Source: Candidatus Culexmicrobium thermophilum
GTDB taxonomy: Archaea; Thermoproteota; Methanomethylicia; Culexarchaeales; B10-G16
Direction of reading: 5' to 3'
Assembly (NCBI GenBank): GCA_025061095.1
Contig: JANZKB010000001.1
Span: 1,078 to 65,077 of the forward strand
DNA length: 64,000 nucleotides
Shown here: piece after piece, positions 1-64,000 of the stretch
Layout: each line of letters begins with the position of its first letter
Position numbering within the stretch: position 1 is the first letter of the stretch
Translations under genes and position numbers: made by a program
The notes under the pieces: model-generated
Databases searched by the model: none
What the model was told of the DNA's origin: nothing
The model's input: the letters and a program-made list of their open reading frames with translations, nothing else

Positions 1-1
1 C

Positions 2-379
2 ATTACTGAGGAAAAAATGATAATTCTATGTTTAATTGACGCCATATTCACAAAGCAACTAAGCAATTTCGTATCTGCACTGCTTTTAGCAACATCGGTT
101 CAGTATAGGTTTCTAAAGCCACAAATAAACGTCATTTCAAAATCGGATATGTTATCATTAAATGAAAAACGGAGAATAGAGAAGTGGATAGAAAATCCGG
201 AGATTCTTGAAATAGAAGTAACTGTAGAACCCCATGTAATGCGCCGCGAATTAGGTAGAAAAATAATACATGCCATAAAGGATGAAATTCTGTCAGATAT
301 AGTATTCACATCTTCAACAACTTGTGAAGGATTCGACGAGCTATATGCATTAGTAGAGCGGATAGTGGCGGAAACATAA
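2..379 (+). CDS. C-terminal part of a P-loop GTPase (GPN-loop/XAB1-like?), 5' end outside window
   Basis: ORF open to window start; SKSD (NKxD-like G4) motif; C-terminal acidic tail. Confidence 0.35.
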   Translation: MTEEKMIILCLIDAIFTKQLSNFVSALLLATSVQYRFLKPQINVISKSDMLSLNEKRRIEKWIENPEILEIEVTVEPHVMRRELGRKIIHAIKDEILSDIVFTSSTTCEGFDELYALVERIVAET

Positions 380-439
380 AGAGCAAAAATATTTAACCAA
401 GGATGGAATAATGAGTTACTGCAAAGAAGGTGATATGTA

Positions 440-1135
440 TTGAAGAACGCGGAACACATAATCGAAAAAGCGCTGAAAGAAAATAGAAAGTTTCTATTGG
501 AAAGTGAATCGAAGAATATCTGTAAATTATATGGAATTCCAGTAACGAAATTCAAAGTGGCGGAAAATTTGGAAGAGGCATTAGAATATGCTGAAGAGAT
601 AGGTTATCCAGTAGTGTTCAAGATAGTTTCCCCTGATATAATACATAAAAGCGATGTGGGAGGGGTTATAATAAATATAAAAAACAGAGAAGATGCTGAA
701 AAAGCATACCACAAAATAATTGAAAATGTAAAGAAAAATAAGCCAGATGCAAGAATTAAAGGAATCTTCGTCCAGGAAATGGCGCCTGAAGGATTAGAAG
801 TCATAGTTGGTGCAATAAAAGATCCGCAGTTTGGACCTGCCATAATGTTCGGACTTGGAGGAATATTCGTGGAAATATTAAAGGATGTAACTTTCAGAAT
901 TGCGCCAATAACGAGAAAGGATGCTGAAGAAATGTTGAGAGAAATAAGGGGATATCCATTATTGAAAGGATTTAGGGGAAGCCCTCCCAGCGATGAGGAG
1001 GCGATCATAGACATCATGATGAAGGTCTCTAAACTCATAGTCGATCTTCCACAGATCAACCAGTTGGATCTGAATCCCATATTTGTTTATGAGAAAGGCG
1101 CGAAAGTTGTAGATGCGAGGATAATTTTAGAATGA
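440..1135 (+). CDS. ATP-grasp domain protein, ADP-forming acetyl-CoA synthetase beta-subunit-like
   Basis: ~230 aa; ATP-grasp glycine-rich region GYPVVFKIVSPDIIHKSDVGGV typical of AcdB/succinyl-CoA-synthetase beta N-domain. Confidence 0.55.
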   Translation: MKNAEHIIEKALKENRKFLLESESKNICKLYGIPVTKFKVAENLEEALEYAEEIGYPVVFKIVSPDIIHKSDVGGVIINIKNREDAEKAYHKIIENVKKNKPDARIKGIFVQEMAPEGLEVIVGAIKDPQFGPAIMFGLGGIFVEILKDVTFRIAPITRKDAEEMLREIRGYPLLKGFRGSPPSDEEAIIDIMMKVSKLIVDLPQINQLDLNPIFVYEKGAKVVDARIILE

Positions 1136-2010
1136 AAATCACCGATGAAATAGCGGAGATCAAAAGGAAGATTCAAAAGTTAAAAGAAGAGAGCATTAGA
1201 CTTGAAAAAGAGAAAGGAAAGCTAAGAGATAAGTTAATGGAAAATTTAACTGAAATAAGGAAGATAAAGATAAAGTTAAACGAATTTTTTTCTGAAGAAA
1301 AGAGAATTAAAGGAGAAATAATAGAAAAAGTGAAGGAAAAAAGAAAACTTGTCGAAGAGGCAAGGAAGATAAGAGACGAACTAAAGAAGAAGAGAGAAGA
1401 AATGGAGAAACTTAAGGAACAATATTTGAAGAAGAGAGGAGAGATAAGAGGAACTGTGAAAAAAGTGGAGGAGGAGATAAACAAGCTGGAATGGTATTAT
1501 CAGACAACACCGCTAAGCAAGGAAGAAGAAAGGGAAGTTGTGGAGAAAATAGCGAAGCTTAATAGAAGAAAGAAGGCTTTAGAAAATTTAAGAAAGATGA
1601 GAGATAGAATATTAGAGGTTCAAATAGATAGGCAAGCTATCCTCGCAAAATATAAAAGTATAAAGGAGAAGATTGATGAAATAAACGAAAGTATAAGGGA
1701 ATTAGATGAAGAAAAGAAGGAAATAATTCAGAGGATTATCGAACTTAAGAAGAATAAAGACGACTTGGGAAGAGGAATAGATGAGATTAAGAAGAAACTC
1801 AGCGAAATTTATTTGAGAATACGAAGAATAAATGACGATCTGATAAATCTGCAAGCTAAAAGGAAAGCGATAACATTGCTGAGCATGAAGAAAAGGGAGA
1901 GAGAAGTAAAAATAAAGTTGGCTGAAATAGCTAAAGAAAAAATGAGGAGAGGAGAGAAGCTAAGTTTCGAAGAATTCAAGGCATTAATGGAAATAGATAA
2001 GAAACTCTAA
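1132..2010 (+). CDS. Lys/Glu-rich coiled-coil protein
   Basis: 292 aa, heptad-like K/E/R-rich sequence; ATGA overlap with upstream gene. Confidence 0.5.
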   Translation: MKITDEIAEIKRKIQKLKEESIRLEKEKGKLRDKLMENLTEIRKIKIKLNEFFSEEKRIKGEIIEKVKEKRKLVEEARKIRDELKKKREEMEKLKEQYLKKRGEIRGTVKKVEEEINKLEWYYQTTPLSKEEEREVVEKIAKLNRRKKALENLRKMRDRILEVQIDRQAILAKYKSIKEKIDEINESIRELDEEKKEIIQRIIELKKNKDDLGRGIDEIKKKLSEIYLRIRRINDDLINLQAKRKAITLLSMKKREREVKIKLAEIAKEKMRRGEKLSFEEFKALMEIDKKL

Positions 2011-2050
2011 AATAAATATTCAAGTGGAATACCATTTCAAGTGAGAGAGA

Positions 2051-3169
2051 ATGGAAGATAAAAATGAAGGAAAGAAGATATTAATTCTCTGTGTGGATCG
2101 AGATAACGATATAGGGCGAATAACAGGAGAGAATACGCCTATAATAGGTAAGGAACGAAACTTAAAAGTTGCTGTGAAATTTGCCGTAAACTCTCCTGAA
2201 GATTCCGATGTAAACGCCATTTTTGCTGCAATAGGAGTTTACAATAAATTAAGGGCTGAGGGAATCAACTGCGAAGTGGCAACTATAGCAGGTTCACCTG
2301 AAGGTGGATTGAAGGCTGATATGAAGATCTTGGAGGAACTGGAAGAAGTTATCAATCATTTTTCAGCTTCTGGAGTAATACTTGTAAGTGATGGAGCAGC
2401 AGATGAAGCGGTGATTCCAATAATACAATCAAAACTGCCAATAATATCGGTTAAGAGAATATTAATTCAACAGGAGAGAAGCGTAGAGGAAACATACATA
2501 GTCATTGCAAGATATCTTAGGAAGATCGTTGAGGAACCTCAATATGCAAGGATCTTTCTAGGAATACCTGGAGCAATATTTCTTCTATTAGCTATTTTAA
2601 GTATTAGTGGTTATGCTCAATATACGATGATAGGGGCGCTGATAATAATAGGTTCAGCATTCACAATTAGAGGCTTCTCAATAGATAAAGTTATTATGCA
2701 ATGGTGGAAATCATCACCAATAATATTCTTTTCAGGACTTATGACTTCCATTACCATAATAGTCTCATTATATGAAGGGGCTAGAAGAGTGCTCTCAGAG
2801 TTGAACATAGAACCTGCTATAATCACAAATATACCTAAAATGATAGGACTCTTTCTCATTCAATCCATGGATATATTTTTAATAGGACTAGGAATTCTCA
2901 TAGTGGGCAGAATGATAGATAAATATTTGGGGGAAAAAAGGAAAATTTGGCATGATTTTGTGGGTTTGGTCTTTCTAATAACGGTGAGACCCCTACTCCA
3001 AAATATGGCTTTACTTTTCACGGTAGCGGAATTCAACCAGCAGATCCTAATATATTCTATAATAACCACCGCAGGAATAAATTCCAGTCTAATAGTAATC
3101 TTCACATTGATAGATAAAATAAGGGAGAGGAGAACTCGGAGGGAAGAGAAAAGTGAAGAAAGAAGTTAA
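2051..3169 (+). CDS. membrane protein with N-terminal cytoplasmic domain (DUF373-like)
   Basis: soluble N-terminal ~170 aa followed by several hydrophobic helices. Confidence 0.45.
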   Translation: MEDKNEGKKILILCVDRDNDIGRITGENTPIIGKERNLKVAVKFAVNSPEDSDVNAIFAAIGVYNKLRAEGINCEVATIAGSPEGGLKADMKILEELEEVINHFSASGVILVSDGAADEAVIPIIQSKLPIISVKRILIQQERSVEETYIVIARYLRKIVEEPQYARIFLGIPGAIFLLLAILSISGYAQYTMIGALIIIGSAFTIRGFSIDKVIMQWWKSSPIIFFSGLMTSITIIVSLYEGARRVLSELNIEPAIITNIPKMIGLFLIQSMDIFLIGLGILIVGRMIDKYLGEKRKIWHDFVGLVFLITVRPLLQNMALLFTVAEFNQQILIYSIITTAGINSSLIVIFTLIDKIRERRTRREEKSEERS

Positions 3170-3890
3170 GGTAGGTGTTATAGGCGGATCTGGACTGGAG
3201 AAACTTGTAGAGGGGAGGGAGCTAAATGTTATTACACCATATGGAAATGTGAGGCTAATTCTCGGAAAACTAGGAGAATGCCCCATAGCTTTCATAGCGA
3301 GACATGGTTTAAAACATGAAATACCACCTCACAGAGTAAATTATAGAGGAAATATTTGGGCTTTAAAAAAGGTAGGAGTGAAATATATTATTGCTTCCAA
3401 TGCTGTAGGCGGTATAAGGGAAGGTTTAAAGCCTGGGGATCTCATTGTTCCACATGACTTCATAGATTTTACGAAGAAACGACCTTTAACTTTCTATGAA
3501 GGGCCTAAAGTGAAACATGTAGATATGACGTTGCCTTACTGCCCAAAATTAAGAAAAATCTTGATAGAAAGTGCAGAAAAACATTTTAAAAGAGTTTGGA
3601 GAGAGGGAATTTATGTTTGTACGGAGGGACCTAGATTTGAAACTCCGGCAGAGATTAAGATGTTCAGACTGTTAGGTGCGGATGTCGTGGGTATGACAAC
3701 GGTGCCGGAAACCATTCTAGCGAAAGAAATGAATATCTGTTATGCCACTCTATGTGTAATTACAAATTATGCTGCTGGAATGCAGGATAAGATATCTGCA
3801 GAGGAAGTATCGGAAATTATGGAAAAAAGGATTCCCATAATAGCGGAGATCTTTAAGGATTGTGCGGCGAGACTGCTAATTGAAGAATAA
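3153..3890 (+). CDS. 5'-methylthioadenosine/purine nucleoside phosphorylase (PNP family 2)
   Basis: [10 protein letters not shown]-terminus, GMTxVPE motif. Confidence 0.7.
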
Positions 3891-3902
3891 AGCTTCTAGA
3901 AA

Positions 3903-4991
3903 TTATTGGAGAATTCGAGGTATAGAATTTAGGACTTTGCATCCGCTACTTGTCACTAAAACCATCTCCTCTATTCTTACACCGCCGAAACCAGGAATAT
4001 ATATTCCTGGTTCAACAGTCACCACATTACCTTTCTCCAATATATCCCCGCTTTGAGAAGAGAGGCTGGGTGCTTCATGGACGGAGAGTCCTACACCATG
4101 CCCTAAACCATGGTTAAAATATTTTCCATATCCATAGTGCTCAATAATTTTCCTAGCAGCCATATCGATGTTTGAGGCAGGGATACCTTCACATATTTCA
4201 TCTACAGCTATACTTATAGCTTCTACAATACAATCAAATATTTCTTTGAATTTGCCTTGAATCCCGTTTCCCACCACTCCGCTTCTAGTAATGTCAGAGC
4301 AATATCCACAATATTTTGCGCCGAGATCAATTATAACTGTTTCATTTTTATGTAAGGGTTTACTTGTGGGGGTGCCATGAGGATATGCTGATCTAGTACC
4401 TGAGGCAACTAGGGTTTCGAAGGAAAATGCTTCTGCGCCAGCCTTTCTCATCGCATATTCCGCTTCACCTGCAAGTTCAATTTCGGAGATACCTTCATTA
4501 AGATTTTGAAATGCTGCTTCAACCCCTTTCTCAGCAATTCTCAAGGATTTTTGTATAAGATTTATTTCCTCCTCGTCCTTCACCATTCTTAACTTTCTAA
4601 CTAGATTTGAACAGTCAACCAGCTCTTTGGAGATTTTCCCTTTAAAGTTTAAATATGAATTATAGGGTATGGCGGAGAGTTCTAACGCGATTTTCCCTTT
4701 AATTTCAATTCTTCTAATACACTGTAATATTAAATTTGCAAGTTCACCTCTCCGTTTCAGGGAGACTATTTCACCAAGCTTAAAGATGCTCTTAGCCTCC
4801 TCATATTCGAGTTCGGGAACTATGAGAATAGGTGCTGAAGAGGACGATACTATTAGTGCGCGGCCCCTAGGAAAACCTGTCAGATAATATATATTGGTGG
4901 CTTGAAGTATTATTGAAAGGTCTATGTTCTCTTCATCCATAAGCCCCTCTAATTTAGAAAACCTTTTTTTGAAAGAAAGGCTAGTAAGCAT
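3903..4991 (-). CDS. Xaa-Pro dipeptidase / M24B metallopeptidase
   Basis: creatinase N-domain plus M24 C-domain with HGxGHxxGLxVHE motif. Confidence 0.7.
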
Positions 4992-5030
4992 GTTAAGAAC
5001 ACCGCCTAAAAGTGATCAATATTGATTAGT

Positions 5031-6047
5031 ATGGAAGACATTTTAAATATTATTGTTAAAGTTAGAAAAGAACTGGGATATTATTACAAGAATATTCCCA
5101 AGATAATTTCAGTTAGACATGATGAACAGGAGAATAGATTATATATTTTATGTGGTGATCGTCCCGATAAGGCTGTGTTGATGGGGCCTGGTGGAAGGGT
5201 GTTATTTGAGCTGACGAGAAGGTTAAGTGTAGACTTGATAGTTGTTCGAACATACACTGATCTTTTAGTTAGAGAGGAGAGGATGGTTCAAGCTATTCGA
5301 AAAGCTAAAAGAATTGCTGAAAAATGTAAGTCTAAGAAAATTTCAAAATATATTTGGAATAGGCTTATACCGTTGGCGGAGGAGGAGCTAGCCGACTTAT
5401 TGAGGAGGAAAATTCGGAAAAGAAATGTGATCGATGTTAAAACTATCGTGGCATATTCAGGTGGAATTGACAGTTCAGCCACAATCGTATATGCGAAGAA
5501 CTTGGGAGGCGAGGTTATCCCTGTAACTGTTGATCCAGGACCTTTTATAATACCTAGAAGACTCAAAGAAAAGATAATTTCCTTTACTAATAATAACGAT
5601 TTGAAGGCATTTTTCATTAAGCCATCAAATGATTTCAAAGAGATAATCGAGAACTCTATGGATGGGAGATACGCTCCCTGTAAGAGGTGCCATAACATTA
5701 TAGTTGAGACTACGTATAGAGCGGCTGGAAAATTTCAAAGCGAAATAGTGTTTTTCGGCGATCTTTTACCCACAGGAAGCCATTCCATAAAAATTGAGAA
5801 TGAATTATTGCATGTCAATCTTCCAGCATATCTAGCTTTGTCTAAGAGTGACACTATAATAATCTCCAAGTTAAATGGTTATAATGTGGGAAAGCTTAAA
5901 TATGGATGTCCACTCTTCAGAGCTGTTGTAAGGAGGAATAAGCATCTCAAATTAGCAGCATATCAGAGAGTATTGAGAGAGACAAGGGCAGGGGTGCTTG
6001 AACCAAACCAGGCGTTAAAATTGATAAGAAGCATTGAGAAGCTTTAA
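5031..6047 (+). CDS. PP-loop ATP pyrophosphatase family protein with N-terminal KH-like domain
   Basis: SGGIDSS PP-loop; GPGG KH-like motif; CxxC pair; track start 5022 is TTG, ATG at 5031 preferred. Confidence 0.5.
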   Translation: MEDILNIIVKVRKELGYYYKNIPKIISVRHDEQENRLYILCGDRPDKAVLMGPGGRVLFELTRRLSVDLIVVRTYTDLLVREERMVQAIRKAKRIAEKCKSKKISKYIWNRLIPLAEEELADLLRRKIRKRNVIDVKTIVAYSGGIDSSATIVYAKNLGGEVIPVTVDPGPFIIPRRLKEKIISFTNNNDLKAFFIKPSNDFKEIIENSMDGRYAPCKRCHNIIVETTYRAAGKFQSEIVFFGDLLPTGSHSIKIENELLHVNLPAYLALSKSDTIIISKLNGYNVGKLKYGCPLFRAVVRRNKHLKLAAYQRVLRETRAGVLEPNQALKLIRSIEKL

Positions 6048-7072
6048 CAGATTCTGGGCAAAGGCATACCTACAGGAGATTCCAATATTCTCTTTCCACC
6101 AATAGAAGTTTCTAAGACTACATATCCGGGATTTTCGGATCGAACCTCACCAATTATAGCTGAAGTTCTAGCGATTTCAAAGTTACGAATAGCCTTTAGA
6201 ATTTCATCTGCACGTTCACAATCAACTCCTAGGATAGCTCTACCTTCACAGGCCAAGTAGAGCGGATCTAAACCGAGCATTTCACATGCAGCTTTAACCT
6301 CAGGTTTTATTGGAATATTTTCTTCATAGATCCAGATGCTTACATTTGATTTTCTAGCCATCTCGTTTAGAGCTGCAGCGAGGCCTCCTCTGGTAGGATC
6401 TTTCGCTGCTCGGAGACCACCAATCTTCATAGAAGCTTCGATAAGAGGCCATATGGGAGCAACGTCAGAAGCTATTGGGCTTTCAAATGACAATCCTTCT
6501 CTTACTGAGATTAATGAAAGTTCATGTTCACCTATGGTTCCAGTAACTATTATTTTATTGCCGGGCTTTAACCCTGAATCTGTAATTATCGAATTCTTCT
6601 TGGCGATACCGATACCGGAGGTGGAAATTATTATCTTATCCATTTTCCCCTTAGGCATAACTTTGAAATCTCCACCCACAATGGCAACATTATTCATAGA
6701 GGTAACCTCAACTAGAGACTCAATTATTTCGTTGAGTTTAGATATTGGAAATCCCTCTTCAACAATTATGGAATCCATGAGCGCTAGAGGTTTGGCACCC
6801 ATAACTGCAAGATCGTTGATGGTGCCACATGCTGCCAACACTCCTATGTTTCCTCCAGGAAAGAATAACGGTTCAACCGTATAGCTGTCTGATGTGAAGA
6901 CTAGCTCTAAATCTCCAAGTGGAATAGAGGCACCATCATCCATATCCTTTAATCCTATGCCCCCAAATACATTGCCCAACTTTACTTTTTTAACTATGAG
7001 AAAATCTATTAGTTCATTCATGGCTCGACCGCCACTTCCATGGATAAGTTCAACCTTATTCTTGATGAACAT
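6044..7072 (-). CDS. AIR-synthase-related protein, HypE-like (C-terminal PRIC motif)
   Basis: N-terminal HGSGGRAM, PurM-like fold, extreme C-terminus ...LPRIC as in HypE. Confidence 0.55.
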   Translation of the reverse strand: MFIKNKVELIHGSGGRAMNELIDFLIVKKVKLGNVFGGIGLKDMDDGASIPLGDLELVFTSDSYTVEPLFFPGGNIGVLAACGTINDLAVMGAKPLALMDSIIVEEGFPISKLNEIIESLVEVTSMNNVAIVGGDFKVMPKGKMDKIIISTSGIGIAKKNSIITDSGLKPGNKIIVTGTIGEHELSLISVREGLSFESPIASDVAPIWPLIEASMKIGGLRAAKDPTRGGLAAALNEMARKSNVSIWIYEENIPIKPEVKAACEMLGLDPLYLACEGRAILGVDCERADEILKAIRNFEIARTSAIIGEVRSENPGYVVLETSIGGKRILESPVGMPLPRIC

Positions 7073-7153
7073 TTATCGAACCCCAAGACCATAATGTTTA
7101 ATAGTAAGCGATAAAACTACCGTTTTGAATATTCGGATAAAAGGTGAAAGGAT

Positions 7154-7549
7154 GTGAGCTATTATCAGGGTAGAGATCTACGTAAACCTAGTGGGGGAAG
7201 GATAAGGCCATATAGAAAGAAGAGAAAATATGAGCTTGGTAGACCTCCAACAGAAACCATTCTCGGCAGAGAGGAAGTGAGGAAAGTTCAGAGAGTGAGG
7301 GGAGGAAATATCAAAGTCAGAGTGAAATATGCAACATTTGCCAACGTATTTGACCCTGAAACTAAGAAAACTCAAAGAGTGGAGATTTTAAGGGTTAAGG
7401 GTAATCCAGCAAACCCCGACTATTCGAGAAGAGGAGTTATAACTAGGGGGGCTATCATAGAGACCCCGCTTGGAGAGGCAAGAATCACATCTAGACCAGG
7501 CCAAAATGGAATAATAAATGCGATATTAGTAAAGGGGAAGAAAAGTTAA
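7154..7549 (+). CDS. rps8e: 30S ribosomal protein S8e
   Basis: MSYYQGRDLRKPSGGR... characteristic S8e N-terminus. Confidence 0.8.
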   Translation: MSYYQGRDLRKPSGGRIRPYRKKRKYELGRPPTETILGREEVRKVQRVRGGNIKVRVKYATFANVFDPETKKTQRVEILRVKGNPANPDYSRRGVITRGAIIETPLGEARITSRPGQNGIINAILVKGKKS

Positions 7550-7560
7550 CGGCGAGACAA

Positions 7561-7887
7561 TTGAAGAAAGAAAAATCGATCATCATCTGGCCCATATATT
7601 TTAATCTTAAAGTTAGTAGAAGAAAGGGGAGAAAGGTTCCTAGAGGAATAGCCGTTGAAGATCCAAAGTTGGAGGAAATTTCAGAAGCTCTAAAAAAGTT
7701 GAAATTGAAATTCATCGTAGAAGAGGAAAAAGCTTATCCTAGAATGTGGTGGAGGGAGAAGGGAAGGATAATTGTAGAGAAGATGAATAGTAAGAGTAAA
7801 ATGTTGAAAGAAATAGCGAAGATTATTAAGAATATTCGATTGGCAAGGGAGCATCAAAGGGGAAGAGTTAAAGCAAAGAGGAGATAA
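7561..7887 (+). CDS. srp19: signal recognition particle protein SRP19
   Basis: IWPIYFN...SRRKGRKVP N-terminal SRP19 signature; TTG start. Confidence 0.65.
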   Translation: MKKEKSIIIWPIYFNLKVSRRKGRKVPRGIAVEDPKLEEISEALKKLKLKFIVEEEKAYPRMWWREKGRIIVEKMNSKSKMLKEIAKIIKNIRLAREHQRGRVKAKRR

Positions 7888-7998
7888 GATTAGAAAGCGA
7901 AGAATGTTTTATCATTAATCAAATTAGAGGTTTACATTATATCACAGTAAACTTATAAGTTCATTTTCCCATTAAGCTTATGTCTTGGGGTTGATTTA

Positions 7999-8274
7999 TT
8001 GAAGCGCCTTGGAAGAATCCTCAGGGTTACAAGGCGCAATATGATACTTGCAAGATCCAAAGTAGCGCCTACTACGGATGCCAAAGTATATGACTCCAGG
8101 GGAAAATTTATAGGAAAAGTTTACGATGTTTTCGGACCAATATCAAACCCTTATGTTTTAATTAGGGTTGAGAATGAAGAATTGAATGTGAAGAAGATTT
8201 CCAAGAAGACTGTTTATTTTTATGATGAAAAATTGAGGAGGAATAAGTCTTGGAGAAGAAGGAAGAGAGGATAA
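7999..8274 (+). CDS. gar1: H/ACA ribonucleoprotein component Gar1
   Basis: MKRLG... start, [19 protein letters not shown] core; TTG start. Confidence 0.65.
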
Positions 8275-9176
8275 TTGATAGATGTCCGGAATGTGGAAGC
8301 AGAAATTTAATTCGAGATTATGAAAGAGCAGAAATAACATGTTTAAACTGTGGTTTAGTTATAAGTGAAAGGATAGCGGATCCAGGTCCAGAGTGGAGGG
8401 CTTTCGATCAGGAGCAAAAGGAGAAGAGAGCCCGTGTAGGAGCTCCTATGACATTAACGATCCATGATAAGGGGCTTTCAACGATAATAGATTGGAGAGA
8501 TAAAGATAGCTATGGAAAGGATCTGACACCTAGGAGGAGAGCTCAAATATATAGGCTTAGAAAATGGCAGAGAAGAGTAAGAGTATCCGATGCTACAGAG
8601 AGGAATCTTGCATTTGCACTGCAAGAAATTGAGAGAATATCATCCCAGCTAGGCCTTCCTAGAAGTGTACATGAGGAGGCTGCTTTAATCTATAGGAAAG
8701 CTGTAGAGGAGAGGCTGGTTAGAGGAAGATCAATTGAAAGTATGGCTGCAGCCTCCCTCTATGCAGCATGTAGAAGATATAATATTCCAAGGACTTTGGA
8801 TGAAATGACAAAGGTTGCAAGAGTAGGGAAAAAGGAGATTGGAAGAAGTTATAGGTTTATAGCTAAGGAATTGCTTCGCAAAATGCCTCCAACAAATCCG
8901 GTAAAGTATATTCCTAGACTTATAAGTCAATTGGAGCTGATAGGGGAAGTGCAGATGAAGGCGAAGGAAATCGTTGAGGAGGCAAGTCGAATAGGATTAA
9001 CGTCTGGAAGAGGACCTATAGGAGTTGCTGCAGCAGCAGTATATGTTGCAAGTGTAATTTTGAACAATAAGAGAACTCAGAGGGATATTGCAATGGCAGC
9101 AGGAGTAACAGAGGTAACCATAAGAAACAGGTATAAGGAGCTTGTTGAGAAGATCTCCATAGACATACCGCTATAA
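8250..9176 (+). CDS. tfb: transcription initiation factor TFB (TFIIB)
   Basis: N-terminal Zn ribbon CPECGS...CLNCG, B-finger, two cyclin repeats. Confidence 0.85.
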
Positions 9177-9272
9177 GCAAGGAAAATTAAAATTCCCCTT
9201 CCTTTATCTTTAAATAACACGTTCTGCAAAGAAATCTATGTAACACTTCTAAAATTAAAGTGGGAAAGTAAA

Positions 9273-9653
9273 ATGCCAAGGGCTGTGAGACTAAGCCAGA
9301 TGGAGAGAAAAGCCATTGAGGTTATAAGGAAGGCAGGTGAGAAAGGAATACTTCAAAGTGAATTGTGGAAGATTCTTGGAACGGATAGTAGAGAAGGTTC
9401 AAGAATAGCGATAAGACTTGAAAAGAAAGGATTAATAAATAGGGAGCCGGCGGTCTATGCAGGCAAGAGAACCTTTAAGTTAACACTTATAAAGAGAGAA
9501 GGAAGGAAAGTTTCAATTGAAAATGTTAAGGGTTGTCCCTGTTTCACCTGTCCCAATTTAACTAGATGCGGAGAAGGGCAAAACATCACTCCAATAAAAT
9601 GTGAGAAGTTAACCGATTGGATAATGAAAAACATTATGGAAAGAGGAAAATGA
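9273..9653 (+). CDS. winged-helix DNA-binding protein with C-terminal Cys cluster
   Basis: wHTH-like N-terminus; CPCFTCPNLTRC motif. Confidence 0.4.
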   Translation: MPRAVRLSQMERKAIEVIRKAGEKGILQSELWKILGTDSREGSRIAIRLEKKGLINREPAVYAGKRTFKLTLIKREGRKVSIENVKGCPCFTCPNLTRCGEGQNITPIKCEKLTDWIMKNIMERGK

Positions 9654-10285
9654 AGAGTAAACATAATAATAGAAGGGATTATTACTATTGGAGAGCGAAA
9701 AGGGAAGGATATAGATCAAGAGCAGCCTACAAATTAATACAGATTATAGAAAAATTCAAAGTTATAGGTAGAGGCGACGTAGTTGTGGATTTGGGGGCAG
9801 CGCCGGGAGGATGGATACAGGTTGCTAGGGAGAAGGTAGGTGAAGAGGGATATGTTTTAGGAGTTGATATTGAAACGATTAAGAGATTTCCATGGAGAAA
9901 TGTGAAAACAATTAGGGCAGACGTAACAAGAGAAAATATAGAAAAAATCATAGTTGAAAACTTGCCAAAGAGAGAAGCGGATGTAGTGATCTCCGATCTT
10001 TCACCTAAAGTTACAGGTGTATGGGAATTGGATCATGCAAGACAGATTCACCTTACCCAAAAGGCTTTGGAAATATCTCTGAAAATTCTGAAATCGAATG
10101 GAAGATTAATATTGAAGGTATTTCAGGGCTCTATGATAAATGATGTTTTGAAAAGGGTTAAGGAAAATTTTAGGTATGTAAGGTTATTTAAGCCGCAAGC
10201 CTCAAGAAAGAAGAGCGCAGAGATTTATATAATAGCTAAAGGGAGGATCGGACAACGTCATAGAGAACTTTCAGAGGAGCGTTAG
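9650..10285 (+). CDS. rrmJ: rRNA 2'-O-methyltransferase FtsJ/RrmJ
   Basis: DLGAAPGGW SAM motif, DxS...K catalytic residues; ATG at 9650 overlaps upstream stop. Confidence 0.75.
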   Translation: MKSKHNNRRDYYYWRAKREGYRSRAAYKLIQIIEKFKVIGRGDVVVDLGAAPGGWIQVAREKVGEEGYVLGVDIETIKRFPWRNVKTIRADVTRENIEKIIVENLPKREADVVISDLSPKVTGVWELDHARQIHLTQKALEISLKILKSNGRLILKVFQGSMINDVLKRVKENFRYVRLFKPQASRKKSAEIYIIAKGRIGQRHRELSEER

Positions 10286-11423
10286 TTCTTAAGCCTTTCG
10301 GATGAAAATGAGTTCTAGAAGCAAAGAAGCCGAGAGCTTGCAATTGCTCTATAACTTTCTTCAATTTTGGTGAGGAAACTTTCAGTCTCTTCGTCAATTT
10401 ATCCATAACGTAAAAGGTAGGCGGACCGTCAGCTTCTTCCCCTATAAATTTAAGGAGACGTTTAATCTTTGAGTATTCTTCAGGCTGATATTGCAACAGA
10501 ACATTTTCCATATTCTTTAGAAAGGATTTATTGAAGATTGGCCCACACCAGAGCGGTCCAATAGGCTTTAGGAGGGTTCCACAGAATGGGCAGATGAGAA
10601 AAACATGATGAAATGAAGATTTTTCAATCATTCTATAATTGCAATCATTGCAGAAGACGATATATCCTAAATTCTTAAGAGATTCATCTGCTCTTCTAAC
10701 ACTTCTTCTCAATGTAATGTAAACACGTATGTAATGTCTTGTATAATGGGAGAAAAGCACGTTACATGAGAAATCTAATTGTGCAGCTTTACGTGCAACT
10801 GCACCTACAAGTATTCTAATAGCTAATTCATGAGAAAATTCCGTTGAATAGGAGATTGAACTGTACCTCCTTAGGCAAGTATCCGGATATTTACCGTAGA
10901 GTGGTGGAATATCAGTGGCTGTCAGACATAGGAGGCCGCCATCTTTAATGGCATGAATAGAGGATTCAACAAAGTTTATAGGGGAACCGAAGGGATCTAT
11001 GTCTATTACATCAAATCTTAAATCACCATATGAATTTTTAAGTAGCATTAAATTAGCATCTAAACATGAGATCACGGATAAATGTTCAAGAAGATTTAAA
11101 CGGATATTTCTCTCTATTAGTTCCACTGCTAGAGGATTTTTATCATTTAACCATGTCCTTTGAATTCCTGGAACCTCTAAGGAGTATCTAATTCCCCTGA
11201 CGCCGGTACCTGCCAAGGCGTCACATATATGTAGTTTTTTCCTGAAAATTTTCTGATAAGTACGAAGTACAAGTATTGATAAGCTTCTTCCAAAAGCCAT
11301 TTCAGGATTATAGAATACTGGTGCATATGAGGGTTCATACTTGGCGGAGCCGACTTTACAGTAGTAGTCTAAATCAGGTATGATAAGTTGAGCTTTTCCT
11401 TCATAAATTCTTTTTACCTTCAA
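10236..11423 (-). CDS. trm1: tRNA (guanine26-N2)-dimethyltransferase Trm1
   Basis: Trm1 family layout with C-terminal Cys-rich region. Confidence 0.65.
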   Translation of the reverse strand: MKVKRIYEGKAQLIIPDLDYYCKVGSAKYEPSYAPVFYNPEMAFGRSLSILVLRTYQKIFRKKLHICDALAGTGVRGIRYSLEVPGIQRTWLNDKNPLAVELIERNIRLNLLEHLSVISCLDANLMLLKNSYGDLRFDVIDIDPFGSPINFVESSIHAIKDGGLLCLTATDIPPLYGKYPDTCLRRYSSISYSTEFSHELAIRILVGAVARKAAQLDFSCNVLFSHYTRHYIRVYITLRRSVRRADESLKNLGYIVFCNDCNYRMIEKSSFHHVFLICPFCGTLLKPIGPLWCGPIFNKSFLKNMENVLLQYQPEEYSKIKRLLKFIGEEADGPPTFYVMDKLTKRLKVSSPKLKKVIEQLQALGFFASRTHFHPKGLRTNAPLKVLYDVVRSSL

Positions 11424-11991
11424 TTTTTGATTCCCTCTTTAAGCTTCGAAATAGTTCATTGAAGATTAGAGATGGCAAAAGATCTCTATTTCTATAGGTG
11501 ACTTCGAAAATTTTAAAAGTAACATTCATAGATCTAAAAAGTTTCACAATATAATTTTTTAAACGTTTATGAACAATTATTATCATAGGTTTTTCTGTCT
11601 CTAAAACTTTTAGAAATGCTTGAAAGAAGGCTTTGCTTTTCATCTCCATAGGTCCAAGTTCATCTATGATTATAACATCAGAACATTTCGAAGCTCTATT
11701 TATAGCAGAAATTCCTATGGTCTCTAAATCCCTTATATTAACGGAATATTTTCCAACTTTTATAGGAAAGTTAAAGTTAACATTGGATAACCAGCCTTCA
11801 CTGCCTGATAGGACATCTACAATTTTGAATCCTATTCTAACACCTTTAAATCTAACTTCAGGGCATATGATTCCGCCAACTCTGAAATTTTTCTGCTTCA
11901 ACATGTCGACAACCCGTCTACATACAGTTGACTTTCCGACACCTGGTTTACCGCTGATCAGGATAATCAATCTTCTCCCCATATAAAGCAA
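11401..11991 (-). CDS. nucleoside-triphosphatase THEP1-like P-loop NTPase
   Basis: ISGKPGVGKST Walker A, ~190 aa. Confidence 0.55.
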   Translation of the reverse strand: MLYMGRRLIILISGKPGVGKSTVCRRVVDMLKQKNFRVGGIICPEVRFKGVRIGFKIVDVLSGSEGWLSNVNFNFPIKVGKYSVNIRDLETIGISAINRASKCSDVIIIDELGPMEMKSKAFFQAFLKVLETEKPMIIIVHKRLKNYIVKLFRSMNVTFKIFEVTYRNRDLLPSLIFNELFRSLKRESKIEGKKNL

Positions 11992-12036
11992 TAAAGTTTA
12001 ACTAATAAGAATCATGCACATATAAATTGAAGATTT

Positions 12037-12711
12037 ATGGTGAAGGAGAAATATAAAATAATTGCAGGAGTGGATGATGCAGGCCGTGGACCTGTAATAG
12101 GCCCGCTGATTATAGCGGGAGTAGCAGTGGAAGAGCTGAAATATGAAAAGTTAAGGAAGATAGGGGTTAAGGATTCTAAAAAGCTGAGTGCACATCAAAG
12201 GAGAAGGCTGACCGTTGAAATATTGAACATAGCATATAAATGGGATTACAAGATTATCACTCCAGCCGAAATAGATAGGGCAGTATTCTATAAGCGAAAG
12301 ACAAATGTGGGGGTGTTAAATAGACTTGAAGCAGAAGCTATGGCAGAGATAATCGATAAACTTAAACCAAACATAGTTTACGTCGATTCTTCAGATGTAA
12401 ATGAGAAGAGATTTAAAGAGTATATCATGGAGAAATTGTCACTAAAGAATGTTGAAATAATATCTGAACATAAAGCGGATGAGAAGTATGCGGTGGTTTC
12501 TGCAGCTTCCATTCTAGCTAAAGTTAAGAGAGATGCCATAATTGCCCAATTGCGAAAAAAGTATGGTGACTTTGGATCAGGATATCCCTCAGATCCGAAG
12601 ACCAGATTCTTCATAAAGAAATGCATTCGGGAAGGAGTGTATCCGAAAATCATTAGGATGAGTTGGAAAACTATTGGCAAACTGAAGAGAGGTTATGATG
12701 AAGAGGTTTGA
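12037..12711 (+). CDS. rnhB: ribonuclease HII
   Basis: GVDDAGRGPVIGPL, DSK motif. Confidence 0.8.
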   Translation: MVKEKYKIIAGVDDAGRGPVIGPLIIAGVAVEELKYEKLRKIGVKDSKKLSAHQRRRLTVEILNIAYKWDYKIITPAEIDRAVFYKRKTNVGVLNRLEAEAMAEIIDKLKPNIVYVDSSDVNEKRFKEYIMEKLSLKNVEIISEHKADEKYAVVSAASILAKVKRDAIIAQLRKKYGDFGSGYPSDPKTRFFIKKCIREGVYPKIIRMSWKTIGKLKRGYDEEV

Positions 12712-12786
12712 GAAAAATCAACATACATGACTTTTTTGTTAAATTTATAATAGTATAATTAAAAAAATAAGTTTATTTTAGATATT

Positions 12787-14421
12787 TTAGTATGTTGGGT
12801 AAGGCCCTTTACCTTTTTCTTCCTTTTCACTTGGCGGTGCCGCTGCAATAACATCATCGATTCTCAATATCATTATTGCAGCCTCTGTTCCCGACTTTAT
12901 GGCCTGCTTCTTTACGCTTGCAGGTTCCAATATTCCTTTACTCCACATATCCGCTACCTTTCCTTTAACAACATCGATTCCCGCCCATTTCTCATTGCTT
13001 TCATGTCTAGCTCTAAGATCCACCATTATGTCTACAGGGTCTAGGCCAGCGTTTTCTGCAAGTGTTAAGGGAACAACTTCCAATGCATCTGCAAATTTCA
13101 GTGCTGCAAGCTGTTCTTTACCTTTCAATGTTCTAGCCCAATCCCTTATTCTATGAGCTACTTCAGCTTCTGGTGCACCGCCTCCAGCAACAATTCTAGG
13201 CTCCCTTACAAGATTTCTTGTCACACATAACACGTCATGTATTGATCTCTCAGCTTCATCAATTAAATGCTTTGATCCGCCTCTGATTAATATTGTCACT
13301 GCCTTCGGATTCTTGCACTCCTCTATGAATACCATCTTGTCTTCTCCTACTTTTCTCTCCTCAACTCTCTTCGCCTCTCCAAGATCTTCTGGCTTTAGGT
13401 CGTCTATACTTGTCACTATTCTTGCTCCAGTTGCTTTAGCTATCTTCGCCATATCTGACTCTTTCACCCTTCTAACGGCAAGTATCTTCTTCTTTGCTAG
13501 AAAGTGTTGGGCAACATCGTCGATTCCTTTCTGGCAGATAACTACGTTTGCTCCTGTTTCAGCTATCTTCTCCACAATTTTCTTAAGAATCTCCGTTTCC
13601 TGTTCTAGGAAAGCTCTCATCTGCTCTGGGCTTGTAATATTTATCTTTGCACTTATCTCTGTCTTCTCAACCTCTATTGGACAATTCAGCAGAGCTATCT
13701 TAGCATTCTCAACCCTTTTAGGCATACCGGGATGTACAACCTCCTTGTCGAGGACTATTCCATAGATTAATGCTGTATCGTTAAGTGATTCGCCTTCCTT
13801 CTTTTCAACTTTTATGTTATCTATGTCAACAGCCCATTTATCATCTTTCTTCTCTGCAACTTGTAGAACAGCGTTCACCGCCATTTGAGTTAATTTATCT
13901 ATAGATCCTATTATCAAGGCCTTACTGTAGAGAGTTGTTAAACCAGCTTTTTTAAGGGTTTCCTTATCGGTTGGATCTATCGTTACAGCTATTTCATCAA
14001 TTATTTCTAAGGCTTTGTCCATTGCTTTCTTATAGCCTTCTATTATTATTGTTGGATGAACATTCTGTAAGAGAAGTTCTTCAGCCTTTTTCAACAGTTC
14101 TCCAGCTAACACTACAGATGTGGTGGTTCCATCTCCAACTTCATCGTCTTGTGCTTTGGCCACTTCTACCATCATTTTTGCAGCTGGATGCTGAACATCC
14201 ATTTCCTTTAGAATTGTTGCACCATCATTCGTCACCACTATGTCTCCGAAACTGTCTACAAGCATTTTGTCCATTCCTCTAGGGCCGAGAGAACTTCTCA
14301 CAGTTTCTGAAAGTATTCTAGCTGCCAGTATATTTGATCTTAGGGCGTCTCGACCAACGGATCTCGATGTTCCCTCCTTCAGTAATAGTACAGGCTGCCC
14401 GCTAAAAGCCGTCATTTTCAA
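12787..14421 (-). CDS. thermosome (group II chaperonin) subunit
   Basis: [17 protein letters not shown] motifs. Confidence 0.9.
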
Positions 14422-14552
14422 TCCTCCTATTCTATAACTGCAAACTCATGTCGATTATTTATTTTTTACTTTATTTTTGATGTTACATTTCCATTTATAT
14501 GTTTGAACATTGATATTAAGGGTGGGGGGAAAGAGTTTAAAAGGTGCTGTAA

Positions 14553-15890
14553 ATGGAGCCTGATGTTAGATCCTTCCTATATGAGCTTGAAGATAAAAAC
14601 TTAGTTAAACATGTCTCCCGAGAATTTTCTCCGAGATATGAAATCGCCGCCATCCTTAAACACTATGATCTTGAATTCACAGTTATCTTTGAGAAAATCT
14701 CAAACTTCAACGGCAAGATTGTCGGTAATCTCTGCAATACGCGGGAAAAGTTGAGCATTGCTTTAAATGCTTCAAAGAGTAGACTTCATGAACATCTTTT
14801 ATATGCATTGAAGAATCCGAGGAAACCTACGATGAAAGACGACGCTGCATTTCTGGATTTTTCATCGCCTCCTAATCTCTCTCAAATCCCCATACTTACA
14901 TATTATGAGAAGGATGCAGGGCCATATATAACTTCAGGAGTTGTGATAAGTAGAGATCCTGATCTAGGTTTTCAGAACATGTCTATACATCGCCTTCTAG
15001 TTGTAGATAAAGATACTCTTGCTATAAGAGTAGTTCCACGTCATCTCCACCATTTCATAAAGAAAGCAGAGAAGCGGAATCAACCACTTCCAGTATGTAT
15101 AGCTATAGGTCTCCATCCCGCAATACTTTTGGCGGCAGCTTCATCACCGCCACTCGGAGTCGATGAACTTCATATTGCAAACACCCTATTGAAAGATAAA
15201 TTATCTGTCTTTAAATGTGAAGGGACAGGTCTAATTGTTCCAGCAAATGCAGAGTATTTATTGGAGGGATTTCTCTATCCTACCTGTAAAGTTGATGAGG
15301 GGCCATTTGTAGATGCAACTGGAACTTATGATGCTGTCAGAAAGCAGCCTATAATAAAGTTAACCAGAATCTTTCATCGTGAAAGACCGATTTACCAAGC
15401 TTTGCTACCTGGAGGATCGGAGCACAGGTTGCTCATGGGATTTCATAGAGAAGCTGCAATAAAGGAAGCTGTGAGTAGAGTTGTCCCAGAGGTTAAATCG
15501 GTGCGTTTAACGTTTGGAGGTTGCGGCTGGCTGCATGCAGTCATATCGATAAGGAAGGTAAGTGACGGTGACGGTAAAAATGCCATACTGGCAGCTTTTG
15601 CTGCTCATCCAAGTTTAAAACATGTTGTAGTGGTGGATGAAGATGTAGATGTAGACGATTTAAATGAAGTGGAATGGGCTCTAGCTACAAGATTCCAGGC
15701 GGAAGAAGATCTCATAGTAATACGTAATGCTAGGGGATCTAGCATAGATCCATCAGCCGATCAGGAGGCTCTGATAACTTCGAAAATGGGGTTAGATGCC
15801 ACTAGACCATTGAATAAGCCTACTCAACATTTCATGAAAGGAAAGATTCCCATCTCCGATAAGGTGAAAAAATTTCTTTTAGGTGAATGA
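14553..15890 (+). CDS. UbiD-family decarboxylase (candidate trans-anhydromevalonate 5-phosphate decarboxylase)
   Basis: UbiD-like fold; sits directly upstream of AcnX pair. Confidence 0.6.
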   Translation: MEPDVRSFLYELEDKNLVKHVSREFSPRYEIAAILKHYDLEFTVIFEKISNFNGKIVGNLCNTREKLSIALNASKSRLHEHLLYALKNPRKPTMKDDAAFLDFSSPPNLSQIPILTYYEKDAGPYITSGVVISRDPDLGFQNMSIHRLLVVDKDTLAIRVVPRHLHHFIKKAEKRNQPLPVCIAIGLHPAILLAAASSPPLGVDELHIANTLLKDKLSVFKCEGTGLIVPANAEYLLEGFLYPTCKVDEGPFVDATGTYDAVRKQPIIKLTRIFHRERPIYQALLPGGSEHRLLMGFHREAAIKEAVSRVVPEVKSVRLTFGGCGWLHAVISIRKVSDGDGKNAILAAFAAHPSLKHVVVVDEDVDVDDLNEVEWALATRFQAEEDLIVIRNARGSSIDPSADQEALITSKMGLDATRPLNKPTQHFMKGKIPISDKVKKFLLGE

Positions 15891-17082
15891 TGTGTTTCTA
15901 AATAGAAATCAAGAGTTAATGCTTAAAGGGGAGTTTGGACCGGCCGTTCAAAAGGCTATGGAATTATTAGTTGCATTGGGAGATGCTATAGGTGCTGAAA
16001 AACTCATTCCCATTAAAAGTGTACACATCTCTGGGATAAGTTACTCCACTATAGGTAATGCTGGATTATCCTTTGTGGAGGATTTCGCCTCCCTGGGAGC
16101 TAGGGCAACCGTTTTGTCAACGATAAATCCTGCTGGTATGGATTTGATTCGATGGAGGGAGATGGGTGTAAAGGAAGATTTCCACAGTAAACAGTTGAGG
16201 ATCATAAACTCCTTTAAAAGGATGAATATAAAAACCACATGTACATGTACACCTTATCTTGTGGGAAATAAGCCGGAGAGGGGATCTCATGTTTCATGGG
16301 CGGAATCCTCCGCAGTCGTATATGGAAACTCCATATTGAACATTAAAACTAACAGGGAAAGTGGACCTTCCACTATAGCTTCAGCTATTACTGGATTAAC
16401 ACCTCTCGCAGGTTACCATTTAGATGAAAATAGAAAGCCCAGCGTCTATGTTAAACTGATTGGAGTTAAAGTTGCTTCTAACCTTACAGCAAGCATTTTG
16501 GGCTATTTGATAGGAAGAGAGATGAATAGAGGGATACCTGCAATTATCGGTTTAAACGTGAAGAATTTAAGCATACTTAAGTCTTTGTCGGCTGGTTTAG
16601 CCACTTCTGGCGGGTTAGCTATGTTCACTCTAATCGAGGAAAAAGGGAATGTGCAGGACGCTCCAACAATGAAAATCGATTATAATGATATAAATCATCT
16701 ATTGATGGATTATCCTTTAATCGAAAAACCTGACTTAATCTTCTTTGGATGCCCCCATTTAAGTCTCCCAGAGATCACCTATATAGTTAATTTGCTTAGA
16801 GGCAGAAGGCTTAAAAAGGGGATGGAAATGTGGCTCTTCACTTCAAGACATGTATACTCCGAATGCCTTAGAAGAGGATATGTAGAAGTCGTCTATAATG
16901 CTGGCGGCAAATTCATTTGCGACACATGTCCAGTAGTTATGCCTACATATCTCATTAAGGGAAGAAAATTTATAACCAATTCAAGTAAGGCTGCTTTTTA
17001 TCTCTCTTCGAAACATGAAGCATCAGTCTCTCTACTCGACATTAAAACATGTATTAAAGAATTTACGGAGAGAAAAATATGA
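15883..17082 (+). CDS. aconitase X large subunit (candidate phosphomevalonate dehydratase large subunit)
   Basis: AcnX catalytic domain architecture; overlaps neighbours by 8 and 4 nt. Confidence 0.6.
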   Translation: MNDVFLNRNQELMLKGEFGPAVQKAMELLVALGDAIGAEKLIPIKSVHISGISYSTIGNAGLSFVEDFASLGARATVLSTINPAGMDLIRWREMGVKEDFHSKQLRIINSFKRMNIKTTCTCTPYLVGNKPERGSHVSWAESSAVVYGNSILNIKTNRESGPSTIASAITGLTPLAGYHLDENRKPSVYVKLIGVKVASNLTASILGYLIGREMNRGIPAIIGLNVKNLSILKSLSAGLATSGGLAMFTLIEEKGNVQDAPTMKIDYNDINHLLMDYPLIEKPDLIFFGCPHLSLPEITYIVNLLRGRRLKKGMEMWLFTSRHVYSECLRRGYVEVVYNAGGKFICDTCPVVMPTYLIKGRKFITNSSKAAFYLSSKHEASVSLLDIKTCIKEFTERKI

Positions 17083-17513
17083 ATAAGATAATTCTATTTG
17101 GAAGAGGATTATCGAAATTCTATGGGGAAGGGGAAGCTTTAGTTTCAAGGGAAGCTATCTCATTCTTCGGAGGAGTCGACCCATACTCTGGAAAGATCAC
17201 GGATATTAGCCATCATTTGAGAGGGCATTCCGTTAAGGGTAAAATCTTAGTGTTTCCGCATGGTAAAGGTAGCACTGTAGGGGCATATACTCTCTATCAG
17301 ATGAGTAAATTAGGCACTGCTCCAGCGGGAATAATAAACATAATTGCCGATCATGTGACCATTGTGGGTTGCATTTTATCGAATATTCCTCTCATCGACG
17401 ATTTCACATTGAATCCGATAGATGTAATATCCAATGGCGACTATGTAAGAGTAGATGGCCGTAGAGGAGTAGTTGAGATAGTACAGAGAAAGTTAAAAGG
17501 AAATTTTAGTTGA
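17079..17513 (+). CDS. aconitase X small (swivel) subunit
   Basis: ~140 aa AcnX swivel-domain protein translationally coupled to large subunit. Confidence 0.6.
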   Translation: MNKIILFGRGLSKFYGEGEALVSREAISFFGGVDPYSGKITDISHHLRGHSVKGKILVFPHGKGSTVGAYTLYQMSKLGTAPAGIINIIADHVTIVGCILSNIPLIDDFTLNPIDVISNGDYVRVDGRRGVVEIVQRKLKGNFS

Positions 17514-18788
17514 GATTGGACCTTCTCCTAACACTTCCCTTGCCGCCTTCTTTACCTTTTCCCTTTCCTCTTGAAATGTATATGCCCTGACAACATCAAA
17601 GTATCCTTTTAAAACGTTCACTATACCTGATATCTCACTCATTCTGTGAATTCTTCTTTTTCCATTGATTTCCTCAAAAACGAAGACTTCCATGGGATCT
17701 ATCTGTCTTGGACTATAGGGGATCGATGGAAGGGTGGGAACATCTATTAGCACGGACTCCTCGTTAACTCCTGCCTTCTCCGCGATTTCCCTTTCAATTT
17801 CCCTTCTCACAGTCTCTTTTGAAAGTAGACTGGCCATCAACTTGTCACGTGTATGAACTGTAACTTCATATGCACATTTCAATAGTTCCCTTTTTTCCAA
17901 CATGTTTATAAGTTTACAAGCCATCTGCAAATTTTTATTTTTATCATTTCTCAGCTCCCTTATCTTTACGAGAACATATGCATCATCCAGCTTTAGATAT
18001 TCCTCTGGAGTTTTGAAATCTGTTAATTCTAGATATTCCCTCGCTAATTCCATTGCCTTGGAGATCATAATATTAGCGCTTCTAACTGTTCTATGATAAT
18101 AAACTGCTTTGAACATTTCATATCTTGCTATTAGAAATGCTTCCAGAGCATATAATGCTCCTGGAACTTCTACAGCTAAATTTCCATCCACCACATTCAT
18201 AGAGTATATTAATCTGAAAATGTCGATTAAACCGTATTGTACCCCAGTGAAATGTGAATCTCTCACTAGAAAATCCATTTTGTCAACGTCAAATGGACTT
18301 GAAATCACCTGGTCTAAGAAATCCTTCTCTTTTACTCTTCTGCCACGAGCCAGGTTGGCTATATCCTCCGGTTTATATCCAAACTTTTTCAGGATCTCTC
18401 CTATTTCACTTTCTTTTATAAGCCAAGTTGTTATGTCTTCATGATTTTTATTCAAATATTTAATTGAAATATCTTCATATACATGTGAGAAGGGGCCATG
18501 TCCAAGATCATGTAGAAGTGCCGCTAACCGTAGACATTGAACATCCTCCTCTTCGATTATTCCATTTCTCAGAAGATGCTCTCCTAGAGCTCCTGCCAAG
18601 TGCATTGTACCTATGGAATGGCTGAAACGTGTGTGTTCTGCTCCAGGATACGTTAAATATGCGCCGCCCAGCTGCTTTATCCTTCTAAGCCTCTGAAAGG
18701 TTGCAGTATCTATGATCTCTCTTTCAAGTTCATTTATAAATATATATCCATGTATTGGATCTCGTATTTCAGCACATTTCTTCCACAT
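17493..18788 (-). CDS. HD-domain phosphohydrolase
   Basis: H...HD...H...D motifs; start probably MWKK (track start further upstream). Confidence 0.6.
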   Translation of the reverse strand: MWKKCAEIRDPIHGYIFINELEREIIDTATFQRLRRIKQLGGAYLTYPGAEHTRFSHSIGTMHLAGALGEHLLRNGIIEEEDVQCLRLAALLHDLGHGPFSHVYEDISIKYLNKNHEDITTWLIKESEIGEILKKFGYKPEDIANLARGRRVKEKDFLDQVISSPFDVDKMDFLVRDSHFTGVQYGLIDIFRLIYSMNVVDGNLAVEVPGALYALEAFLIARYEMFKAVYYHRTVRSANIMISKAMELAREYLELTDFKTPEEYLKLDDAYVLVKIRELRNDKNKNLQMACKLINMLEKRELLKCAYEVTVHTRDKLMASLLSKETVRREIEREIAEKAGVNEESVLIDVPTLPSIPYSPRQIDPMEVFVFEEINGKRRIHRMSEISGIVNVLKGYFDVVRAYTFQEEREKVKKAAREVLGEGPISTKISF

Positions 18789-18863
18789 TTCCAGCCGAAT
18801 AAAATATTTATAAACTACTATATATTTCACTCTAAACGGTTTGAGGGAAAGAAGGGATGCTCA

Positions 18864-19457
18864 ATGAGTCTTGTAGCGTTGGAGGGTATTGACAAGTCGG
18901 GGAAAGCTACACAGGCAAAAATGCTGAAAGAATGGTTGAGCACTAATGGTTTTCCAGTCGAGATCATAGCTTTCCCTGACTATTCCACACCTATTGGAAG
19001 AGAAATCAAAGCTTTTCTGACTGAGAAGATATCCTTTAACGTTGAGGTTAGACAATTACTTTATGCTGCAAATAGATGGGAGAATAAGGAGAAAATTGAA
19101 GGGATGTTGAAGGAAGGAAAGATAGTTATAGCTGATAGATATATTCCCTCTGGTTTGGCATATGGATATGCCAACGGTTTACCTTTGGATTGGATGCTCT
19201 GCCTTGAGAGAGGTTTACCTGAACCTGACATTGTAATAGTTATCGATATTTCTCCTCAGACTTCGATAAAGAGATTATCATGTGGAAAGGATCGATATGA
19301 AAAGGATGTTACATTTTTGAGTAAGGTTCGATCAAGCTATCTTTATCTGGCTAAAAAATTTAATTGGTTTATAGTTGAAGGTGAAAGAAGCGCTTTAGAG
19401 ATATTTGAGGATATTAAGAATATTCTTTTCACCAATCTCAAGCTATTAACCGATTAG
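18864..19457 (+). CDS. tmk: thymidylate kinase
   Basis: ALEGIDKSGK P-loop; internal ATG 18864 chosen to avoid overlap with convergent HD gene. Confidence 0.7.
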   Translation: MSLVALEGIDKSGKATQAKMLKEWLSTNGFPVEIIAFPDYSTPIGREIKAFLTEKISFNVEVRQLLYAANRWENKEKIEGMLKEGKIVIADRYIPSGLAYGYANGLPLDWMLCLERGLPEPDIVIVIDISPQTSIKRLSCGKDRYEKDVTFLSKVRSSYLYLAKKFNWFIVEGERSALEIFEDIKNILFTNLKLLTD

Positions 19458-20909
19458 ATTCTTCCAAATCTTCGGCGGATTACGCCACCTCCATAATCCA
19501 TATCTCAACCATTTCTCATTGAATCCTTTATTTTTCATCCAACATTTCAACGCTCTTTCCCATTTATCCCAGAGATCAGGATGTGTTTTGCTTACATTTA
19601 GAAGATCGGCCATGTCGCTGGCAGGACATAGGAAGCAACCTATTCTAACATAATTTCTGAAATAGAGTGGATTTACCGATAATTTTTGGATTCCAATATA
19701 CGCCCAAACTTCGAGAGCAGTCCAATCTCTAATGGGATTAACCTTTAGTTGCCCTTTAATGTAATGTGTTTCCGCCACTTTGGGTTCATATGCCCTCCAA
19801 TAGGATTCATATTTTCTTTGGCCTAGAAAGGTTAAGCATCGCCCATTTAAATACTCCTTTACAATTTCCTGCATAGATGAAAGTTTGCAGCTTTTACAGC
19901 ACCATCTATAATCTCTTCCAGGAGGACCTAGACGTTCAAAGAGACTCCAGAAATCATTTCGGCTTTTCTTGTAAATTAATAAGTTTTCAACATTGAGGTC
20001 TCTTAAAAAATCATGGATATATCTTATTGTTTCAGGAAATTCGATTCCCGTGTCGAGAAAAACTATCTTGACTTTATCGATCCCAGCTTCTAAGACTAAT
20101 GATAATAGGCATGCACTATCTTTTCCACCGCTGAAAGAAATACTCCTCCCATAACTCCAATATCTATCTACAGTTTTCGAAATGAATTTTATTGTTTTCT
20201 CAGATCTCTCTTCTATTTCACCTTTATTTGCCTTTAGAAAATCGCTCCAAGTACTCTTTGAAGAATTCTCTTTAATCTTGCTTTCATCCACTATTTCTTT
20301 AACTTTGATTGCCATTCCGTTGCGCATCCTCCTGATTTCACGGCTGCTGAATCTCGCTTTCCCCACTGCTACCACGTCACCTCTCCTTGAAACTACTATC
20401 ACATAGTCACCTCTCTCCACGTTTCCATCAATGCTTTTAATGCCTCCAACCATAATGTTCATTCCGTTACGGATTGCTTTTACAGCGCCTTCATCAATCA
20501 GAACCCGTTTTCCACCTCCATAACAGTTTATTCTTTTAGCTCCCTCACTCTTCGGCATAAATCGCCATCGTGTAAGATCAAAGAATACAGCTCCTATCGG
20601 ATATCCATCTACTATTATCTCCTCCATTCTATCTAGCCAAGGTATTTTGTTTATGAGAATTATTTTATCGTCAGGAAGCAGTTTTTTACCTATTCCATTT
20701 CCATATTCGTTGTCAATGATATTTCTCATCAAGTTTAGATCTTCTCTCCAAGCTGGTCTAACATCTCCAGGTAATGAGAGAATAAGTCTTCGTCCCTTTT
20801 CATGACATCTTGGACATAACTGTTTAAGTATAGGCATGTTGCAGTAGTCGCACCACCAAATATTTTTATTGGCTACTTTGAATAGATATCTGCTAATCTT
20901 ACGGGGCAT
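19446..20909 (-). CDS. Zn-ribbon + PUA domain + PAPS-reductase-like PP-loop ATPase
   Basis: N-terminal CxxC...CxxC, PUA-like middle, SGGKDS PP-loop. Confidence 0.55.
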   Translation of the reverse strand: MPRKISRYLFKVANKNIWWCDYCNMPILKQLCPRCHEKGRRLILSLPGDVRPAWREDLNLMRNIIDNEYGNGIGKKLLPDDKIILINKIPWLDRMEEIIVDGYPIGAVFFDLTRWRFMPKSEGAKRINCYGGGKRVLIDEGAVKAIRNGMNIMVGGIKSIDGNVERGDYVIVVSRRGDVVAVGKARFSSREIRRMRNGMAIKVKEIVDESKIKENSSKSTWSDFLKANKGEIEERSEKTIKFISKTVDRYWSYGRSISFSGGKDSACLLSLVLEAGIDKVKIVFLDTGIEFPETIRYIHDFLRDLNVENLLIYKKSRNDFWSLFERLGPPGRDYRWCCKSCKLSSMQEIVKEYLNGRCLTFLGQRKYESYWRAYEPKVAETHYIKGQLKVNPIRDWTALEVWAYIGIQKLSVNPLYFRNYVRIGCFLCPASDMADLLNVSKTHPDLWDKWERALKCWMKNKGFNEKWLRYGLWRWRNPPKIWKNLIG

Positions 20910-20918
20910 TGCTCCTCC

Positions 20919-21470
20919 TCAAAAGATTTCTTTAAGCTCTCTTAGACGGGGTTCTATCCCTTTCTTCCTCATCATTTTTATCGCTTGAAAATATATGATT
21001 TTCGCAAGATCTCTTGGGGATATACGCCTTAAACCCTTTTCATGCAGAATACCTAGGGCGATTATTCCATTGGAGAAAAATATGTCGAGATGATATTTAT
21101 CCGCCCATGCATAACTTCTCTTCTCATCTTTCATATATGTGTATTTTATTATTATATTCACATGTAGAATTCCATCATTCTTAGATAATTTTTTCTTCAA
21201 TGACCTTCTCCTTTTCTCAGTAATTTTTTTCACTTTATGCTTAATTGGCATTCTAACATTTAACCTTGCTTTAGCATCAACCTCTCCTTCCACTCCCGCT
21301 ATGGATGTTTTTAAAGCTAGTTCCATTTCATTCAAGCTGCATAGCGCATCTATAATTATACTTCTAATCTTTCCATAAATCTTTTCATCTGTATAATAGT
21401 ATGCTATGTAATGGTAATATTGAAGGGGTTTTCTAAAATTTTTCCAACGATTACTCTTTGAAAAAGCCAT
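20919..21470 (-). CDS. hypothetical protein
   Basis: 183-aa ORF with host codon usage. Confidence 0.4.
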   Translation of the reverse strand: MAFSKSNRWKNFRKPLQYYHYIAYYYTDEKIYGKIRSIIIDALCSLNEMELALKTSIAGVEGEVDAKARLNVRMPIKHKVKKITEKRRRSLKKKLSKNDGILHVNIIIKYTYMKDEKRSYAWADKYHLDIFFSNGIIALGILHEKGLRRISPRDLAKIIYFQAIKMMRKKGIEPRLRELKEIF

Positions 21471-21473
21471 TTT

Positions 21474-21824
21474 CTATTTTCCTTTTCGGCTTTTCAATTC
21501 ATCCATCAAGTTTAATATTACACTTGCTGTTTCAGCCAGTTTGCATAATTCATCAAGATCCATAGTATTATTAATTTTGTCAGCCAGCATAACTATTTTT
21601 GCAGATAATGCTTCCTCCAATTTCAATTTAGCCATAATTGGCAGTTGGCTTGCATCATCTTCACTTACAAATAGAACTTTTCTTTTACATGAAGGACAGA
21701 TCACGGTTCCATCTTTCAATCTGAACAATGGTACCTTACATTCCGGGCATATCTGATTTAACATGGTTGCACCTTTTCTGAGCATTTCAGCCATTTCCTT
21801 TAATTTTCTCTTATCTTCACTCAT
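21474..21824 (-). CDS. Zn-ribbon protein (UPF0148-like)
   Basis: CPECKVP...CPSCKRK ribbon flanked by helical regions. Confidence 0.5.
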   Translation of the reverse strand: MSEDKRKLKEMAEMLRKGATMLNQICPECKVPLFRLKDGTVICPSCKRKVLFVSEDDASQLPIMAKLKLEEALSAKIVMLADKINNTMDLDELCKLAETASVILNLMDELKSRKGK

Positions 21825-21899
21825 TAGATCACCTAAGATGATTTAACGACTCGTGTAAAATTTATATGAGGATAAAATTAAATTTGCCTATTGTAGATT

Positions 21900-22175
21900 G
21901 TGTTTAGGGAGGGTGACGGAATGGTTGAGGATAAAATTCAACAAGCCATAAATCTGCTTCAGAGAATAGTTGACGATACCAGTGTTCCGAGAAATATTAG
22001 AAGAGCGGCAAGTGAAGCTATAAAAGCCTTACAAACAACGAAGTATACTCCTGGTGTCCGAGCTTCAAACGCCATAACCATACTTGAAGAAATAGCTCAG
22101 GATCCGAATATGCCCACCCATACAAGAGTACAACTTTGGAATATCACTTCAATATTGGAAACTATAAAGGATTAA
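21900..22175 (+). CDS. small conserved archaeal protein (UPF0147-like)
   Basis: 91 aa helical protein; VPRNIRRAA motif. Confidence 0.45.
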
Positions 22176-22237
22176 ATAATCTTAACCACTTTATTTTCCA
22201 ACAAACTTAAATTTTAACTGTAATATCTATAAGATGG

Positions 22238-22311
22238 GCCGGGGTAGCTCAGCATGGTAGAGCGGCGGGCTGTTAACCCGTTGGTCGCAGGTTCAAGTCC
22301 TGCCCCCGGCG
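22238..22311 (+). tRNA. tRNA-Asn (GTT)
   Basis: cloverleaf: acceptor GCCGGGG/CCCCGGC, D stem GCTC/GAGC, anticodon loop CTGTTAA, T loop TTCAAGT; CCA encoded after discriminator G. Confidence 0.85.
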
Positions 22312-22361
22312 CCACATTAAGGGAAAACCTAATAATATGAAAATATGTGAGAAATATATGG

Positions 22362-22435
22362 GGGCCCGTAGCTTAGCTCGGTAGAGCACCCGGCTCATAA
22401 CCGGGGGGTCGTGGGTTCGAATCCCACCGGGCCCA
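22362..22435 (+). tRNA. tRNA-Met or Ile2 (CAT), elongator type
   Basis: acceptor GGGCCCG/CGGGCCC, anticodon loop CTCATAA, T loop TTCGAAT; lacks initiator features. Confidence 0.8.
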
Positions 22436-22568
22436 TTTTTAGCTCATTATGATCCATTTTATTTTCTTAGCTTCTTGAAGTGAAACTGTTTCGCCAAGTT
22501 AACTGTTTCTTTGTTCGATAAATATTTATTATGTTTTTATTGTCATTTTTTGTCGATGAGTGTCTTTA

Positions 22569-22733
22569 ATGGAAGAGCTATTGAAGCCCAGTGAAGTTAT
22601 GAGGTTGTTGAAGATTAGTCGCAGAACTTTCTATCGCTGGATTAGCGAGGGTAAGATTAGGGTTGTTCGTCTTCCTAGTGGTCAGTATAGGGTTCCCAAG
22701 AGCGAAGTTGAAAAGCTTTGCAGAGAGCAGTAG
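22569..22733 (+). CDS. MerR/excisionase-like HTH protein (54 aa), resembles N-terminal HTH of IS607 TnpA serine recombinase
   Basis: MEELLKPSEVMRLLKISRRTFYRWISEGKIRVVRLPSGQYRVPKSEV; below the 60-aa ORF-track cutoff. Confidence 0.55.
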   Translation: MEELLKPSEVMRLLKISRRTFYRWISEGKIRVVRLPSGQYRVPKSEVEKLCREQ

Positions 22734-23820
22734 TTGTTAAGGCTTATAAGGTTCCAGTAAAAGCTCCACTAGACCTTATTGAAGCTTACTTCGAGGTTAA
22801 GAAGAAAGCTTTAAGTGGAGTTTTGAAGCATGTCAAGTATTCTAGTAGTAGAAAAGCACACTTACATTTCAATAAGGATGAGAGGAGAAAGCTGAGAAGT
22901 AAGTTGCTGGAGAAGTGGAAGTACTCTAAGCACTACGTTGACTCAGCAATAAACTCGGTCATAGGCTTAGTCAAGGGGTGGGTTAAGCTATACAATAGAG
23001 GAAAAGCAAAATCAAAACCTGAAATCACTAAGAAAAACGTCTACATCAAGACAACTCTCTTCACATGCAAGAATGAAGTACTGAAAGTCAGTATTGAGCC
23101 GAGAAGAAGATACCTCGTAGTTGACTTAAAGGAGTTTGAGTGGCTACCAAGAGACTATACTTCAATTGGAGGGCTAATACTAAAGGAGGGCGAGCTGATT
23201 ATCACATTTAAGAAGGAAGTTAAATTGAAAGCTGAGAAGTGGAGTAGCTTTGATGTAAACTTAACTAACATAACAGCACTAATCAACGACGAAGTAGTCA
23301 AATTCTGCTTAAAGCCACTATATCACATTCACAGAGTCTATGAAATTAAGAGGAAGAAGATACAGAAGCTCTTTAAAAGCAAGCCAAAGACAGCTAGGAG
23401 GCTAATGGAGAAGTACAAAATGCGTGAAAGAAATAGAGCTAGAGACTTCATGCACAAGTTGACGACTAAGATAGCTAGAATGCTAGTTGAAATTAAGAGC
23501 GAGCAATACTGGAAGACTTGAAAGGAATAAAAGGCAGAACACTCAGCAAGTCCAAGAAGCTCAATCGCAAACTATCAAAGTGAAATGCTAGAACATTTCA
23601 GTTCATGCTTAAATATAAGTTAAAGTGGCTCGGATTACCAGTTAAATATGTTAATCCAGCTAATTCGTCTAAGACCTGCCCCTTCTGTCAGGCTACCATG
23701 GTAGCCTATCGGGGCAGATTGATGAAGTGTAAAAAATGTGAGTTTATTATGGATAGAGACATTGTGGCTGTTTTAAACCTTCAGATGTGGGGCTCAGGGT
23801 TACCCCGAAAGCTCCATTAG
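22718..23820 (+). pseudogene. tnpB: IS605/IS607-family TnpB (OrfB) transposase-associated gene, disrupted by a frameshift (~23520) and a TGA nonsense codon (23581-23583)
   Basis: KAYKV N-terminus; C-terminal Zn-finger segment SSKTCPFC...CKKCEF...DRDIVAVLNL split into a separate ORF. Confidence 0.7.
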
Positions 23821-24066
23821 AGCCTTCAAGCTCGATGATGGAGAAACGGTTGATAGACCAAAATTCACATTTATCTATAAAAGCCTATCAATCATGAACC
23901 CCATCAATTTATATTCCAAATGTTCAGGATATCAATTTAAATTTACTTTTGGTGGTCTTAGCTCAAACAGTACTTACCTTCTCTAATGCGATATTGGCTA
24001 CTTGTTTAGCGGTTAACGAATGTTTTTCCTAATAGGAAGATTAAAGAAGAGAACCTTGCGGTAAAT

Positions 24067-24444
24067 ATGGGGTTTATGAATGTTTTTCTCCCATTTATAG
24101 GGGGTGTTTCGATGTGTCATGGTGCTGGGGACTTTGCTTCTCAATACTTTTGGAGGGAGAACAGGAGAGCTATGATAATGGAGGGATTAATTGAAATTTT
24201 TGCTCTATTTCTATCAGATTCTATAACAACAGTTTTCAAGGTTTTCCAATATCAATATTGGTATAATGCTTCTCTTTGCAAGCTTAAAACTTGGAAAATT
24301 ATGGTTAAACTTAGAGGATTAGTGTTAATTGAAGTATTAACTATTGGAGCAACATCATTTTTCACAAATTTGGCAGTAGGTTTTCTAGCAGGTGTAATAT
24401 TACATTATTTTATAAATAGAATGACAGTTTACAGGGTGAAGTAA
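24067..24444 (+). CDS. small membrane protein, hypothetical
   Basis: 125 aa with 3-4 hydrophobic segments. Confidence 0.35.
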   Translation: MGFMNVFLPFIGGVSMCHGAGDFASQYFWRENRRAMIMEGLIEIFALFLSDSITTVFKVFQYQYWYNASLCKLKTWKIMVKLRGLVLIEVLTIGATSFFTNLAVGFLAGVILHYFINRMTVYRVK

Positions 24445-24457
24445 AATTTAATTATGG

Positions 24458-24559
24458 TGCGGGGGGTGGGATTTGAACCCACGCAGGCCTACGCCACGAG
24501 GGATTTCCGGATTTCTCCTCCTGAACCTCGCGCCTTTGACCTGACTCGGCCACCCCCGC
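24458..24559 (-). tRNA. tRNA-Leu (CAG) with ~18-nt intron in anticodon loop
   Basis: minus-strand cloverleaf: acceptor GCGGGGG, anticodon stem CGAGG/CCTCG, loop TTCAGG+intron, long variable arm, T loop TTCAAAT, CCA encoded. Confidence 0.75.
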
Positions 24560-24590
24560 CACAATACCTTTTATTTTCCCCTGCTATTTA

Positions 24591-25619
24591 TTGTTTAATG
24601 TTGATGTGGCAATGACGCTTGATTGGAGGATTAAATGCTTAATACTTCATGGTAAAAATGATGATGAAATTTTAAGGCTTCTTAGAGGCGTTAAGTTCAA
24701 TTCAACTATTATTAGAGAGAGAATAAAGAGGGTGAGGAGGAAGATTTTACAAGATGTTTTACGTGATTTATTACTGCAAGGATATGGATTAAATGATATT
24801 TTAATGGAGTTAAGTCAATGTAAAAAATGCTTTGAAAACATCGACTTATCGTTTACAGTTAGAAATTTTATGGAATCTCATTTTGCTGTTGAACCTTCCA
24901 TTAAACCGGCCTCTCTGAAAAAACTCATAGAAATGTTTTCGGAAATTTCAAGGGGAAAATTATTTATCTCTATGGAGCAGAGAGGGCTTATATTTTCACT
25001 TAAGATTTATGGCGACCGCACTCCACCTATGTATTGTGATCTTGAAATTAGCATAGAGAAATATGATGTAGCTCAGAGAAGTCTTCTCATCCGCTTCTTA
25101 GATGGAATTAAAGAGTTCTCGTCAAGCGATTTTAAGAAGGAAATGATTAAATTATTAAAGCTTTATGGTGGTGAAGTTGCTAAGTTCGACATTTTAACAC
25201 TAGTTATGAAATATATTGATGATGATATGCGAAAATATTTGCTTAATGGAATGGGAAAGGAGGAGGCAATGAAAAAGTTAAGATTGAAATATTCAGGAAT
25301 TCTTGATAAAATAATGAGGGTTGAGGGTTCTCTATCCCCTGTGGATAGGGAGTTTAGAAAGGCATGGAACTCCATAATGTCTGATGATAGTTTAATATTT
25401 AAGGAGCATGCTCTCCGCAGGATCGGTACAAACCGCTTTATAATTGAAACTCCCCGATGCTATTTTCCAAATTATTCTCTTGATATTGCTGTTTTAATGT
25501 GGACTTCAGATGTTAGAGATTTGCTTTTAAATCTTTTTCACACCTTAGCCGTTCAAGGGTTAAAATCGTTTCATAAATGGATCGATGAATGGCTGGAAAA
25601 GTTAATCTCAAGAAAATAG
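24591..25619 (+). CDS. hypothetical protein (342 aa)
   Basis: long ORF, host codon usage, no motif recognised. Confidence 0.4.
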   Translation: MFNVDVAMTLDWRIKCLILHGKNDDEILRLLRGVKFNSTIIRERIKRVRRKILQDVLRDLLLQGYGLNDILMELSQCKKCFENIDLSFTVRNFMESHFAVEPSIKPASLKKLIEMFSEISRGKLFISMEQRGLIFSLKIYGDRTPPMYCDLEISIEKYDVAQRSLLIRFLDGIKEFSSSDFKKEMIKLLKLYGGEVAKFDILTLVMKYIDDDMRKYLLNGMGKEEAMKKLRLKYSGILDKIMRVEGSLSPVDREFRKAWNSIMSDDSLIFKEHALRRIGTNRFIIETPRCYFPNYSLDIAVLMWTSDVRDLLLNLFHTLAVQGLKSFHKWIDEWLEKLISRK

Positions 25620-25624
25620 TTTAA

Positions 25625-25789
25625 TTATCTTCTCCTTCTCTTCCAAGGCACCCCGCCCATTACAATTCTTCTGAAATAATTCTTTCTGCTCCTTCTCCTT
25701 GGAAACGGATTGGTCCTAGGTTTAGCTGGAATTTTAGGTGTTGCTGATCTGACTTTCCCTGCCTTTGTAAGTGAGCCGTGACTTGGCAT
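25625..25789 (-). CDS. rps30e: 30S ribosomal protein S30e
   Basis: MPSHGSLTKAGKVRSATPKIP... from reverse-strand translation; below the 60-aa ORF-track cutoff. Confidence 0.7.
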   Translation of the reverse strand: MPSHGSLTKAGKVRSATPKIPAKPRTNPFPRRRSRKNYFRRIVMGGVPWKRRRR

Positions 25790-25831
25790 AAATATCACCG
25801 TTACTTGAAATGATAGTTTAGATACTTAAAT

Positions 25832-26650
25832 TTAATGCTTTATTCTTCGTTTTCTTCCTGAAGCATCCCTTCTATATACTCCTAGTTCAGTTAATTTTTC
25901 AAGGATTTCTAGAGGAAATACAGGTCCATCTTTGCATACTCTTAGGCCTAGAGGATCCAATACGCAGGATCCGCAGATGCCTATAGCGCATTTCATATAT
26001 CTCTCCAGGGATGCTTGCATGTGGATGCCGTGTTCCTTGGCTACTTGGATCAGCTCTTTTATCATTAACTCTGGACCACATGTATAGATTTCATCGATCT
26101 TCCATTCTCCACATATTTTTCTAGCTGCATCAACAGCGGTTCCCTTAATTCCCATTGTTCCATCATTCGTAGTGAATATTAATTTTCTTATCTTTCCTCT
26201 ATGCTTCATCTCCTTAAGTGTATTTATAAATAATAATTCTTTAGCTGTTTTTCCTCCATTTATCACAGCAATTTTAACATTTCCGTCTTCTGCAATCTCT
26301 GTAATTAGGGGCATTAAAGGCGCCATGCCTGTTCCTCCTCCAACTATCAGCACATTGCCATCTACTTTTTTAAAGCATGTACCATAGGGTCCTCTAACAC
26401 CTATATAGTCGCCAATTCTCATATTATGAAGCTTTTCAGTTGCTTCTCCGATTTTGTGCACCGTGAAAGATATTTCACATTTTCCAATACGTGATAGACT
26501 CATAGGTATTTCATCTATTCCAGGTATCCATACCATTATGAATTGGCCTGGTTTAGCTCTTCTCGCAACAAACTCATTTTCGACGGTTAATGTTTTTCTG
26601 TATAATGCTTCGTCTACAATTGAGATTATTCTGCTTGGAATCGGTTTCAT
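25832..26650 (-). CDS. pyrK: dihydroorotate dehydrogenase electron-transfer subunit PyrK
   Basis: FAD/NAD-binding domain plus C-terminal CxxxxCxxC cluster; abuts pyrD. Confidence 0.75.
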   Translation of the reverse strand: MKPIPSRIISIVDEALYRKTLTVENEFVARRAKPGQFIMVWIPGIDEIPMSLSRIGKCEISFTVHKIGEATEKLHNMRIGDYIGVRGPYGTCFKKVDGNVLIVGGGTGMAPLMPLITEIAEDGNVKIAVINGGKTAKELLFINTLKEMKHRGKIRKLIFTTNDGTMGIKGTAVDAARKICGEWKIDEIYTCGPELMIKELIQVAKEHGIHMQASLERYMKCAIGICGSCVLDPLGLRVCKDGPVFPLEILEKLTELGVYRRDASGRKRRIKH

Positions 26651-27568
26651 TCAGCCCCCTCCATGTGCTATTCCAACAAGATCCCTTATTTTGCTGTAAC
26701 CTTCTCTTTCCATAAATTTCTTCAATTCATTCTCCAACTCCTTAAATATTTTAAGCCCTCTTATAGCTATTGCAGATCCGATCTGTACAGCGCTTGCACC
26801 TGCCATGAGAAATTCTACAACATCTTCGTATGTTGTTATTCCACCTACACCTATAATTGGTATGCCGACTTCTCTATATAACTGATATACGCATCTAATT
26901 GCTATTGGCTTTATAGCTTTTCCACTCAGCCCTCCATAAATATTTGACAATATCGGTTTTCTCATCTTTATATCTATGACCATGGCTTTTAAAGTATTTA
27001 TGGCTGTTATTGCATCTGCTCCAGCCTTCTCTACGCTCCTCCCTATCTCCGTAATATCAGCCACTTCGGCTGAGAGCTTTGCGAATACAGGGATTTTCAC
27101 GGAGTCCTTTACAGCTTTGACTACTCTATAGGCTTCTTTTGGATTCTGCGAAAAATGTAGGATACCTCCTGCATGTGGACATGAAAGATTAAGCTCTATG
27201 GCATCTGCTCCAGCTTTTTCGAGTTTACATGCCACTTCAACATATTCTTTCTCGTCTACACCGAATATAGATGCTATGACTGGTACACCACCCATTTTAG
27301 CCTTTTTTATTTCATCTACAAATTCATCTACACCTGGATTTGGAAGGCCCATTGCATTGATGAAACCTATATCAAGTTGCACTATCGTTGGATTTGGATA
27401 TCCCCTTCTAGCCTTTATTCCAATGGATTTTGTTGTCACTGCTCCTGCTCCCGCTTCCGCTACTCTTCTGAGGATAGCGCCTGTCGTTCCCAAAATACCT
27501 GACGCTAATATGAATGGATTTTTCAATTTGAGGGATGAAATTAGGATTTTTATTTCAGCGGAAGACAC
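26651..27568 (-). CDS. pyrD: dihydroorotate dehydrogenase catalytic subunit (class 1B)
   Basis: TIM-barrel DHOD motifs (TKSIG, NLSCPH, GGI). Confidence 0.85.
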   Translation of the reverse strand: MSSAEIKILISSLKLKNPFILASGILGTTGAILRRVAEAGAGAVTTKSIGIKARRGYPNPTIVQLDIGFINAMGLPNPGVDEFVDEIKKAKMGGVPVIASIFGVDEKEYVEVACKLEKAGADAIELNLSCPHAGGILHFSQNPKEAYRVVKAVKDSVKIPVFAKLSAEVADITEIGRSVEKAGADAITAINTLKAMVIDIKMRKPILSNIYGGLSGKAIKPIAIRCVYQLYREVGIPIIGVGGITTYEDVVEFLMAGASAVQIGSAIAIRGLKIFKELENELKKFMEREGYSKIRDLVGIAHGGG

Positions 27569-27649
27569 TTATCTTAACCCTTTACATAAATATATTGTAT
27601 AAACTTTAAATTGTTGCTGGTGATTCATTTAAATGGTTGGTGAATAAGA

Positions 27650-28876
27650 TTGAACGGTAATAGAGGCTATTTAATTGAAAGTTTCTTTGCGATATTTCTC
27701 TGCGATGATGATGGAAACATACTTTTACATGAGAAAATGCCGAAAAACATCTATATGACAGCTGAAAAATTGCTGAAATTGGAGAAAGGAGAGGTCATAG
27801 AGGAAGTAGTAGCCCTCTGCAATAAGATGAGAAAACTTAACCTTGATGTGTTGATAGTTGAAGATGATTCAATAGCACCGAAGCTGAAGGATTTGACAGG
27901 TGTAGAAGTAAAGATTATACCTGGAAACGATGTGGCGAAGAAGGTTAGAAATAAATTTGAGGAGACTGCATTGAAATTAGGAATCTTCTCCACCATTAAA
28001 GAATTCAATGAATACCTCTCTGAGATTTCTCTGGTTCTCTCAAAGATGAAGCTTAGAGAGGCTGCTGAAAAAAGAGATCTTCTAGTAGCACAGTCAATTA
28101 ACACGATAGATGATGTAAATAAGACTATAAATCTTTTAGTTTCAAGGTTAAGGGAATGGTATAGCATTCACTTTCCCGAGCTTGACAACATTGTAAAGGA
28201 TCATAAAATGTATGTTAAAATGGTAAAGTTCTTCGGATTGCGAAAAAATTTCTCTGAGAAAAAGCTTTTAAAAATGGAAGTTTCCTCCGATAGAGTTAAG
28301 GAAATTATTTATGCAGCAAACAATTCTATTGGAGCAAATATAGCTGAATTCGATGTTAAACCCATAATGAACTTTGCAAGTATAATTATGCATCTATATG
28401 ATATGCGTGAAGAACTTGAAAAATACATTGATCAAACCATGGATGAAGTGGCACCAAATATTAAAGCCATAGTGGGACCGCTTATAGGTGCCAGATTAAT
28501 ATCACTTGCAGGAGGATTGGAGGAGTTAGCTAAGCTTCCTGCCAGTACAATACAGGTTTTAGGAGCGGAGAAAGCGTTGTTCCGTGCTCTACGTACAGGT
28601 GCAAAGCCGCCTAAACATGGCGTAATATTTCAGTGCCCTGAAGTTCATAGAGCTCCGAGATGGCAAAGGGGAAAGATTGCGAGAGCCTTAGCTGGAAAGC
28701 TGACTATTGCTGCAAGAGTTGATGCTTTCTCAGGAACATATATGGCTGACGATTTAAAGGAGGATTTAAATAAAAGGATTGAAGAAATAAAGAAAATTTA
28801 TGCCAATCGCCCTAAAAAGCATGCTCCAATTATGAAAAGAAAGAAGAGAAGTAAAAAGAAGAGGAAGAGGAGGTAG
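27650..28876 (+). CDS. nop5: C/D box snoRNP protein Nop5 (Nop56/58)
   Basis: coiled-coil + NOP domain, KKRKR tail; directly upstream of fibrillarin. Confidence 0.8.
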   Translation: MNGNRGYLIESFFAIFLCDDDGNILLHEKMPKNIYMTAEKLLKLEKGEVIEEVVALCNKMRKLNLDVLIVEDDSIAPKLKDLTGVEVKIIPGNDVAKKVRNKFEETALKLGIFSTIKEFNEYLSEISLVLSKMKLREAAEKRDLLVAQSINTIDDVNKTINLLVSRLREWYSIHFPELDNIVKDHKMYVKMVKFFGLRKNFSEKKLLKMEVSSDRVKEIIYAANNSIGANIAEFDVKPIMNFASIIMHLYDMREELEKYIDQTMDEVAPNIKAIVGPLIGARLISLAGGLEELAKLPASTIQVLGAEKALFRALRTGAKPPKHGVIFQCPEVHRAPRWQRGKIARALAGKLTIAARVDAFSGTYMADDLKEDLNKRIEEIKKIYANRPKKHAPIMKRKKRSKKKRKRR

Positions 28877-28881
28877 TATAA

Positions 28882-29595
28882 TTGCAAGTCTATCCGCATG
28901 AAAAATTTGATGGTATATATTGGGTGGAGCTTGAAGACGGATCTAAGAAACTTGCAACTGTAAATTTAGCTCCCAGCTTCAAAGTTTACGGAGAACAGTT
29001 GATATCCCATGAGGGGGTGGAATATAGAATATGGAATGCATATAGAAGTAAATTGGCAGCCTCAATATTAAAGAATATCAGAGAAATCGCTGTAAAGCCG
29101 GGCTTTAAAATTCTCTATCTTGGCGCAGCAGCTGGAACTACTGTAAGCCATGTCAGCGATATTGTAGGTGCCGATGGCAAAGTATATTCTGTAGAGTTCG
29201 CTCCCAGAGTATTCAGAAAATTATTAACAGTATGTGAGAAGCGGAGAAACATTATACCTATCCTGGCAGATGCTCGTATGCCTTCCCTATATAGAACAAT
29301 GGTGCCAAAAGTTGATGGTATTTATTGTGATGTAGCTCAACCTGAACAGGCAAAATTGCTAGTTGCAAATGCCGAAATGTTTCTTAAATATGGTGGCATG
29401 ATCATGCTGGCCATTAAAGCGAGAAGCATAGATGTTACATTGGAGCCTTCTGAAATTTATAGAAGGGAAATAAACTATTTAAAGGAAGGGGGATTTGACA
29501 TACTGGACACTGTACATTTAGAACCCTTTGATAAAGCCCATGCAATGGTTTCTGCAAGATATGTTTCAAATATAAAAGAAAACAAGAATAGGTAA
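28882..29595 (+). CDS. flpA: fibrillarin rRNA/tRNA 2'-O-methyltransferase
   Basis: KILYLGAAAGTTVSHVSD SAM motif. Confidence 0.85.
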   Translation: MQVYPHEKFDGIYWVELEDGSKKLATVNLAPSFKVYGEQLISHEGVEYRIWNAYRSKLAASILKNIREIAVKPGFKILYLGAAAGTTVSHVSDIVGADGKVYSVEFAPRVFRKLLTVCEKRRNIIPILADARMPSLYRTMVPKVDGIYCDVAQPEQAKLLVANAEMFLKYGGMIMLAIKARSIDVTLEPSEIYRREINYLKEGGFDILDTVHLEPFDKAHAMVSARYVSNIKENKNR

Positions 29596-29624
29596 ATTGT
29601 AAAAAATAGGTGATTTATTTTATT

Positions 29625-31298
29625 CTAGATGCTTGATTCACTTTCCTCTTCTTCAGGCCCTTTCTTCTCCTTTTCCTTTTCTTCCTCGAACTTTGTGGCA
29701 GCAATTATATCGTCTATTCTAAGGATAAGCCCAGCTGCCTCCACAGCAGAGCTTATGGCGTTAGTTTTCACAATCAATGGTTCAAGCACATTCTTCTCAA
29801 ACATGTCTATGGGTTTACCCTCGAATACGTCGACACCATACCACTTATTCTCCTGAGATTCATGTAATGCTCTCAGCTCTGTCAATATATCTATTGGATC
29901 TAAGCCAGCGTTCTCTGCAAGCGTTCTTGGAATAACCTCTATGGCATTGGCAAACGCCTCTATTGCCAGCTGCTCTCTACCACCGACACTTACAGCATAT
30001 TCTCTTAAAACTTTAGCTACTTCAGCTTCTGGTGCACCGCCTCCAGCAACAATTCTAGGCTCCCTTACAACATCTGCAACTACGTATAAAGCATCTTTAA
30101 TTGCTCTTTCAGCTTCATCGACGAGACGCTCTAATCCTCCTCTGATCAATATGCTGACTGATCTCGGATTTTTACAATCCTCTACAAATACTAGTTTTTC
30201 ATCTGCAACTTTTCTTTCCTCCACTAGGCCTGCTGCTCCAAGATCGCTCTCAGTTAGATCGTCGATGTTAGTTACTATTCTTGCACCTGTAGCTCTGGCC
30301 AGTTTCTCCATGTCAGACTTCTTCACCCTTCTAACGGCAAGTATCTTATTTTTAGCCAAGTAGTGTTGAGCTATATCATCAATTCCCTTCTGACAGAAAA
30401 CTACATTTGCCCCTATATTTTTGATCTTTTCAACCATCGATTTCAGTATTTTCTCTTCCTCTTCTAGGAAAGCTCTCATCTGTTCGGGATCGGTAATTCT
30501 TATTTCAGCATCTATCTCTGTCTTCTCAACCTCTAGTGGACAGTCCAGCAGAGCTATCTTAGCATTCTCAACCCTTTTAGGCATACCGGGATGTACAACC
30601 TCCTTGTCAATGATCATTCCGTAGACCAGTTCCGTGTCTAAGAGACCTCCACCCTTTTTCTTGATAATCTGTATCTGATCGATATCTGCAAAGAGTTTGT
30701 CATCGGTCTTTTCAGCGATCTGTTTAACTGCTTTTACAGCTATCTTCGCAAGGTGTTCCTTTGCAACGGATACTACTTTTCCACTGATAGATGTCATCGC
30801 TATCTTCTTTAAAGTTTCTTCATCGTCGAGATTTACTGGGATAGACATTTTTCTCAGAATTTCTTCAGCCTTCTTCGCCGCTTTTTTAAAGCCATTTATT
30901 ATAACTGTGGGGTGAATGTTCTTTTCCAATAGTGACTCAGCTTCTTTTAGCAGTTCTCCAGCTAAAATGACGGCGGTGGTGGTTCCATCTCCAACTTCCT
31001 TATCTTGTGCTTTGGAAATTTCTACCATCATTTTTGCAGCTGGATGCTGAACATCCATCTCATCCAGAATTGTTGCACCATCATTTGTGATTGTAATGTC
31101 GCCTAAACTGTCCACGAGCATTTTGTCCATTCCTCTAGGGCCGAGAGAACTTCTCACTATCTCGGCAACTGCCCTAGCAGCCATTATATTAACTCTCTGT
31201 GCTTCTTTTCCGAAGGTTCTGCTGGTGCCCTCCTTAAGTATTAGAACGGGTATTCCACCTATTTGGCCAATTGTGGCAGACTTTGCGCCCATTGCCAT
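29625..31298 (-). CDS. thermosome subunit (second paralog)
   Basis: [17 protein letters not shown]; acidic C-terminal tail. Confidence 0.9.
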
Positions 31299-31407
31299 CT
31301 CTATCGCCCCAAGAAAAAAATGATTGGCGATATATATTAATTTCTTTGTATTTCATGTTAAAGTCTATGAAAGATCATATTATTCTGCAATATCGATGTG
31401 GGGCATG

Positions 31408-32718
31408 TTAAAGAATCCATGGAGGCAGCTTTCCCAGCTCCTTTCCATCTCCTGACAATTTTAAGCTTCCAATTGCTATCAGTTTTATTTCACCTCTTAC
31501 TGGAGTGGAAATTTCAATGGTTCTTCTATTAAAGTTGATCTCCTTTATTATTCCTAGCCCGATAAATGAGCCTTCTCCATTATAAAGTCCAGCTAGAACG
31601 CCTCTCTCAAATCCTCTACTCAGTAAGATTACCGTTTCTTTTCCGGTTTTCTTTTTAAGAGAATCTATGAGAGATATTCTATCTTCGTCTTCGATGGGGG
31701 AGGAGAGTACTAGTAGAAGTGAATCTGGAGATGATTCTCCATATATTAGGGGGATTCCTAGCAGTGATTCAAAAGATTTGAGATCTTTTTTGGATAGAGG
31801 GAAGCCTGAGCCTAAAATGGAGTAGAGTAAACCTACCTTATCCAAGCTGAATATTCTAACCTTGGATTTCATGAGATATTTCATATATGCCGATTCACGT
31901 ATAAGTTTCCTTTCACTTTTACTTCTAGCTTTTATGGATCTTATTGGAGGCATTCTGATAATGTTAAACATATTTAAATTCTGTATAGGTTTCAGTATGT
32001 GTTCTAGTTCGCCGGCTCTCTGAATGGCAACAATAACATTCGGGTTCAACGATAAAATTAGGGATGTTTTCAGGGTTCTGGCGCCGATCCCTGTAATCCA
32101 ACCGCTAGTATTTACAATTATTATTTCGTAGTTATTTTTTAACGCCTTATCCAGCATTTTTCGGGCACCTATAATTACACGGTCAATAAAGTTTCTAGGC
32201 GAGTTTGAACCGACGAAGAAGGCATCCTGCAAAGGTATCTCGGAGAGAAGTGTTATATAATTGTTTACGAAGCCTAGGCCGATAGTGGTTGGAGGACCTA
32301 TATCTGATTGTCCCAGATCGTTGTCTATTATTGCAGTTTTATATCCGTGACTGAAAGATTCATTTGCAAGAAAAGTGCAAAAAGTGGATTTTCCGCAGTC
32401 AACATCGCCTAGAACGAGAATTTTGATTGGTTTGTTAAAATTGAGAATCTTCTCAGCAGACAGCTTCCATTCACTTGGAATAAGTATTTCGTCAAGCTCT
32501 TCGAAAGATCCTCCCTCACCCAACTTTAACTCTAGAATGGAATTCTCAACTGCTTTAAAGATCATAACTTTCGAACGCGGAACCACCGTTGAGTCTTTAG
32601 GGGTCAGTTCTCTCCCTAAAACGTATATTCTCCCTTCAAGTACATTGACGAATGCTGGTCCTTCCACTTTTATAATTTTATTTTTGGACAGGTTTAATTT
32701 CATATTTTGGAACCCCAC
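31408..32718 (-). CDS. Clp1-family polynucleotide 5'-hydroxyl kinase
   Basis: P-loop VLGDVDCGKSTF; Clp1 N-, P-loop and C-domains. Confidence 0.6.
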   Translation of the reverse strand: MGFQNMKLNLSKNKIIKVEGPAFVNVLEGRIYVLGRELTPKDSTVVPRSKVMIFKAVENSILELKLGEGGSFEELDEILIPSEWKLSAEKILNFNKPIKILVLGDVDCGKSTFCTFLANESFSHGYKTAIIDNDLGQSDIGPPTTIGLGFVNNYITLLSEIPLQDAFFVGSNSPRNFIDRVIIGARKMLDKALKNNYEIIIVNTSGWITGIGARTLKTSLILSLNPNVIVAIQRAGELEHILKPIQNLNMFNIIRMPPIRSIKARSKSERKLIRESAYMKYLMKSKVRIFSLDKVGLLYSILGSGFPLSKKDLKSFESLLGIPLIYGESSPDSLLLVLSSPIEDEDRISLIDSLKKKTGKETVILLSRGFERGVLAGLYNGEGSFIGLGIIKEINFNRRTIEISTPVRGEIKLIAIGSLKLSGDGKELGKLPPWIL

Positions 32719-33341
32719 TTTATTTTTTCACCTTTACTTAACGCAATATTATATGCGGCTTCAACATCCACGTTAAATGCGAAGTTTCTAGCAGAGATTG
32801 AGGTTAATGATGATTCATCCACCAGTTCGATATTTGACTTTAAGGGGAAGTTTAAAAAATTTTTCTTCAATTTCTTCAGCAAAATCTCAAGGTATTTTCC
32901 CCCACCACGCCCAATTTTAATGATTCTCTCTTTTGAGGGGCAGAAGGTGAGGACGTCTTTAATGAAACTTATTAGATCATCTACTTCATTAAAGGTTTTG
33001 GATATTATGGGGAAGCCGTCTCCTAAAACCATTACGCCATATGTGAAGCCTGGATCAATTCCTATGATTAGATAATTGAAAAATTCTTTGCCGTGAAGGA
33101 GACTTTGAATTTTGAAGATCAACTTTTCAGGTGGATCTTCATTCACCAATACGATTTTGAAGGAAGAATTCAATTTCTCTTTAATAGACGGGTCGTCGAC
33201 CAGCAGGATCTTAACTGATCTTGGAAGTTTATTTAAATCCTCAAAGGAAATGTCGATGAAGGATAGATTAAACTCCTTCATGGCTTTAAGTAGCATGTAA
33301 TGTTTTCTAGGATTCTTCACTAGTAAGCCTATTTTCCGCAA
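32700..33341 (-). CDS. RNase H-fold (RuvC/YqgF-like) nuclease-domain protein
   Basis: IIGIDPGFTYGVMVLGDG motif. Confidence 0.45.
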   Translation of the reverse strand: MRKIGLLVKNPRKHYMLLKAMKEFNLSFIDISFEDLNKLPRSVKILLVDDPSIKEKLNSSFKIVLVNEDPPEKLIFKIQSLLHGKEFFNYLIIGIDPGFTYGVMVLGDGFPIISKTFNEVDDLISFIKDVLTFCPSKERIIKIGRGGGKYLEILLKKLKKNFLNFPLKSNIELVDESSLTSISARNFAFNVDVEAAYNIALSKGEKIKWGSKI

Positions 33342-33434
33342 GGTTTAAATCACCACAAATTCCGATTAGGGAGAACCATTTATAATATTAATGGAATGAG
33401 GATTATATATTCTTTGTAAAGATAAGGTGATATT

Positions 33435-34136
33435 GTGGAGAAGGCTGGAGAAGGAGAAGTTAAAGCAATATCCTTAGGGCTTTCAGAAGTTGATAGAATA
33501 CTTGGAGGAGGAGTTAGATTAGGTGAAATGGTGTTGATCTATGGAGATTCAGGAACCGGAAAAACGTCATTCGCGATGACTACAACCGCTAATTGTATCT
33601 CAATGGGATTTAACGCTATTTATTTTTCAAGTGAAAAACCATTTGCAGCTGAAAGGATTATTGAAATTTTGGGGAAGAACAGAGTGGAAGAGGCTAAAAG
33701 AGTAATAGTATTCATGCTGGATAATTTTGAAAAACAGATGGAGATTATAGATCGGCTTGAATATTTCATAACGCCAAAAGTTAAACTTATAGTTATCGAT
33801 ACGATAACAGGCCAGTATAGAAATGTAATTGCAGATAGAAATGTTGGAATAAAGGCTAATAAGGAATTGAATAAGCAGTTAGCCTTGTTGAAGACAGCTT
33901 CCAAGAAGGGGATAGCGGTCCTAATTACTGGACAGGTAAGAGATATTATGGGTGAGGAGAGAGAGGAGGTTGTTGCCTCAAACGTTTTAAAATATTGGAC
34001 TGACAATATTTTAAGACTTGAAAAATACAGGGATCGAAGATATATAGTTGTGGAGAAGATTGGTGGAAAGATAGTTCCGGAGATTAGAATACCATTCAGA
34101 ATTGTTGGGAGAGGTATATTATATGGAGGCATATAA
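33435..34136 (+). CDS. RecA-superfamily ATPase, RadA paralog (RadB/aRadC-like)
   Basis: GGGVRLGEMVLIYGDSGTGKTS Walker A, VIDTI Walker B, ~230 aa. Confidence 0.6.
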   Translation: MEKAGEGEVKAISLGLSEVDRILGGGVRLGEMVLIYGDSGTGKTSFAMTTTANCISMGFNAIYFSSEKPFAAERIIEILGKNRVEEAKRVIVFMLDNFEKQMEIIDRLEYFITPKVKLIVIDTITGQYRNVIADRNVGIKANKELNKQLALLKTASKKGIAVLITGQVRDIMGEEREEVVASNVLKYWTDNILRLEKYRDRRYIVVEKIGGKIVPEIRIPFRIVGRGILYGGI

Positions 34137-34611
34137 GTTCATTCTATATATCATATGGAAATTTTTTCCAGCATATGTTGCAAATGCTTCACCAGTACTC
34201 TTAATTAAGAAGGGAAAGCCGATAGATTTTAATAAAAAATTCATCGACGGCAAACCCATATTTGGTTCACATAAAACTGTAGAAGGATTTCTCACGGGAA
34301 CTGTTGTGGGAACTATCTTTGGATATCTGCAAGATATGAATAATCCTTTAAGAGGGGTTTCCTTATCTTTGGGAGCGATGATCGGTGATCTTCTAGGATC
34401 TTTCATAAAGAGGAGGATGGGAATAGAGAGTGGAAAGTCTGCACCAATCTTAGATCAAGTAGCGTTTATCATAGGGGCTGTAACATTTTCAAGTTTCTTC
34501 AGCCACTATAGTTTGATGGAAGCTGTAACGATAATTCTTGTAACCATACCAATACATATTGCAACAAATTTAATAGCATATCTTCTAAAAATAAAAGATG
34601 TACCTTGGTAA
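34102..34611 (+). CDS. carS: CDP-archaeol synthase-like membrane protein (UPF0290)
   Basis: ~165 aa polytopic protein with NASPVL...KT.EG motif. Confidence 0.5.
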   Translation: MLGEVYYMEAYKFILYIIWKFFPAYVANASPVLLIKKGKPIDFNKKFIDGKPIFGSHKTVEGFLTGTVVGTIFGYLQDMNNPLRGVSLSLGAMIGDLLGSFIKRRMGIESGKSAPILDQVAFIIGAVTFSSFFSHYSLMEAVTIILVTIPIHIATNLIAYLLKIKDVPW

Positions 34612-34612
34612 G

Positions 34613-35011
34613 TTATATCCATCCTATCTTTATAGCTAACAAATATTGTAGAAGAATGAATGAGAAGATGAAGAGGGCTACTCCAATTCCAAGAATGATG
34701 CTTGCATATTTTGGATCTGAGGATATTCTACTTCCACGCTCGGTAAGGAACAGTCCAAGTGTTCCTCCAAGAAGTAAAATTAATACAACTACGGATTCAA
34801 CGATCGTTTGATAATCGAGAAACGGCATTATGAAAGTGAATCTGGAACCCATAGGATAAGCCCATATTGAAGGTTCAACCATAGAATAAATGGAGCCCCC
34901 TGCAAAAAGTATAAAGAGTATAACGCCTATGATAGGGAAGAAGTTTTTAAGAAGAGAAGTTAAACTATGCAGTTTTGATAATATCTTGGAAAAGTACATG
35001 ATCGCCACCAC
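34613..35011 (-). CDS. small membrane protein
   Basis: 4 predicted TM helices. Confidence 0.4.
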   Translation of the reverse strand: MVAIMYFSKILSKLHSLTSLLKNFFPIIGVILFILFAGGSIYSMVEPSIWAYPMGSRFTFIMPFLDYQTIVESVVVLILLLGGTLGLFLTERGSRISSDPKYASIILGIGVALFIFSFILLQYLLAIKIGWI

Positions 35012-35065
35012 TTGTTAACAGAATGATATATGGCTTAATAACTATGTTCACGAAGAAAAATTAAA

Positions 35066-35842
35066 ATGTTACGATTTTCATTTCCAAGAAGGAGATGGAT
35101 GATGAACGATGTTGAGGCTATATGTGCCGGATATTTTTATAAAAGTAATTTTGGGTTCATAATTCCATCAAGATGGATTTCTCCTGAAAAGTGCATGGAA
35201 ATTCGTAAAATAGTAAATTTAACAGAAAAGATACTAAAGGAGATTATGAGAGTAAGCGGGGATTTCGGATTGAAGATTACTCCTTCAATAGGATGTATCA
35301 ATATAGCTGAAAGCAGGAGGCAGATAGCTTATCTCGCTATAGGGCAGGAATTGAAGGATAAAGAATGTATAATACCATCAATATACAATTATTTAAGCAT
35401 AATTGGATTGGAAAAACCATTAATAGATAATTTCTTTCTATATTATCATCCACCTATAAAAGTAATAGTGGATAACAATATTGTTCAGGTAGTTCCCAGA
35501 GATTGCACATTATTAAAGAAGGATAATTTAGATGTGAAGCCGCAGTTAAAGATAAACACATATAAAGTTGACTTGGAAACCATAAAGTTAATGGTGAGAG
35601 CCATAATAAGACAGTCACTATGGGAGAAGGCGATTTCAGCTCCCTCTGAGAAAGCGGTGGAATGGTATACTGAGGAGATTTTCAGGAGAATTCATGAAAA
35701 AGAGAAGAAGAGCATTATACTGAGAGTTGCAGAGATTAAGGAGATAATTTTGGAGAAGATGCAGAGCCTGATGAATAGGATAAGAGGAGAATTGAAGGAA
35801 GAGATTGATTTAATGGAAGAGTTAATGGATAAATTAGTGTGA
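35066..35842 (+). CDS. hypothetical protein
   Basis: 258-aa ORF with host codon usage. Confidence 0.4.
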   Translation: MLRFSFPRRRWMMNDVEAICAGYFYKSNFGFIIPSRWISPEKCMEIRKIVNLTEKILKEIMRVSGDFGLKITPSIGCINIAESRRQIAYLAIGQELKDKECIIPSIYNYLSIIGLEKPLIDNFFLYYHPPIKVIVDNNIVQVVPRDCTLLKKDNLDVKPQLKINTYKVDLETIKLMVRAIIRQSLWEKAISAPSEKAVEWYTEEIFRRIHEKEKKSIILRVAEIKEIILEKMQSLMNRIRGELKEEIDLMEELMDKLV

Positions 35843-35844
35843 AT

Positions 35845-36228
35845 TTATTTTTTCAGAGGTTGGGCGTAAATGGAATATATGTATAAGTCTCCATTGCATT
35901 TGGGGCATTGGCCAATCCTTTTAAATATGTAATCTCCTACTTTGAATTCTCTTTCCTCTTTGAAATTGCAGGAGGGATTGGAACATTTAACGACTGTGAT
36001 CGTCAGATGCCTTCCTAGCAGGCGAAGCTTCATGATTTTTCTATGCTGATATGATAAGTAAAATGAGAGGGAGAGGCAGACTAAACCCGAAATGAAATAA
36101 TCCATGGAGAATGCGTTGAAGTCGCCTACTCTTTGAAGTTCAAATAATCCCAAACTTAATAGAATTAATGAAAATAATGAGAGAATTACCGATAGGATGA
36201 GGAAAATATTGTTTTTAAGATTACTCAT
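35845..36228 (-). CDS. membrane-anchored Zn-ribbon protein
   Basis: N-terminal TM helices; CSNPSC...CPKC. Confidence 0.4.
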   Translation of the reverse strand: MSNLKNNIFLILSVILSLFSLILLSLGLFELQRVGDFNAFSMDYFISGLVCLSLSFYLSYQHRKIMKLRLLGRHLTITVVKCSNPSCNFKEEREFKVGDYIFKRIGQCPKCNGDLYIYSIYAQPLKK

Positions 36229-36239
36229 TTCATAGCCTC

Positions 36240-37382
36240 CTATTGGGAAATTCCAAGAGTATTACCTATACCAGCTACAATTACAGTTTCACCTTCATGA
36301 ACTCTCTCTTCAATAATTGCGAGAAGTTTGTTTAACGCTTTTTCAGAAGCCATAACTATATTTTTCTTAATGGTGTTAATGGCCTCCTCAAGGGACATTT
36401 TTATTGCAATTGCATCTAGAGGAATTTTATACTTTGTTGCAATCTCCTCTATCTTATATTTTTCAGCTCCAGGGCCGCCTATTGCAGCACCTATACCCTC
36501 AGCCACCCTTCCAGTTTCTTCTCCTTCAAGTTTCAATGCAGCATCTATCATTATAATGCGGCTTATATTTCCTCCATTTTCAGCTATTATTCTAGCTATC
36601 GCCTCCCCCGGTTTACCTACCTCTGCACCTGGACCTTTAGCTTTTAAAGCTATAATTCTCCTACCCTTATAATCGAACTCTGATGCTACGATTTTTTCAG
36701 CAATTTCCCTGTGAGGTTTTCCATAGATAAGCTTGGCTACAACTAATGCTCCAACACCGTCGCCGATAGGCTTGCCATTTGAAAATGCATCTACAGCATT
36801 GTAGAATGCTTCAGCATACTTCATGAGAAGAGGAAGGTTCATTTGAAGCTGCATTATAAATACCATGTTCTTCGTCTTCTTCCCCAGTAATAGTAAATGT
36901 CTTATCTCTCTGTAAAGGGTGTTGAGAACTATGACTGTTTCCAGTAAACCTTCCAGGTTGGGAAGATCTTCAGATGAGACGTTGGGTGCTATACGTTTAA
37001 TGAATGCTTCGATACGATTATCTCTAACATTTAATAGATGATCTAGTTTTTCTATGATTCCTCTAGGATCAAGATCGACGGGTTCAATTATGAAGAAATC
37101 GAGGAAATCTTCGATCATAGGTGACGGATCGAAATCTGGTTTGCCCAGCTCTTTTACACGTTTAATTGCCGTTTGCTTTGCACGTGACAATAGGAAGTTT
37201 AATCTTCTAAGAGCGTTCTCCGCATCTCTCAACCACATCCATATTTGGACACGCTGATTGAGAAAAGTTATCACAAATGCAAACACTAGAAAATATAGGA
37301 TATCTATTATTATTGAGTTGGAAGAATCACCAAATATTGAGAGAGTAGCATCTATGAACTCCACTTCAACGATAGCCTCCAA
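36240..37382 (-). CDS. conserved archaeal protein (DUF1512-like) with N-terminal membrane segment
   Basis: 380 aa; Gly-rich GIGAAIGGPGAEKY region. Confidence 0.4.
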   Translation of the reverse strand: MEAIVEVEFIDATLSIFGDSSNSIIIDILYFLVFAFVITFLNQRVQIWMWLRDAENALRRLNFLLSRAKQTAIKRVKELGKPDFDPSPMIEDFLDFFIIEPVDLDPRGIIEKLDHLLNVRDNRIEAFIKRIAPNVSSEDLPNLEGLLETVIVLNTLYREIRHLLLLGKKTKNMVFIMQLQMNLPLLMKYAEAFYNAVDAFSNGKPIGDGVGALVVAKLIYGKPHREIAEKIVASEFDYKGRRIIALKAKGPGAEVGKPGEAIARIIAENGGNISRIIMIDAALKLEGEETGRVAEGIGAAIGGPGAEKYKIEEIATKYKIPLDAIAIKMSLEEAINTIKKNIVMASEKALNKLLAIIEERVHEGETVIVAGIGNTLGISQ

Positions 37383-37462
37383 CCTGCATTAAAATATAGA
37401 GGATATTAATAAATTTGTTTGTCTCCTGAAAGAATTGTGGAAAATCGTTTTTGTAGTTTAAT

Positions 37463-37587
37463 GCACCGCCAGCACACCCCTTTCCCAGTGCCTCTCGGAC
37501 ACCAGTACTCGGAAGTGCGGCAGTAGGCTTAACTTCCGGGTTCGGAATGAGACCGGGTGTTTCCCTACTGCCTATGGCCGGCGGTGC
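37463..37587 (-). rRNA. 5S ribosomal RNA (stand-alone)
   Basis: reverse complement reads GCACCGCCGGCCATAGGC...CCGGTCTCATTCCGAACCCGGAAGTTAAGC...GCTGGCGGTGC with pairing termini (helix I). Confidence 0.85.
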
Positions 37588-37680
37588 ACAAATTTGAAAC
37601 GGTTAACCGGGTTAATAAATTTTGCTCAGTTAAACTTGAAGTTAAACTTATAAAGAAAAAGAGTAAGCTTTTTACATGGA

Positions 37681-37791
37681 GCCGGGGTCGCCTAGCCTGG
37701 CCCAGGGCGCCGGACTCATAATCAGAAAGGATTGAGGGGTTAAGAAAACGGTGAATTCCGGTTTCCGCGGGTTCGAATCCCGCCCCCGGCA
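37681..37791 (+). tRNA. tRNA-Met (CAT) with ~35-nt intron at/near the anticodon loop
   Basis: acceptor GCCGGGG/CCCCGGC, anticodon stem CCGGA/TCCGG separated by CTCATA+intron, T loop TTCGAAT. Confidence 0.75.
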
Positions 37792-37805
37792 CTACAGGTC
37801 GACTG

Positions 37806-38060
37806 TTACACCATTAATTTCAAGCCATATTTAACGAAAAGTGGAAGTAAAGTTATGGAGACTATGCTCACTAATTTTATAAGTATATATAAGCTTGGGC
37901 CAGCACTGTCTTTTAATGGATCTCCTACAGTATCTCCAATCACTGATGATGCATGAGCTGGTGTGTCTTTACCTCCAAGAAGACCAGATTCTATAAGTTT
38001 CTTCGCATTGTCCCATGCACCTCCAGCATTGAACATAAATGTTGCAAGAATTGCTCCCAC
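37806..38060 (-). pseudogene. C-terminal fragment of membrane H+/K+-translocating pyrophosphatase (HppA)
   Basis: GGAWDNAKK...[22 protein letters not shown] matches the last ~80 aa of V-PPases; the remaining ~600 aa are absent. Confidence 0.6.
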
Positions 38061-38230
38061 TCATTATCACTTTTCTCCTTAAAAGTTAGAGTGACATCAG
38101 CTATCAGCCTTGTCAGAGGCACAGTTGTTCTCGTATCTTCAGCCTTCAAGAAATCAATCAGCCAAGCCATGAAAACTTTACTATAAAATGCAACTCCAAC
38201 AGTAACATCTAATCTCTAAAGTCTTTTATT

Positions 38231-39358
38231 CTAATCCTCGACTCGATTGGAAACTTTGAAGATTGCCCTCTCACGATATCCTGTAACTACTCGATAGTAT
38301 CCACTTAACTCTTTATCCAAAATCTCTGATCCTGTATCGACCAATAATGTCCTTCTACTCAAAGATCTAAGTTTATTTCTTGTCGAGACGATGATGATAT
38401 TATCTTTACCCACTTCCCTAATAACCTTTGGACTGATCTGCTGATTTCCCCTCCCAAAAAGATATCCCTGCCCACCTATGGGGGTGACTATAATCTTTGC
38501 CTTCCGACCTCTTATCGTCTCGAGAATCTCTTTCTCATTTAAATCTTTTCCAACCAGCTTTTTCTTATGAATGATATCTACTCCGAGTAGGGAATAATCC
38601 AGATTTAGAAACTCCATTATCACTTTTGTTGTAGTTCCAGGTCCAATTATATAGTAGTATTCATCAGACATCTCATCTAGGATCTCCGCTGCAATCTCCT
38701 CTTTATTATATCTCTCGCTCATAGGTGTAGTTGACTTGCTGCCTGAGGTATATCCACGTTTAACCGGAATCTTAAGATATCCATATAACCTTGTGGATAG
38801 TTTGCCTCTCCTGAATAGTTCTTCATCAATATCCAACACCTCCGCATCAACAACCTCCCTAATTTCCCCCATCAAAAACAACCTTGCAAGTTCCCCTGCA
38901 ACAACTGGATTAACTGCGAAGACAGCTGAGAAAACTTTGACCCCGGCAGGTATTCCAAGTACAACGAGACTTCGATCAATGGCATCATAGATATCTCTAG
39001 CAGTTCCATCTCCACCAACAAAGAGGAGGAGATCAACTCCTAGCACTCTCATTTCATCTGCAGCCCTCTTAGTATCCTCCGCAGTGGTCTTCTCCCCCTT
39101 TAATTCTCCGATCACTTTAGGGGTGAAGGAGCAGCTGAGAGAGGCGTTCTCACCCATCTTTTTAGGGTAGGTTATCAATTCCACCCTATCCTTTAGAAGA
39201 AGAAGCTGTTTCAACGCTTCTTTCGCTCTATCTTCAGCCCAAGGCTTCGCACCCAATTTCAACGCCATCTTCAAGGTCTCTTCTCCATCTGTTCCTTTAA
39301 GGCCGACTCTACCGCCCATTCCAGCGATGGGATTAATGATCAACCCTAACTTCTTCAA
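38231..39358 (-). CDS. NAD-kinase/diacylglycerol-kinase-fold protein
   Basis: LGLIINPIAGMGG N-terminal motif, GGDGT motif. Confidence 0.5.
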   Translation of the reverse strand: MKKLGLIINPIAGMGGRVGLKGTDGEETLKMALKLGAKPWAEDRAKEALKQLLLLKDRVELITYPKKMGENASLSCSFTPKVIGELKGEKTTAEDTKRAADEMRVLGVDLLLFVGGDGTARDIYDAIDRSLVVLGIPAGVKVFSAVFAVNPVVAGELARLFLMGEIREVVDAEVLDIDEELFRRGKLSTRLYGYLKIPVKRGYTSGSKSTTPMSERYNKEEIAAEILDEMSDEYYYIIGPGTTTKVIMEFLNLDYSLLGVDIIHKKKLVGKDLNEKEILETIRGRKAKIIVTPIGGQGYLFGRGNQQISPKVIREVGKDNIIIVSTRNKLRSLSRRTLLVDTGSEILDKELSGYYRVVTGYRERAIFKVSNRVED

Positions 39359-39395
39359 TTAAGATCCTCCAACGGCATATAGGAGGGATATATGA

Positions 39396-40961
39396 TTATT
39401 CCCACTTTTCACGCTTCTTCAGATATGCCCGCCAAGTAATCGCCCACCTCTCAGGATCTTCTAGGAACTCAGGGCGGATCTTATGGATTGGGCAATTGTG
39501 AGGAGCATTCTTAAGCTTCTCCGGCGTTTCATAAGCCTCTTCCACAACTCTCTTCAACGTTTCAAGATACTTGTCCAAGTCATCCTTCGAGTATGATTCT
39601 GTAGGTTCTATGGTGAATGGTTCTGGAATTATCCATGGATGATGGCTTGTCCAGAGATGGAAGCCGAAATCAGCCATTCTCCTTATAACGTCCTCTGATG
39701 TTATTCCAGTATCCTCCCTGAGCTTTTCAAAGCTATATCTCACTTGTTCAATACGTTGCTTCGTCTTTGGGAAGGAGATACTCGCACATTTCACCTCACT
39801 CAGAATCCTCTTCATAACATAATTATTATTTAACACCGCCACCCTCGCAACCTCCCTTATCCCCTCAGCTCCAAGACTCATTATCCAAGAATAAGCCCTT
39901 AGGATTACTGGAAAGACACCGTAGAACTCTCTAACCTTCCCAATGGAGTGTGACAGATCATAATTCAAATAATACTTTTCACCATTATACTCTACAATTG
40001 GAATTGGCAGAAAATCCACCAACCTATCTGTCACCCCCACAGCACCAACTGCAGGTCCACCACACCCATGAGGAGACGAGAACGTCTTATGCAAGTTAAA
40101 GAAGCCTAAATCGAAGCCGCAGTCCACCGCTCTAATAATTCCCAAAAGTCCATTTGCATTGGCCTGATCATATGCACACAATCCCCCCACACCATGCACA
40201 ATCTTTGTGAACTCCTTAATCCTTGGATTGAAGATCCCTGTATCCTCAGGATTCGTCACAATAAAGCCTGCTGTACGTTCAGAAACAGCTTTCTCCAATG
40301 CTTCAACATCAACCAATCCAGACTCGTTCGGATAGAGACTTATTACGCGATAACCCTTCACAGCTGGAGCAGCTGCATTGGATGGATGAGATAGCAATGT
40401 AGTTATGATCTCATCTCTCTTCTCCCCCTCACCTCTGAGCTCATGATATTTATGTATAATCGAGATTATGGTGAAGATGGCATGTGAGCCACCGCCGGGC
40501 TGAAATGTAAATCTGCTGAATCCGGAGAGCTCCCTCAAAAATAGATCCAGCTTATACATTATCTCAAGTGCACCTTGAATAGTATCCACATCTTGGAGTG
40601 GATGAAGTTCAGTGACCTTCGGAGAATTTGCTAAGAGATCATTTATTATGGGATTATACTTCATTGTACATGTTCCCTGGCCGATATCGATATTGAGGGT
40701 TGCACCCAAAGTCTCTTGAGATAGACGGAGATAATGCCTCAATACCCGTACCTGTGAGATCTCTGGAAGTCTAGGAGGATCCCTACGAATCATATGTTCA
40801 GGTAGGACTGAGACTCCGTCACCAACAAGCTCCTCAATCTCCTTCTCAACCTCTGGAACAATTATGCCACGCTCACCCTTCCTACTCAACTCAAAGATTA
40901 TCGGTTCACTCCATCTAGCCTCATGAAAATTTCTCAACTTGAAATCTCCTTTCCTCATCAT
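39396..40961 (-). CDS. gcvPB: glycine dehydrogenase (decarboxylating) subunit 2
   Basis: PLP-fold with NLHKTFSSPHGCGGP motif. Confidence 0.8.
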   Translation of the reverse strand: MMRKGDFKLRNFHEARWSEPIIFELSRKGERGIIVPEVEKEIEELVGDGVSVLPEHMIRRDPPRLPEISQVRVLRHYLRLSQETLGATLNIDIGQGTCTMKYNPIINDLLANSPKVTELHPLQDVDTIQGALEIMYKLDLFLRELSGFSRFTFQPGGGSHAIFTIISIIHKYHELRGEGEKRDEIITTLLSHPSNAAAPAVKGYRVISLYPNESGLVDVEALEKAVSERTAGFIVTNPEDTGIFNPRIKEFTKIVHGVGGLCAYDQANANGLLGIIRAVDCGFDLGFFNLHKTFSSPHGCGGPAVGAVGVTDRLVDFLPIPIVEYNGEKYYLNYDLSHSIGKVREFYGVFPVILRAYSWIMSLGAEGIREVARVAVLNNNYVMKRILSEVKCASISFPKTKQRIEQVRYSFEKLREDTGITSEDVIRRMADFGFHLWTSHHPWIIPEPFTIEPTESYSKDDLDKYLETLKRVVEEAYETPEKLKNAPHNCPIHKIRPEFLEDPERWAITWRAYLKKREKWE

Positions 40962-42379
40962 TTCGCTATGCCTCCCTCAATAATCTTCTTCAATGCATGG
41001 GCTAGGCGATCCAAACTCTCCTTCGTATGAAGCTCAGTAACACAGTATAAGGCGCTGGCACCTAACTCAGGAAATTTATCGGTGAGATCGATTCCACCGA
41101 AGATATTATAACTTAGCAGATTCCTGTTAATCTCATCAACCGAGAGAGAGGTGCCGTTGAAATCAACCACAAACTCTTTGAAATGTGGTGCTTTAAATCG
41201 CGGGGCTACAACACCTGGAATCTCGGATAAGAGTTTCATGGCATATTGAGATCTCTGCATTATCGTCTTACCAAGCATCTGCATACCATAAGGACCCATG
41301 AGAGAGAGATAGACTCCAGCGGTAATTCCCCATAATGCTGCAGCAGTGCCCACAAACTCCTTCGCCTTCTCCCGCCTCTCAAAGGAGGTCCTCTCAAATG
41401 CTACATCACCGAAACCATACTCACCATCAACAATGGTCTTAGTAATCCCGAAGAGACGTGAAGGATACTCCATCACAAACTTCTCCTCATCAGGAGTAGC
41501 GATGAAACCAGCTAAACCACCACCGAAATTCATATGAATCCCTAGAGGTTGAAGCTCACCGCAGACGATATCAGCATCATAACGACTGGGGGGAACGATT
41601 ACACCGAGAGAGATCGGATCAACACCAACAACAATCAGAGCATCAAACCTGTGGAGAGCATCGGATATCTCAGCGCCATGAGTCTCAATCGGACCAAGGT
41701 AAGATGGATTCTCAAAGTAGACTGCAGCAGTCTCCTCCGAGATCTTAGAATTTAAGTCATCCAAATCCATCATACCGGTCTCAGGATCATGCTTAACCAA
41801 CAAGATCTTCACAACAGGCTCACAATAATTTCTTATAATTGCAAGTCTCTCAGGGGAGATCGTGTCAGATATCAAAACTTCATCCCGCTTCGTGATCCTG
41901 CATGCCATTCTAATGGAGGTGGCGGCAGCCTGACCCCAACTATATGTTGGAACGTTAACAACATCCATCTCCACAAGTTCAGCGACCAAACTCTGATATT
42001 CGAAGAGAGCCTGCCACCTACCATGATCCTCCCACGGCTCACCGGCATATGCAGTCAAGAACTCCGATCTCCGATTGATCTCATCGCATATAGCAGGTAC
42101 ATAATGCTGCCAACATCCACCACCAAGAAAACTAACATAATCATCACACTCCCTATTTTTAGAGAGGATACCCTCAACATGACGCTTCAAATCTGCTTCA
42201 GACTGCAAGGGATCAGGCAGATTTAACACACCCTTAAACTTAAGCTCATCAGGGATGCTTGAGTAGAGTTGATCCATGCTCTCCACGCCTATCTCCCTCA
42301 GCATCTCTTTCTGGATATATGGAGAGGAGTTTGGGATATATGGATGAGCGCACTTCCTTTTAGACCTTTCATTCAACAT
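40958..42379 (-). CDS. gcvPA: glycine dehydrogenase (decarboxylating) subunit 1
   Basis: HPYIPNS N-terminal motif after internal Met; ATGA overlap with gcvPB. Confidence 0.75.
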   Translation of the reverse strand: MLNERSKRKCAHPYIPNSSPYIQKEMLREIGVESMDQLYSSIPDELKFKGVLNLPDPLQSEADLKRHVEGILSKNRECDDYVSFLGGGCWQHYVPAICDEINRRSEFLTAYAGEPWEDHGRWQALFEYQSLVAELVEMDVVNVPTYSWGQAAATSIRMACRITKRDEVLISDTISPERLAIIRNYCEPVVKILLVKHDPETGMMDLDDLNSKISEETAAVYFENPSYLGPIETHGAEISDALHRFDALIVVGVDPISLGVIVPPSRYDADIVCGELQPLGIHMNFGGGLAGFIATPDEEKFVMEYPSRLFGITKTIVDGEYGFGDVAFERTSFERREKAKEFVGTAAALWGITAGVYLSLMGPYGMQMLGKTIMQRSQYAMKLLSEIPGVVAPRFKAPHFKEFVVDFNGTSLSVDEINRNLLSYNIFGGIDLTDKFPELGASALYCVTELHTKESLDRLAHALKKIIEGGIAK

Positions 42380-42398
42380 ATGAATCAACCTCCTAAGA

Positions 42399-43154
42399 TC
42401 AAGCCAACCCTCCACCATCAACAACCAGGATCGCCCCTGTAACCCAACTTGAGAGATCACTCGCAAGGTAAAGAACCGCATTGGCAATGTCTTCAGGCTT
42501 CCCCACACGCTTAATCGGCCTATCAGCAGCCTCCTCCAAAAACTTATTTAAATCAACACCTAACTGACGGGCCTCACTTCGAAGAAGAGGCGTATCTACA
42601 TCTCCAGGACAGATACAGTTAACTCGAATCCCCTCCCTACCATGATCGATAGCCATAGCACGGGTAAGGTTGACAACCCCACCTTTAGAAGCACAGTAGG
42701 CTGCAGCTTTCGGACCGCCCTTTAATCCCCAACCGGAACCAATATTTATGATACAGCCGCCGCCACCCCTAACCATATAGGGAATGAAATGATGGGATGT
42801 AAGATAGATACCTTTAAGATTCACATCTAAGACTAGATCCCACTCCTCCTCACTCATCTCAACGACATTCTTCCTTACGATAACACCAGCACTATTTACA
42901 AGGATATCGATCCTCCCAAAATTTTCATAAACCCTCTCAGCCACCCTCTTACACTGAAGATTCGAAGTAATATCACAACGATAAAATCTCGCATCCACAC
43001 CAACCTCTTCAACTATCTTCAAAGCTTTTCTTCCCCCCTCCTCATCTATATCCAATAGGGCTATGTTCGCACCAGCCTCAGCCAGACGCTTAGCAACACC
43101 CAACCCTATCCCAGAAGCAGCACCAGTAACCACCGCAACCTTCCCATTTAACAT
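42399..43154 (-). CDS. short-chain dehydrogenase/reductase (SDR)
   Basis: GKVAVVTGAASGIG Rossmann motif, YxxxK. Confidence 0.75.
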   Translation of the reverse strand: MLNGKVAVVTGAASGIGLGVAKRLAEAGANIALLDIDEEGGRKALKIVEEVGVDARFYRCDITSNLQCKRVAERVYENFGRIDILVNSAGVIVRKNVVEMSEEEWDLVLDVNLKGIYLTSHHFIPYMVRGGGGCIINIGSGWGLKGGPKAAAYCASKGGVVNLTRAMAIDHGREGIRVNCICPGDVDTPLLRSEARQLGVDLNKFLEEAADRPIKRVGKPEDIANAVLYLASDLSSWVTGAILVVDGGGLA

Positions 43155-43442
43155 TACATGTTTCAATATCTCCTCAGAAACCATAAAATCACACTCCAAG
43201 ATTATATAAAGCTTAAAAGTTAATAACAATTAGTTTAATAATCCCTCAATATCAAATGATAGTGAATGAAGTGAAAGAAATGAAGATAATGATTATACAT
43301 GCTGAGAAGATGTGGTGGAAGATGATAAAACCTGTTAGAATGCCCTTAAAAGATGAAATCAACTCTAAGAATAAAAGAGACATAATACTTGCAGAATTAT
43401 TACGCTAGCATTTCCACCAAAATAAAAAATAGGCCTAACCGC

Positions 43443-43660
43443 TTATTTCGCTCCCCTTTTCAGTCACTTCTTCGGTTAGCGAATCGGTGACCGAAACTGG
43501 TTTTCGCTCACTTTTGGGTAGGAACAAGATTTTTGTTTCTGTCGCCCCGCTTACTTTTCGCTCACCTTCTCGCTCGGTTTCGGTCTCAATTTCGGTCTAT
43601 TTTCGGTCCCCTTTTCGCTCCCCTTTCAGCCCCCGCTCAGTCAATTTTTCGCTCATCTAG
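43443..43660. repeat. degenerate tandem array (8-9 copies) of a TTTTCG(C/G)TC(A/C)C unit plus an inverted repeat TTCGGT-N13-ACCGAA containing GGTGACC
   Basis: direct reading: ...atttcgctcccctttt...ttttcgctcactttt...cttttcgctcaccttctcgctcggtttcggtctcaatttcggtctattttcggtccccttttcgctcccc...tttttcgctcatc. Confidence 0.7.
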
Positions 43661-43756
43661 AAATATTAATAGAAGAATATAAACTTGGAAAAGCATCATC
43701 ATAAACAAAAAAGAGTAAACATTAGAAGATAAACCATAAAGAAAATAATAAAAAAG

Positions 43757-44109
43757 ATGAAGCCCCCCAAACCAGGTGGCGCATATAATCAAGCGGTGGA
43801 ATTTAATGGTCTCATCTTTGTCTCAGGACAACTGGCCAGAGATAAAGATGGAGGAGAGATAATTGAAGGCGACATAACAGCTCAAACAAAGAAGGTAATT
43901 CAAAACATAGAGAAGATACTTAAAGTAGCCGACAGCAGTTTAGATAACATACTGATGTCATTTGTATTCCTAAGAGAGAAAAGACTATTCGATAAATTCA
44001 ACGAAGAGTATAAGAAAAACTTCAAAAGGAATTACCAGCAAGAGTAACAGTCGGAGTAGAACTGGCTCCCAATGCATTGGTAGAAATCGCGGTCATAGCA
44101 CACAAATAG
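43757..44109 (+). pseudogene. ridA: RidA/YjgF-family deaminase gene with a 1-nt frameshift in an A-run
   Basis: frame 0 encodes PKPGGAYNQAVEFNGLIFVSGQ...; the C-terminal ...LPARVTVGVELAPNALVEIAVIA continues in another frame after 'aaaaacttcaaaagg'. Confidence 0.65.
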
Positions 44110-44413
44110 ATTAACAAAATAATGAAAAACAACAACCATTTCGCGGCTAGAATCGTAGAAAATAGAAGCATGAGTATAGCACTGAAAAAGCAGACGAAGA
44201 ACTTGAAGTAGCAATATGCATTAAAAACTCCGTTCCAGTATTGATAGCCGTAGCCACATCATTACCACATGGGATAGATGAACAGATATGAAGCTCAAGA
44301 TCTCTTCAGGATCCCCTCAAATGTAAACCTCTTGTCTAAAAATGTTCATGCCCTGAGAGAATGTAAAAAGTACAAATTATTTAACAATAGTAGTTTAAAA
44401 TATAAAACACGTA

Positions 44414-45424
44414 TTGTTAAGAGATTCTGTGGAGGGTGTGTTGGTGGTTAATTATTTTTTGGTTGCTGTTTCTAATAGGGAGAATTTGGGTTTGTGTTTG
44501 GATTTTGGTATGGCTGGTTTTCCTGGCAGTGTGAATGGTGTTTGGGCTTTTTGTGATGTTGAGGTTGGTGATTTTGTTTCTTTTCTTTACGCTGCTCATA
44601 TTTATAATCTTTATAGGGTTAGTGATAAGATGGCTATTTTGAGGGCTGAGGAGGCTCCTCCCTGGAAGCCTCTTGAGTTTAGGTCTGGTAGGGTTTATTA
44701 TTTTCCTTTTCGTTTGTTGCTTGAGCCTGTTCGTTGGTTTAGGGAGTCTTTGGTTCGTGCTGAGTTTGCCTATGTTGCTGAGAATTTATTGTTGCGTGGT
44801 GGTTATGCTAAGACTCATTTTCAGGCTGATCAGACGACTCTTCAGTGCGCATCTCAGTTAGGTGAGCTTGTTGAAAATTATTTGTTTAAGAGTGTTGACC
44901 TGAAGAAATATGGTGTTTTTACTCCGAAGTTTTCTCTGGATAAGAGTAGGGTGAATATGGTGGATGTCTATCCACTTAGGGAAATGATTTTACAGGCTTT
45001 GATAAGGAAGTATTTAAGTCAAGAAAATAATCTTGCCAGATTCCTAGAACTTATGGAAATTTCAGAAACTCAACCAAGATACTTGGAAGTATTGGGCGAG
45101 AAAGCTTTACCCGAAGGGCATGTAGATATTTTAATTAAGGAACGAACACCAATAGGCAAAGCAAAACTCATAATAATAGAAGTTAAAAGTGGCAGAGCTT
45201 ACCTAAGAGATCTAAAACAGCTTGAAAAATATAGAGCAGAGATCGGATCAGAATGTATTGGGGCATGCTTAATAGCAAAAGATTTTCCACGAAAAATAAT
45301 CAAATCTGAAAACAATATTAAACTACTCAAATATAATTTAGATATCATGAAAAATGAAGCCTACACCTTAAATCAACTACTCAAATCACTAACACTAATA
45401 AAAACAACAAAGCTAAAGCTATAA
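44414..45424 (+). CDS. PUA-like (EVE-type) domain fused to Mrr/NucS-like PD-(D/E)xK nuclease; predicted modification-dependent restriction endonuclease
   Basis: N-terminal ...VEVGDFVSFLYAAHIYNLYRV (EVE-like GD..FYxS strand pattern); C-terminal GHVDILIKE...LIIIEVKSGRAYLRDLKQLEKY (D...E-x-K); 5' ~570 nt uses NNT codons unlike host, 3' part host-like. Confidence 0.5.
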   Translation: MLRDSVEGVLVVNYFLVAVSNRENLGLCLDFGMAGFPGSVNGVWAFCDVEVGDFVSFLYAAHIYNLYRVSDKMAILRAEEAPPWKPLEFRSGRVYYFPFRLLLEPVRWFRESLVRAEFAYVAENLLLRGGYAKTHFQADQTTLQCASQLGELVENYLFKSVDLKKYGVFTPKFSLDKSRVNMVDVYPLREMILQALIRKYLSQENNLARFLELMEISETQPRYLEVLGEKALPEGHVDILIKERTPIGKAKLIIIEVKSGRAYLRDLKQLEKYRAEIGSECIGACLIAKDFPRKIIKSENNIKLLKYNLDIMKNEAYTLNQLLKSLTLIKTTKLKL

Positions 45425-45550
45425 ACAACATTACATACTATATTATCCATAAGAAGTTTGTTTAATGCTTCCCTCAAGTAAGCCATGGTTATGATATTGT
45501 AGATTAATTTAATCACCGCTAAAAAATTAAGGATCAGCAATATTAAATAG

Positions 45551-45853
45551 AGTAGTTTCCTTCATCTTCAAAATTGTCAGCTAGGAGGAATAACATATAA
45601 AAGATATTGGTGTATAGTTACGTCACCTGAAAACTGGGAAATATGTAAAAGAAATAATGTTTGGGGGATGAATGCAAGATATTATGTAACTCTTCAAAAA
45701 TTTCTGAAAACAGGAGGCCAAGCGGTAGTATATACTCATGGTGGAAAATTTGTCGCGGTTATGGAATTCATAGGTAACTGGTTCTATGAAGAAAAGGATA
45801 TAGGATGGACTAAAGGTAAAAGAATTTTTATTTCCGTACAGAATAAAGTTTAA
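45551..45853 (+). CDS. stand-alone EVE/PUA-like domain protein; no canonical start until ATG 45668 (possible pseudogene)
   Basis: in-frame translation from 45551: ...RYWCIVTSPENWEICKRNNVWGMNARYYVTLQKFLKTGGQAVVYTHGGKFVAVMEF...W...IFISV matches the EVE pattern; a GGAGG Shine-Dalgarno-like motif lies upstream but no ATG/GTG/TTG in frame. Confidence 0.45.
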   Translation, partial: SSFLHLQNCQLGGITYKRYWCIVTSPENWEICKRNNVWGMNARYYVTLQKFLKTGGQAVVYTHGGKFVAVMEFIGNWFYEEKDIGWTKGKRIFISVQNKV

Positions 45854-46265
45854 AATCCTTCATGAAGCTAAAACCTGTTAAAATATCTTATTCTATTGTA
45901 GAGGAAGGAAGTAAAGCAAAATGGATCAATCCTAATTTCATTGATGATATTACTTTTATTGCAGATAAAAGGAAAAACATGGAATCAGTATTTACAAGTT
46001 TCAATTATTAGAATAATGAAAGAGGATTTTGACACAATATGTGAAGCGATTAAAAGGAATTGACAAAAATATGCTTGCCAATGATATACTGAATAATCCA
46101 TATTGTGCATTAGTTTATTATTTTGATTACTTTGTTTAGTGTTTCTGCTTTGATGATGGATGCGCTGAGGCTGAAGATCTCTTCCCTTGTTATTATCATG
46201 TTGGGTGTGACTTCTTTAAATATTGAGGCTTTGATGTAGTAGCTCTTTTGATGCTTCTGTTCCTT

Positions 46266-46799
46266 CTAATTCTCTAATAGCTTTAAAATTCGTTCTCCAA
46301 GTTTTTGAGCTTCCTTCAGTGCTTCTTCATCTTTTAGGATGTCGCCTTTTTCGAATGCGTATCCTAGAATGCCTGGAATTTTAGTCATTTTCAATCTTGA
46401 TAGATATTCTTCTATTTCACCTATTGTGGAACCTATTTTTCTTCTTCCAACAACAATGTATGTGCCGATTTTTCCTTCGAGCTGCCCCTTTCTGAGGAAC
46501 CATGTTCTTTCCATGAAAGCTCGAAGCCTGGATGTTACACCTCCCATGTATGAAGGGCTGGACAGGATTATGACGTCGGCTTCTTTGAGCTTGGGGTATA
46601 GCTTTTGCATATCATCCTCTATAACGCATTGGTTGTTCTCCTCACAGTAATGACATCCCTCACAGGGCTTAATGTTATAATCCTTTAGAAAAATAATTTC
46701 TGTCTCATATTTTTTCTTAAGAATCTTCATAACTTCCTCAAGCAATTGTGCAGTGTTTCCATTCTTATGCGGAGAACCAATAATTCCAATAGCTTTCAT
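46266..46799 (-). CDS. NADPH-dependent FMN reductase / iron-sulfur flavoprotein (Isf-like)
   Basis: flavodoxin-like fold GIIGSPHKNGNT; CEGCHYC Cys motif. Confidence 0.6.
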   Translation of the reverse strand: MKAIGIIGSPHKNGNTAQLLEEVMKILKKKYETEIIFLKDYNIKPCEGCHYCEENNQCVIEDDMQKLYPKLKEADVIILSSPSYMGGVTSRLRAFMERTWFLRKGQLEGKIGTYIVVGRRKIGSTIGEIEEYLSRLKMTKIPGILGYAFEKGDILKDEEALKEAQKLGERILKLLEN

Positions 46800-46804
46800 A
46801 ACCT

Positions 46805-47560
46805 TTACTCCCTCATTTGGTTGATTATATGGAAACGGATACCGATGTAGAGAAACAAAGACAAATAGAGAACAAGAATTCCCACATTAACTAAAGGATG
46901 GAAAGTAGTCGTCTCTCCAAGCCCTTTCCTAAGCAATTCTATAGTATGAGTAAGGGGAGAGAAGAATGATATAATCTGTGCCCAAGACGGCAGATCCTTA
47001 ATTGGAATAAAGATACCGCTGATAAAGAGCAGGGGCAATCTGACAAAGTTCAGAGGCATCATAACTTGACCGGGATTCTGACCGGGGATTGAGGCAAACA
47101 TTATCCCCATGGTGGCAAAACAGAGGGCTGAGAGAACCATTCCAGCCAACAATGCTGCAAAATCACTTATTAGAGAATTGAAAAAGAAGAATCCGACGAT
47201 TATTGGGATGATGGAGATCAATAAACCATAAAGAAAGCCTGCAAACGTCTTGCCTAAAAGTACAGTAATAAGAGAAACGGGAGCAGCAAAAAATCGATCA
47301 AAAGTCTTAATTCTCCGCTCAAGAGGGATGGTTACAGGTCCAATAGTGGAAGAGGCGAAGAATAGCGTCTGAGCAACGAGAATTGGAATTGCACTATGGA
47401 CAGAGATCTTCCGACCTATCACAAAAGATAGAAACAAGGAGCAGGGAAAAAGAATACCAAAAACCAAGGAAGGAAACTTAACATAATAGATACGTATATC
47501 CTTCTCACTAATTGCCAAAGCAACACGAATCTCCCTTAAGAGACGCTTAGAAGTTATCAA
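46805..47560 (-). CDS. ABC-2 family transporter permease
   Basis: 6 TM segments; overlaps ATPase gene by 4 nt. Confidence 0.65.
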   Translation of the reverse strand: MITSKRLLREIRVALAISEKDIRIYYVKFPSLVFGILFPCSLFLSFVIGRKISVHSAIPILVAQTLFFASSTIGPVTIPLERRIKTFDRFFAAPVSLITVLLGKTFAGFLYGLLISIIPIIVGFFFFNSLISDFAALLAGMVLSALCFATMGIMFASIPGQNPGQVMMPLNFVRLPLLFISGIFIPIKDLPSWAQIISFFSPLTHTIELLRKGLGETTTFHPLVNVGILVLYLSLFLYIGIRFHIINQMRE

Positions 47561-48585
47561 GACTTCACCCCCTTATTACGTCCCATATCCCGCTTCTTCC
47601 TCTTCCAAGCAGATCCACCTTCAGACCTCTCAGACACCTCAGGTTCAACGCCTGTAAGCTCCAAGAACACGTCAGTTAAACTCGGTCCTAAAGTATTCAA
47701 AGTAATTATCTTCAAATTATTAGCTTTAACATAATCCCAGAGAGCAGAAAGCAGAGCAGAAGGTTCCTCAGTATATAATTTATATTTATCACCATACTTT
47801 ACAACACGAGTAACCGTTGGAAGCTTATTGAGATCACTTAGCAAACCATTAACCTCACGATAGAATGAGACCTCAACAGACTGAAGCCTCTTTGCGGTAC
47901 GCTTCAACCTCTCGGGAGTATCGATGGCCACTATCTTCCCCCTATTAATTATAGCCACTCTATCACACATCTGGTTCGCCTCCTCCAAATTATGAGTAGT
48001 AAGAAAGATCGTCAACCCCTCTTCATTCAACTTGCGAATCAAATTTCTTATCGTCAAAACACTCTGAACATCAAGACCAGAAGTAGGCTCATCCAAAAAT
48101 AAAACGGAAGAATCATTCATAAGAGCCATAGCTATACAGAGACGCCGCTTCATCCCTCTCGAGAAATTCTCAACCTTTACATTACGCTTATCATAAAGAT
48201 TAAATAACTTCAAGAGCTCCTCAGCCTTCCTCTCCCTTTCAGGCTTAGGAATGTCATAAAGCTTACCGATAAAAATCAAATTATCCCATGCAGACAACTC
48301 AGTATAAACATTCGAGATATCCGTAACTATACCAATCAATTCCTTAGCCTCTACAGACTGACGCTGAATATCAAAACCCATAATCTTCGCATAACCCTCA
48401 CTGGGCCTTGAAATACCCGTCAACATCCGAACCGTCGTCGTCTTCCCAGCACCATTAGGCCCAAGAAAACCAAAGATCTCCCCACACTTAACCTCAAAAC
48501 ATATATGATCAACAGCAAGAAGATCCCCATAATACTTCGTAAGATTAACCGCCTCAATAGCAGGCTCCGCAGAAATTCGACTCAT
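47557..48585 (-). CDS. ABC transporter ATP-binding protein
   Basis: Walker A GPNGAGKTT, signature LSRGMKRRL, Walker B LFLDEPT. Confidence 0.85.
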   Translation of the reverse strand: MSRISAEPAIEAVNLTKYYGDLLAVDHICFEVKCGEIFGFLGPNGAGKTTTVRMLTGISRPSEGYAKIMGFDIQRQSVEAKELIGIVTDISNVYTELSAWDNLIFIGKLYDIPKPERERKAEELLKLFNLYDKRNVKVENFSRGMKRRLCIAMALMNDSSVLFLDEPTSGLDVQSVLTIRNLIRKLNEEGLTIFLTTHNLEEANQMCDRVAIINRGKIVAIDTPERLKRTAKRLQSVEVSFYREVNGLLSDLNKLPTVTRVVKYGDKYKLYTEEPSALLSALWDYVKANNLKIITLNTLGPSLTDVFLELTGVEPEVSERSEGGSAWKRKKRDMGRNKGVKS

Positions 48586-48793
48586 AAATTTAATGCCTCC
48601 AATAAAAAGAAATAAATCATTATTTAACTAAATGGGCAAAAATATATTATTTTTGCCCATTCACCAAACCAACAACCGAAAAATTACAAAAATCAATCAA
48701 AACCGACAAAATTGACCATTATCACAGAACTAACCATAACAGGATCTATAAGAATAGAAGATAAGCAACTAGAGGAATTTTGAGGAATATACG

Positions 48794-49966
48794 CTAGAAA
48801 GTATTTACATCATACTTCACTAAACTCTTTAGAGACGCATCCTCACCTCTAAGTTGTAGATATGAGAATATGGAAAAAGCGACATAAGATATCCCTGAAA
48901 TTGTGAATGCTATAGGATAGCCGAATTTTTCTATAAGCAAACCAAATAAAATTAGAGAAGTGAATTCAATAATTCTCAGAGGTATGTGCAAGATTCCTAT
49001 ATCTATTGAAAGTGTCTCATGCCTATCCTTACTCACCTTTGCGATAATTGACTCATAAAAACGTGTTCCAAGACCACCTGCAATGGCTAAGGTAATCACT
49101 AAAACTGGCATAAACGATGGAAAATACGGCAAACTAATGCATGTAACAAGATATATGATACTTTGGATTACTGCACGCATAATGCTCAGTGAAAGTTTTA
49201 AGGTTCCGAAGATAGTAATAGAGGAGATTATATTGAACCCCATAAAGATTATTCCAATAAACATATAGTCATAACCCAATAACTCAGACATAAAGATCGG
49301 TAACACAAAAGAGGCTAACGGATATCTAGCTAAACTATTAAGAGCCAGTATCAAAGAAGTATACCAAAAATCCCTACTCCGACCCCTCGGGTCCAAAGAC
49401 TTCAAAACCCTAAACAAATCAAGCTTCACACGCCTTACACCAGCACTCCAAAGTAACGCTGTAGGGTAAAGAAGAAGCAATGAAGCAAGTATAAGTAAGA
49501 TAAAAGCAGCTCCAGCACCAATCAATGACATAATTAGACCAGTAACAGCACTTCCAAAAGCACCACCCAACGTAACAGTTGCAATCATCCGCGTAGCCTC
49601 TCCAGCCTCCTTATTAGGAGACAACAGATAGGTGGCGGTTCTACTCACAGCCCAATATGCCGAAACTGATATACCCTCCATAATCTTACCCACAGCAAAA
49701 TCGATAGGCGAACTAGCGAACAAATAGATGAAAGAAGCAGAGGAAAGAGTCAACCAATTTACCAAAAAAATTGGAGACCAACCGACCTGATCAGCTAAAG
49801 CTGCAAGTATAATCCTAATGAAAAGAAATACTAATGGAAGGATTGACATGATAACGCCGATTTCAGCTAAACTAACATTCCTATCCAACAAAACAAGTGG
49901 AATGGCAATTCCAAAACCACCTGAAACAAAACTCGTCAAGAAAGATGTGAGCAGCACTCTCCACAT
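48794..49966 (-). CDS. MFS-type transporter
   Basis: 12 predicted TM helices. Confidence 0.6.
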   Translation of the reverse strand: MWRVLLTSFLTSFVSGGFGIAIPLVLLDRNVSLAEIGVIMSILPLVFLFIRIILAALADQVGWSPIFLVNWLTLSSASFIYLFASSPIDFAVGKIMEGISVSAYWAVSRTATYLLSPNKEAGEATRMIATVTLGGAFGSAVTGLIMSLIGAGAAFILLILASLLLLYPTALLWSAGVRRVKLDLFRVLKSLDPRGRSRDFWYTSLILALNSLARYPLASFVLPIFMSELLGYDYMFIGIIFMGFNIISSITIFGTLKLSLSIMRAVIQSIIYLVTCISLPYFPSFMPVLVITLAIAGGLGTRFYESIIAKVSKDRHETLSIDIGILHIPLRIIEFTSLILFGLLIEKFGYPIAFTISGISYVAFSIFSYLQLRGEDASLKSLVKYDVNTF

Positions 49967-50155
49967 AATAAATCACCAAGACAAGAACTAAATACATAGA
50001 GGAAAGATATAAAACATTTATTGAATCATCTTTAAATAATATGCGATAACGGGTTTGAAGTAAAATATAATAATGTTTGGTGTTTTAACAAATTACTTAT
50101 TCTGAAATGAAGTTGGTATCCATCAAATGATAATTGAAAATATCTTTAGATAGCT

Positions 50156-52057
50156 TTACGTTTTAGTCTTCATTTGTTTCCAAATTATGAGGATAATTGT
50201 AATGCTTATTAGTGTTAGGATTATTGGCAGACCCATGGAGTAAATTGTAGATGTTGCCTTTCCTTTTTTGACTTCTAGGATTATTGTTTTGCTTGTGGCT
50301 TTTATATGGTTAACATCTCCTTTCCAGCTGGCTTTTAAATAGAAAATTCCTTCTGTTTGCGATGTCCATTGATAGGTGTAGGTTCCAGTTTGGTCTGTTT
50401 TTATCTCTGTTAGCTTGTTGAAGATCTTTCCATCTGTGGATTTTAGAATGTTTATTGTGGCTTGATTAATAGGTGGATTTATTTTTCCTGTTATAGTAAT
50501 GGTTTCACCTGTTGTAACTGTTGTTTTTGATGCTTCTATGGTTAGGGTGCTTTGAATTTTTAATATGGTTATGGTGTATGTGGTGGTTGCTCCATAGTGG
50601 TCTTGATCGCCTTCCCAGCTTGCTTCAATTACGTATTTACCTGGTGTCGGAGGCTTCCATGTGATGGAGTATTCGCCTTTCATATTGGTAGTTGTGATTT
50701 CAATGGTTGACCAGGATAAACCTTCGTTTATGGTATATCTTAATTTAACGGGGGCCATTGTGTGAGTTGGATTTATAGCTCCACTTATAACTACCTCTTC
50801 GCCAATGGTTATGTTTGATGGAAAAACTATGCATGTGATTGAGCTTGGTGACTTCTCTTCACCATTGGAATAACCTTTTGTTGATTGTTGGAATCTCCAG
50901 TCTGTATCGGAATTATTATCTTGGCCGTTTGGATACCTAGCCCAACACTGATCATCATTAGCAGTATCACTTTTTATGGGTGTTCGGTCCACCTCTCTAC
51001 CTTGAGCATCAAGCAATATTATGGATTCATCCTCATTGTCCAACCACTCTTGACCACGGCTATAAACATAATATCCATATGGTTCTATCACAGTTTCTTG
51101 AGGAATAGTTATGGTAACTGTCTCCCCATGGGTTGTAATTAATTTCCAATTGCTAATATCCACTGAATTTGAAGTTGGATTATAGAGTTCAACCCACTCC
51201 TCCACTGATAGAGATTTATCATTTCCAGGTGGGTTAGATTCAAACTCATTGATTACAATATGCTCTACTGCTTGAGTGGAAAAGGCCTCCAAATACAATG
51301 TATGTAGAACATCTGTAATGTAATTGACAGCAAGATTAAGTGATTCGCCACATCTATTTCTAAATATTGGATTGGACCAATTATAGTTTTGATCCATCCA
51401 TACACATGTCAGATTTCCGTCAACATCAAATGTCGTATCATATGCAAGTTTTACAGCTGCATCATATGCCGAGATAATGTCGAGGCTTCCATCAAAGGAG
51501 AGATAAATATTGAACTCTGAATCATAACTTGAAGTTCTTTGACTAACATACTCCTCATAATCACTGTGATGATGTTCCGCTCCCCAATCGGTATTAGCTC
51601 CCATAACATGACCAAACACGGCCATGTCAGCAATATAGTGACTCATAATCCCCACACACTTAGCTGCTTCAACATAATCTCTTTCCCTCAAAAAATTCAG
51701 AGCTTCATTATAGGTGGCGGCGACTCTAACTGCCGCTGAATCGTCGATTAGAACTTCATGCAAATTGAAATATATATGATGTAGGGCTGTGTCTCCAATA
51801 CCGTCAGGAACTTGGCCATTATCAGGTAACTCTGTTGCATATAAGTACATTGCAAGATTATCCAAGATATATTGCTTCTCTTCAATAGGCAACCAATCTA
51901 AAGCATGCTGGGCAATCCAATCATGAGTACCATACTTTGGATTTGAAGGATCATCACTAAAACCACCATTACTCCAAGCGGAAACTTGAACGAATGAGGA
52001 TACTGAAAGCAAAGATAGAAGAGGAATTAGAAATATGAGACGATTCATAGGAACCAT
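50156..52057 (-). CDS. secreted, membrane-anchored multidomain protein: Zn-dependent phospholipase C/S1-P1-nuclease-like domain + lamin-tail domain + Ig-like repeats + C-terminal TM anchor
   Basis: signal peptide; W-x-tH...H cluster; INEFESNPPGND...EWVELYN lamin-tail-like motif; repeated beta-rich modules; terminal hydrophobic helix + KTKT. Confidence 0.55.
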   Translation of the reverse strand: MVPMNRLIFLIPLLSLLSVSSFVQVSAWSNGGFSDDPSNPKYGTHDWIAQHALDWLPIEEKQYILDNLAMYLYATELPDNGQVPDGIGDTALHHIYFNLHEVLIDDSAAVRVAATYNEALNFLRERDYVEAAKCVGIMSHYIADMAVFGHVMGANTDWGAEHHHSDYEEYVSQRTSSYDSEFNIYLSFDGSLDIISAYDAAVKLAYDTTFDVDGNLTCVWMDQNYNWSNPIFRNRCGESLNLAVNYITDVLHTLYLEAFSTQAVEHIVINEFESNPPGNDKSLSVEEWVELYNPTSNSVDISNWKLITTHGETVTITIPQETVIEPYGYYVYSRGQEWLDNEDESIILLDAQGREVDRTPIKSDTANDDQCWARYPNGQDNNSDTDWRFQQSTKGYSNGEEKSPSSITCIVFPSNITIGEEVVISGAINPTHTMAPVKLRYTINEGLSWSTIEITTTNMKGEYSITWKPPTPGKYVIEASWEGDQDHYGATTTYTITILKIQSTLTIEASKTTVTTGETITITGKINPPINQATINILKSTDGKIFNKLTEIKTDQTGTYTYQWTSQTEGIFYLKASWKGDVNHIKATSKTIILEVKKGKATSTIYSMGLPIILTLISITIILIIWKQMKTKT

Positions 52058-52459
52058 GGTTAATCACATAGATTGAGAACTAAGCAAATAATTCTCTTCA
52101 ATTAATTTATATATTTTTACAAAATTAGTTATGTCGCCATATAAGGCTGAATTGAGCTATACTACTTATCGCTCCTGATTAAGGAAGAATTAAGAGTGCT
52201 TGAATAATAATGAATTAAAAATATTCTTTGAAAACTGTTTATCTCTTTAACGTGGAGAAATGCTCTTTAAGTTTAAGATCTACTTAGAGTTAAATTACGG
52301 TCTCATTCTCACCTTAACATGAACAAGTTAACAGTAAATTAGTAAGTAGATAAAGCTTCATGGCATTTAAGAGATAAAGGATCAATTCACCTAATAGGCT
52401 TCAAAATTTAATTTAAAAAAGCAAAGCTAAAATACATTTTGTAATTTAATGTTCACTGT

Positions 52460-53137
52460 ATGTTAACTGGAGACCCTCTCTCAAACGATCTCGTAGTAGG
52501 CTTAATTGTTGCTGTTCCCATACTTTTAGCTGTCACGTTAACTAAAAAGATAGGTGGCGGGTATTGTTGGGTTAATAGAAAGATCATCCATTTCAGCACA
52601 ATTCCAGCAGTATATGCCTATTTATACATTTTTAATGACATTTATATTTGGACTATTTTTGCTCTAGGTTTTGTACTATACACGTTGATTCCACACTTGA
52701 AGAATAGGGAGAAGGATTGGTTTCAAGTTAAAGGTAATTTTGGCGAAGTTTACTATTGTTTAATCTACTTGATTGTTGGATCAGTTTTCTTCTATATTAA
52801 TCGTCCATTAGCTGCTGTAGCTATGCTTCTAACCGCTATAGGTGATGGTATTACTGGAATTATCCGCTTCTTCCTTTTTAAGAGGAAGGAGGAAGCTATT
52901 TCACTATATGTCTCAACTGATCCAAATGTTCGAAAAGCTTGCAAAACCATTGCAGGTACATTGGGTTTTCTAGCTGTTGGGATTCCATTAACTGCTTTCT
53001 TTTTCGGAGTTTTAAAAGGAGTTATCATTACTTTAATTTCGGCAATTGCTGAAAAGCAGCATTTACTAGATGATAATCTTGCAATTCCAGCTACAGTTTT
53101 AATAACTTACTATATTATGTTACCGTTCCAGTTTTAA
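52460..53137 (+). CDS. polytopic membrane protein, polyprenol/dolichol-kinase-like
   Basis: 6-7 TM helices; AIGDGITGIIR motif. Confidence 0.35.
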   Translation: MLTGDPLSNDLVVGLIVAVPILLAVTLTKKIGGGYCWVNRKIIHFSTIPAVYAYLYIFNDIYIWTIFALGFVLYTLIPHLKNREKDWFQVKGNFGEVYYCLIYLIVGSVFFYINRPLAAVAMLLTAIGDGITGIIRFFLFKRKEEAISLYVSTDPNVRKACKTIAGTLGFLAVGIPLTAFFFGVLKGVIITLISAIAEKQHLLDDNLAIPATVLITYYIMLPFQF

Positions 53138-53218
53138 GCAACTTGAATATCGTTAACCATTTTATATTCTAACTTTCATGGACTAATTTAATCTGCCATT
53201 AAATTGTTGAAGGTTATC

Positions 53219-54523
53219 TCAGCCTACGAGGTATAGTTCTTCTTGTCTTCCATTCATCCAATACATCTTATTATTAGTGAATACGGCATCATCTTCTAAA
53301 GCCATTCGTATTTCCAAGTTATTCCATTCAGGTATTGAGTTATATGTGCATAGTTCTATTGAGTAACATGTATCTTCATAGAGTGGGTAGTCACCTCTGC
53401 CTGGAACACCTTCCTGTTTGTCCCATAAACCTATTGTTGGCCCTGCTCCATGGCCGTGGAAGCCTAGTGGATGTGTATATATTCTTCCCTTAATTCCCTC
53501 ATTTTCAGCTTTCTCTAGAGCAGCCTTCAATATTTGGTTTCCAGTTCTACCTACTTCGAATTCCTCAAGTAGGATGTCTTGCAATCTATTCGTTACGGTT
53601 AGCGCTTCTTTAAGTCCTTTTGGCGCATCGGATTCACCGAGCTTTAGGATGTAGGCGTTGTGTTGTGTATCTGTGCATAGACCTAGATATCTTATTCCTA
53701 CATCGCAGTGTATTAGATCTCCAGGCAATATGAGTTTTCTACGTTCTTTCCGTTTCTCACCGAACTTCATTGGAGGCTGATCTGGGGCTTGAATATCCAC
53801 TGTTGGATGGAACCATGTCTCCAAGCCTAATTCGAGAATTGTTTGACGTATCCACCAAACCACGTCATTTGTGGTAGTTATACCGGGATGGATAACATTG
53901 TTTGAGAAGGCTTCGCGGATTATTGTATGAGCTATTTCAAGGATACCTGGATATGCATCTATCTCAGGTTTGATACGCTTCTCCAGCCATCCGACAGCTA
54001 GACGCTCAGCACCCCTAACCCTACTCATGTATTCATCGCCTAAAGCCTTCCGCAGCAATAGATATTCGGTATGGGTTAATCCATCGCCGAAGGCAAAATT
54101 CTCTGAAATATTTATTCCGATACATTTTGGATCCCTCTCCCTAACCAATCTGGCCAAACAGGTATATTGATCCTCCTTCTCAGGATCCCAGGCAGCCTCA
54201 TAATAGCCCTCAATACCATAACGAGAAAGGACTAGACGCTCAAGACTCCCATCCCTTTTAAGTGTGAAGAGCAATATGGTTCTTCTCCTAGCTGAAAGCA
54301 TGGTTGCAGGAAGAAGGGAGAGCATAACTGGATCCTCATTATACTCCCTGCCAGCAACGATCCACATATCGAAGCCTTCACGCAGCATAATCTCTGGCAG
54401 AACCCTCTGCAATCTCTCCTTCAACCATTCATTAACAATTCTAGCCCTATCCTTTAGAGATAGAATCTTATGGGCAATTGAAGATATACCTGTGGAGCCG
54501 GAAGGCTTAAAAGATTCAACCAA
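53219..54523 (-). CDS. M24-family metallopeptidase-like protein (creatinase/prolidase fold)
   Basis: HCDVG..., HGHGAG..., E...E pattern in C-terminal half. Confidence 0.5.
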   Translation of the reverse strand: MVESFKPSGSTGISSIAHKILSLKDRARIVNEWLKERLQRVLPEIMLREGFDMWIVAGREYNEDPVMLSLLPATMLSARRRTILLFTLKRDGSLERLVLSRYGIEGYYEAAWDPEKEDQYTCLARLVRERDPKCIGINISENFAFGDGLTHTEYLLLRKALGDEYMSRVRGAERLAVGWLEKRIKPEIDAYPGILEIAHTIIREAFSNNVIHPGITTTNDVVWWIRQTILELGLETWFHPTVDIQAPDQPPMKFGEKRKERRKLILPGDLIHCDVGIRYLGLCTDTQHNAYILKLGESDAPKGLKEALTVTNRLQDILLEEFEVGRTGNQILKAALEKAENEGIKGRIYTHPLGFHGHGAGPTIGLWDKQEGVPGRGDYPLYEDTCYSIELCTYNSIPEWNNLEIRMALEDDAVFTNNKMYWMNGRQEELYLVG

Positions 54524-55408
54524 ATAAAACCCCTTTAAAGAAATATGAAATAAAGATTAATTATAGATTTCACTCTCCGATAAATATTTATTTAAATGTT
54601 GCATCAACAGTTAAGTTGACAGAGTTTTTGAACAAACCTTTTCGTTTCCTTGATAGCGGTCAAATAATTTTCTTGTCTCTCTCGTCTATTGGAGTAGCTT
54701 TATAAGAAGAGTGAAATTGTCGTTATGTCTGCAGATTTTAAGGTTCCTAACGGTCCAGTAGCTATGAGACTAGAAAGGTGCATCTAACATTTTTAGAAGT
54801 TAATGAAGAAACTGTACCGTTTGCAACTGCCGGTATTGCTGATGCTACTCTTATAAAGCAAGGTTACATGGTATGTGAGAATATTCTTAGAGACATGGCA
54901 ATTAATAATTGGGATAGTAAAACTCTAAGCTTCCAACAATTTAATGAGGCAGTCAAAAAATTGAGACAGCTCTAGTCACTTTCACTTCAATGGACTCTAA
55001 GAGGAAAATCTTTAATTGAGGGAGTATTGAAGAATCTATACGTTTATGTCCGAGAGCTTGCTGAGGAAAGATTCGGGAAATATCGCTAAAGCTGTAAGCT
55101 AGAAAAGCATGATCTACAGCTTCTACTATAATTTCATAGTTTTTACACACTTAACCTTTTTAATGCAGCGTAGAATTTCCTGTTAAAGAATCATCAATTT
55201 ATACATGGAGGCATGATGATTTGACAATAGTAGTTAAAAGAATAAATTATAAGAGAGTTGACGGATCAAATATTTCCTAATTACTATATTTATAAACAGT
55301 GGAGAGAAGGAAAAAATTAAAACAAAATACATCGGCAAACTAGAAGACATTGTTGACTTTTATTTACCATACTATCCTCTTATATATCAAAATTTTACTT
55401 TTGTAAAG

Positions 55409-55480
55409 AGCCGGGGGAGGGATTTGAACCCCCGTATAGCGGATCTGCAGTCCGCCGCCTAACCACTTGGCTACCCCGGC
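55409..55480 (-). tRNA. tRNA-Cys (GCA)
   Basis: minus-strand cloverleaf: acceptor GCCGGGG, anticodon loop CTGCAGA, T loop TTCAAAT. Confidence 0.8.
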
Positions 55481-55509
55481 GACCGACGAGTAGTTGAATC
55501 TAAAATTAG

Positions 55510-56025
55510 CTAACTAGTTAAATTTTCTATTATTATAGTTGTAGGTACTGATATCTTCGATGAAGCAACTTTGAGAGCGTATTTAGCCTTATCTACGAAC
55601 TCTGGTTTTGTTCTTATTATGATTATTTCTTGGCCTGTTTTAATTCTTGCAGCGGTTCCTATGGGTTTTCCGAATGCTTGGCGCATACCGTCTTGCAGTC
55701 TATCTGCACCTGCAAAGGCCATCATTTTATTCTCCCTTAACACGTGATGTGGGTAAACTTTTATTCTTAAATGGTAGTTCTGCCGTCCATGTTCTTCCAT
55801 AAGTTTGTTAGCGGAGATTCTTGCAGCTTCAAGTGCATTATGCCTTATTTGACCTTTCTCTTTAGAGATTAGTTTTACTACGACTGGAAAAGTGCCCTTA
55901 GGATTCCCCATATCAAATCTAGATATCTTTGGAGGGGGAACTCCGCTGATATATTCCTGTCGAGTATAGGGTGGTCTGCTTATTCGACGGTAACATCTTC
56001 CAGGTCTTAGAGGCATTTTATTCAC
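55510..56025 (-). CDS. rpl10e: 50S ribosomal protein L10e (uL16)
   Basis: [17 protein letters not shown]-terminus. Confidence 0.85.
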
Positions 56026-56072
56026 ACTCCACTACTATTCAGCCTGTTATTAACATAGATTGAATATTAACT

Positions 56073-57146
56073 TTATGCTTTCTCTAAAAGGAAGATATGG
56101 GGGTTTAGGTTTCCATGTCCAACAATTCTTTCACATTTCAATTTTAAACTTCCAATTTCTCCTAATAGATTTTTCATCAATTTTGCTTGTGTAGTAAGCA
56201 AGGTTATCTTTCCATCACTGGATAATACTTTTAGAGTGGAGAACAGAAAATCTGAGTATAATTTTTTTAGAAAACTCTTTCTTCCCACTCTTATTCCATA
56301 TGGTAAATTGCAGATTATTCTATCTATGTTGCAGTTCACAATTTCATCTAGTTTTTTTGCATCCGCCACTTGGAAGCTAATTTTATGATGTACTCCAGCT
56401 GCTAATGCATTCAATTTTGCACCATGTATATGTTTGGGTGAAATGTCGAATCCTTGGATAATCCTTTTTAAATATGGATTGAGAAAGGCACATTCTATGG
56501 GTATTGTTCCACCGCCACACATCGGGTCGACTACTAGAGAATTAGATGAAACCTCTGAGAGGAAGATTAGGGCTGCAGCTAGAGTAGATTTAAGCGCTGC
56601 AGGATGATCATATATGCGGTAGCCGCGTCTATGGAGAGATCTGTCCCCAGTGGTGCATACACCTATGAAGCAGGAGGTGCCTATTACATCTACCCTGAAA
56701 ATTATAGATGGAAAATCTAAATTTACCTTTGGTCTTCTCGTTATGGGAAATGAATCCTGCAAGGCTTTACCAGCCACTCTCGCTATATCAATGGATGTAT
56801 ATTCATGTTTGCCCAGTCTCTCACATCGAACTGCAAAGGTCACTTTAGAATTTAAGTAATCTTCCAGTGAGTTTAACTTTAAAATGTTATGATATATATC
56901 TTCTAGACCTGAACTGTCTCTTCGAATGTTGAATAATGCCAATAATATTACAGCTCTATGTATAGTTCTGGAGAATTTATTTAACTTTTCTGCTGCAAGA
57001 GAGGGGTCTTCATTTAAAGTTAAAATTAGTCTGCCTTGAATACCCATCGGTTTTAAAATGTAATGTGAAAAGAAGATTAAACGTTCAGTTTCGGCTAACG
57101 CTACATCCTCTATGCCTGGACAAGTAGTTAATAGGAGGCTTCGCAT
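56073..57146 (-). CDS. THUMP-domain N2-guanine RNA methyltransferase (Trm14/RlmL-like)
   Basis: THUMP region; DPMCGGGTIPIE SAM motif; NLPYG N-methyltransferase motif. Confidence 0.65.
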   Translation of the reverse strand: MRSLLLTTCPGIEDVALAETERLIFFSHYILKPMGIQGRLILTLNEDPSLAAEKLNKFSRTIHRAVILLALFNIRRDSSGLEDIYHNILKLNSLEDYLNSKVTFAVRCERLGKHEYTSIDIARVAGKALQDSFPITRRPKVNLDFPSIIFRVDVIGTSCFIGVCTTGDRSLHRRGYRIYDHPAALKSTLAAALIFLSEVSSNSLVVDPMCGGGTIPIECAFLNPYLKRIIQGFDISPKHIHGAKLNALAAGVHHKISFQVADAKKLDEIVNCNIDRIICNLPYGIRVGRKSFLKKLYSDFLFSTLKVLSSDGKITLLTTQAKLMKNLLGEIGSLKLKCERIVGHGNLNPHIFLLEKA

Positions 57147-57155
57147 CCAAGCAAT

Positions 57156-58184
57156 TTATACAGCTTCGCCAATGTAAATGTTATCTTTCACTCTGAGCAG
57201 TCTAACGGTAACTTTGTGTTCAAGGGGAATCTCCCCGGCATTGACAAGTGTGATCACCCTGCTTTTAGCTATCGCAAGTTTTTGGCCTTTAAGCCAGCCT
57301 GGAGCTATAGTTCTAGCCTTCACCTTTTCGAAACGTTTAAACATTATAGGAAGCTTTGGAAGCTTAATTATGTTGAAATCTTCAGGTGAGAGTTTAAGTT
57401 TAACTTTAAATTTTTCTTCCCATAACTTAAGCTTTCTATAGAAATGATACCAAGTAAGCCTCTTCACTCCTTTAGGTTTCCTTCCATATTTATGTACCTC
57501 GTATTTCTGTATGCCGAGGGGAGGCCATCTTTTCCCGGCACCTATCGCTAAAGCATATGAAATTATTTTAGGCATCTCCGAATCGTTGATTGGGGAAAGC
57601 CATACAGGAGCTATTAATAGATCAATATTTGATGAAGCAGCAGCATATTCTGCCATTTCTTTCACATAATTAACATTGTAAAGACGAGAGTTAGCTAACT
57701 TTTTGGCGAGCGATGCATCTAGAGCATCTATTGAAAGGTTCAATCTGGATAGTCCGGAGTCTGAGAGTTCATCAATTAAATGTTCAGTTAGCAGAATGCC
57801 ATGGGTTTGCATAGATATTACTTTGATTCCTTTAATCTCCGACAGTTTTTGTACTAGTTCAACTATATGTGGATATGTGAGGGGATCTCCAACAGTATCT
57901 ATATGGGCTTCAATGTTTTTTCCACCTTTATATTTAACTAGATTTCTAATTTCACTGATCAAATAGTCTAGGTCAACTATATATTCTACCTGTCTCCACC
58001 GTGATTTTGGACCGGCGTCGGTGGAGCAAAATATACATGAGAGTAAACATGAAGATGAGGGACGAACCTGTATGATATTGGTTCCCCTATCTATTAATCC
58101 GAAGGCTATACAGCCATATAGAGGAATACCGCTATTTTCATCGATTCTTATTATTGGACGAACGGTATTGCCAGTATGCTGCAA
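57156..58184 (-). CDS. radical SAM protein
   Basis: CLLSCIFC (CxxxCxxC) cluster; C-terminal beta-rich (TRAM-like?) region. Confidence 0.6.
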   Translation of the reverse strand: MQHTGNTVRPIIRIDENSGIPLYGCIAFGLIDRGTNIIQVRPSSSCLLSCIFCSTDAGPKSRWRQVEYIVDLDYLISEIRNLVKYKGGKNIEAHIDTVGDPLTYPHIVELVQKLSEIKGIKVISMQTHGILLTEHLIDELSDSGLSRLNLSIDALDASLAKKLANSRLYNVNYVKEMAEYAAASSNIDLLIAPVWLSPINDSEMPKIISYALAIGAGKRWPPLGIQKYEVHKYGRKPKGVKRLTWYHFYRKLKLWEEKFKVKLKLSPEDFNIIKLPKLPIMFKRFEKVKARTIAPGWLKGQKLAIAKSRVITLVNAGEIPLEHKVTVRLLRVKDNIYIGEAV

Positions 58185-58250
58185 AGTTCAACCTCGAGTT
58201 AAATAAATGAAGTGATAAATTTATTTTCATCTGTCACTTTACCATTATAT

Positions 58251-58456
58251 GGGGACCCACACGCGACGGACCGGGGGAGAGGGAGACTCCATCTATGAAC
58301 CTAGGGGTACCCAAGTGTGGGACATTGATCCCCGCCGGGTGAGGGGGGCCGAGAGCCCAACGTTGAGAGAGCCTATAGAGAGAGAAGCAACTTCTCCCAA
58401 TGAGAATAGGTGATCGCGTTTGGGGGAAAGGTCGCCTCTCACCCGCCAATATAGTC
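58251..58456 (+). ncRNA. unassigned GC-rich structured-RNA candidate (~205 nt); strand uncertain
   Basis: ~65% GC island with no sensible ORF in an AT-rich intergenic gap; local hairpins (GGGCCGAGAGCCC, GGGGTACCC, AGAAGcaaCTTCT), possible terminal pairing ACGCGA/TCGCGT, TATA-like AAATTTATTTT ~27 nt upstream on + strand. Confidence 0.4.
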
Positions 58457-58460
58457 CTTC

Positions 58461-58958
58461 TCAAGAAACAATAATGGAACAATTTGAATTAAAAAATTTA
58501 ATATAGTGGCGTTCATTTCTTCTAATTTTAGTTGAAGAAATCGGCCTATAGTCAAAATCCTTTACCAATGGAATTACTATAACTTTCAATGGTGGAAGCA
58601 ATTTACTTCGCCTTATCCTGTTTATTTCCAATGCTCTTGCCAATGTTTCCTCACTTACAATGATTGCGGAGATTTCCCTCTCAGTTATTGTTGGACCGTA
58701 AGGATCTTCTAAGATCACTATTTCAGCTCTATGTAGCCATCCTTTATCTTTGAGGAAGGATTTCAACTTCTCTATTCTTACGTTTAGTGGAGGAACATAA
58801 TGATTTTTCCCCCTTGCTAAATTGTCGCTTGTAACGCCTATAATAACCTTTTCACCTATTTCAAAGGATTTAGATAACAGATGAATATGTCCTTCGTGAA
58901 GAAAGTCGAAAGTTCCACCTACAGCTACAAGGGGATACTTGGAGGGCATATAGTTCAC
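58461..58958 (-). CDS. archaeal phosphopantetheine adenylyltransferase (cytidylyltransferase family)
   Basis: VGGTFDFLHEGHIHLL nucleotidyltransferase motif. Confidence 0.7.
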   Translation of the reverse strand: MNYMPSKYPLVAVGGTFDFLHEGHIHLLSKSFEIGEKVIIGVTSDNLARGKNHYVPPLNVRIEKLKSFLKDKGWLHRAEIVILEDPYGPTITEREISAIIVSEETLARALEINRIRRSKLLPPLKVIVIPLVKDFDYRPISSTKIRRNERHYIKFFNSNCSIIVS

Positions 58959-59086
58959 TCCAACTGGAATTTAACTAACAAATATTAATAAAATTCTCTA
59001 TGAGAGAATTCATTTCAAATTAAGAGTTCCCAATACAGTTACGACTATGAAGAAAAGCTTATCACTAAAATTTTTAAAATAATTTT

Positions 59087-59250
59087 GGGGCCGAAATTTC
59101 GGGTTGGGACATATGAGAGCAATAAGCCGTAGCTCAGTAAGGGAGAGCGGCGGGCTCCAGAGCTTGCCAGCTTAAAGACCGATAAGGGATGATATAGCTC
59201 TGGAGCGCAGAGAAACCCGTTGGTCGTGGGTTCAAATCCCACCGGCCCCA
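59087..59250 (+). tRNA. tRNA-Trp (CCA) with two introns (one in acceptor stem/position 7-8 region, one in anticodon loop)
   Basis: exons GGGGCCG...TAGCTC AGTAAGGGA GAGC G GCGGG CTCCAG...A CCCGT TGGTC GTGGG TTCAAAT CCCAC CGGCCCC A CCA; 36-nt and ~53-nt intervening sequences. Confidence 0.7.
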
Positions 59251-59338
59251 CCAATTCTGTTCAAATTATAGTTGACGATACAAGTCAAATTGAAAAGAAT
59301 TATTTTTACGTGAAATCTTACATTCATTGGGGAGGTAA

Positions 59339-60034
59339 ATGGGGACAGAGATTGCGAAGAGAAGGGCTGCAGAAGCAGCTTTAAAACATGTTGTAGATGG
59401 CCAAATTATAGGGCTTGGCTCTGGCACCACGATGAAACACTTCATAGATTTATTGAGCAAAAAGATTGAGAGAGAAAAATTAAATGTTGAAGTTGCAGCC
59501 TCTTCATTTCAAGTATATTTAGAAGCAGCTAGGAAGGAATTGAAAGTTTTAGATGCATATAGTTTAAGCGAGGTTGATCTCACAATTGACGGGGCAGATG
59601 AGATAGATAGCTCACTAAATCTCTTAAAGGGAGGAGGAGCAGCTTTAACTAGGGAAAAAATCCTTGCAGAAATGTCTAAAAAATATGTGATCATAGCTGA
59701 TTACACTAAGCTTGTAACTAGAATAGGGGAGAAGCATCCGATTCCAATAGAAATATTGCCATTCGGTTGGAAAGGCACAATAAAAAGGTTAAGTAGATTC
59801 GGCAGGGTGGAAGTGAGAAACTGTAAAGGAGGTAAAGTTGGACCGGTAATAACGGATAACGGAAACCTCATAGTCGATCTTCACCTTGAAAGAGAATATG
59901 TGGAGATCGAAAAAATTGAGAGAAGGATAAAGAATATAGTTGGAGTAGTGGAGGTAGGAATCTTCAGCGGTCTAGCTGATATAGCCTATATTGGATATGA
60001 AGATCATGTTGAAATATTGAATCGTAATCGTTAG
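59339..60034 (+). CDS. rpiA: ribose-5-phosphate isomerase A
   Basis: GLGSGTT, DGADE, KGGGAALTREK motifs. Confidence 0.85.
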   Translation: MGTEIAKRRAAEAALKHVVDGQIIGLGSGTTMKHFIDLLSKKIEREKLNVEVAASSFQVYLEAARKELKVLDAYSLSEVDLTIDGADEIDSSLNLLKGGGAALTREKILAEMSKKYVIIADYTKLVTRIGEKHPIPIEILPFGWKGTIKRLSRFGRVEVRNCKGGKVGPVITDNGNLIVDLHLEREYVEIEKIERRIKNIVGVVEVGIFSGLADIAYIGYEDHVEILNRNR

Positions 60035-60149
60035 CTTAGAAAATTAATGTAACGATATTTGAATGGAGTCTAATATAACTTTAAAACATCGGTTTGAATT
60101 TCGGTTTTCACAACAAATTTTAAGTAGCCTTTGTAGAGTGTTCCGAGTG

Positions 60150-60330
60150 GAAATGGAATCTCTAAATGTGAACAAAAATTGGAAAAGATGAAAAACTTAG
60201 CTTAGAAAATAGCGAAGGAGAAAAAAGAAGAGAAAGATGTCATTGCAATTCTTCTTTTTGGATCAGTGGCTAAGGGTAGCATATACTTTAAAAAGCAGGC
60301 CGCCTTCTCTAATATTCATTGTCTAATTTC
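60150..60330 (+). pseudogene. decayed minimal nucleotidyltransferase (MNT-type) gene fragment
   Basis: translation ...KDVIAILLFGSVAKGS... (LFGSxAxG NTase motif) with in-frame stop upstream and no DxD. Confidence 0.4.
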
Positions 60331-60479
60331 CATTAAGAAAAAGTTCATCTCACTTGTTTCGTGCTTTTTAGTGTGAAATCTTAAGAAATTCTTTGGAGCC
60401 TTGGGCTAGTTTAAATATCCGTTTAAATTTTCGATGTTCTTTAGATTCATAAGAAAATCTAAAGTTAAGAAGATGATCA

Positions 60480-61290
60480 AATTAGAAAGGGTGACAACTT
60501 GATTTATGATAAATACGGGGAATATTATGACCTAGTATACAGCGCGAAAAATCATGATGATGAATATGAAAGTCTCATTAGTTACTTCAAGAGGTTTTGA
60601 AAAACAAGACTAAAAGTATACTCGATGTTGAATGTAGAACTGGTAATCATAGTATACGTTTTGGTTTCTTAAAGTGGCTATAATGTAGTCGGCGTTGACT
60701 TATCCGAAGTTATGATAAATCAAGCTAAAAGAAAAGGTGAGGGGAGAAACTTGCCTGTCAAATTCTTTGTCCAAGACATGGGGAAACTCAGCCTAAAAAG
60801 AAATTTGACGCAGTTTTATGCCTTTTCGGAACATTTGATTACTGTACACGTGACGAAGAGATTCTTAAAACCTTTAAAAAATGGGGAATCATTTGAAAAA
60901 AGACGATTTATTCATCTTTGATTTCTTCCCCCTTCACGCATATGTCGGAAGAGAAAGCCACTGAAGCATTCACGAAGTAGAAAATAAAATATACATCTTG
61001 AGAATAATCGATACTTCCCTTAATCTCGAAACGAATATAGTAGAATTCAAAATAAAATGTAAGGTCATAAAGAACGGAGGTCTCAAGATTCATCGACCGT
61101 TTTGAGGAAGAACATAAAATAAGAATATTCACACCACCGGAAATAGCACATCTATTGAAAGAAACAGGTTTTAAGCCTTTAGGCTTCTTTAATGTTAATT
61201 GGCAAGCCGAAAGACCCTACAGCCTAGACAGCATTACCCTTCAAACCACTAACATAGCATGCGTAGCTAAAAATTTGGGGAAATAGAACA
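60480..61290 (+). pseudogene. decayed class I SAM-dependent methyltransferase gene (multiple frameshifts/stops)
   Basis: pieces across frames: YDKYGEYYDLVY..., ILDVECRTGNHSIRF (motif I GxGxG changed to ECRTG), VVGVDLSEVMINQAKRKGEG, LFIFDFF. Confidence 0.55.
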
Positions 61291-61416
61291 AATACGCGGT
61301 CTCAAGATATATTGGTGCTCCGAAATAGCTTTAGAGGCGGGTTTAAATTTTCTGTTTTTGTAACCACTATACTAAAAATTATAAATCACCCCAATTTTTA
61401 GATATATTGAGGATAG

Positions 61417-62106
61417 TTGATGAGTGCGTTGTTAGGTATTATGAATAAATTATTGAAAGAGGCCTCACTATATTTGGATTTAATCAAGACTAATAAGGGT
61501 GAAATCCGGATTTCTATAGAGCTCTTAGACACCAGAGAAGTTGCAACATTGACGCTAGGAGAGAAAATTGAGGTTATTGATGGTTCTGTAAACCCCGATT
61601 GTAAAATAAGTATGAAAAGGCAAGTTTTGAAAGATATTGTTGAGGGAAGGGCGGATGTCTTTGCGCTGGCTGGTAGAGGTAGAGCAGACGAAGTAAGACC
61701 CATAGAATTTGAAATCTACAACAAAGAACGCTTAAAAGAGATATGGGAAACTGTGAGAGCATTGTTAACTTATTTCTTTATTCCTGGAAGAATCAAAGTT
61801 AGAAATCTTCGTCCAGAATTGGCTGGATATGCCCATGGAGCACATCCTATCCCCATACTTTATTGGAATGGACTGCGATTTGCCTGGTATATAGTAAAAG
61901 CCGGAGAAATCCTCAACAAAGAGAAAACTAAAGATCCATGGCCCCAAATGTTCATAATCCTGAAAGGAAAAGGGAAAGTAATCATACAGGATGAACAATT
62001 TGAAATAAAACCTAACACTGTAATCTACATACCCAGAAACTCCATCCACCAAATAACCGCAAAAGAAGATGTAGAACTATTCTGGATGGCATGGCAAACC
62101 CACTAG
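61417..62106 (+). CDS. SCP2 sterol-carrier-like domain fused to cupin domain
   Basis: N-terminal SCP2-like region ...ADVFALAGRGR; C-terminal cupin region. Confidence 0.45.
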   Translation: MMSALLGIMNKLLKEASLYLDLIKTNKGEIRISIELLDTREVATLTLGEKIEVIDGSVNPDCKISMKRQVLKDIVEGRADVFALAGRGRADEVRPIEFEIYNKERLKEIWETVRALLTYFFIPGRIKVRNLRPELAGYAHGAHPIPILYWNGLRFAWYIVKAGEILNKEKTKDPWPQMFIILKGKGKVIIQDEQFEIKPNTVIYIPRNSIHQITAKEDVELFWMAWQTH

Positions 62107-62198
62107 CAGTAATAGGAACGAAATTTATTCAAAGAATACATTTAAAATGAAATCGCTTTTACAGAAAAAGATCGGTAAGTTGGATAGTTCAATTTTGG

Positions 62199-62271
62199 AG
62201 CCCCGGGCGGGATTCGAACCCGCGACCAACGGCTTACGAGGCCGCCGCTCTAACCGCTGAGCTACCGGGGC
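62199..62271 (-). tRNA. tRNA-Thr (CGT)
   Basis: minus-strand cloverleaf: acceptor GCCCCGG, anticodon loop CTCGTAA, T loop TTCGAAT. Confidence 0.8.
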
Positions 62272-62339
62272 AACATTTATCTAATCAGCTTCTAAATAGA
62301 TTATTGCTCAAAATTTATATTTAATTCCGTTTCCGGTTA

Positions 62340-63539
62340 TTGGAAGATCAAATTATAATGTATGGAGGAGTCAACGTGGGTGGAGCTTCAGTCACAGCCA
62401 AGTATAATATAACAGTTTATTTCGAAGTTGAAGGAATCGTTGAGAAACCTGATGTGATCGGGGCGATCTTCGGGCAAACTGAAGGATTACTTGGAGATGA
62501 GATGGATTTACGTGAACTACAGAGAACGGGGAGGATAGGTAGAATACAGGTTAAATTAGAAACACGTGGAGGGAGAACTACAGGAGAAGTGGTGATACCG
62601 TCAAGTTTGGATAAGGTGGAGACGGCTTTAATGGCAGCTGCCATTGAGACTATAGATAAAGTCGGCCCATGCTCCGCTAGATTTTATTTAAAGGATATAG
62701 AAGATCTTAGAGTTGCAAAGAGGAAGAAGGTTATTGAAAGGGCTAAGGAGATTTTGCGTAAATGGGAGAGGGAAAAGGTTCCTGAAACTAGGGAGATCAT
62801 AGAGAAAATATTAAAGGAAATTAGGATGGCAGAAGTGATAAAGTTTGGCGAGGAAAAATTACCGGCGGGACCGGATGTACCTTACGATGATACTGTGATC
62901 ATAGTGGAGGGAAGAGCCGATGTGATAAATCTGCTTAGACATGGCTATAGAAATGCCATTGCGATAGAGGGAGCATCTATTCCTAAAACGATAATAGAGC
63001 TTACCAGAAAGAAAACGTCGATAGCCTTCGTAGATGGAGATCGTGCAGGGGAATTAATATTGAAGGAACTTCTACAGGTGGCTGATATAGATTATGTTGC
63101 TAGAGCACCGCCAGGTAAAGAAGTGGAGGAATTAACAGCGAAGGAGATAGTTAAATGTCTTTCTAACATGGTTTCCGCTGAGAATTACATTACTCAAATA
63201 GAAAAATCAACATTGGAGAAGCAGAAGTTGAAGAAGACTGCGATCCAAGTAATTCCGGAAAAAGTAAAGGAGAGGATAAGAGAGTACATTGGTACACTTA
63301 AGGCGACAATATATGATGAAAAATGGAACGAGATTAAAGAATTGCCGGTAAGAGATTTAGCTGAAGAACTTCATAAAATAAGAAATGCACATGCTATAAT
63401 ATTTGATGGTGTTATAACTCAGAGAATAGTGGATCTAGCTGGGGATAAAGATGTAAAGATTATTGTTGGAGCGAGGGTGGGAAGTATTACTAAGAGGCCT
63501 GTAAATTTAACACTTTTAACTTTCGATGAAATTCTTTGA
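62340..63539 (+). CDS. dnaG: archaeal DnaG-like primase (TOPRIM)
   Basis: TOPRIM motifs IIVEGRADVINL...DGDRAGE. Confidence 0.75.
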   Translation: MEDQIIMYGGVNVGGASVTAKYNITVYFEVEGIVEKPDVIGAIFGQTEGLLGDEMDLRELQRTGRIGRIQVKLETRGGRTTGEVVIPSSLDKVETALMAAAIETIDKVGPCSARFYLKDIEDLRVAKRKKVIERAKEILRKWEREKVPETREIIEKILKEIRMAEVIKFGEEKLPAGPDVPYDDTVIIVEGRADVINLLRHGYRNAIAIEGASIPKTIIELTRKKTSIAFVDGDRAGELILKELLQVADIDYVARAPPGKEVEELTAKEIVKCLSNMVSAENYITQIEKSTLEKQKLKKTAIQVIPEKVKERIREYIGTLKATIYDEKWNEIKELPVRDLAEELHKIRNAHAIIFDGVITQRIVDLAGDKDVKIIVGARVGSITKRPVNLTLLTFDEIL

Positions 63540-63577
63540 GGTTTATGTAAAATTGGAACAGTCTGTGAGGTTAACAG

Positions 63578-64000
63578 TTATGGAGATCGCTTAATAAACC
63601 AAGAGTCTAGAGTAGAAGTTTTTCTGAGGAAATTTTTCTCAGTTACGTTAAATATGGAAAGTATTCTCAGTGCAGCAGGAATTACTTGTTTTGAAATATA
63701 GTAATCAATGTCAATGTCGCTGTAATTCACCATGAAATATGGTTTCGCCCTTTCAGATAATTTTTTGGAATCTCCTTTAGTGACTACATATCCCACTTTG
63801 TCACCTACATTTATAGCGTATCCCATGTCGATTAGTGATTTTGCAACTGCCACATGTGGCGGAACAACTTCATATTTATCTATGGGTCGAGATATAGTCT
63901 TCCATATAATCAGCTTTTCAAACAGTATTTTCTGTCTTTTCAGATTTGAAATAATGCCATTTACATATTTTATTGCTGGGAGAGGAGATTTAGCTTTGAG
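63578..64000 (-). CDS. polB: family B DNA polymerase, C-terminal end (gene continues beyond window)
   Basis: ...VVPPHVAVAKSLIDMGY...NYSDIDIDYYISKQVIPAALRIL matches archaeal PolB C-terminus; ORF open at window edge. Confidence 0.6.
   Translation of the reverse strand, partial: LKAKSPLPAIKYVNGIISNLKRQKILFEKLIIWKTISRPIDKYEVVPPHVAVAKSLIDMGYAINVGDKVGYVVTKGDSKKLSERAKPYFMVNYSDIDIDYYISKQVIPAALRILSIFNVTEKNFLRKTSTLDSWFIKRSP

Follow-up and report, generated by a model that had tools for sequence, protein, structure and literature searches.

A dead IS607-like TnpB element with a DNA-binding-domain-only partner gene between convergent tRNA genes of Candidatus Culexmicrobium thermophilum

Two tRNA genes of Candidatus Culexmicrobium thermophilum converge upon a 2-kb interval in the stretch of 64,000 nucleotides that was analysed as a whole (the window). 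A preliminary description had read this interval as the outcome of repeated insertion and decay at a tRNA hotspot and had found in it the stub of an IS607 transposase. The locus raises the question of how many mobile elements the interval holds, whether its short helix-turn-helix (HTH) gene is the leftover of a longer transposase gene, and whether the tRNA genes directed the insertion.

Contents of the interval between the tRNA genes

The interval spans 2022 bp (22436–24457). Its left flank is a tRNA gene with a CAT anticodon (22362–22435, + strand; ARAGORN; Rfam, 73.1 bits), which encodes the elongator tRNA-Met or possibly tRNA-Ile2. On the right it is flanked by a 102-nt tRNA-Leu(CAG) gene (24458–24559, − strand; Rfam, 48.5 bits), for which direct reading of the sequence revealed a long variable arm and a 17-nt intron (24503–24519) at the canonical 37/38 position. 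This intron-bearing gene was missed by ARAGORN and found via Rfam, and its orthologues in three relatives (L022, L024 and L025) are intronless genes of 85 nt. Rfam and the direct reading agreed with the convergent tRNA-Met(CAT) and tRNA-Leu(CAG) pair of the preliminary description, with both 3′ ends directed into the interval.

The interval is composed of one dead copy of an IS607-like TnpB element (~22493–23902, + strand, ~1.41 kb) and the C-terminal remnant of a native transporter gene. The element runs from a left end with a TATA-like box through a winged-HTH (wHTH) gene and a tnpB pseudogene to a structured 3′ RNA, and no further copy of it was found in the 64-kb window by blastn, tblastn or the model of this RNA. 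Three ORFs are recognisable in the interval, and their Pfam matches were to HTH, TnpB and MOT1 families only. The G/C-rich codon usage noticed earlier for the whole interval holds for the HTH and tnpB genes (GC3 of 0.50 and 0.46–0.47, respectively, against 0.29–0.34 in neighbouring genes) and fails for the transporter remnant (0.27); in overall GC, the element (0.39) matches the mean of the window (0.383).

The transporter remnant (23946–24444, + strand) lies outside the mobile element and includes what had been described as a small membrane ORF. The ORF is present (125 aa, 24067–24444) and scored 27.5 bits against PF16983, for which the cut-off is 30. When a frameshift near 24018–24029 was repaired, the score became 49.1 bits (profile positions 3–95 of 111) and the start moved to 23946, which identifies the ORF as the tail of a MOT1-family transporter. 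The remnant contains one MFS_MOT1 domain and a C-terminal tail, whereas an intact gene would hold two domains. The N-terminal half was found neither in the interval nor in the rest of the window, and only 57 nt separate the tRNA-Met gene from the left end of the element. With its host-like GC3, the remnant is that of a native molybdate/sulfate-type MFS transporter gene.

The tnpB pseudogene and the ends of the element

The tnpB pseudogene (22718–23820, + strand; Pfam OrfB_IS605 and Cas12f1-like_TNB) was delineated by three-frame translations and tblastn. Its N-terminal part is a 267-aa ORF (22718–23521), its zinc-ribbon/RuvC-III part is 71 aa long (23605–23820; PF07282, 65.9 bits), and PF01385 was matched as well. 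Two lesions, a frameshift of 1 nt near 23495 and a TGA in frame (23581–23583) at a position that is Trp in relatives, confirm the preliminary reading of this gene as a TnpB pseudogene. By tblastn it is 60% and 63% identical, in two frames, to the intact 432-aa TnpB of a related locus (L007). The RuvC D-E-D triad and zinc ribbon of TnpB/OMEGA nucleases are present: the D, E and D positions remain readable in the window copy, pseudogene though it is, and D179, E266 and D346/D348 are invariant in the TnpB family alignment (A1). An intact relative passed the guided_TnpB model NF040570 (106.9 bits, cut-off 100), and the intact L007 TnpB scored far under the cut-off of the IS607-type TnpB model NF038280 (52.8 vs 350 bits). 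The TnpB belongs to a divergent archaeal clade with a PF27234 (MJ0013) N-terminal region.

The decay suspected earlier was evident from strain variants of the locus (L021, L029 and L030), which hold further lesions. The TGA is common to all of them and the other lesions differ; the HTH gene of L021, for example, has an in-frame 27-bp deletion and three substitutions, of which two or more change the amino acid. These comparisons show that the Trp-to-TGA change inactivated the element and that strain-specific frameshifts and deletions have accumulated since. At this locus, the element is an ordinary dead insertion sequence.

The left end (22493–22559, + strand) was placed by repeat listing and by aligning the upstream flanks of 11 loci, in which conservation starts at G(C/A)C and the sequences before that are unrelated. 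In the window, the family-conserved block GCCAAGTTAACTGTTTC at 22493–22509 is followed by a TATA-like box (~22517–22530), upstream of the HTH start. The left boundary is uncertain by ~10 nt, with a second copy of AACTGTTTC at 22484–22492; this sequence is found twice at the left end in the window and once in other members, and its complement, with one mismatch, occurs in the right end. The left end begins with G-CC in nine of ten distinct left-end sequences and with GAC in the decayed L015, and the right end terminates in ...GAAC-CC in 7/7 loci. These ends are compatible with a CC (=GG) at both termini, which as a dinucleotide holds very little information. Terminal inverted repeats are absent, as the left GCCAAGTTAAC... 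is not complementary to the right ...CAATCATGAACCCC, and there is no target duplication, the flanks ...CTGTTTC before the element and ATCAATTT after it being different. Together, the alignments showed that the element is sharply bounded by sequences conserved in the family, GCC... at its left end and ...GAACCC at its right.

The right end contains a conserved structured RNA (23760–23902, + strand), which was mapped by downstream flank alignment, RNAalifold and a search with model R1. RNAalifold gave 24 pairs, 12 of them with compensatory changes; 95% of the cells were paired compared with 36–50% in slid controls, and the observed value was reached in 0 of 500 shuffles. Model R1, from which the window had been left out, found 23760–23902 as its only match in 64 kb (82.7 bits, E = 1e-21), a score that partly reflects protein conservation as the first ~60 nt of the model overlap coding sequence. 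In the terminal 10-bp stem, 23846–23855 pairs with 23886–23895; it is followed by the element terminus GAACCCC (23896–23902) and, from 23903, by the presumed guide. No Rfam omega-RNA or RAGATH-type family matched the interval or nine related loci at a permissive threshold. From its position and covariation we infer that the 3′ RNA is a putative omega-RNA scaffold, which overlaps the tnpB 3′ end and ends at the right boundary.

The short HTH gene as partner of TnpB

The wHTH gene (22560–22733, + strand) is an intact ORF of 57 aa from GTG, or of 54 aa from the ATG at 22569, and its last 16 nt, stop included, overlap the start of tnpB. The product matched HTH_17 (51.9 bits) and TIGR01764 (43.6 bits, cut-off 28.8) and failed the BldC-specific model NF033787 (39.1 bits, cut-off 77). 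Against the IS607 transposase model NF033518 it aligned to positions 2–46 of 187 with 32.4 bits (cut-off 110), and it is 44–49% identical to residues ~1–62 of full HTH+Resolvase proteins. The predicted structure (AF2, pLDDT 93) superposed on BldC (6AMA) with a TM score of 0.85 and an rmsd of 1.2 Å in Foldseek, where Pukovnik Xis and the GIsul2 excisionase were also matched. By TIGR01764 and AF2/Foldseek, the protein passes as a stand-alone MerR-type winged HTH of ~50–70 aa (excisionase/BldC-like), and its closest homologues are all 54–64 aa long. Thus, it has a MerR/Xis/BldC-like fold and is homologous to the DNA-binding domain of IS607 TnpA. The fold itself is generic, and close relatives of this HTH also adjoin unrelated genes.

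Whether this gene is a stub, as had been proposed, depends on what it looks like elsewhere. The preliminary description was right about the similarity to the N-terminus of IS607 TnpA (NF033518, 2–46). The stub part of the claim would require that a complete IS607 with TnpA and TnpB inserted here and lost the catalytic domain during decay, a scenario that the identity to the TnpA DNA-binding domain, the tnpA position of the gene and the plain decay of the remainder of the element would suit. We consider it extremely improbable, as the same short ORF precedes tnpB and overlaps its start in 11/11 family loci from at least six archaeal lineages, those with an intact tnpB included. In L007–L010, for example, one of the closest homologues of the HTH overlaps an intact 432-aa TnpB. 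Furthermore, the dN/dS of the HTH in pairs with unsaturated dS was found to be 0, 0.04, 0.05 and 0.07, which indicates purifying selection at the sequence level and speaks against truncation. The serine-recombinase catalytic domain was searched for with five full-length proteins that begin with the HTH and have the size of IS607 TnpA (three of which match Pfam Resolvase), and was absent in every frame from the interval and from all 11 family loci. The full HTH+Resolvase proteins aligned to the window and the family loci over their first ~50–60 residues only (44–52% identity); the sole exception beyond ~60 residues was L027, the source contig of P0265, which is outside the family. The short form is therefore the selected norm of the family, and a local loss of the TnpA catalytic domain is refuted by the short HTH in all 11 family loci. 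The loss of the catalytic domain would instead be a single event, no later than the origin of the family. As no locus of the 11 has this domain, the element is not autonomous by the IS607 mechanism.

The association does not depend on the HTH as a query. A search seeded with TnpB peptides alone recovered seven loci in GTDB genomes (Archaeon HR04, Caldarchaeum, Desulfurococcaceae, Terraquivivens, Bathyarchaeia, Archaeoglobaceae and one unclassified archaeon), and the short HTH ended inside the tnpB start in 7/7. The TnpB family is patchy across distant phyla at 60–73% identity, with unrelated flanks and frequent pseudogenes; L015 and L019 are decayed family copies, and near-identical copies on metagenome contigs from the GBS hot spring differ in their flanks on both sides. 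The clade had no match in the viral contigs scanned, and no full TnpA that has matching ends and could act as an autonomous partner was found. These results together showed that, in this TnpB clade, the HTH-only gene is the standard partner and is under selection: in hot-spring archaea, the clade always occurs with the DNA-binding domain of the IS607 transposase, kept by selection as a gene of its own, and never with a recombinase.

Such a unit could also be a domesticated host module of which the window holds a dead copy, for instance an RNA-guided system for regulation or defence that comes with a transcription factor of its own. The lack of an encoded recombinase and the purifying selection on the HTH are in keeping with this, and there are precedents in the exapted TnpB known as TldR (PMC10705468) and in Arc and CvkR, small regulators that are linked to TnpB or Cas12k. 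The RuvC D-E-D triad and the zinc ribbon are, however, invariant in the intact members, unlike in nuclease-dead exapted forms; the patchy distribution over distant phyla, the unrelated flanks, the sharp ends and the frequent pseudogenes are those of a mobile element, and in the window the unit has foreign GC3 and is absent from syntenic relatives. Domestication is thus a doubtful explanation, to which we give little credence. A mobile origin is preferred, and no description of an HTH-only+TnpB element was found in the literature searched. We tentatively suggest, as a possibility that is still short of an even chance, that these elements are a separate and so far undescribed class derived from IS607 and spread horizontally among thermophilic archaea, a class in which the TnpA DNA-binding domain serves as an end-binding regulator or a recombinase-borrowing adaptor and persistence is mainly by TnpB/omega-RNA homing.

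The resemblance to the IS607 family (IS607, IS1535 and ISC1926, with serine-recombinase TnpA and TnpB) extends beyond the HTH itself, whose identity to TnpA DNA-binding domains is given above. As in those elements, an HTH-bearing orfA precedes and overlaps tnpB, and terminal inverted repeats and target duplication are lacking. IS607 elements have neither terminal inverted repeats nor target-site duplication, and the same GG (CC) stands at either terminus in agreement with a GG target (PMC6188088); the CC/GG of the present termini is compatible with this. The subterminal motifs of the present ends may correspond to the short subterminal direct repeats to which TnpA binds in the IS607 family. 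The difference is that the orfA product here ends after the DNA-binding domain, whereas IS607 TnpA adds a C-terminal catalytic domain. An IS607-type recombinase supplied in trans would fit the terminal CC (=GG) dinucleotides and the lack of inverted repeats and target duplications, and movement would then require a full serine recombinase of this type from elsewhere in the cell.

The IS1341-type “tnpB-only” elements of the IS200/IS605 family lack a recombinase, are presumed to use a trans-acting transposase and have a 3′ omega-RNA. The present family is like them in being a recombinase-less TnpB element with a probable 3′ omega-RNA, but an HTH gene under selection is always added, and the ends resemble those of IS607 and are not hairpins of the IS605 type. 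In live members, a promoter within the left end would drive an HTH-tnpB operon, and TnpB with the 3′ omega-RNA would act as an RNA-guided nuclease that aids retention or homing of the element. The HTH protein may bind the left-end block (GCCGTAGTYARCAGTTTC) beside the TATA box and may function as an autorepressor and/or an end-recognition factor, by analogy with BldC, Xis, Arc and CvkR. With BldC and Xis it shares a minimal MerR-like winged HTH, a similar-sized stand-alone domain; it differs in failing the BldC family model, in having no integrase partner and in its TnpB-element context. Arc, a ribbon-helix-helix (RHH) protein, is a small transposon-encoded repressor in IS605-family elements (bioRxiv 10.64898/2026.09.24.754181). 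Like Arc and the MerR-type CvkR of type V-K CAST, the HTH is a small DNA-binding protein encoded beside an RNA-guided nuclease gene within a transposon, and here a conserved candidate operator adjoins the promoter at which the HTH would putatively repress; Arc has a different fold, and the Arc and CvkR elements retain transposases. The family suggests that the DNA-binding domain of a transposase may serve as a regulator or adaptor, and it is a natural experiment in the persistence of TnpB elements that lack a transposase of their own. Furthermore, it offers compact thermophilic TnpB/omega-RNA pairs with defined ends.

Origin of the insert and the role of the tRNA genes

No true empty site was recovered among the GTDB genomes and JGI metagenomes scanned. 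The 487-aa neighbour had no match in the GTDB genome scan, and the 335-aa neighbour, an orphan in a set of 5.8 billion proteins, matched only a single 98%-identical strain in the JGI metagenome scan. Because these scans gave no empty site, synteny was taken from the nearest relatives with conserved gene order, which are 45–52% identical in a conserved protein. In one of them (L022), the order is UPF0147, tRNA-Asn, tRNA-Met, tRNA-Leu and a 340-aa orthologue, and its tRNA-Met/tRNA-Leu spacer of 335 bp has no HTH, TnpB or MOT1 match. Across the relatives the spacer between the same tRNAs is 122, 335 or 622 bp (the longest contains an ORF of 94 aa), and in L023 and L026 unrelated genes follow tRNA-Met with no adjoining tRNA-Leu. 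These comparisons upheld the view of the interval as a lineage-specific insert, its HTH, tnpB and MOT1 content not being shared. The foreign GC3 together with the absence from relatives sharing the flanking gene order showed that the element was horizontally acquired. An ancestral origin of the entire interval, followed by nothing more than decay, is ruled out by the L022 synteny and the GC3 contrast.

The variable spacer after tRNA-Met and the lineage-specific content would also be expected if the convergent tRNA 3′ ends formed a hotspot hit repeatedly by tRNA-targeting integrases or IS elements, with the interval as their debris. The evidence from the interval itself argues against this. Partial tRNA copies, which as duplicated 3′ halves would represent att sites, were found at chance level only (best match 18.3 bits; 30 shuffles, mean 18.6, maximum 22.3), and the interval has no integrase or other recombinase. 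It contains a single recognisable mobile element, the second remnant being a native transporter gene with host-like GC3, and so the claim of repeated insertion was not sustained. The conserved left end begins 57 nt beyond tRNA-Met, and no tRNA lies near the element at any of the 11 other family loci, in flanks of up to 3–6 kb on each side, several contigs being much shorter. For IS607-type insertion, a GG target suffices (PMC6188088). Targeting of the tRNA 3′ ends is thus not supported, and we regard a hotspot as unlikely. Archaeal integrative elements that do target tRNA genes (with SSV-type and pNOB8-type integrases) resemble the present element in their position beside tRNA 3′ ends, but they differ in the features just listed, the integrase, the att duplication of the tRNA and the association with tRNA genes.

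The locus as a whole is probably best explained by a dead, HTH-only, IS607-derived TnpB element beside the tail of a native transporter gene, with the neighbouring tRNA genes incidental. The element would have landed in or beside the transporter gene between the tRNAs, leaving a dead insertion sequence and a broken gene and not a tRNA-directed integration hotspot. A third tRNA gene, tRNA-Asn(GTT) (22238–22311, + strand; ARAGORN; Rfam RF00005, 72.8 bits), lies in the flank outside the element and within the range covered by the preliminary description (from 22236), where it was not named.

The tRNA-bracketed interval and its lineage-specific content

The interval of 2022 bp (22436-24457) lies between convergent genes for a tRNA with CAT anticodon (tRNA-Met, 22362-22435, + strand, Rfam) and tRNA-Leu(CAG) (24458-24559, - strand, 102 nt with a long variable arm), and this bracketing, noticed earlier, was confirmed by Rfam and direct reading of the sequence. 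The tRNA-Leu gene was missed by ARAGORN and detected by Rfam; its type was read from the sequence, as was a 17-nt intron (24503-24519, - strand) that follows position 37, at the canonical 37/38 site. Its orthologues in three distant relatives (L022, L024 and L025) are 85 nt long and intron-less. A tRNA-Asn(GTT) gene (22238-22311, + strand, Rfam), absent from the preliminary description, is located 50 nt upstream of tRNA-Met, and this Asn-Met pair beside the UPF0147 gene is kept in all the relatives examined (L022-L026). Elsewhere in the window, Rfam detected two more long tRNAs (37681-37791 and 59126-59246, both + strand), both missed by ARAGORN and probably intron-bearing, and a 5S rRNA gene (37464-37585, - strand).

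The window lineage is uncultured and phylogenetically isolated. No close relative was found when GTDB was scanned with one genome per species, and a conserved 487-aa neighbour (19446-20909, - strand) is only 45-52% identical to its nearest homologues, the best outside the population being 52%; identical contigs were present in several ENA and JGI metagenomes. The 843-kb contig L022 preserved the window gene order on both sides, with UPF0147, tRNA-Asn, tRNA-Met, a 335-bp spacer, a convergent intron-less tRNA-Leu and an orthologue of the 335-aa protein, and contained no match to HTH, TnpB or MOT1. The tRNA-Met/tRNA-Leu spacer was 122 bp in L024; in L025 it was 622 bp and included a 94-aa ORF. 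Other genes followed tRNA-Met in L023 and L026. Since the L022 spacer is free of HTH, TnpB and MOT1 and the relatives differ, the content of the interval is lineage-specific and the spacer variable, which agrees with the earlier view of an insert. The L024 and L025 contigs, with these unequal spacers (134-255 and 407-1028, respectively), encode an identical 491-aa PUA-PAPS reductase and share only ~85% identity over the tRNA region. The 335-aa ORF by tRNA-Leu (24612-25619, + strand) has no Pfam domain; its sole homologue in 5.8 billion proteins was a cluster of 98% identity, which NCBI assigns to a Candidatus Verstraetearchaeota MAG, and L022 has a 36%-identical orthologue in the corresponding place.

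The locus comprises a truncated native transporter gene and, beside it, an IS607-derived HTH and TnpB element that was acquired horizontally and is now dead. According to Pfam, the ORF formerly called a small membrane ORF (24067-24444, + strand) belongs to an MFS transporter gene of the MOT1 family. Once it was fused with the upstream frame across a T-run near 24018-24029, its Pfam score rose from 27.5 bits to 49.1 (cut-off 30), with the match beginning at 23946. Of the two MOT1 domains, the remnant has only one, together with the C-terminal tail. The GC3 was 0.50 for HTH, 0.46-0.47 for tnpB, 0.29-0.34 for host genes and a host-like 0.27 for the transporter remnant. GC3 thus marks the element as foreign and the transporter as native, and the repeated insertion proposed for this interval was not borne out.

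Decay and boundaries of the element

The window tnpB aligned with an intact 432-aa homologue in two different frames, with 60% identity over residues 3-258 and 63% over residues 263-363, and has a TGA (23581-23583) where relatives have Trp. The frame change (about 23495) and this one nonsense codon make it a pseudogene that retains a discernible zinc ribbon and discernible RuvC D, E and D positions. All strain variants at 98-99.9% identity contain the insertion and have this TGA in common, but their other lesions differ. The variant L021 has lost about 119-120 bp where HTH meets tnpB (about 22732-22851), carries a 27-bp in-frame deletion and three base substitutions (at least two amino-acid changing) in HTH, and has an additional G at 23500, which would compensate for the frameshift of the window; L029 and L030 have more indels. 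The shared TGA together with differing other lesions indicates that the element was inactivated before these strains diverged, and the strain-specific lesions that all its parts, HTH included, are now drifting. The decay suggested earlier was therefore upheld.

When the flanks of 11 family loci were aligned, the left flanks were unrelated until a conserved block with consensus GCCGTAGTYARCAGTTTC (22493-22509), followed by the TATA-like TTTAAATA (about 22517-22530) and the HTH start. On the right, conservation continued ~80 nt beyond the tnpB stop and ended sharply at ...GAACCC (23896-23902). The conserved block and the abrupt right end thus delimit an element of 1.41 kb (about 22493-23902). 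Neither inverted repeats nor a target duplication was found at its ends. CC (=GG), described for IS607 termini (PMC6188088), is present at both ends and fits this chemistry, though the evidence is weak. The flanks of near-identical copies from hot springs differ on either side (L007 versus L010 and L009), which suggests mobility. The sequence AACTGTTTC occurs twice at the left end, 17 nt apart (22484-22509), and the right-end RNA region contains its one-mismatch complement GAAACGGTT (23844-23852); the motif is single-copy in other family members and is a candidate binding site.

The 3' region showed a conserved fold of 24 pairs, with compensatory changes at 12, and a terminal stem of 10 bp (23846-23855 with 23886-23895). 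In this fold, 95% of cells were paired compared with 36-50% with slid partners, and none of 500 shuffles attained the observed value. A covariance model made without the window sequence matched 23760-23902 (82.7 bits, E = 1e-21) as its sole match in the 64-kb window. Judged by its position and form, this structured RNA is probably an omega-RNA scaffold.

The preliminary description had also suggested that the tRNA genes were targeted, and this was not supported. The interval was searched for tRNA fragments such as would form att sites, and the best match scored 18.3 bits, which is at chance level (shuffles: mean 18.6, maximum 22.3). The interval contains no integrase, a gap of 57 nt separates tRNA-Met from the left end, and no tRNA was found near other family members (0/11 loci) within the flanking sequence available.

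The HTH gene and its kinship with IS607

The winged-HTH ORF (22560-22733, + strand) encodes 57 aa, or 54 aa from the ATG at 22569, and its stop overlaps the start of the tnpB frame at 22718. It matched HTH_17 (51.9 bits) and TIGR01764 (43.6 bits, cut-off 28.8), a domain of excisionase type, and its match to the 187-position IS607 transposase model was confined to positions 2-46. Its AlphaFold model (pLDDT 93) superposed on BldC (TM 0.85, rmsd 1.2 A), as well as on excisionases and the DNA-binding domains of MerR proteins. When 1.84 billion representatives were searched with a profile, the more distant relatives included full-length HTH+Resolvase proteins. By tblastn, only their first ~50-60 residues aligned with the window and every family locus (44-52% identity), which supports the IS607-like assignment made earlier; their catalytic part did not align in any frame in the window or any family locus.

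The relatives of this HTH in 5.8 billion proteins were only short ones (54-64 aa), and one of these, 48% identical, overlaps the intact 432-aa TnpB on several Great Boiling Spring contigs. Scanning one GTDB genome per species with TnpB peptides as the only seeds gave seven loci, in Archaeon HR04, Caldarchaeum, Desulfurococcaceae, Terraquivivens, Bathyarchaeia, Archaeoglobaceae and one unclassified archaeon. A short HTH ORF ending inside the tnpB start was present at all seven and a recombinase domain at none; two of them (L015 and L019) were decayed. The HTH dN/dS was 0, 0.04, 0.05 and 0.07 in the four pairs with unsaturated dS. The HTH had been taken for a stub, but the short form without recombinase in all family loci and the low dN/dS contradict this: in this TnpB clade, the normal, selected partner is the DNA-binding domain of IS607 TnpA as a stand-alone copy.

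In live members, a promoter within the left end would drive the HTH-tnpB operon, and TnpB with omega-RNA would cut empty sites so that the element is retained or homed, working as IS607/TnpB elements do. The HTH protein may bind the conserved block by the TATA box and act in autoregulation, end recognition or both, a role likened to BldC and Xis, which bind DNA repeats, Arc of IS605 elements and CvkR of type V-K CAST. Transposition would require a serine recombinase in trans. Because the element has no serine-recombinase domain, it falls outside IS607 as defined. The IS1341-type elements are tnpB-only and likewise have no transposase, but the selected HTH gene is an extra in the family studied here. 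No description of the HTH-only and TnpB architecture was found in the literature searched. We consider the locus unremarkable and see the new aspect in the family architecture, a variant of known elements.

The top match of the HTH profile was P0126 (270 aa), with five tandem HTH_17 repeats, and 2-7 tandem copies of the small wHTH were common in proteins among the top 150 relatives. Close HTH relatives were also found without TnpB (L011, 708-3631; L028, 134-1045), including P0004 (45% identical) and P0136 (87 bits, among the top profile matches); one such relative is followed downstream by a 307-aa ORF that matched no Pfam family and by an XPD/DinG-like helicase, and another by an RHH protein.

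Follow-up and report, generated by a model that had tools for sequence, protein, structure and literature searches.

The DNA analysed here, which we call the window, is a stretch of 64,000 nucleotides from Candidatus Culexmicrobium thermophilum, and our focus is a 3-kb interval within it (43230-46265) that an initial annotation had described as a degraded integrated element or defence islet. The interval holds a non-coding array of 11-12-nt repeats, an intact nuclease gene and two dead genes, one for RidA and one for a stand-alone EVE protein (Table 1). It is bordered on one side by the divergent promoter of an SDR-GcvP operon and on the other by the end of an ABC-transporter/Isf unit, whose Isf-like product carries the Cys motif CEGCHYCEENNQC. 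The array, the frameshifted RidA, the intact EVE-like/nuclease gene and the EVE pseudogene had all been listed by the initial annotation and all were found, and the long non-coding stretches it described were confirmed as four gaps. All six population contigs (99.5-99.99% identical) contain the interval, and the lesions of both pseudogenes are identical across independently assembled metagenome contigs.

Table 1. Features of the interval 43230-46265 and its immediate flanks, in window coordinates.
Feature	Coordinates	Strand	Basis
SDR gene, left flank, first of the SDR-GcvPA-GcvPB-NADK-like operon	42399..43184	-	Pfam adh_short_C2, 238.8 bits
Non-coding gaps	43185-43756, 44110-44443, 45425-45596, 46064-46265		
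Degenerate tandem array, core TTTCG(C/G)TC, period 11-12 nt	43446..43654	+	Exact-match counts
RidA (YjgF/L-PSP) pseudogene	43757..44109	+	Pfam profile match after frameshift repair
Predicted promoter of the nuclease gene with its 5' leader, conserved with the ortholog	44391..44443	+	blastn block shared with L087
Keto (T>G) skew tract, from the 5' leader to codon ~170-180 of the nuclease gene	44425..44990	+	Base composition
Intact nuclease gene, 326 aa	44444..45424	+	
Pseudogene of a stand-alone EVE-domain protein, ~155 aa	45597..46063	+	Start codon lost, three frameshifts
Second, weaker keto-rich tract, antisense into the Isf 3' end, containing a 28-aa ORF (46153-46239)	46100..46620	+	Third-position G/T
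Isf-like FMN reductase, right flank, last of the ABC ATPase-permease-Isf unit	46266..46799	-	Pfam FMN_red, 91.7 bits

The RidA gene carries a -1 frameshift at about 44030-44033 which leads to a premature stop at 44045-44047, and the encoded product ends at residue 96, without the C-terminal segment that, as read from the sequence, bears the 'PAR' arginine. As encoded, the truncated reading frame scores 77.3 bits against Ribonuc_L-PSP (PF01042) and gives no full-length match in an intact frame; repair of one frameshift raises the score to 103.7 bits and extends the match to full length, over profile positions 5-120 of 121. The frameshift reported earlier is genuine, and all five contigs covering the site share it. 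RidA also contains a polymorphic C6/C5 run at 43763-43768, where two contigs (L002 and L003) have an extra -1 frameshift. The loss of the start codon from the EVE gene likewise holds, with three frameshifts in addition: aligned with intact genes, it lacks the start codon's G (after 45598), has lost 2 nt after both 45822 and 45873 and has gained 1 nt at 45967, and these lesions are the same in all contigs covering them. Once repaired, the EVE pseudogene matches Pfam EVE (PF01878) over profile positions 1-144 of 145 (29.7 bits, cut-off 23) and is 80% identical to intact 157-aa proteins. Its relatives are the stand-alone EVE proteins of the PH1033/UPF0310 type (PDB 1wmm; NCBIfam PRK00809), of which the window's copy is a dead example.

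The repeat array, described earlier as microsatellite-like, is also well supported. Nine of the 11 exact matches to TTTCGSTC in the window fall inside it, where 3.2 matches per 64 kb would be expected, and none of 100 shuffles contained as many as 11. Eight of the copies run in direct orientation and the ninth (43489-43496) is inverted, with the greatest density at 43556-43654. One 12-nt unit is missing from L002 and L003, and the copy number is variable within the population. The array pattern was not found in any other locus compared, its matches in IMG/VR were scattered singles that we treated as chance, and its DNA fold showed no excess over shuffles (z 0.25). A search of 43180-46300 against Rfam at a permissive threshold gave no match. 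Intergenic short repeats about one helical turn apart, with AT-rich DNA alongside (here 43660-43756), resemble iterons and archaeal origin recognition boxes (ORBs), and one could read the array as a replication origin of this type, with the skew sign change at 43.2-44.4 kb, from a keto-rich minus strand on the left to a keto-rich plus strand on the right, reflecting bidirectional replication. We give this reading almost no credence. The array has no initiator gene (Orc1/Cdc6 or Rep) beside it, and the ORFs scanned throughout the window yielded no Orc1/Cdc6 domain. Unlike iterons and ORBs, the array has no ORB-like sequence, is polymorphic in copy number and is missing from relatives. The plus-strand skew begins at 44425 rather than at the array, the intervening 43660-44413 being A-rich, and equivalent sign changes at 50.0-50.15 kb and near 54.5 kb are too closely spaced for origins.

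We found no integrase or transposase in the interval or at its edges, as had been noted before, and no tRNA at the edges; the nearest tyrosine recombinase (55498-56265) is 9 kb away beside tRNA-Cys. A search of the flanks for direct repeats, which had been put forward as a check on the island, returned a pair at 43150/45427 (21 nt, 76%) that is at chance level. An inverted pair that brackets the interval (43244/46213; 16 nt, 81%) was rejected, sharing nine exact bases with a chance estimate of about one in ten. No repeat of at least 12 nt is common to the stretches at 37.4-38.3 kb and 53.9-57.5 kb that surround the tRNA regions at 37.7 and 55.4 kb, and no repeats resembling attachment sites were seen to connect these two regions. 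A genome scan anchored on GcvPA showed that the SDR-GcvPA-GcvPB-NADK order is conserved in 80 genomes, none of which has RidA, the nuclease, EVE or Isf beside the cluster; the scan yielded no close relative. The nearest genomes are at most 78% identical in amino acid sequence and share nothing with the window past the SDR gene. In a metagenome scan that took the SDR protein as anchor, generic SDR motifs dominated the output; the best match was 77% identical, and not even the identical contigs were recovered. One closer relative, L087, is 83.7% identical in nucleotide sequence over the nuclease gene, with other DNA on both sides, and has only this gene and a PLC-like gene in common with the window. 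Because the relatives are at most 78% identical in amino acids, presence and absence do not define insertion boundaries, and the patch may have been acquired recently. The longest low-GC run in the window, as seen in windowed GC, is at 45000-46250 (GC 0.30-0.32, at or below the 3rd percentile), which is compatible with foreign DNA. The RidA and EVE pseudogenes, the 3' half of the nuclease gene and Isf follow the genome's ordinary A-ending codon usage. These data support the view of the interval as a gene-decay zone with lineage-specific content, and this much of the earlier description stands; the integrated element or defence islet it proposed does not find the integrase, attachment repeats, edge tRNA or viral, plasmid or phage copies of the intact gene that would go with it. 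The interval is a lineage-specific patch, not recognisable as an integrated element, and is in itself ordinary, consisting of pseudogenes and a minisatellite at a variable chromosomal spot around one live gene.

That live gene shares with its L087 ortholog a blastn block running from 44391 to 45428, which takes in a TATA-like TTTAAAAT at 44394-44401 and GGAGGG at 44431-44436; the putative promoter is assigned by comparison with the TATA consensus of archaea. In the product, the N-terminal domain (about residues 1-140) is PUA-like, of the EVE/YTH-like kind, and the C-terminal domain (about residues 175-326) is NucS-like with invariant D228, E246 and K248. The 326-aa protein combines the restriction-endonuclease-like fold and D ... 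E-x-K triad by which the PD-(D/E)xK superfamily is recognised. The EVE-nuclease gene seen by the initial annotation is intact, with an N-terminal domain that is EVE-like and falls below the whole-domain gathering threshold of Pfam EVE (PF01878), and the PH1033/UPF0310 EVE proteins are relatives of this domain at the level of fold only (hhalign probability 3.7%). We rejected the identification of the protein as NucS itself, as the NCBIfam NucS model scores 19.1 bits against a cut-off of 216 and matches residues 218-267 only. The PDB profile matches in the NucS comparison have E values of 0.1-0.2, and the N-terminal domain is of a different fold class (EVE/YTH-like) from that of the NucS/EndoMS mismatch endonuclease (PDB 2vld, 5gke; PMC8228993). 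A hydrophobic ORF in an alternate frame at 44673-44861, within the skew tract, was discounted as a gene and regarded as a by-product of T in third positions, and its start is not conserved in L087.

The family to which this nuclease belongs yielded only 223 matches among 1.84 billion cluster representatives at 50% identity, nearly all of them about 320 aa long or fragments; about a dozen clusters of proteins of about 185 aa match profile positions 141-322 only. Its members are found in Bathyarchaeia, Dehalococcoidia and other uncultured lineages, are 50-55% identical between the Bathyarchaeia and Dehalococcoidia, and are labelled 'hypothetical' by every source that names the family. Homologs are absent from 2.9 million viral contigs (IMG/VR), 72,556 plasmids and 50,697 phages, and PADLOC gave no meaningful match for the gene (best E 0.013). 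The family is compact, about 320 aa in length, slowly evolving and chromosomal. Four of the ten neighbourhoods examined are concerned with DNA repair or nucleotide metabolism: in L174 and L175 the gene follows YebC-RuvC-RuvA with UvrB two genes downstream, and in L176 and L178 it follows ribonucleotide reductase, with NrdR upstream in L178. Three of ten are defence-like, and among the neighbours seen are an adjacent N6/N4 methyltransferase in L171, Mrr_cat nearby in L172 and L173, and HepT/MNT in L089; in L177 the gene sits among housekeeping genes. In other genomes RuvC-RuvA, UvrB or ribonucleotide reductase is as frequent a neighbour as a methyltransferase or Mrr.

The presence in one protein of a PUA-like base reader (EVE/YTH-type) and a NucS-type PD-(D/E)xK cutting domain suggests a mode of action in which the reader would flip a modified or damaged base into a pocket and the nuclease domain would then cut the DNA nearby. 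The same design is seen in characterised modification-dependent enzymes (PMC6765204, PMC7897488, PMC7641849), and the locus may instead be a degraded defence islet, in which a type IV modification-dependent restriction nuclease was acquired horizontally with the stand-alone EVE gene and RidA and EVE later decayed. This is consistent with the methyltransferase, Mrr_cat or HepT/MNT genes that adjoin some family members, with an intact EVE homolog (L179) found in a cobalamin operon with HepT/MNT genes on one side and HicB on the other, with the low GC of 45.0-46.25 kb and with the differing flanks of the nuclease gene in L087. We nonetheless regard it as unlikely, if worth serious consideration, given the poor PADLOC score, the missing viral, plasmid and phage homologs, the unusually high sequence conservation of a very compact family, the repair and nucleotide-metabolism surroundings in L174-L178 and the lack of mobility genes and junction repeats. 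The known restriction endonucleases that pair a PUA-superfamily domain with PD-(D/E)XK, the YenY4I group, and the EVE-HNH enzyme VcaM4I (PMC6765204, PMC7897488) resemble the window's nuclease in having a base-flipping PUA/EVE/YTH-fold reader joined to a nuclease domain and in being encoded by a single gene, usually without an adjacent methyltransferase. They differ from it in that it has no detectable sequence relationship to them or to Pfam EVE, has a NucS-like nuclease half and frequently has repair-gene surroundings, and defence genes typically form families that are much less conserved and less compact than this one. We favour a role in genome maintenance over that of an arms-race restriction enzyme, as the family is tightly conserved, chromosomal and absent from viruses and plasmids, and often lies beside RuvC-RuvA, UvrB or ribonucleotide reductase.

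The initial annotation had also assigned foreign codon usage to this gene. The anomaly is real, although confined to the first ~170 codons and not the signature of a donor. Over the skew tract the base composition is A 0.18, C 0.12, G 0.29 and T 0.42, and the third positions in it contain only 5% A and 4% C. At the four-fold sites of codons 1 to ~170 we counted 56 T, 3 G, 3 C and 1 A, and the third-position G/T fraction is 0.96-0.98 in this part before dropping to 0.19-0.34. The most extreme 300-nt G+T value in the window (0.753) is located here, at 44423, and the onset of the skew, at about 44425, is roughly 25 nt past the TATA-like box, so that the untranslated leader is included. The second, weaker tract has third-position values of 0.69 and 0.65 in plus-strand orientation. 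The same bias is present in weaker form in all the transcription units that lie between 38.2 and 54.5 kb; in the SDR operon third-position G/T is 0.80 at the 5' end and declines along the operon to about 0.5, and non-coding DNA at 48660-48745 is likewise G/T-rich on the transcribed-sense strand. The tracts disregard gene boundaries, running antisense into the 3' ends of the Isf, PLC-like and M24 peptidase genes. It is difficult to reconcile a foreign origin with these flanking 'housekeeping' operons, which carry the same bias more weakly, or with the L087 ortholog (84% identical), which shares the tract in another context.

Third positions differ between the window and L087 by about 10% inside the tract and about 40% outside it, and two independent sequences each at about 95% bias would differ by about the former amount. 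Amino-acid replacements specific to these two sequences run 14:3 towards G/T-richer codons in the N-terminal half of the nuclease and 0:0 in the C-terminal half; in the SDR operon the ratio is 95:57, with K>R accounting for 19, compared with 0.8-1.4:1 in four control lineages. The orthologous operons of relatives are unskewed, and within the same window the skew is not present in the two thermosome genes, TFB or Nop5. The unskewed thermosome genes led us to reject expression level as the sole cause. Similar skewed domains occur in L015 and L171 over genes of both orientations, and a process acting on the DNA strand, such as replication or import, accounts for these better than transcription does.

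We read the codon usage of the first half of the nuclease gene as probably not foreign; in it, a strand asymmetry anchored at promoters, which affects all transcription units between 38.2 and 54.5 kb, would reach its greatest strength. On this reading, the strand leading 5' to 3' away from each promoter region is pushed towards T wherever coding permits and towards G elsewhere, an effect that decays over 0.6-5 kb. Damage to the exposed non-template strand would be the most likely cause, through conversion of C to U and of A to hypoxanthine and through purine loss with A inserted opposite the gap. The preponderance of T over G at four-fold sites means that transversions to T are needed besides deamination. 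Human genes have an excess of T and G at their 5' ends, and the heavy strand of vertebrate mitochondria shows gradients of skew. Transcription-associated asymmetry, with C-to-T change on the non-transcribed strand, is also known in E. coli (cited in PMC12999951). The tracts resemble such asymmetry in the gain of T and G on the sense strand, the anchoring at transcription starts, the decay with distance and the effect on non-coding transcribed DNA; they depart from it in being far larger, with 95-97% G/T at third positions, in being limited to a 16-kb neighbourhood and in being missing from genes that are presumably highly expressed. The contigs carry hydrothermal-vent and Guaymas Basin labels, from which we assume a thermophile. 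Our proposal, which we make tentatively and with less than even confidence, is that the tracts are the footprint of unusually strong, promoter-anchored, strand-specific mutation in one lineage of archaea from hydrothermal sediments, arising from damage to the displaced non-template strand, possibly within R-loops on poorly translated transcripts. Over the few hundred bases that follow some transcription starts, such a process would turn almost all free sites to T or G, would reshape the protein (I to V, K to R) and would persist in two lineages separated by about 40% neutral divergence.

A mosaic gene might look similar, if a G/T-rich 5' half had been recombined from a strongly strand-asymmetric donor replicon and joined to an A-rich 3' half, with the skewed neighbouring operons imported in like manner. 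The composition does shift rather abruptly, over codons 150-200 and close to where the two domains meet, the ~185-aa proteins that match only the C-terminal part of the profile would suit such a join, the orientation-independent domains of the related thermophile contigs L015 and L171 could represent donors, and where the skewed 16-kb domain begins on the left, a rearrangement is marked by an H+-PPase remnant (37806-38060). Against this, the tract is equally extreme in two lineages that are about 40% diverged at neutral sites elsewhere in the gene, which means that some force must maintain the skew; it begins at the predicted transcription start rather than at a domain or gene boundary, it declines gradually along whole operons, and the closest relatives of the SDR-GcvP operon are the expected archaeal lineages and are unskewed. 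We consider a mosaic origin improbable. Selection acting on RNA, favouring G/U-rich and A/C-poor 5' regions of mRNA, for instance to evade endoribonucleases or to bind protein, would account for a tract that begins at the predicted transcript 5' end, leader included, and that moves with the nuclease gene into another genomic context. It is very improbable in our estimation, given the mirror-image antisense tracts inside the 3' ends of convergent genes, the amino-acid composition that is pulled along, decay lengths that vary from 0.6 to 5 kb, and an RNA fold of the skewed 5' region that is no better than shuffles (z 0.33). Strand-specific mutation remains our preferred, if tentative, account of the tracts.

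Considering the locus as a whole, we lean slightly towards a picture in which the interval is a decaying patch of accessory DNA around one live gene, the nuclease serves genome maintenance and the skew is a promoter-anchored strand asymmetry. The intact gene defines a compact, highly conserved and unstudied family of EVE-like/NucS-like nucleases, and its repeated siting after RuvC-RuvA, near UvrB or behind ribonucleotide reductase marks it as a candidate repair nuclease of the base-reading kind. The skew, which is the unusual feature here, is a strand asymmetry of near-mitochondrial strength that the initial annotation mistook for foreign DNA; it is limited to the few hundred bases that lie downstream of promoters, and composition-based detection of islands can be badly misled in genomes of this kind. 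If the skew is mutational, it may offer, for an unculturable organism, a natural read-out of strand-specific DNA damage.

The interval between the SDR and Isf genes is an ordinary gene-decay patch, notable for a conserved, uncharacterised EVE-like/NucS-like nuclease and for an extreme, promoter-anchored compositional skew. The features seen in the initial annotation, namely the repeats, a frameshifted RidA gene, a start-less EVE paralog and an intact nuclease gene, were all confirmed. Since six independently assembled metagenome contigs (ENA, JGI) carry the locus at 99.5-99.99% identity, an assembly or sequencing artefact is excluded. The source is an uncultured archaeon whose GcvPA shares no more than 78% identity with that of Ca. 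Baldrarchaeota and 76-77% with those of Bathyarchaeota MAGs. Introns are found in three tRNAs of the window; Rfam tRNA matches of 100-120 nt, missed by ARAGORN and presumably intron-containing, lie at 24458-24559, 37681-37791 and 59126-59246.

Features of the interval and of its surroundings
Feature	Position	Strand	Remarks
H+-translocating pyrophosphatase (H+-PPase) remnant, 84 aa, C-terminal	37806-38060	-	flanked by the intron-containing tRNA at 37681-37791 and the NADK-like 3' end
SDR gene	42399-43184	-	first of four-gene operon SDR, GcvPA, GcvPB, NADK-like
RidA pseudogene	43757-44109	+	-1 frameshift at ~44030-44033
Nuclease gene, 326 aa	44444-45424	+	intact
EVE pseudogene	45597-46063	+	remnant of a stand-alone EVE protein, ~155 aa
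28-aa hydrophobic ORF MMDALRLKISSLVIIMLGVTSLNIEALM	46153-46239	+	inside second keto-rich tract; 'partial gene' in one metagenome annotation
Isf-like FMN reductase			right flank; its stop codon is the right end of the interval
Tyrosine recombinase, 255 aa (Phage_integrase + SAM-like N-domain)	55408-56265 (with tRNA)	-	directly upstream of tRNA-Cys

When repaired, RidA matches Ribonuc_L-PSP from end to end (103.7 bits); as encoded it ends at residue 96 and its C-terminal segment is lost. The -1 frameshift is present in all five contigs covering the site, and in two contigs the C6 run (43763-43768) is frameshifted as well; the gene is dead and its decay is ongoing. The repaired EVE reading gives a full-length Pfam EVE match above the cut-off, and the product shares 80% identity with intact proteins of 157 aa. 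Nucleotide alignment with two intact genes reveals four lesions: the G of the ATG is lost, 2 nt are deleted at each of two sites and 1 nt is inserted.

Exact matches to TTTCG(C/G)TC number 11 in the whole window, compared with ~3.2 expected and with none of 100 shuffles reaching 11, and nine of them lie at 43446-43654 within the 572-bp gap between SDR and RidA. The copies are spaced by 11-12 nt, in tandem over 43556-43654, and one 12-nt unit is missing from two population contigs, as in a minisatellite prone to slippage. No Rfam family matches the array, no excess structure was found in it, and it is absent from all other loci compared. Such repeats could be read as a replication origin, but no initiator gene was found among the window ORFs scanned, 770 bp separate the array from the start of the skew, and comparable changes of sign appear again at intervals of a few kilobases.

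Neither an integrase nor a tRNA nor a junction repeat was found to mark 43185-46265, which bears out the earlier remark that no integrase or attachment-site duplication is visible. In the suggestion of a degraded integrated element or defence islet, the degradation holds, as gene decay around a retained gene, and integration is accompanied by none of these marks. Direct repeats between the tyrosine recombinase region and 37.4-38.3 kb were not found. The interval's genes adjoin the SDR-GcvP cluster in none of the 80 genomes that have it, all of them too distant to define boundaries. The order SDR/GcvPA/GcvPB/NADK-like (38231-43184 in the window; L007-L086) is kept in Bathyarchaeia, Asgard archaea, Korarchaeia, Aminicenantes, Clostridia and Paenibacillus, and differs from the classical gcvTHP arrangement. 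The only closer relative, L087, has in common with the window an ungapped 1038-bp block (83.7% identity) extending from 53 nt upstream of the nuclease start codon to 4 nt past its stop, and its DNA on both sides is unrelated save for the PLC-like gene further downstream. The neighbourhood is therefore fluid, with the nuclease gene persisting as its surroundings change. GC content reaches its lowest values in the window at 45.0-46.25 kb. We conclude that the interval is a zone of gene decay surrounding one retained gene, compatible with acquisition or without it. Further right, population contig L003 differs from the window by ~20 SNPs and indels in all, densely clustered at 48522-48693 (ABC ATPase 5' end and upstream region), which resembles a tract acquired by recombination from a diverged allele.

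The nuclease gene had been credited with foreign codon usage, a reading we do not uphold, as its skew is common to the ortholog and to neighbouring transcription units and mimics foreign DNA. Four-fold sites in codons 1-150 hold T 56, G 3, C 3 and A 1, and two-fold sites hold G 35 and A 3 (purine) and T 40 and C 2 (pyrimidine); A is absent from the first 90 third positions (probability ~4e-18 at a background A3 of 0.36). In codons 190-326 the A-ending usage normal for this genome returns. The tract starts at ~44425, ~25 nt past a TATA-like box kept in L087, and includes the untranslated leader. The L087 ortholog bears the same tract, with third positions differing by ~10% inside it and ~40% outside. 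Because ~10% is the expectation for two independent sequences held at ~95% bias, a force must be keeping the tract up in both lineages. Mosaic import of the 5' half would account for the sharp change close to the domain boundary, but the tract is maintained in two lineages and begins where transcription is predicted to start. Amino-acid replacements confined to the window and L087 run 14:3 toward G/T-richer codons in the N-terminal half and 0:0 in the C-terminal half. No skew of this strength occurs in the other homologs examined, L171 alone having a mild 5' elevation (0.74 to 0.38).

Throughout 38231-54523, a contiguous 16-kb domain, all transcription units are G/T-rich at third positions at the 5' end and decay toward the 3' end, from 0.80 to 0.5 in the SDR operon and from 0.94 to 0.3 in the ABC ATPase, permease and Isf genes, with the same decay in the MFS, PLC-like and M24 peptidase genes. 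The left edge coincides with the H+-PPase remnant, a rearrangement breakpoint. The skew is missing from genes at 1-37 kb and 55.5-64 kb, among them two thermosome genes, TFB and Nop5; expression level as its sole cause is ruled out by the unskewed thermosome genes. Oriented to the + strand, third positions form a sawtooth with sign changes at intergenic promoter regions, and the skew crosses gene boundaries, extends in antisense into the Isf, PLC-like and M24 genes from their 3' ends and is also present in transcribed non-coding DNA. Replacements in the SDR operon are 95:57 toward G/T-richer codons (K>R, n = 19), compared with 0.8-1.4:1 in four control lineages, and the relatives' orthologous operons are unskewed. 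Selection at the RNA level is argued against by the antisense mirror tracts and by the amino-acid drift. Given the tract kept in the ortholog, the sawtooth, the non-coding skew, the protein drift and the unskewed relatives, we argue for DNA-level, strand-specific mutation pressure rather than a donor signature or translational selection. The spectrum, T where possible and otherwise G, would require changes to T plus A->G, and deamination and depurination of the exposed non-template strand may be its source. Multi-kilobase domains with a T/G-rich strand at four-fold sites, in either gene orientation, also occur in the related contig L015 (10939-15965) and in two loci with nuclease family members (L171, 9514-11290; L089, 1680-4366), archaeal contigs mostly from hydrothermal sediments, with + strand keto of 0.73-1.00; the both-orientation domains in L015 and L171 are more readily explained by imported DNA or by a process akin to replication than by transcription.

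The AlphaFold2 model of the nuclease (47-sequence alignment as input) has a pLDDT of 92.8; sequence models gave a weak NucS_C signal only, and none for EVE. The family has more than 1166 homologs, labelled 'hypothetical' by every source that names them, with 50-55% identity between Bathyarchaeia and Dehalococcoidia. When 1.84 billion cluster representatives were searched exhaustively with an HMM, only 223 proteins were found, in essence a single architecture and fragments of it, and the family is compact and slow-evolving. Among them (P0286-P0310, P0261), about a dozen clusters of ~185-aa proteins match only profile positions 141-322, the C-terminal half, and a few ~157-aa proteins the N-terminal half alone; these may be split-gene forms, stand-alone forms or fragments.

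The nuclease has the same architecture as modification-dependent restriction enzymes, from which the PUA-plus-nuclease design is known (PMC6765204, PMC7897488, PMC7641849). Whilst this would fit a defence islet, the family's conservation, neighbourhoods and absence from mobile elements argue against one: IMG/VR, PLSDB plasmids and GenBank phages hold no representative, and a PADLOC search gave no meaningful match. The neighbourhoods are mixed. In one bacterial lineage (L174, 5102-7987; L175, 1-2886) the homolog lies 44 nt after YebC-RuvC-RuvA on the same strand, the position usually occupied by ruvB, with UvrB two genes downstream. Two Dehalococcoidia have it after ribonucleotide reductase (with NrdR upstream in one of them, L178), and a Bathyarchaeota MAG among plain housekeeping genes; one homolog adjoins an N6/N4 methyltransferase, and others have Mrr_cat close by, HepT/MNT or a terminase. 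Owing to the conservation of the family and the repair-type neighbourhoods, we consider a genome-maintenance nuclease that would read a modified or damaged base to be the more likely role.

Follow-up and report, generated by a model that had tools for sequence, protein, structure and literature searches.

A candidate modification-dependent restriction endonuclease family joining an EVE/YTH-like barrel to a NucS-type nuclease

The gene that ends at position 45,424 on the forward strand of the window (the whole 64,000-nucleotide stretch of DNA analysed here) codes for a compact protein in which a predicted PUA-superfamily β-barrel of the EVE/YTH type is followed by a NucS/RecB-type PD-(D/E)xK nuclease domain. 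On balance, we lean towards the reading that this protein, with its two domains, acts on its own as a modification-dependent (type IV-like) restriction endonuclease and belongs to a large, horizontally spread family. PUA-superfamily readers joined to nucleases form the standard architecture of modification-dependent endonucleases, as in MspJI, AspBHI, PvuRts1I, VcaM4I and TagI, and fold comparison places the window protein in the type IV architecture, with a domain of the modified-base-sensor type fused to a nuclease domain. The A-poor codons that fill the 5′ part of the gene are, in our best estimate, a matter separate from the function of the enzyme.

Gene and domain architecture

The features of the gene and its product, all on the forward strand, are as follows.

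44394–44407, forward strand: TATA-like box TTTAAAATATAAAA, a putative archaeal promoter read from the sequence
44414–45424, forward strand: maximal open reading frame, 336 aa from a TTG codon with no interruptions, as in the sequence-only reading
44431–44438, forward strand: Shine-Dalgarno-like GGAGGGTG, 5 nt before the GTG at 44444, a putative role read from the sequence
44444–45424, forward strand: most likely coding sequence, 326 aa with a GTG start; P0001 and P0002 are called from the same position
44453–44863, forward strand: predicted PUA-like (EVE/YTH-type) β-barrel domain, residues ~14–150, from fold comparison
44864–45058, forward strand: variable linker and two helices leading to the nuclease core, residues ~151–215, from the secondary structure of the model
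45059–45403, forward strand: predicted NucS/RecB-type PD-(D/E)xK nuclease domain, residues ~216–330
45125–45127, forward strand: codon of the predicted catalytic Asp238 (GHVD), at least 95% conserved among 75 sequences and aligned to the NucS active-site strand
45179–45187, forward strand: codons of Glu256-Val-Lys258 (ExK motif), with E256 and K258 at least 95% conserved among the 75 and aligned to the E-x-K of NucS/EndoMS
45218–45232, forward strand: codons of Gln269-x-x-x-Tyr273 (QxxxY helix motif, NucS/RecB-type), with Q269 and Y273 at least 95% conserved among the 75 and aligned to QMKRY/QLKSY of NucS/EndoMS

The motifs quoted in the sequence-only reading (YFLVAVS, VEVGDFVSFLYAAHIYNLYRV, GHVDILIKE and KLIIIEVKSGRAYLRDLKQLEKY) are all present in the translation of the maximal frame. 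The true start is nevertheless probably the GTG at 44444 and not the TTG at 44414, because the 99% identical database protein P0001 (N-terminus MVNYF) and the 83% relative P0002 (N-terminus MVGYF) both begin there, because the TTG lies only ~7 nt downstream of the TATA-like box and because GGAGGGTG stands upstream of the GTG. Family alignments begin at the YFL strand. At the DNA level, homology to L001, the locus of an 83% relative, spans only 44391–45428, that is the promoter and the gene with the TATA-like box included, and the flanks otherwise differ. A promoter/terminator scan gave a signal at chance level, and an Rfam scan of 42.5–47 kb returned no RNA element that would account for nucleotide constraint.

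The C-terminal domain is, as judged from its sequence, a NucS/RecB-type PD-(D/E)xK nuclease whose D...ExK...QxxxY active site is intact. The NucS_C profile (PF01939) matches the window protein with 22.6–23.6 bits (E 5e-5 to 1e-4), slightly under the 24-bit gathering score, and 27 of 28 family members give a match, the strongest at E 3.2e-8; some family members in the databases carry a precomputed PF01939 annotation. When the family profile was compared with the PDB, NucS and EndoMS were found with D238, E256-x-K258 and Q269xxxY273 aligned to active-site residues, and EndoMS was also matched by Foldseek with the model. In contrast, Mrr_cat (PF04471) gave no match for the window protein and matched two of the 28 members weakly (E 0.004). 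The proposal of an Mrr/NucS-like nuclease thus holds for its NucS side, while membership of the Mrr family is ruled out by these near-absent matches. Orthology to NucS is ruled out as well, by a score of 19.1 bits against a cut-off of 216 for the NucS equivalog NCBIfam NF003270, whose match is limited to residues 228–277, and by the presence of a PUA-like domain in place of the NucS N-terminal domain.

The N-terminal domain is, according to the structural model, a PUA-superfamily β-barrel of the EVE/YTH type. Foldseek with the model matched PH1033 (E 2e-5, TM 0.69) and MJECL36 (E 4e-5), and the modelled pseudo-barrel is superposable on solved EVE, YTH and ASCH domains. Profile searches gave a different picture. 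An hmmscan of residues 1–149 against Pfam returned no family at E ≤ 10, and hence none of the profiles EVE (PF01878), ASCH (PF04266) and SRA (PF02182) by which the sequence-only reading had proposed to check the domain; the EVE, YTH, ASCH and SRA profiles matched none of the 28 family members; a phmmer and profile search of the PDB found nothing for the N-terminal part; and residues 1–210 were not recognised by Pfam, NCBIfam, PADLOC or PHROGs. The EVE/PUA assignment is therefore upheld by fold and not by sequence profile and, since profiles are blind to the domain, the case for a reader function is entirely one of fold similarity.

Residues 14–150, encoded by the A-poor 5′ part of the gene, are the best conserved portion of the family. 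They include an invariant core, AENLLLRGGY(R/A)KTHFQADQTTLQ, at aa 122–144 and a set of conserved, mostly aromatic residues that are candidates for a base-binding pocket (W44, F57, Y59, Y67, W84, F97, Y120, Y131, H135 and F136). The linker region (residues ~151–215) is the least conserved stretch of the alignment, although E190 and Q194 are conserved within it. This pattern bears on whether the 5′ half is coding, since A-poor sequence is free of stop codons by its composition and the frame might have been open only because A is rare, with just the 3′ ~150 codons translated. Such a reading is close to impossible: it is refuted by the conservation of residues 14–150 above all others in more than 1,100 members of normal composition, and the same residues are modelled as a confident domain with pLDDT above 90.

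Family distribution and known relatives

A search with the window protein among 5.8 billion clustered proteins gave 1,166 matches, all of them full-length, ~320–335 aa long and typically 50–57% identical, and named solely "hypothetical protein" (more than 1,100 clusters). Protein-level conservation in more than 1,000 homologues of ordinary base composition confirms that the 5′ half is coding, and the window gene, on the evidence of these alignments, is a real, coding and conserved protein gene. In a scan of one genome per species, the gene was present in 167 of 185,579 species. The archaeal hosts are Bathyarchaeia, Geothermarchaeota, Brockarchaeota, Archaeoglobaceae, Thermococcus, Hadarchaeales, Woesearchaeota and Methanosarcinales, and the bacterial hosts are Dehalococcoidia, Planctomycetota, Acidobacteriota, Armatimonadota/Fervidibacter, Patescibacteria, Caldatribacterium, Thermovorax and Caldicoprobacter. 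Archaeal and bacterial members share ~50% identity, occur in a scattered manner and are intermingled in the protein tree. This patchy, cross-domain pattern of tree and distribution suggests an accessory, horizontally moving gene. A family search of sequenced plasmids, phages and IMG/VR viral contigs gave no match, so that the vehicle of mobility is unseen, which counts against the restriction reading.

Fusions of PUA-like domains to nucleases function as modification-dependent enzymes (PMC6765204, PMC7897488), and the reader–nuclease architecture of the window protein is borne out by the structural comparison with MspJI that the sequence-only reading had suggested: Foldseek aligned the whole model with MspJI (E 9e-5) and also with AspBHI. 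These two type IIM/IV modification-dependent enzymes have the same reader-then-nuclease domain order as the window protein, but their reader is SRA-like and not EVE/YTH-like, their nuclease is not of the NucS type, their length is 390–450 aa against ~326 aa here, and sequence similarity is undetectable. VcaM4I and TspA15I are EVE-HNH fusions, whereas the window nuclease is a NucS-like PD-(D/E)xK domain. YenY4I, an EVE-DUF3427-PD-(D/E)XK protein, is the sole PUA-PD(D/E)XK enzyme that the NEB screen assayed, and its activity there was weak (PMC6765204); the window protein lacks its extra DUF3427. From EVE-nuclease fusions in general, the window family differs in an N-terminal domain that is invisible to the Pfam EVE profile and in a methyltransferase adjacency of ~24% as opposed to under 6%.

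Differences are also found with respect to the closest relatives of each domain. PH1033 and MJECL36, archaeal stand-alone EVE-type proteins (UPF0310), consist of a single domain and share 13–17% identity with no profile-level match. NucS/EndoMS, the archaeal/actinobacterial mismatch endonuclease, has an N-terminal dimerisation/DNA-binding domain that is absent from the window protein, and the sporadic distribution of the window family sets it further apart. The parallel offered by END-Mag is one of principle, in that a NucS-like PD-DExK effector is likewise coupled to a sensor of non-canonical bases; experiments have demonstrated that END-Mag restricts phages whose guanine is modified (Yee et al. 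2025, PMC12191111). However, its sensor is an inactivated EndoIII/Ogg domain with the helix-hairpin-helix glycosylase fold, not a PUA-like domain, and it has another domain order and belongs to another family.

The statement in the sequence-only reading that this exact layout is only predicted was roughly right, and a catalogue of putative type IV enzymes already lists EVE-PD(D/E)XK fusions (Bell et al. 2020, PMC7641849). The general kind is thus already known. The window family sets itself apart by the combination, in a compact protein, of a profile-invisible EVE/YTH-like barrel with a NucS-type nuclease, and is further distinguished by a bias to archaea and uncultivated lineages and by an unusual methyltransferase partnership.

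Genomic context and proposed function

The window copy is flanked upstream by a RidA-like gene and downstream by two tiny unannotated ORFs, which are followed by an FMN-reductase/ABC-transporter operon. No methyltransferase or defence gene is adjacent at this locus, and the setting amid housekeeping genes, outside any defence island, counts against a restriction reading.

We surveyed the context of 79 independent genome loci, 51 of which have at least 900 nt on both sides. The commonest neighbour over the 79 loci is a beta-class N6_N4_Mtase (PF01555, Pfam E 9e-60), the closest solved relative of which is CcrM (E 1e-55). It is directly adjacent in 18 of the 79 loci and in 12 of the 51 fully flanked ones (~24%), while 39 of these 51 (~76%), the window copy included, are solitary, with no adjacent DNA methyltransferase. 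Among the 18 linked loci, the methyltransferase shares the strand of the nuclease in 16, and its end usually either overlaps the nuclease start or lies no more than tens of nucleotides from it. An adjacent methyltransferase was reported for under 6% of PUA-nuclease ORFs (PMC6765204), which makes the ~24% adjacency unusual for PUA-nucleases. HEPN/nucleotidyltransferase and PIN genes also recur as neighbours in several loci and, in Fervidibacter, a DpnII-type endonuclease directly follows the gene in a cassette inserted between pyrB and pyrC.

This partnership raises the possibility that the nuclease is the restriction subunit of a type II-like pair, which would cut unmethylated sites while a CcrM/HinfI-like N6-adenine methyltransferase, encoded elsewhere in the genome for the solitary loci, protects the host. 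The adjacent, same-strand methyltransferases are spread over several clades, and the pairwise identities of nuclease and methyltransferase correlate (r 0.71), both of which favour such a pair. We nevertheless consider it unlikely. The obligatory pairing of endonuclease and methyltransferase that type II systems show is not found: three quarters of the loci, including that of the window, have no adjacent methyltransferase, yet the solitary copies keep every catalytic and candidate pocket residue. Similarly, no alignment column among 75 sequences discriminates linked from solitary nucleases, suggesting that the enzyme is tolerated without a protective methylase. The mean identity of the nuclease (56%) exceeds that of the methyltransferase (45%), the opposite of what is typical for type II systems; one of the partners carries SPPY, of the N4-cytosine type, while the rest carry DPPY; and the avoidance of methylated sites needs no dedicated modified-base reader fold.

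Modification-dependent restriction, which the sequence-only reading had proposed, is made plausible by the reader–nuclease architecture and by the mostly solitary occurrence, whereas the co-varying CcrM-like methyltransferase in ~24% of loci complicates a type IV assignment. In the mechanism that we propose for this function, the reader domain would take up a modified base, flipped from the DNA duplex, in a putative pocket of conserved aromatic residues, and capture of the base would position or license the nuclease, which probably acts as a dimer in the manner of NucS, for cleavage close by. DNA that enters the cell with the modification would be destroyed, and the unmodified host genome would be spared without a protective methyltransferase. 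Since the enzyme survives alone, it presumably does not attack unmodified host DNA, and since it also survives beside the methylase, it presumably does not attack DNA bearing the m6A of its partner. From this double tolerance, we infer that m6A from the CcrM-like partner is a less likely trigger than a modified cytosine or a base that is hypermodified.

The same partnership admits a reading in which the EVE/YTH-like domain would read the m6A of the linked methyltransferase, as a 'self' off-switch for the NucS-like nuclease or else for strand discrimination in the manner of MutH, the logic of such a pair being as yet undescribed. We hold this reading to be distinctly unlikely. If true, the pair would carry out restriction or repair by means of a dedicated methyl-reader domain in place of passive steric exclusion.

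A role in methyl- or lesion-directed repair or maintenance, as a MutH-like m6A-reading nickase or as a NucS-like enzyme whose PUA-like domain senses damaged bases, appears improbable. The nuclease domain most resembles the mismatch endonuclease NucS/EndoMS, a CcrM-like adenine methylase partner is reminiscent of Dam-MutH, the family is unusually well conserved and has numerous invariant positions, and some copies lie beside genes of nucleotide metabolism or repair (pyrB/pyrC, RNR and RNase HII). However, such housekeeping neighbours change from clade to clade, occurrence in so few species with a patchy cross-domain phylogeny fits an accessory mobile gene, and the failure of the NucS equivalog model and the lack of the NucS N-terminal domain speak against a NucS-like function. 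It is very improbable that the enzyme targets modified RNA by way of a YTH-like m6A-RNA reader, because the best fold match is an archaeal protein of the EVE type, PH1033, rather than a YTH domain, because DNA is the substrate of NucS-type nucleases and of every PUA-nuclease precedent, and because the recurrent partner is a DNA methyltransferase. Modification-dependent restriction of DNA is the reading that we favour.

Strand skew of the 5′ part and implications

The composition of the 5′ part concerns the following features.

44426–44990, forward strand: stretch depleted of A and C (T>G) on the sense strand, starting at about the predicted transcription start and ending near codon 190
42399–43229, reverse strand: SDR gene with the same kind of skew, weaker
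47557–48585, reverse strand: ABC ATPase gene with the same kind of skew, weaker

The lowest A fraction of the 64 kb, 0.133, is found at 44478, and the A-depleted stretch has an AT skew of -0.53 and a GC skew of +0.54. The G+T skew of +0.52 is the maximum of the window, about 4.5 SD. In codons 11–190, NNY codons end in T in 48 of 51 cases, against 64% in the reference genes of the window, and NNR codons end in G in 40 of 45, against 37%. The four-fold sites of the same codons read T62 G8 C4 A2 (82% T and 3% A, as opposed to 31% T and 39% A in the reference genes), so that the codon rule is T where possible and otherwise G. Beyond about codon 190 the gene is A-rich, with four-fold sites of A28 C10 G2 T9. 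These skews and codon counts bear out the earlier description of an A-depleted 5′ two-thirds with T-ending codons followed by an A-rich nuclease part.

The further assertion that this skew is unlike every host gene here does not hold, as the ABC ATPase and SDR genes are skewed likewise, though more weakly. From ~39.4 to ~54.5 kb, genes on both strands are A- and C-depleted at their own sense-strand third positions, and the depletion is maximal beside each promoter and falls off along the transcription unit. The order is SDR > GcvP1 > GcvP2 > NAD kinase in one operon and ABC ATPase (0.06–0.26) > ABC permease > FMN reductase in another; the MFS, PLC-like and M24 peptidase genes are also skewed. 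The independent locus L001 exhibits the same skew with the same gradient, whereas it was not found in the 63–71% relatives L083, L084 and L086 or in ~78 other family loci. A second G+T-rich patch at 50.2–50.7 kb was considered as the same skew or as a mis-called strand and rejected, being the Thr/Ile/Lys-rich Ig-like C-terminus of a secreted protein; this patch can also be aligned to L001.

The sequence-only reading had suggested that the A-depleted part is a reader module gained by recombination or horizontal transfer and joined to a host-like nuclease. The abrupt switch in codon usage near codon 190 is in keeping with this, as is the nucleotide identity to L001 of 92–97% in the 5′ part and 74–81% in the 3′ part. 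However, the N- and C-terminal parts have identical nearest relatives, namely P0001, P0002 and then P0003–P0006, donor-like composition is found in none of ~80 other family loci, and opposite-strand neighbouring operons show the same T/G skew with the same 5′ to 3′ decay. Four-fold-site identity to L001 is 0.90, only slightly more than the 0.84 that shared composition would produce; this fit to composition, together with the shared relatives of both halves, led us to reject recent recombination as the source of the high 5′ identity. Amino-acid content is shifted in the same way as the codons, with K+N+I+T amounting to 0.12 where the family averages 0.20 and V+G+A+F to 0.33 where it averages 0.26 in the A-poor part, and with a shift in the opposite direction in the 3′ part; this joint shift points to mutational pressure in situ. 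Given the skew of the neighbouring operons and the shared relatives of both halves, the imported module is not supported, and we regard it as quite improbable.

Our best guess is that the A-poor codons reflect a promoter-proximal sense-strand T>G skew, separate from enzyme function, that arose when bases of the non-template strand were deaminated (C>T and A>G, with T as the sink) in a transcription-linked process. Between the window and L002, a contig of a 99.6% strain, substitutions in the relevant genes are too few to give a mutational direction. The magnitude of the skew is far above ordinary transcriptional asymmetry, and the extreme promoter-proximal T-else-G recoding could mark an unusually strong transcription-coupled deamination in this lineage. 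The codon skew may expose a strong transcription-linked mutational process, and for those who scan genomes it carries a caution: an abrupt change of composition within a gene does not on its own count as evidence for horizontal transfer.

If the enzyme is modification-dependent, the family would provide, from uncultivated archaea and bacteria, a class of small (~326 aa) and probably thermostable enzymes that unite an EVE/YTH-like with a NucS-like domain and could serve the mapping of modified bases, and it would fill a gap in Pfam and in the catalogues of defence systems, where its more than 1,100 clusters figure only as hypothetical proteins. The co-evolving CcrM-like partner contradicts the rule that PUA-nuclease genes avoid methyltransferases, and it poses the question of how reader and writer coexist.

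The PPW loop of the reader domain and the bacterial loci

The PUA-like domain at the N-terminus of the reader–nuclease carries a PPW loop that is nearly invariant across the family, with the consensus LPPW:

44654–44668: APPWK, residues 81–85, the reader-domain PPW loop

In N6/N4 DNA methyltransferases, a (D/N/S)PP(Y/F/W) motif binds the flipped amino-base. The PPW loop of the reader domain looks like this motif, and the likeness may be a coincidence.

In Fervidibacter/Armatimonadota, the reader–nuclease gene is inserted into the pyrimidine operon between pyrB and pyrC; the loci from this group are L055 (8981–9937) and L059, both from Fervidibacter spp., together with L050, L065 and L021. Two of the species encode, 12 nt downstream of the reader–nuclease gene, a restriction endonuclease of the DpnII family (PF04556, E 2e-34); their cassette between pyrB and pyrC contains no methyltransferase.

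Regional third-position skew and other compositional outliers

Across 39396–54523, genes on both strands are depleted of A and C at their third codon positions (T>G-ending codons) in a sense-strand-specific manner. The depletion is at its maximum beside each promoter and fades in the 5' to 3' direction along each transcription unit. Examples include the following:

42399–43229 (−): SDR gene, third-position A/C 0.18–0.36
47557–48585 (−): ABC ATPase gene, third-position A/C 0.06–0.26
within 39396–54523: GcvP1/GcvP2, MFS, PLC-like and M24 peptidase genes

On the same measure, the genes at 0–39 kb and 55–64 kb of the window lie near 0.5.

On the plus strand, the G+T patch that ranks second in strength, 50200–50700, corresponds to the 3' part of the following gene:

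50156–52057 (−): 633-aa secreted protein; domains Zn-dependent phospholipase C and lamin-tail, plus Ig-like (Big_3_5) repeats

The C-terminus of this protein is rich in Thr, Ile and Lys, and the protein also has a TM anchor. Only two stretches of the window can be aligned to L001, the 83% relative, and the 3' part of this gene is one of them. Elsewhere, the T fraction on the plus strand falls to its window minimum of 0.14 at 1278–1613, inside the gene at 1132–2010 (+); this stretch is possibly a mirror-image compositional outlier.

Strain variation and assembly borders

Comparison with L002, a 99.6%-identical strain contig, revealed that identity collapses between window 48522–48900 and L002 12100–12363, in the region upstream of the ABC ATPase gene and at its 5' end, where C>T/G>A changes form a cluster, followed by indels. 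Of the neighbouring operons, the most skewed is the one whose promoter lies at this strain-variable spot. L002 is also distinguished from the window by a 13-nt deletion (43618–43630) within an intergenic tract flanked by divergent promoters:

43440–43660: degenerate repeats TTTCGCTC(C/A)CC / TTTCGGTC on the plus strand

A search of this tract against Rfam returned no match. When this organism was assembled independently, the reader–nuclease gene came to lie on a contig of only 2.7 kb (L003, CAZWBF010000064.1; window 43545–46288). The breaks of this contig, upstream within the repeat tract and downstream where the FMN-reductase gene ends, suggest strain heterogeneity or repeats at both borders of the segment.

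Follow-up and report, generated by a model that had tools for sequence, protein, structure and literature searches.

The segment at positions 45597-46063 very probably represents a stand-alone EVE-domain gene (UPF0310 type) that has become a genuine pseudogene, fixed in this lineage. Positions are those of the window, by which we mean the whole 64,000-nucleotide stretch of DNA analysed. It is a gene in ordinary decay, and its readings as a gene that uses an unusual start or as one half of a defence module with two sensors do not hold.

The initial annotation of the locus covered only the frame that opens after a TAG stop and runs uninterrupted from 45551 to a TAA at 45851-45853, giving a 100-aa translation. 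The earliest in-frame ATG, GTG or TTG is the ATG at 45668, from which an ORF listing gives 61 aa. The frame had been described as a stand-alone ORF that has no start codon and is preceded by a GGAGG motif, and all of this is confirmed in the sequence. Its assignment as EVE/PUA-like also held in a profile search of the 100-aa translation, which matched the Pfam EVE family PF01878 narrowly above threshold (E=4.1e-05, 24.1 bits with a cut-off of 23, profile positions 1-75 of 145). Three-frame translation revealed a point that the initial annotation had missed, namely that the gene extends past 45853. The domain continues in frame 2, which reads EFLFPYRIKFKILHEAK, and then in frame 3, which reads (M)KLKPVKISYSIVEEGSKAKWINPNFIDDITFIADKRK and includes ..KPVKISYS...FIADK. 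Frame 1 resumes with TWNQYLQVSIIRIMKEDFDTICEAIKRN and ends at a TGA at 46061-46063. The features of the locus are as follows.

45548-45550, forward strand: preceding stop codon TAG.
45584-45588, forward strand: GGAGG, resembling a ribosome-binding site and also present in the intact orthologue L001.
45597-46063, forward strand: whole pseudogene of a ~156-codon stand-alone EVE (UPF0310-type) gene, delimited by the repaired translation, profiles and homologues.
45597-45599, forward strand: start-codon remnant; L001 has CACATGAAAAG and the window CATAT-AAAAG, the G of the ATG being deleted between 45598 and 45599.
45599-45822, forward strand: frame-1 remnant, residues 2-76, the portion in the initial annotation; the frame runs on to the false stop at 45851-45853.
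45823-45824, forward strand: site of a 2-bp deletion in an A-run; the orthologue has GAGAAAATTTTT and the window AG--AATTTTT, with a shift to frame 2.
45825-45869, forward strand: frame-2 remnant FLFPYRIKFKILHEA, containing the invariant FPYR motif.
45870-45873, forward strand: site of a second 2-bp deletion in an A-run; the orthologue has GCTAAAAAACCT and the window GCT--AAAACCT, with a shift to frame 3.
45874-45969, forward strand: frame-3 remnant PVKISYSIVEEGSKAKWINPNFIDDITFIADK.
45967-45970, forward strand: A-run with a 1-bp insertion; the orthologue has GAT-AAAGG and the window GATAAAAGG, with a return to frame 1.
45971-46063, forward strand: frame-1 C-terminal remnant GKTWNQYLQVSIIRIMKEDFDTICEAIKRN and the true stop TGA at 46061-46063.

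The protein stitched together from these frames matches PF01878 over positions 1-144 of 145 (E=2e-07) and the NCBIfam family PRK00809 (UPF0310) over positions 3-146 of 146 (E=2.9e-14). Its matches in the PDB are 2P5D (MJECL36, E=2.8e-11) and 1WMM (PH1033, E=5.7e-09). A search with the repaired gene found 265 homologues, the best with E=9.5e-80 and 80% identity, and nearly all of those listed are ~152-184 aa long. These homologues provide far stronger evidence for an EVE domain than the Pfam match of the 100-aa translation. Intact homologues of 155-157 aa align with the repaired protein from end to end at 66-92% identity. The gene thus resembles the archaeal UPF0310 solo EVE proteins (PH1033, structures 1WMM, 2HD9 and 2ZBN; MJECL36, structure 2P5D) in having a single domain of ~150 aa with an end-to-end profile match, and it shares with them the N-terminal Y-W-x-I/C motif, the VWG tryptophan and the FPYR motif. 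It differs from them in that the window copy is a pseudogene, and in that the stitched protein scores only 53 bits with PRK00809, far under the cut-off of 139, which marks the window subfamily as a distinct branch. Among the full-length matches listed, members of this subfamily are 62-80% identical to the repaired query and come from both archaeal and bacterial phyla.

The lesions were defined by comparison with L001, a 909-bp contig whose gene region shares ~90% DNA identity with the window. Its ORF is intact, opens with ATG AAA AGA TAT TGG and encodes a ~156-aa protein beginning MKRYWCI. The database entry for this protein, P0009, has 132 aa, is 91-92% identical to the repaired protein and starts at an internal methionine; because an intact in-frame ATG lies 24 codons upstream on L001, its length reflects a gene-call truncation. 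A few 132-aa homologue entries begin at an internal methionine, P0009 being the one checked. Four indels separate the window from L001: loss of the start-codon G, deletion of 2 bp at 45823, deletion of 2 bp at 45870 and insertion of 1 bp at 45967-45970. They explain the frame order 1, 2, 3, 1 exactly, and repairing them yields a 156-aa protein that aligns with that of L001 without gaps. The DNA alignment places all three frameshifting indels in A-runs. With the four indels no full-length protein can be made. The suggestion in the initial annotation that the copy is possibly decaying is therefore borne out by the lost start-codon G and the three frameshifts. Further gene remnants in the window, of a RidA gene, an H+-PPase and a methyltransferase, also support a pseudogene.

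The missing parts bear on the predicted ligand site. In MJECL36 the aromatic cage consists of W25, F79 and F90 (PMC6112328). By sequence alignment, the likely counterparts are W23 in the VWG motif, the tryptophan of DIGW and the phenylalanine of FPYR, the last aligning with F90 of MJECL36. Both tryptophans are encoded in frame 1, and the FPYR phenylalanine, which lies beyond the first frameshift, can be read only in another frame. The intact protein would form a PUA-like β-barrel with an aromatic cage made of these three residues and would recognise a modified base flipped out of DNA or RNA. Binding of m6A to MJECL36 was undetectable (PMC6112328), and our literature search for functional studies of UPF0310, PH1033 and MJECL36 found none beyond this negative result.

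We considered whether the locus could still be a functional short gene, starting at a non-canonical codon such as the ATA at 45596 or at the ATG at 45668 and producing an 85-aa or 61-aa N-terminal EVE fragment. The GGAGG has been kept and 100 codons are open, which leaves room for a truncated product, and frame 1 passes the Pfam EVE threshold by itself. However, the ancestral start was a normal ATG, which L001 carries exactly where the window misses one G; the deletion destroyed it, and this together with the three frameshifts removes the case for the non-canonical start proposed in the initial annotation. The frame-1 ORF ends before FPYR and does not include the most conserved C-terminal motif, the invariant FIADKGKTWNQYLQVSI, so that any product would be an incomplete barrel; the longest possible products are without both the FPYR cage residue and this motif, and the last β-strands are missing as well. 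Fragments of this size are also at odds with the lengths of the listed homologues, and two substitutions in the window copy, D26N and D41G, alter invariant residues. A functional short gene is therefore very unlikely.

There is likewise only a slim chance that the gene is truly intact and that the indels are homopolymer errors of sequencing or assembly. The position of the three frameshifts in A-runs would fit such errors, as would the neighbouring RidA gene, which is likewise frameshifted within an A-rich stretch. However, the lesions recur in other assemblies. A 52.5-kb contig from a different ENA assembly (L029) is 99.66% identical to window positions 34430-48702, with 27 substitutions and several indels; across 44509-48521 it is identical to the window and so carries all four lesions, and its gene calls at the EVE locus are fragments of 61 and 49 aa, as in the window. 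A separate 2,744-bp contig from a GTDB genome (L016) is 100% identical to window positions 43545-46288 and has the same four lesions. That the three assemblies are independent is judged from the SNPs by which L029 differs from the window. Moreover, homopolymer length errors do not typically produce 2-bp deletions, of which there are two here, or the loss of a G, and contig names of the forms k141_... and NODE_..._cov_... point to short-read assembly. The window copy is also substituted at invariant residues, and the rest of the window is largely intact, with 83% under long ORFs. We take the lesions to be real and to have become fixed in this lineage. The initial annotation had proposed that an intact start in related genomes would make the locus a sequencing artefact; relatives do carry an intact start, but this criterion fails because a second assembly, from a slightly different strain, shows the same lesions. 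Programmed recoding or phase variation, in which slippage on the A-runs that form the frameshift sites would restore the frame or toggle the gene, was rejected as having next to no probability: translation would have to get past three shifts of mixed sign as well as a lost start codon, L001 and other intact homologues have their A-runs in frame and hence offer no conserved recoding signal, and the disrupted copies of other genomes are broken elsewhere, nonsense codons included.

As to when the pseudogene arose, comparison of the window copy with L001 gave a dN/dS of 0.11 at a dS of 0.34, indicating constraint on the gene for most of its history. When substitutions were polarised with three outgroup genes, 8 nonsynonymous and 6 synonymous changes fell on the window branch and 3 and 13, respectively, on the L001 branch, a trend only (Fisher p=0.057). 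The columns of D26N and D41G hold aspartate in 121/121 homologues, and further rare residues in the window copy result from S8V, I56M and T142M. At columns conserved to at least 90%, the window copy deviates three times and the median homologue twice, so the copy is no outlier. The pattern would be consistent with a gene that was inactivated fairly recently and has since undergone some neutral drift, with the statistics being weak.

Loss of the solo-EVE gene is not confined to this lineage. Scanning one genome per species gave 23 loci, 22 of which could be assessed. The gene is disrupted in 6 of the 22, the window lineage (as L016) included, or in 5 of the 21 other species, about a quarter; loss of the gene is therefore common. 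Frameshifts disrupt the copies at L021 and L025. The copy at L022 has nonsense codons at K19 and K85 and a truncation, that at L026 has nonsense codons, including W5 and L37, together with frameshifts, and that at L027 combines nonsense codons, including W23, with frameshifts. Each of these five copies is broken at different positions. A further candidate, L024, was rejected as a disrupted copy, its apparent in-frame stop being the natural stop at residue 154.

The genomic contexts of the subfamily vary. In a Methanocellales MAG (L011, 9163-10462) an intact EVE gene follows a TdeIII-family restriction enzyme gene at a distance of 56 bp, and in a Hadarchaeota MAG (L010, 3879-5989) one is flanked by the genes for an MvaI/BcnI-family restriction enzyme on one side and an N6/N4 DNA methylase on the other. 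These two loci suggest a recurrent association of the solo-EVE gene with type II restriction-modification systems. Other intact copies adjoin a UvrD helicase (L015, L018, L019), follow cas3-cas4-cas1-cas2 (L033), sit with MNT/HepT and HicB toxin-antitoxin genes that are inserted into a cobalamin operon (L002), or have a Y-family polymerase and a UDG nearby (L030); at L022, where the copy is disrupted, it adjoins a DUF559 protein. A conserved neighbour was sought by clustering ORFs within ±4 kb at 29 loci and by comparing the immediate upstream and downstream ORFs at 34 loci. Neighbours were shared only between close relatives, which argues that there is no operon partner.

Archaeal stand-alone EVE proteins often accompany restriction systems (PMC7641849), and the contexts found here agree with that association. 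The subfamily resembles the 'fast-evolving' stand-alone EVE class of Bell, Wolf and Koonin (2020, PMC7641849) in that its members adjoin restriction enzymes, cas genes and toxin-antitoxin genes, and the window copy in that it adjoins a predicted modification-dependent nuclease. It differs in that no single partner is conserved, that the published partners, namely the COG1743-DUF499-SWI2/SNF2 nuclease operon and type I RM, were not seen here, and that its sequence is strongly conserved in contrast to the name of that class. Taken together, the solo-EVE gene may behave as a horizontally mobile single-gene cassette that often settles beside restriction enzymes and is often lost again, and it would have been inactivated in this lineage fairly recently.

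The gene upstream of the pseudogene is intact.

44444-45424, forward strand: intact neighbouring nuclease gene, encoding 326 aa from its likely start and 336 aa from the TTG at 44414.

This gene probably starts at 44444, giving 326 aa as in the homologue P0121. Its homologues number 1166, are about 324 aa long and come from Bathyarchaeia, Dehalococcoidia and other groups. The sole Pfam match of the protein is a weak, sub-threshold one to NucS_C; a Pfam search of the 336-aa protein gave no EVE match even at E<=1, and a PADLOC scan of the nuclease and EVE proteins gave no matches. An AF2 model built with 30 homologues has a pLDDT of 91.7 and a pTM of 0.89. Its top Foldseek matches in the PDB are PH1033 and MJECL36, followed by MspJI, AspBHI, YTH domains and EndoMS/NucS. 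D228, E246 and K248, which form a D...ExK motif, are invariant in the 30 homologues, and an invariant central motif, AENLLLRGGY..THFQ.DQTTLQ, lies between the reader and nuclease domains. The model, the Foldseek matches and the alignment thus indicate that 44444-45424 encodes a PUA-like reader joined to a nuclease whose catalytic motif is intact. The initial annotation had read the gene as an EVE-like domain fused to a nuclease, with which the model and Foldseek agree, and 'EVE-nuclease' is a fair description of the predicted protein.

Like MspJI, AspBHI and the EVE-HNH enzyme VcaM4I, which are modification-dependent restriction enzymes that combine a PUA-superfamily domain with a nuclease, the neighbour is predicted to have an N-terminal EVE/YTH-like reader and a C-terminal PD-(D/E)xK nuclease with the invariant D...ExK. 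MspJI and AspBHI match its model over the whole length, but with low TM-score and high rmsd. It differs from the three enzymes in that its nuclease domain is NucS/EndoMS-like and in that the central motif is unique to it. A modification-dependent nuclease would be the most likely function of the 326-aa protein, and its family is probably an undescribed family of modification-dependent restriction enzymes.

The nuclease ORF (44444-45421) also contains an abrupt switch in codon usage. Third positions in its N-terminal half are A 0.03, C 0.04, G 0.29 and T 0.64; the share of A starts at 0.00 for three sliding windows, and in the C-terminal half it is about 0.48 overall and as high as 0.58. The same switch is found in the closest distinct relative (L038, 326-1303, 83.7% identical) and is absent from L035-L037, which are distant homologues. 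Elsewhere in the window, too, genes split into GT3-rich and A3-rich classes.

The initial annotation had joined the two genes as tandem paralogs resembling duplicated sensor modules. The likeness of the EVE copy to the N-terminal domain of the nuclease holds at the level of fold, as shown by Foldseek, and fails at the level of sequence: hhalign gave a probability of 2.8% with 19% identity over 96 columns, and recent paralogy of the two reader domains was rejected. The adjacency is not conserved either. No member of the nuclease family was found within 10 kb of any other solo-EVE locus, and no EVE gene was found on L038, a 4.8-kb contig carrying the closest distinct relative of the nuclease (83.7% nucleotide identity). 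Three more distant nuclease homologues (L035-L037) lie in unrelated contexts, with no EVE listed among the genes called within ±6 kb of them. The adjacency of EVE and nuclease genes is unique to this lineage. Homology with L038 is confined to 44391-45428 and homology with L001 to 45563-46092, and these separate limits suggest that the two genes arrived separately. Functionally, the EVE gene would be unconnected to the intact, EVE-like nuclease gene that lies 175 bp upstream of it. An imperfect 19-nt direct repeat (44289-44307 and 46166-46184, 17/19 matches) brackets the two genes; by a rough estimate, about 0.2 matches of this kind would be expected by chance. The repeats were rejected as the boundary of a mobile cassette, since the homology with L038 and L001 ends elsewhere.

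Several other degenerate elements were observed in the window.

43757-44109, forward strand: RidA/L-PSP pseudogene, whose frame 1 ends at 44047 (...KRNYQQE, then a stop).
About 60480-61290, forward strand: heavily decayed class I SAM-methyltransferase-like pseudogene, recognised by eye.
About 37806-38060, reverse strand: 84-aa fragment with a Pfam H_PPase match in the gene table of L029.
43446-43654: degenerate short tandem array upstream of the RidA remnant, with units like TTTCGCTCCCCTTTTC spaced by 11-23 nt.

The conserved C-terminus of RidA, KELPARVTVGVELAPNALVEIAVIAHK followed by a stop, is read in a different frame, and the shift falls within A-rich sequence near 44012-44035. The shift is common to L029, which has an extra 1-bp deletion at 43763. 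The tandem array differs in length between the window and L029 by indels totalling 13 bases at 43615-43634. The methyltransferase-like fragments occupy three frames (..ILDVECRTGNHSI.., ..GYNVVGVDLSEVMINQAKRKG.., ..FDAVLCLFGTFDY.., ..KETGFKPLGFF..). The H_PPase fragment is probably the remnant of a ~700-aa H+-pyrophosphatase; the gap that holds it also contains a 5S rRNA (37464-37585) and an Rfam tRNA match (37681-37791), which at 111 nt is long enough for an intron.

The locus is properly annotated as a pseudogene at 45597-46063; calling it a 61-aa ORF, or a gene that starts at an exotic codon, would be wrong. As a decayed copy of a known domain family it has little importance in itself. The value of its context is modest: it belongs to a solo-EVE subfamily that is unusually conserved across domains, turns over fast and often has restriction enzymes adjacent to it. 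A broader reading, which we put forward tentatively and consider possible but doubtful as a whole, is that the subfamily is a horizontally mobile, single-gene 'plug-in' reader of modified bases that joins unrelated restriction nucleases (TdeIII-like, MvaI/BcnI plus methylase, DUF559 and the uncharacterised EVE-NucS-like nuclease) and is quickly gained and lost. The window would then represent a decayed stage of this process, and the neighbouring family would be a new type IV restriction enzyme. In any case, the intact upstream gene flags a large unannotated family of putative modification-dependent nucleases.
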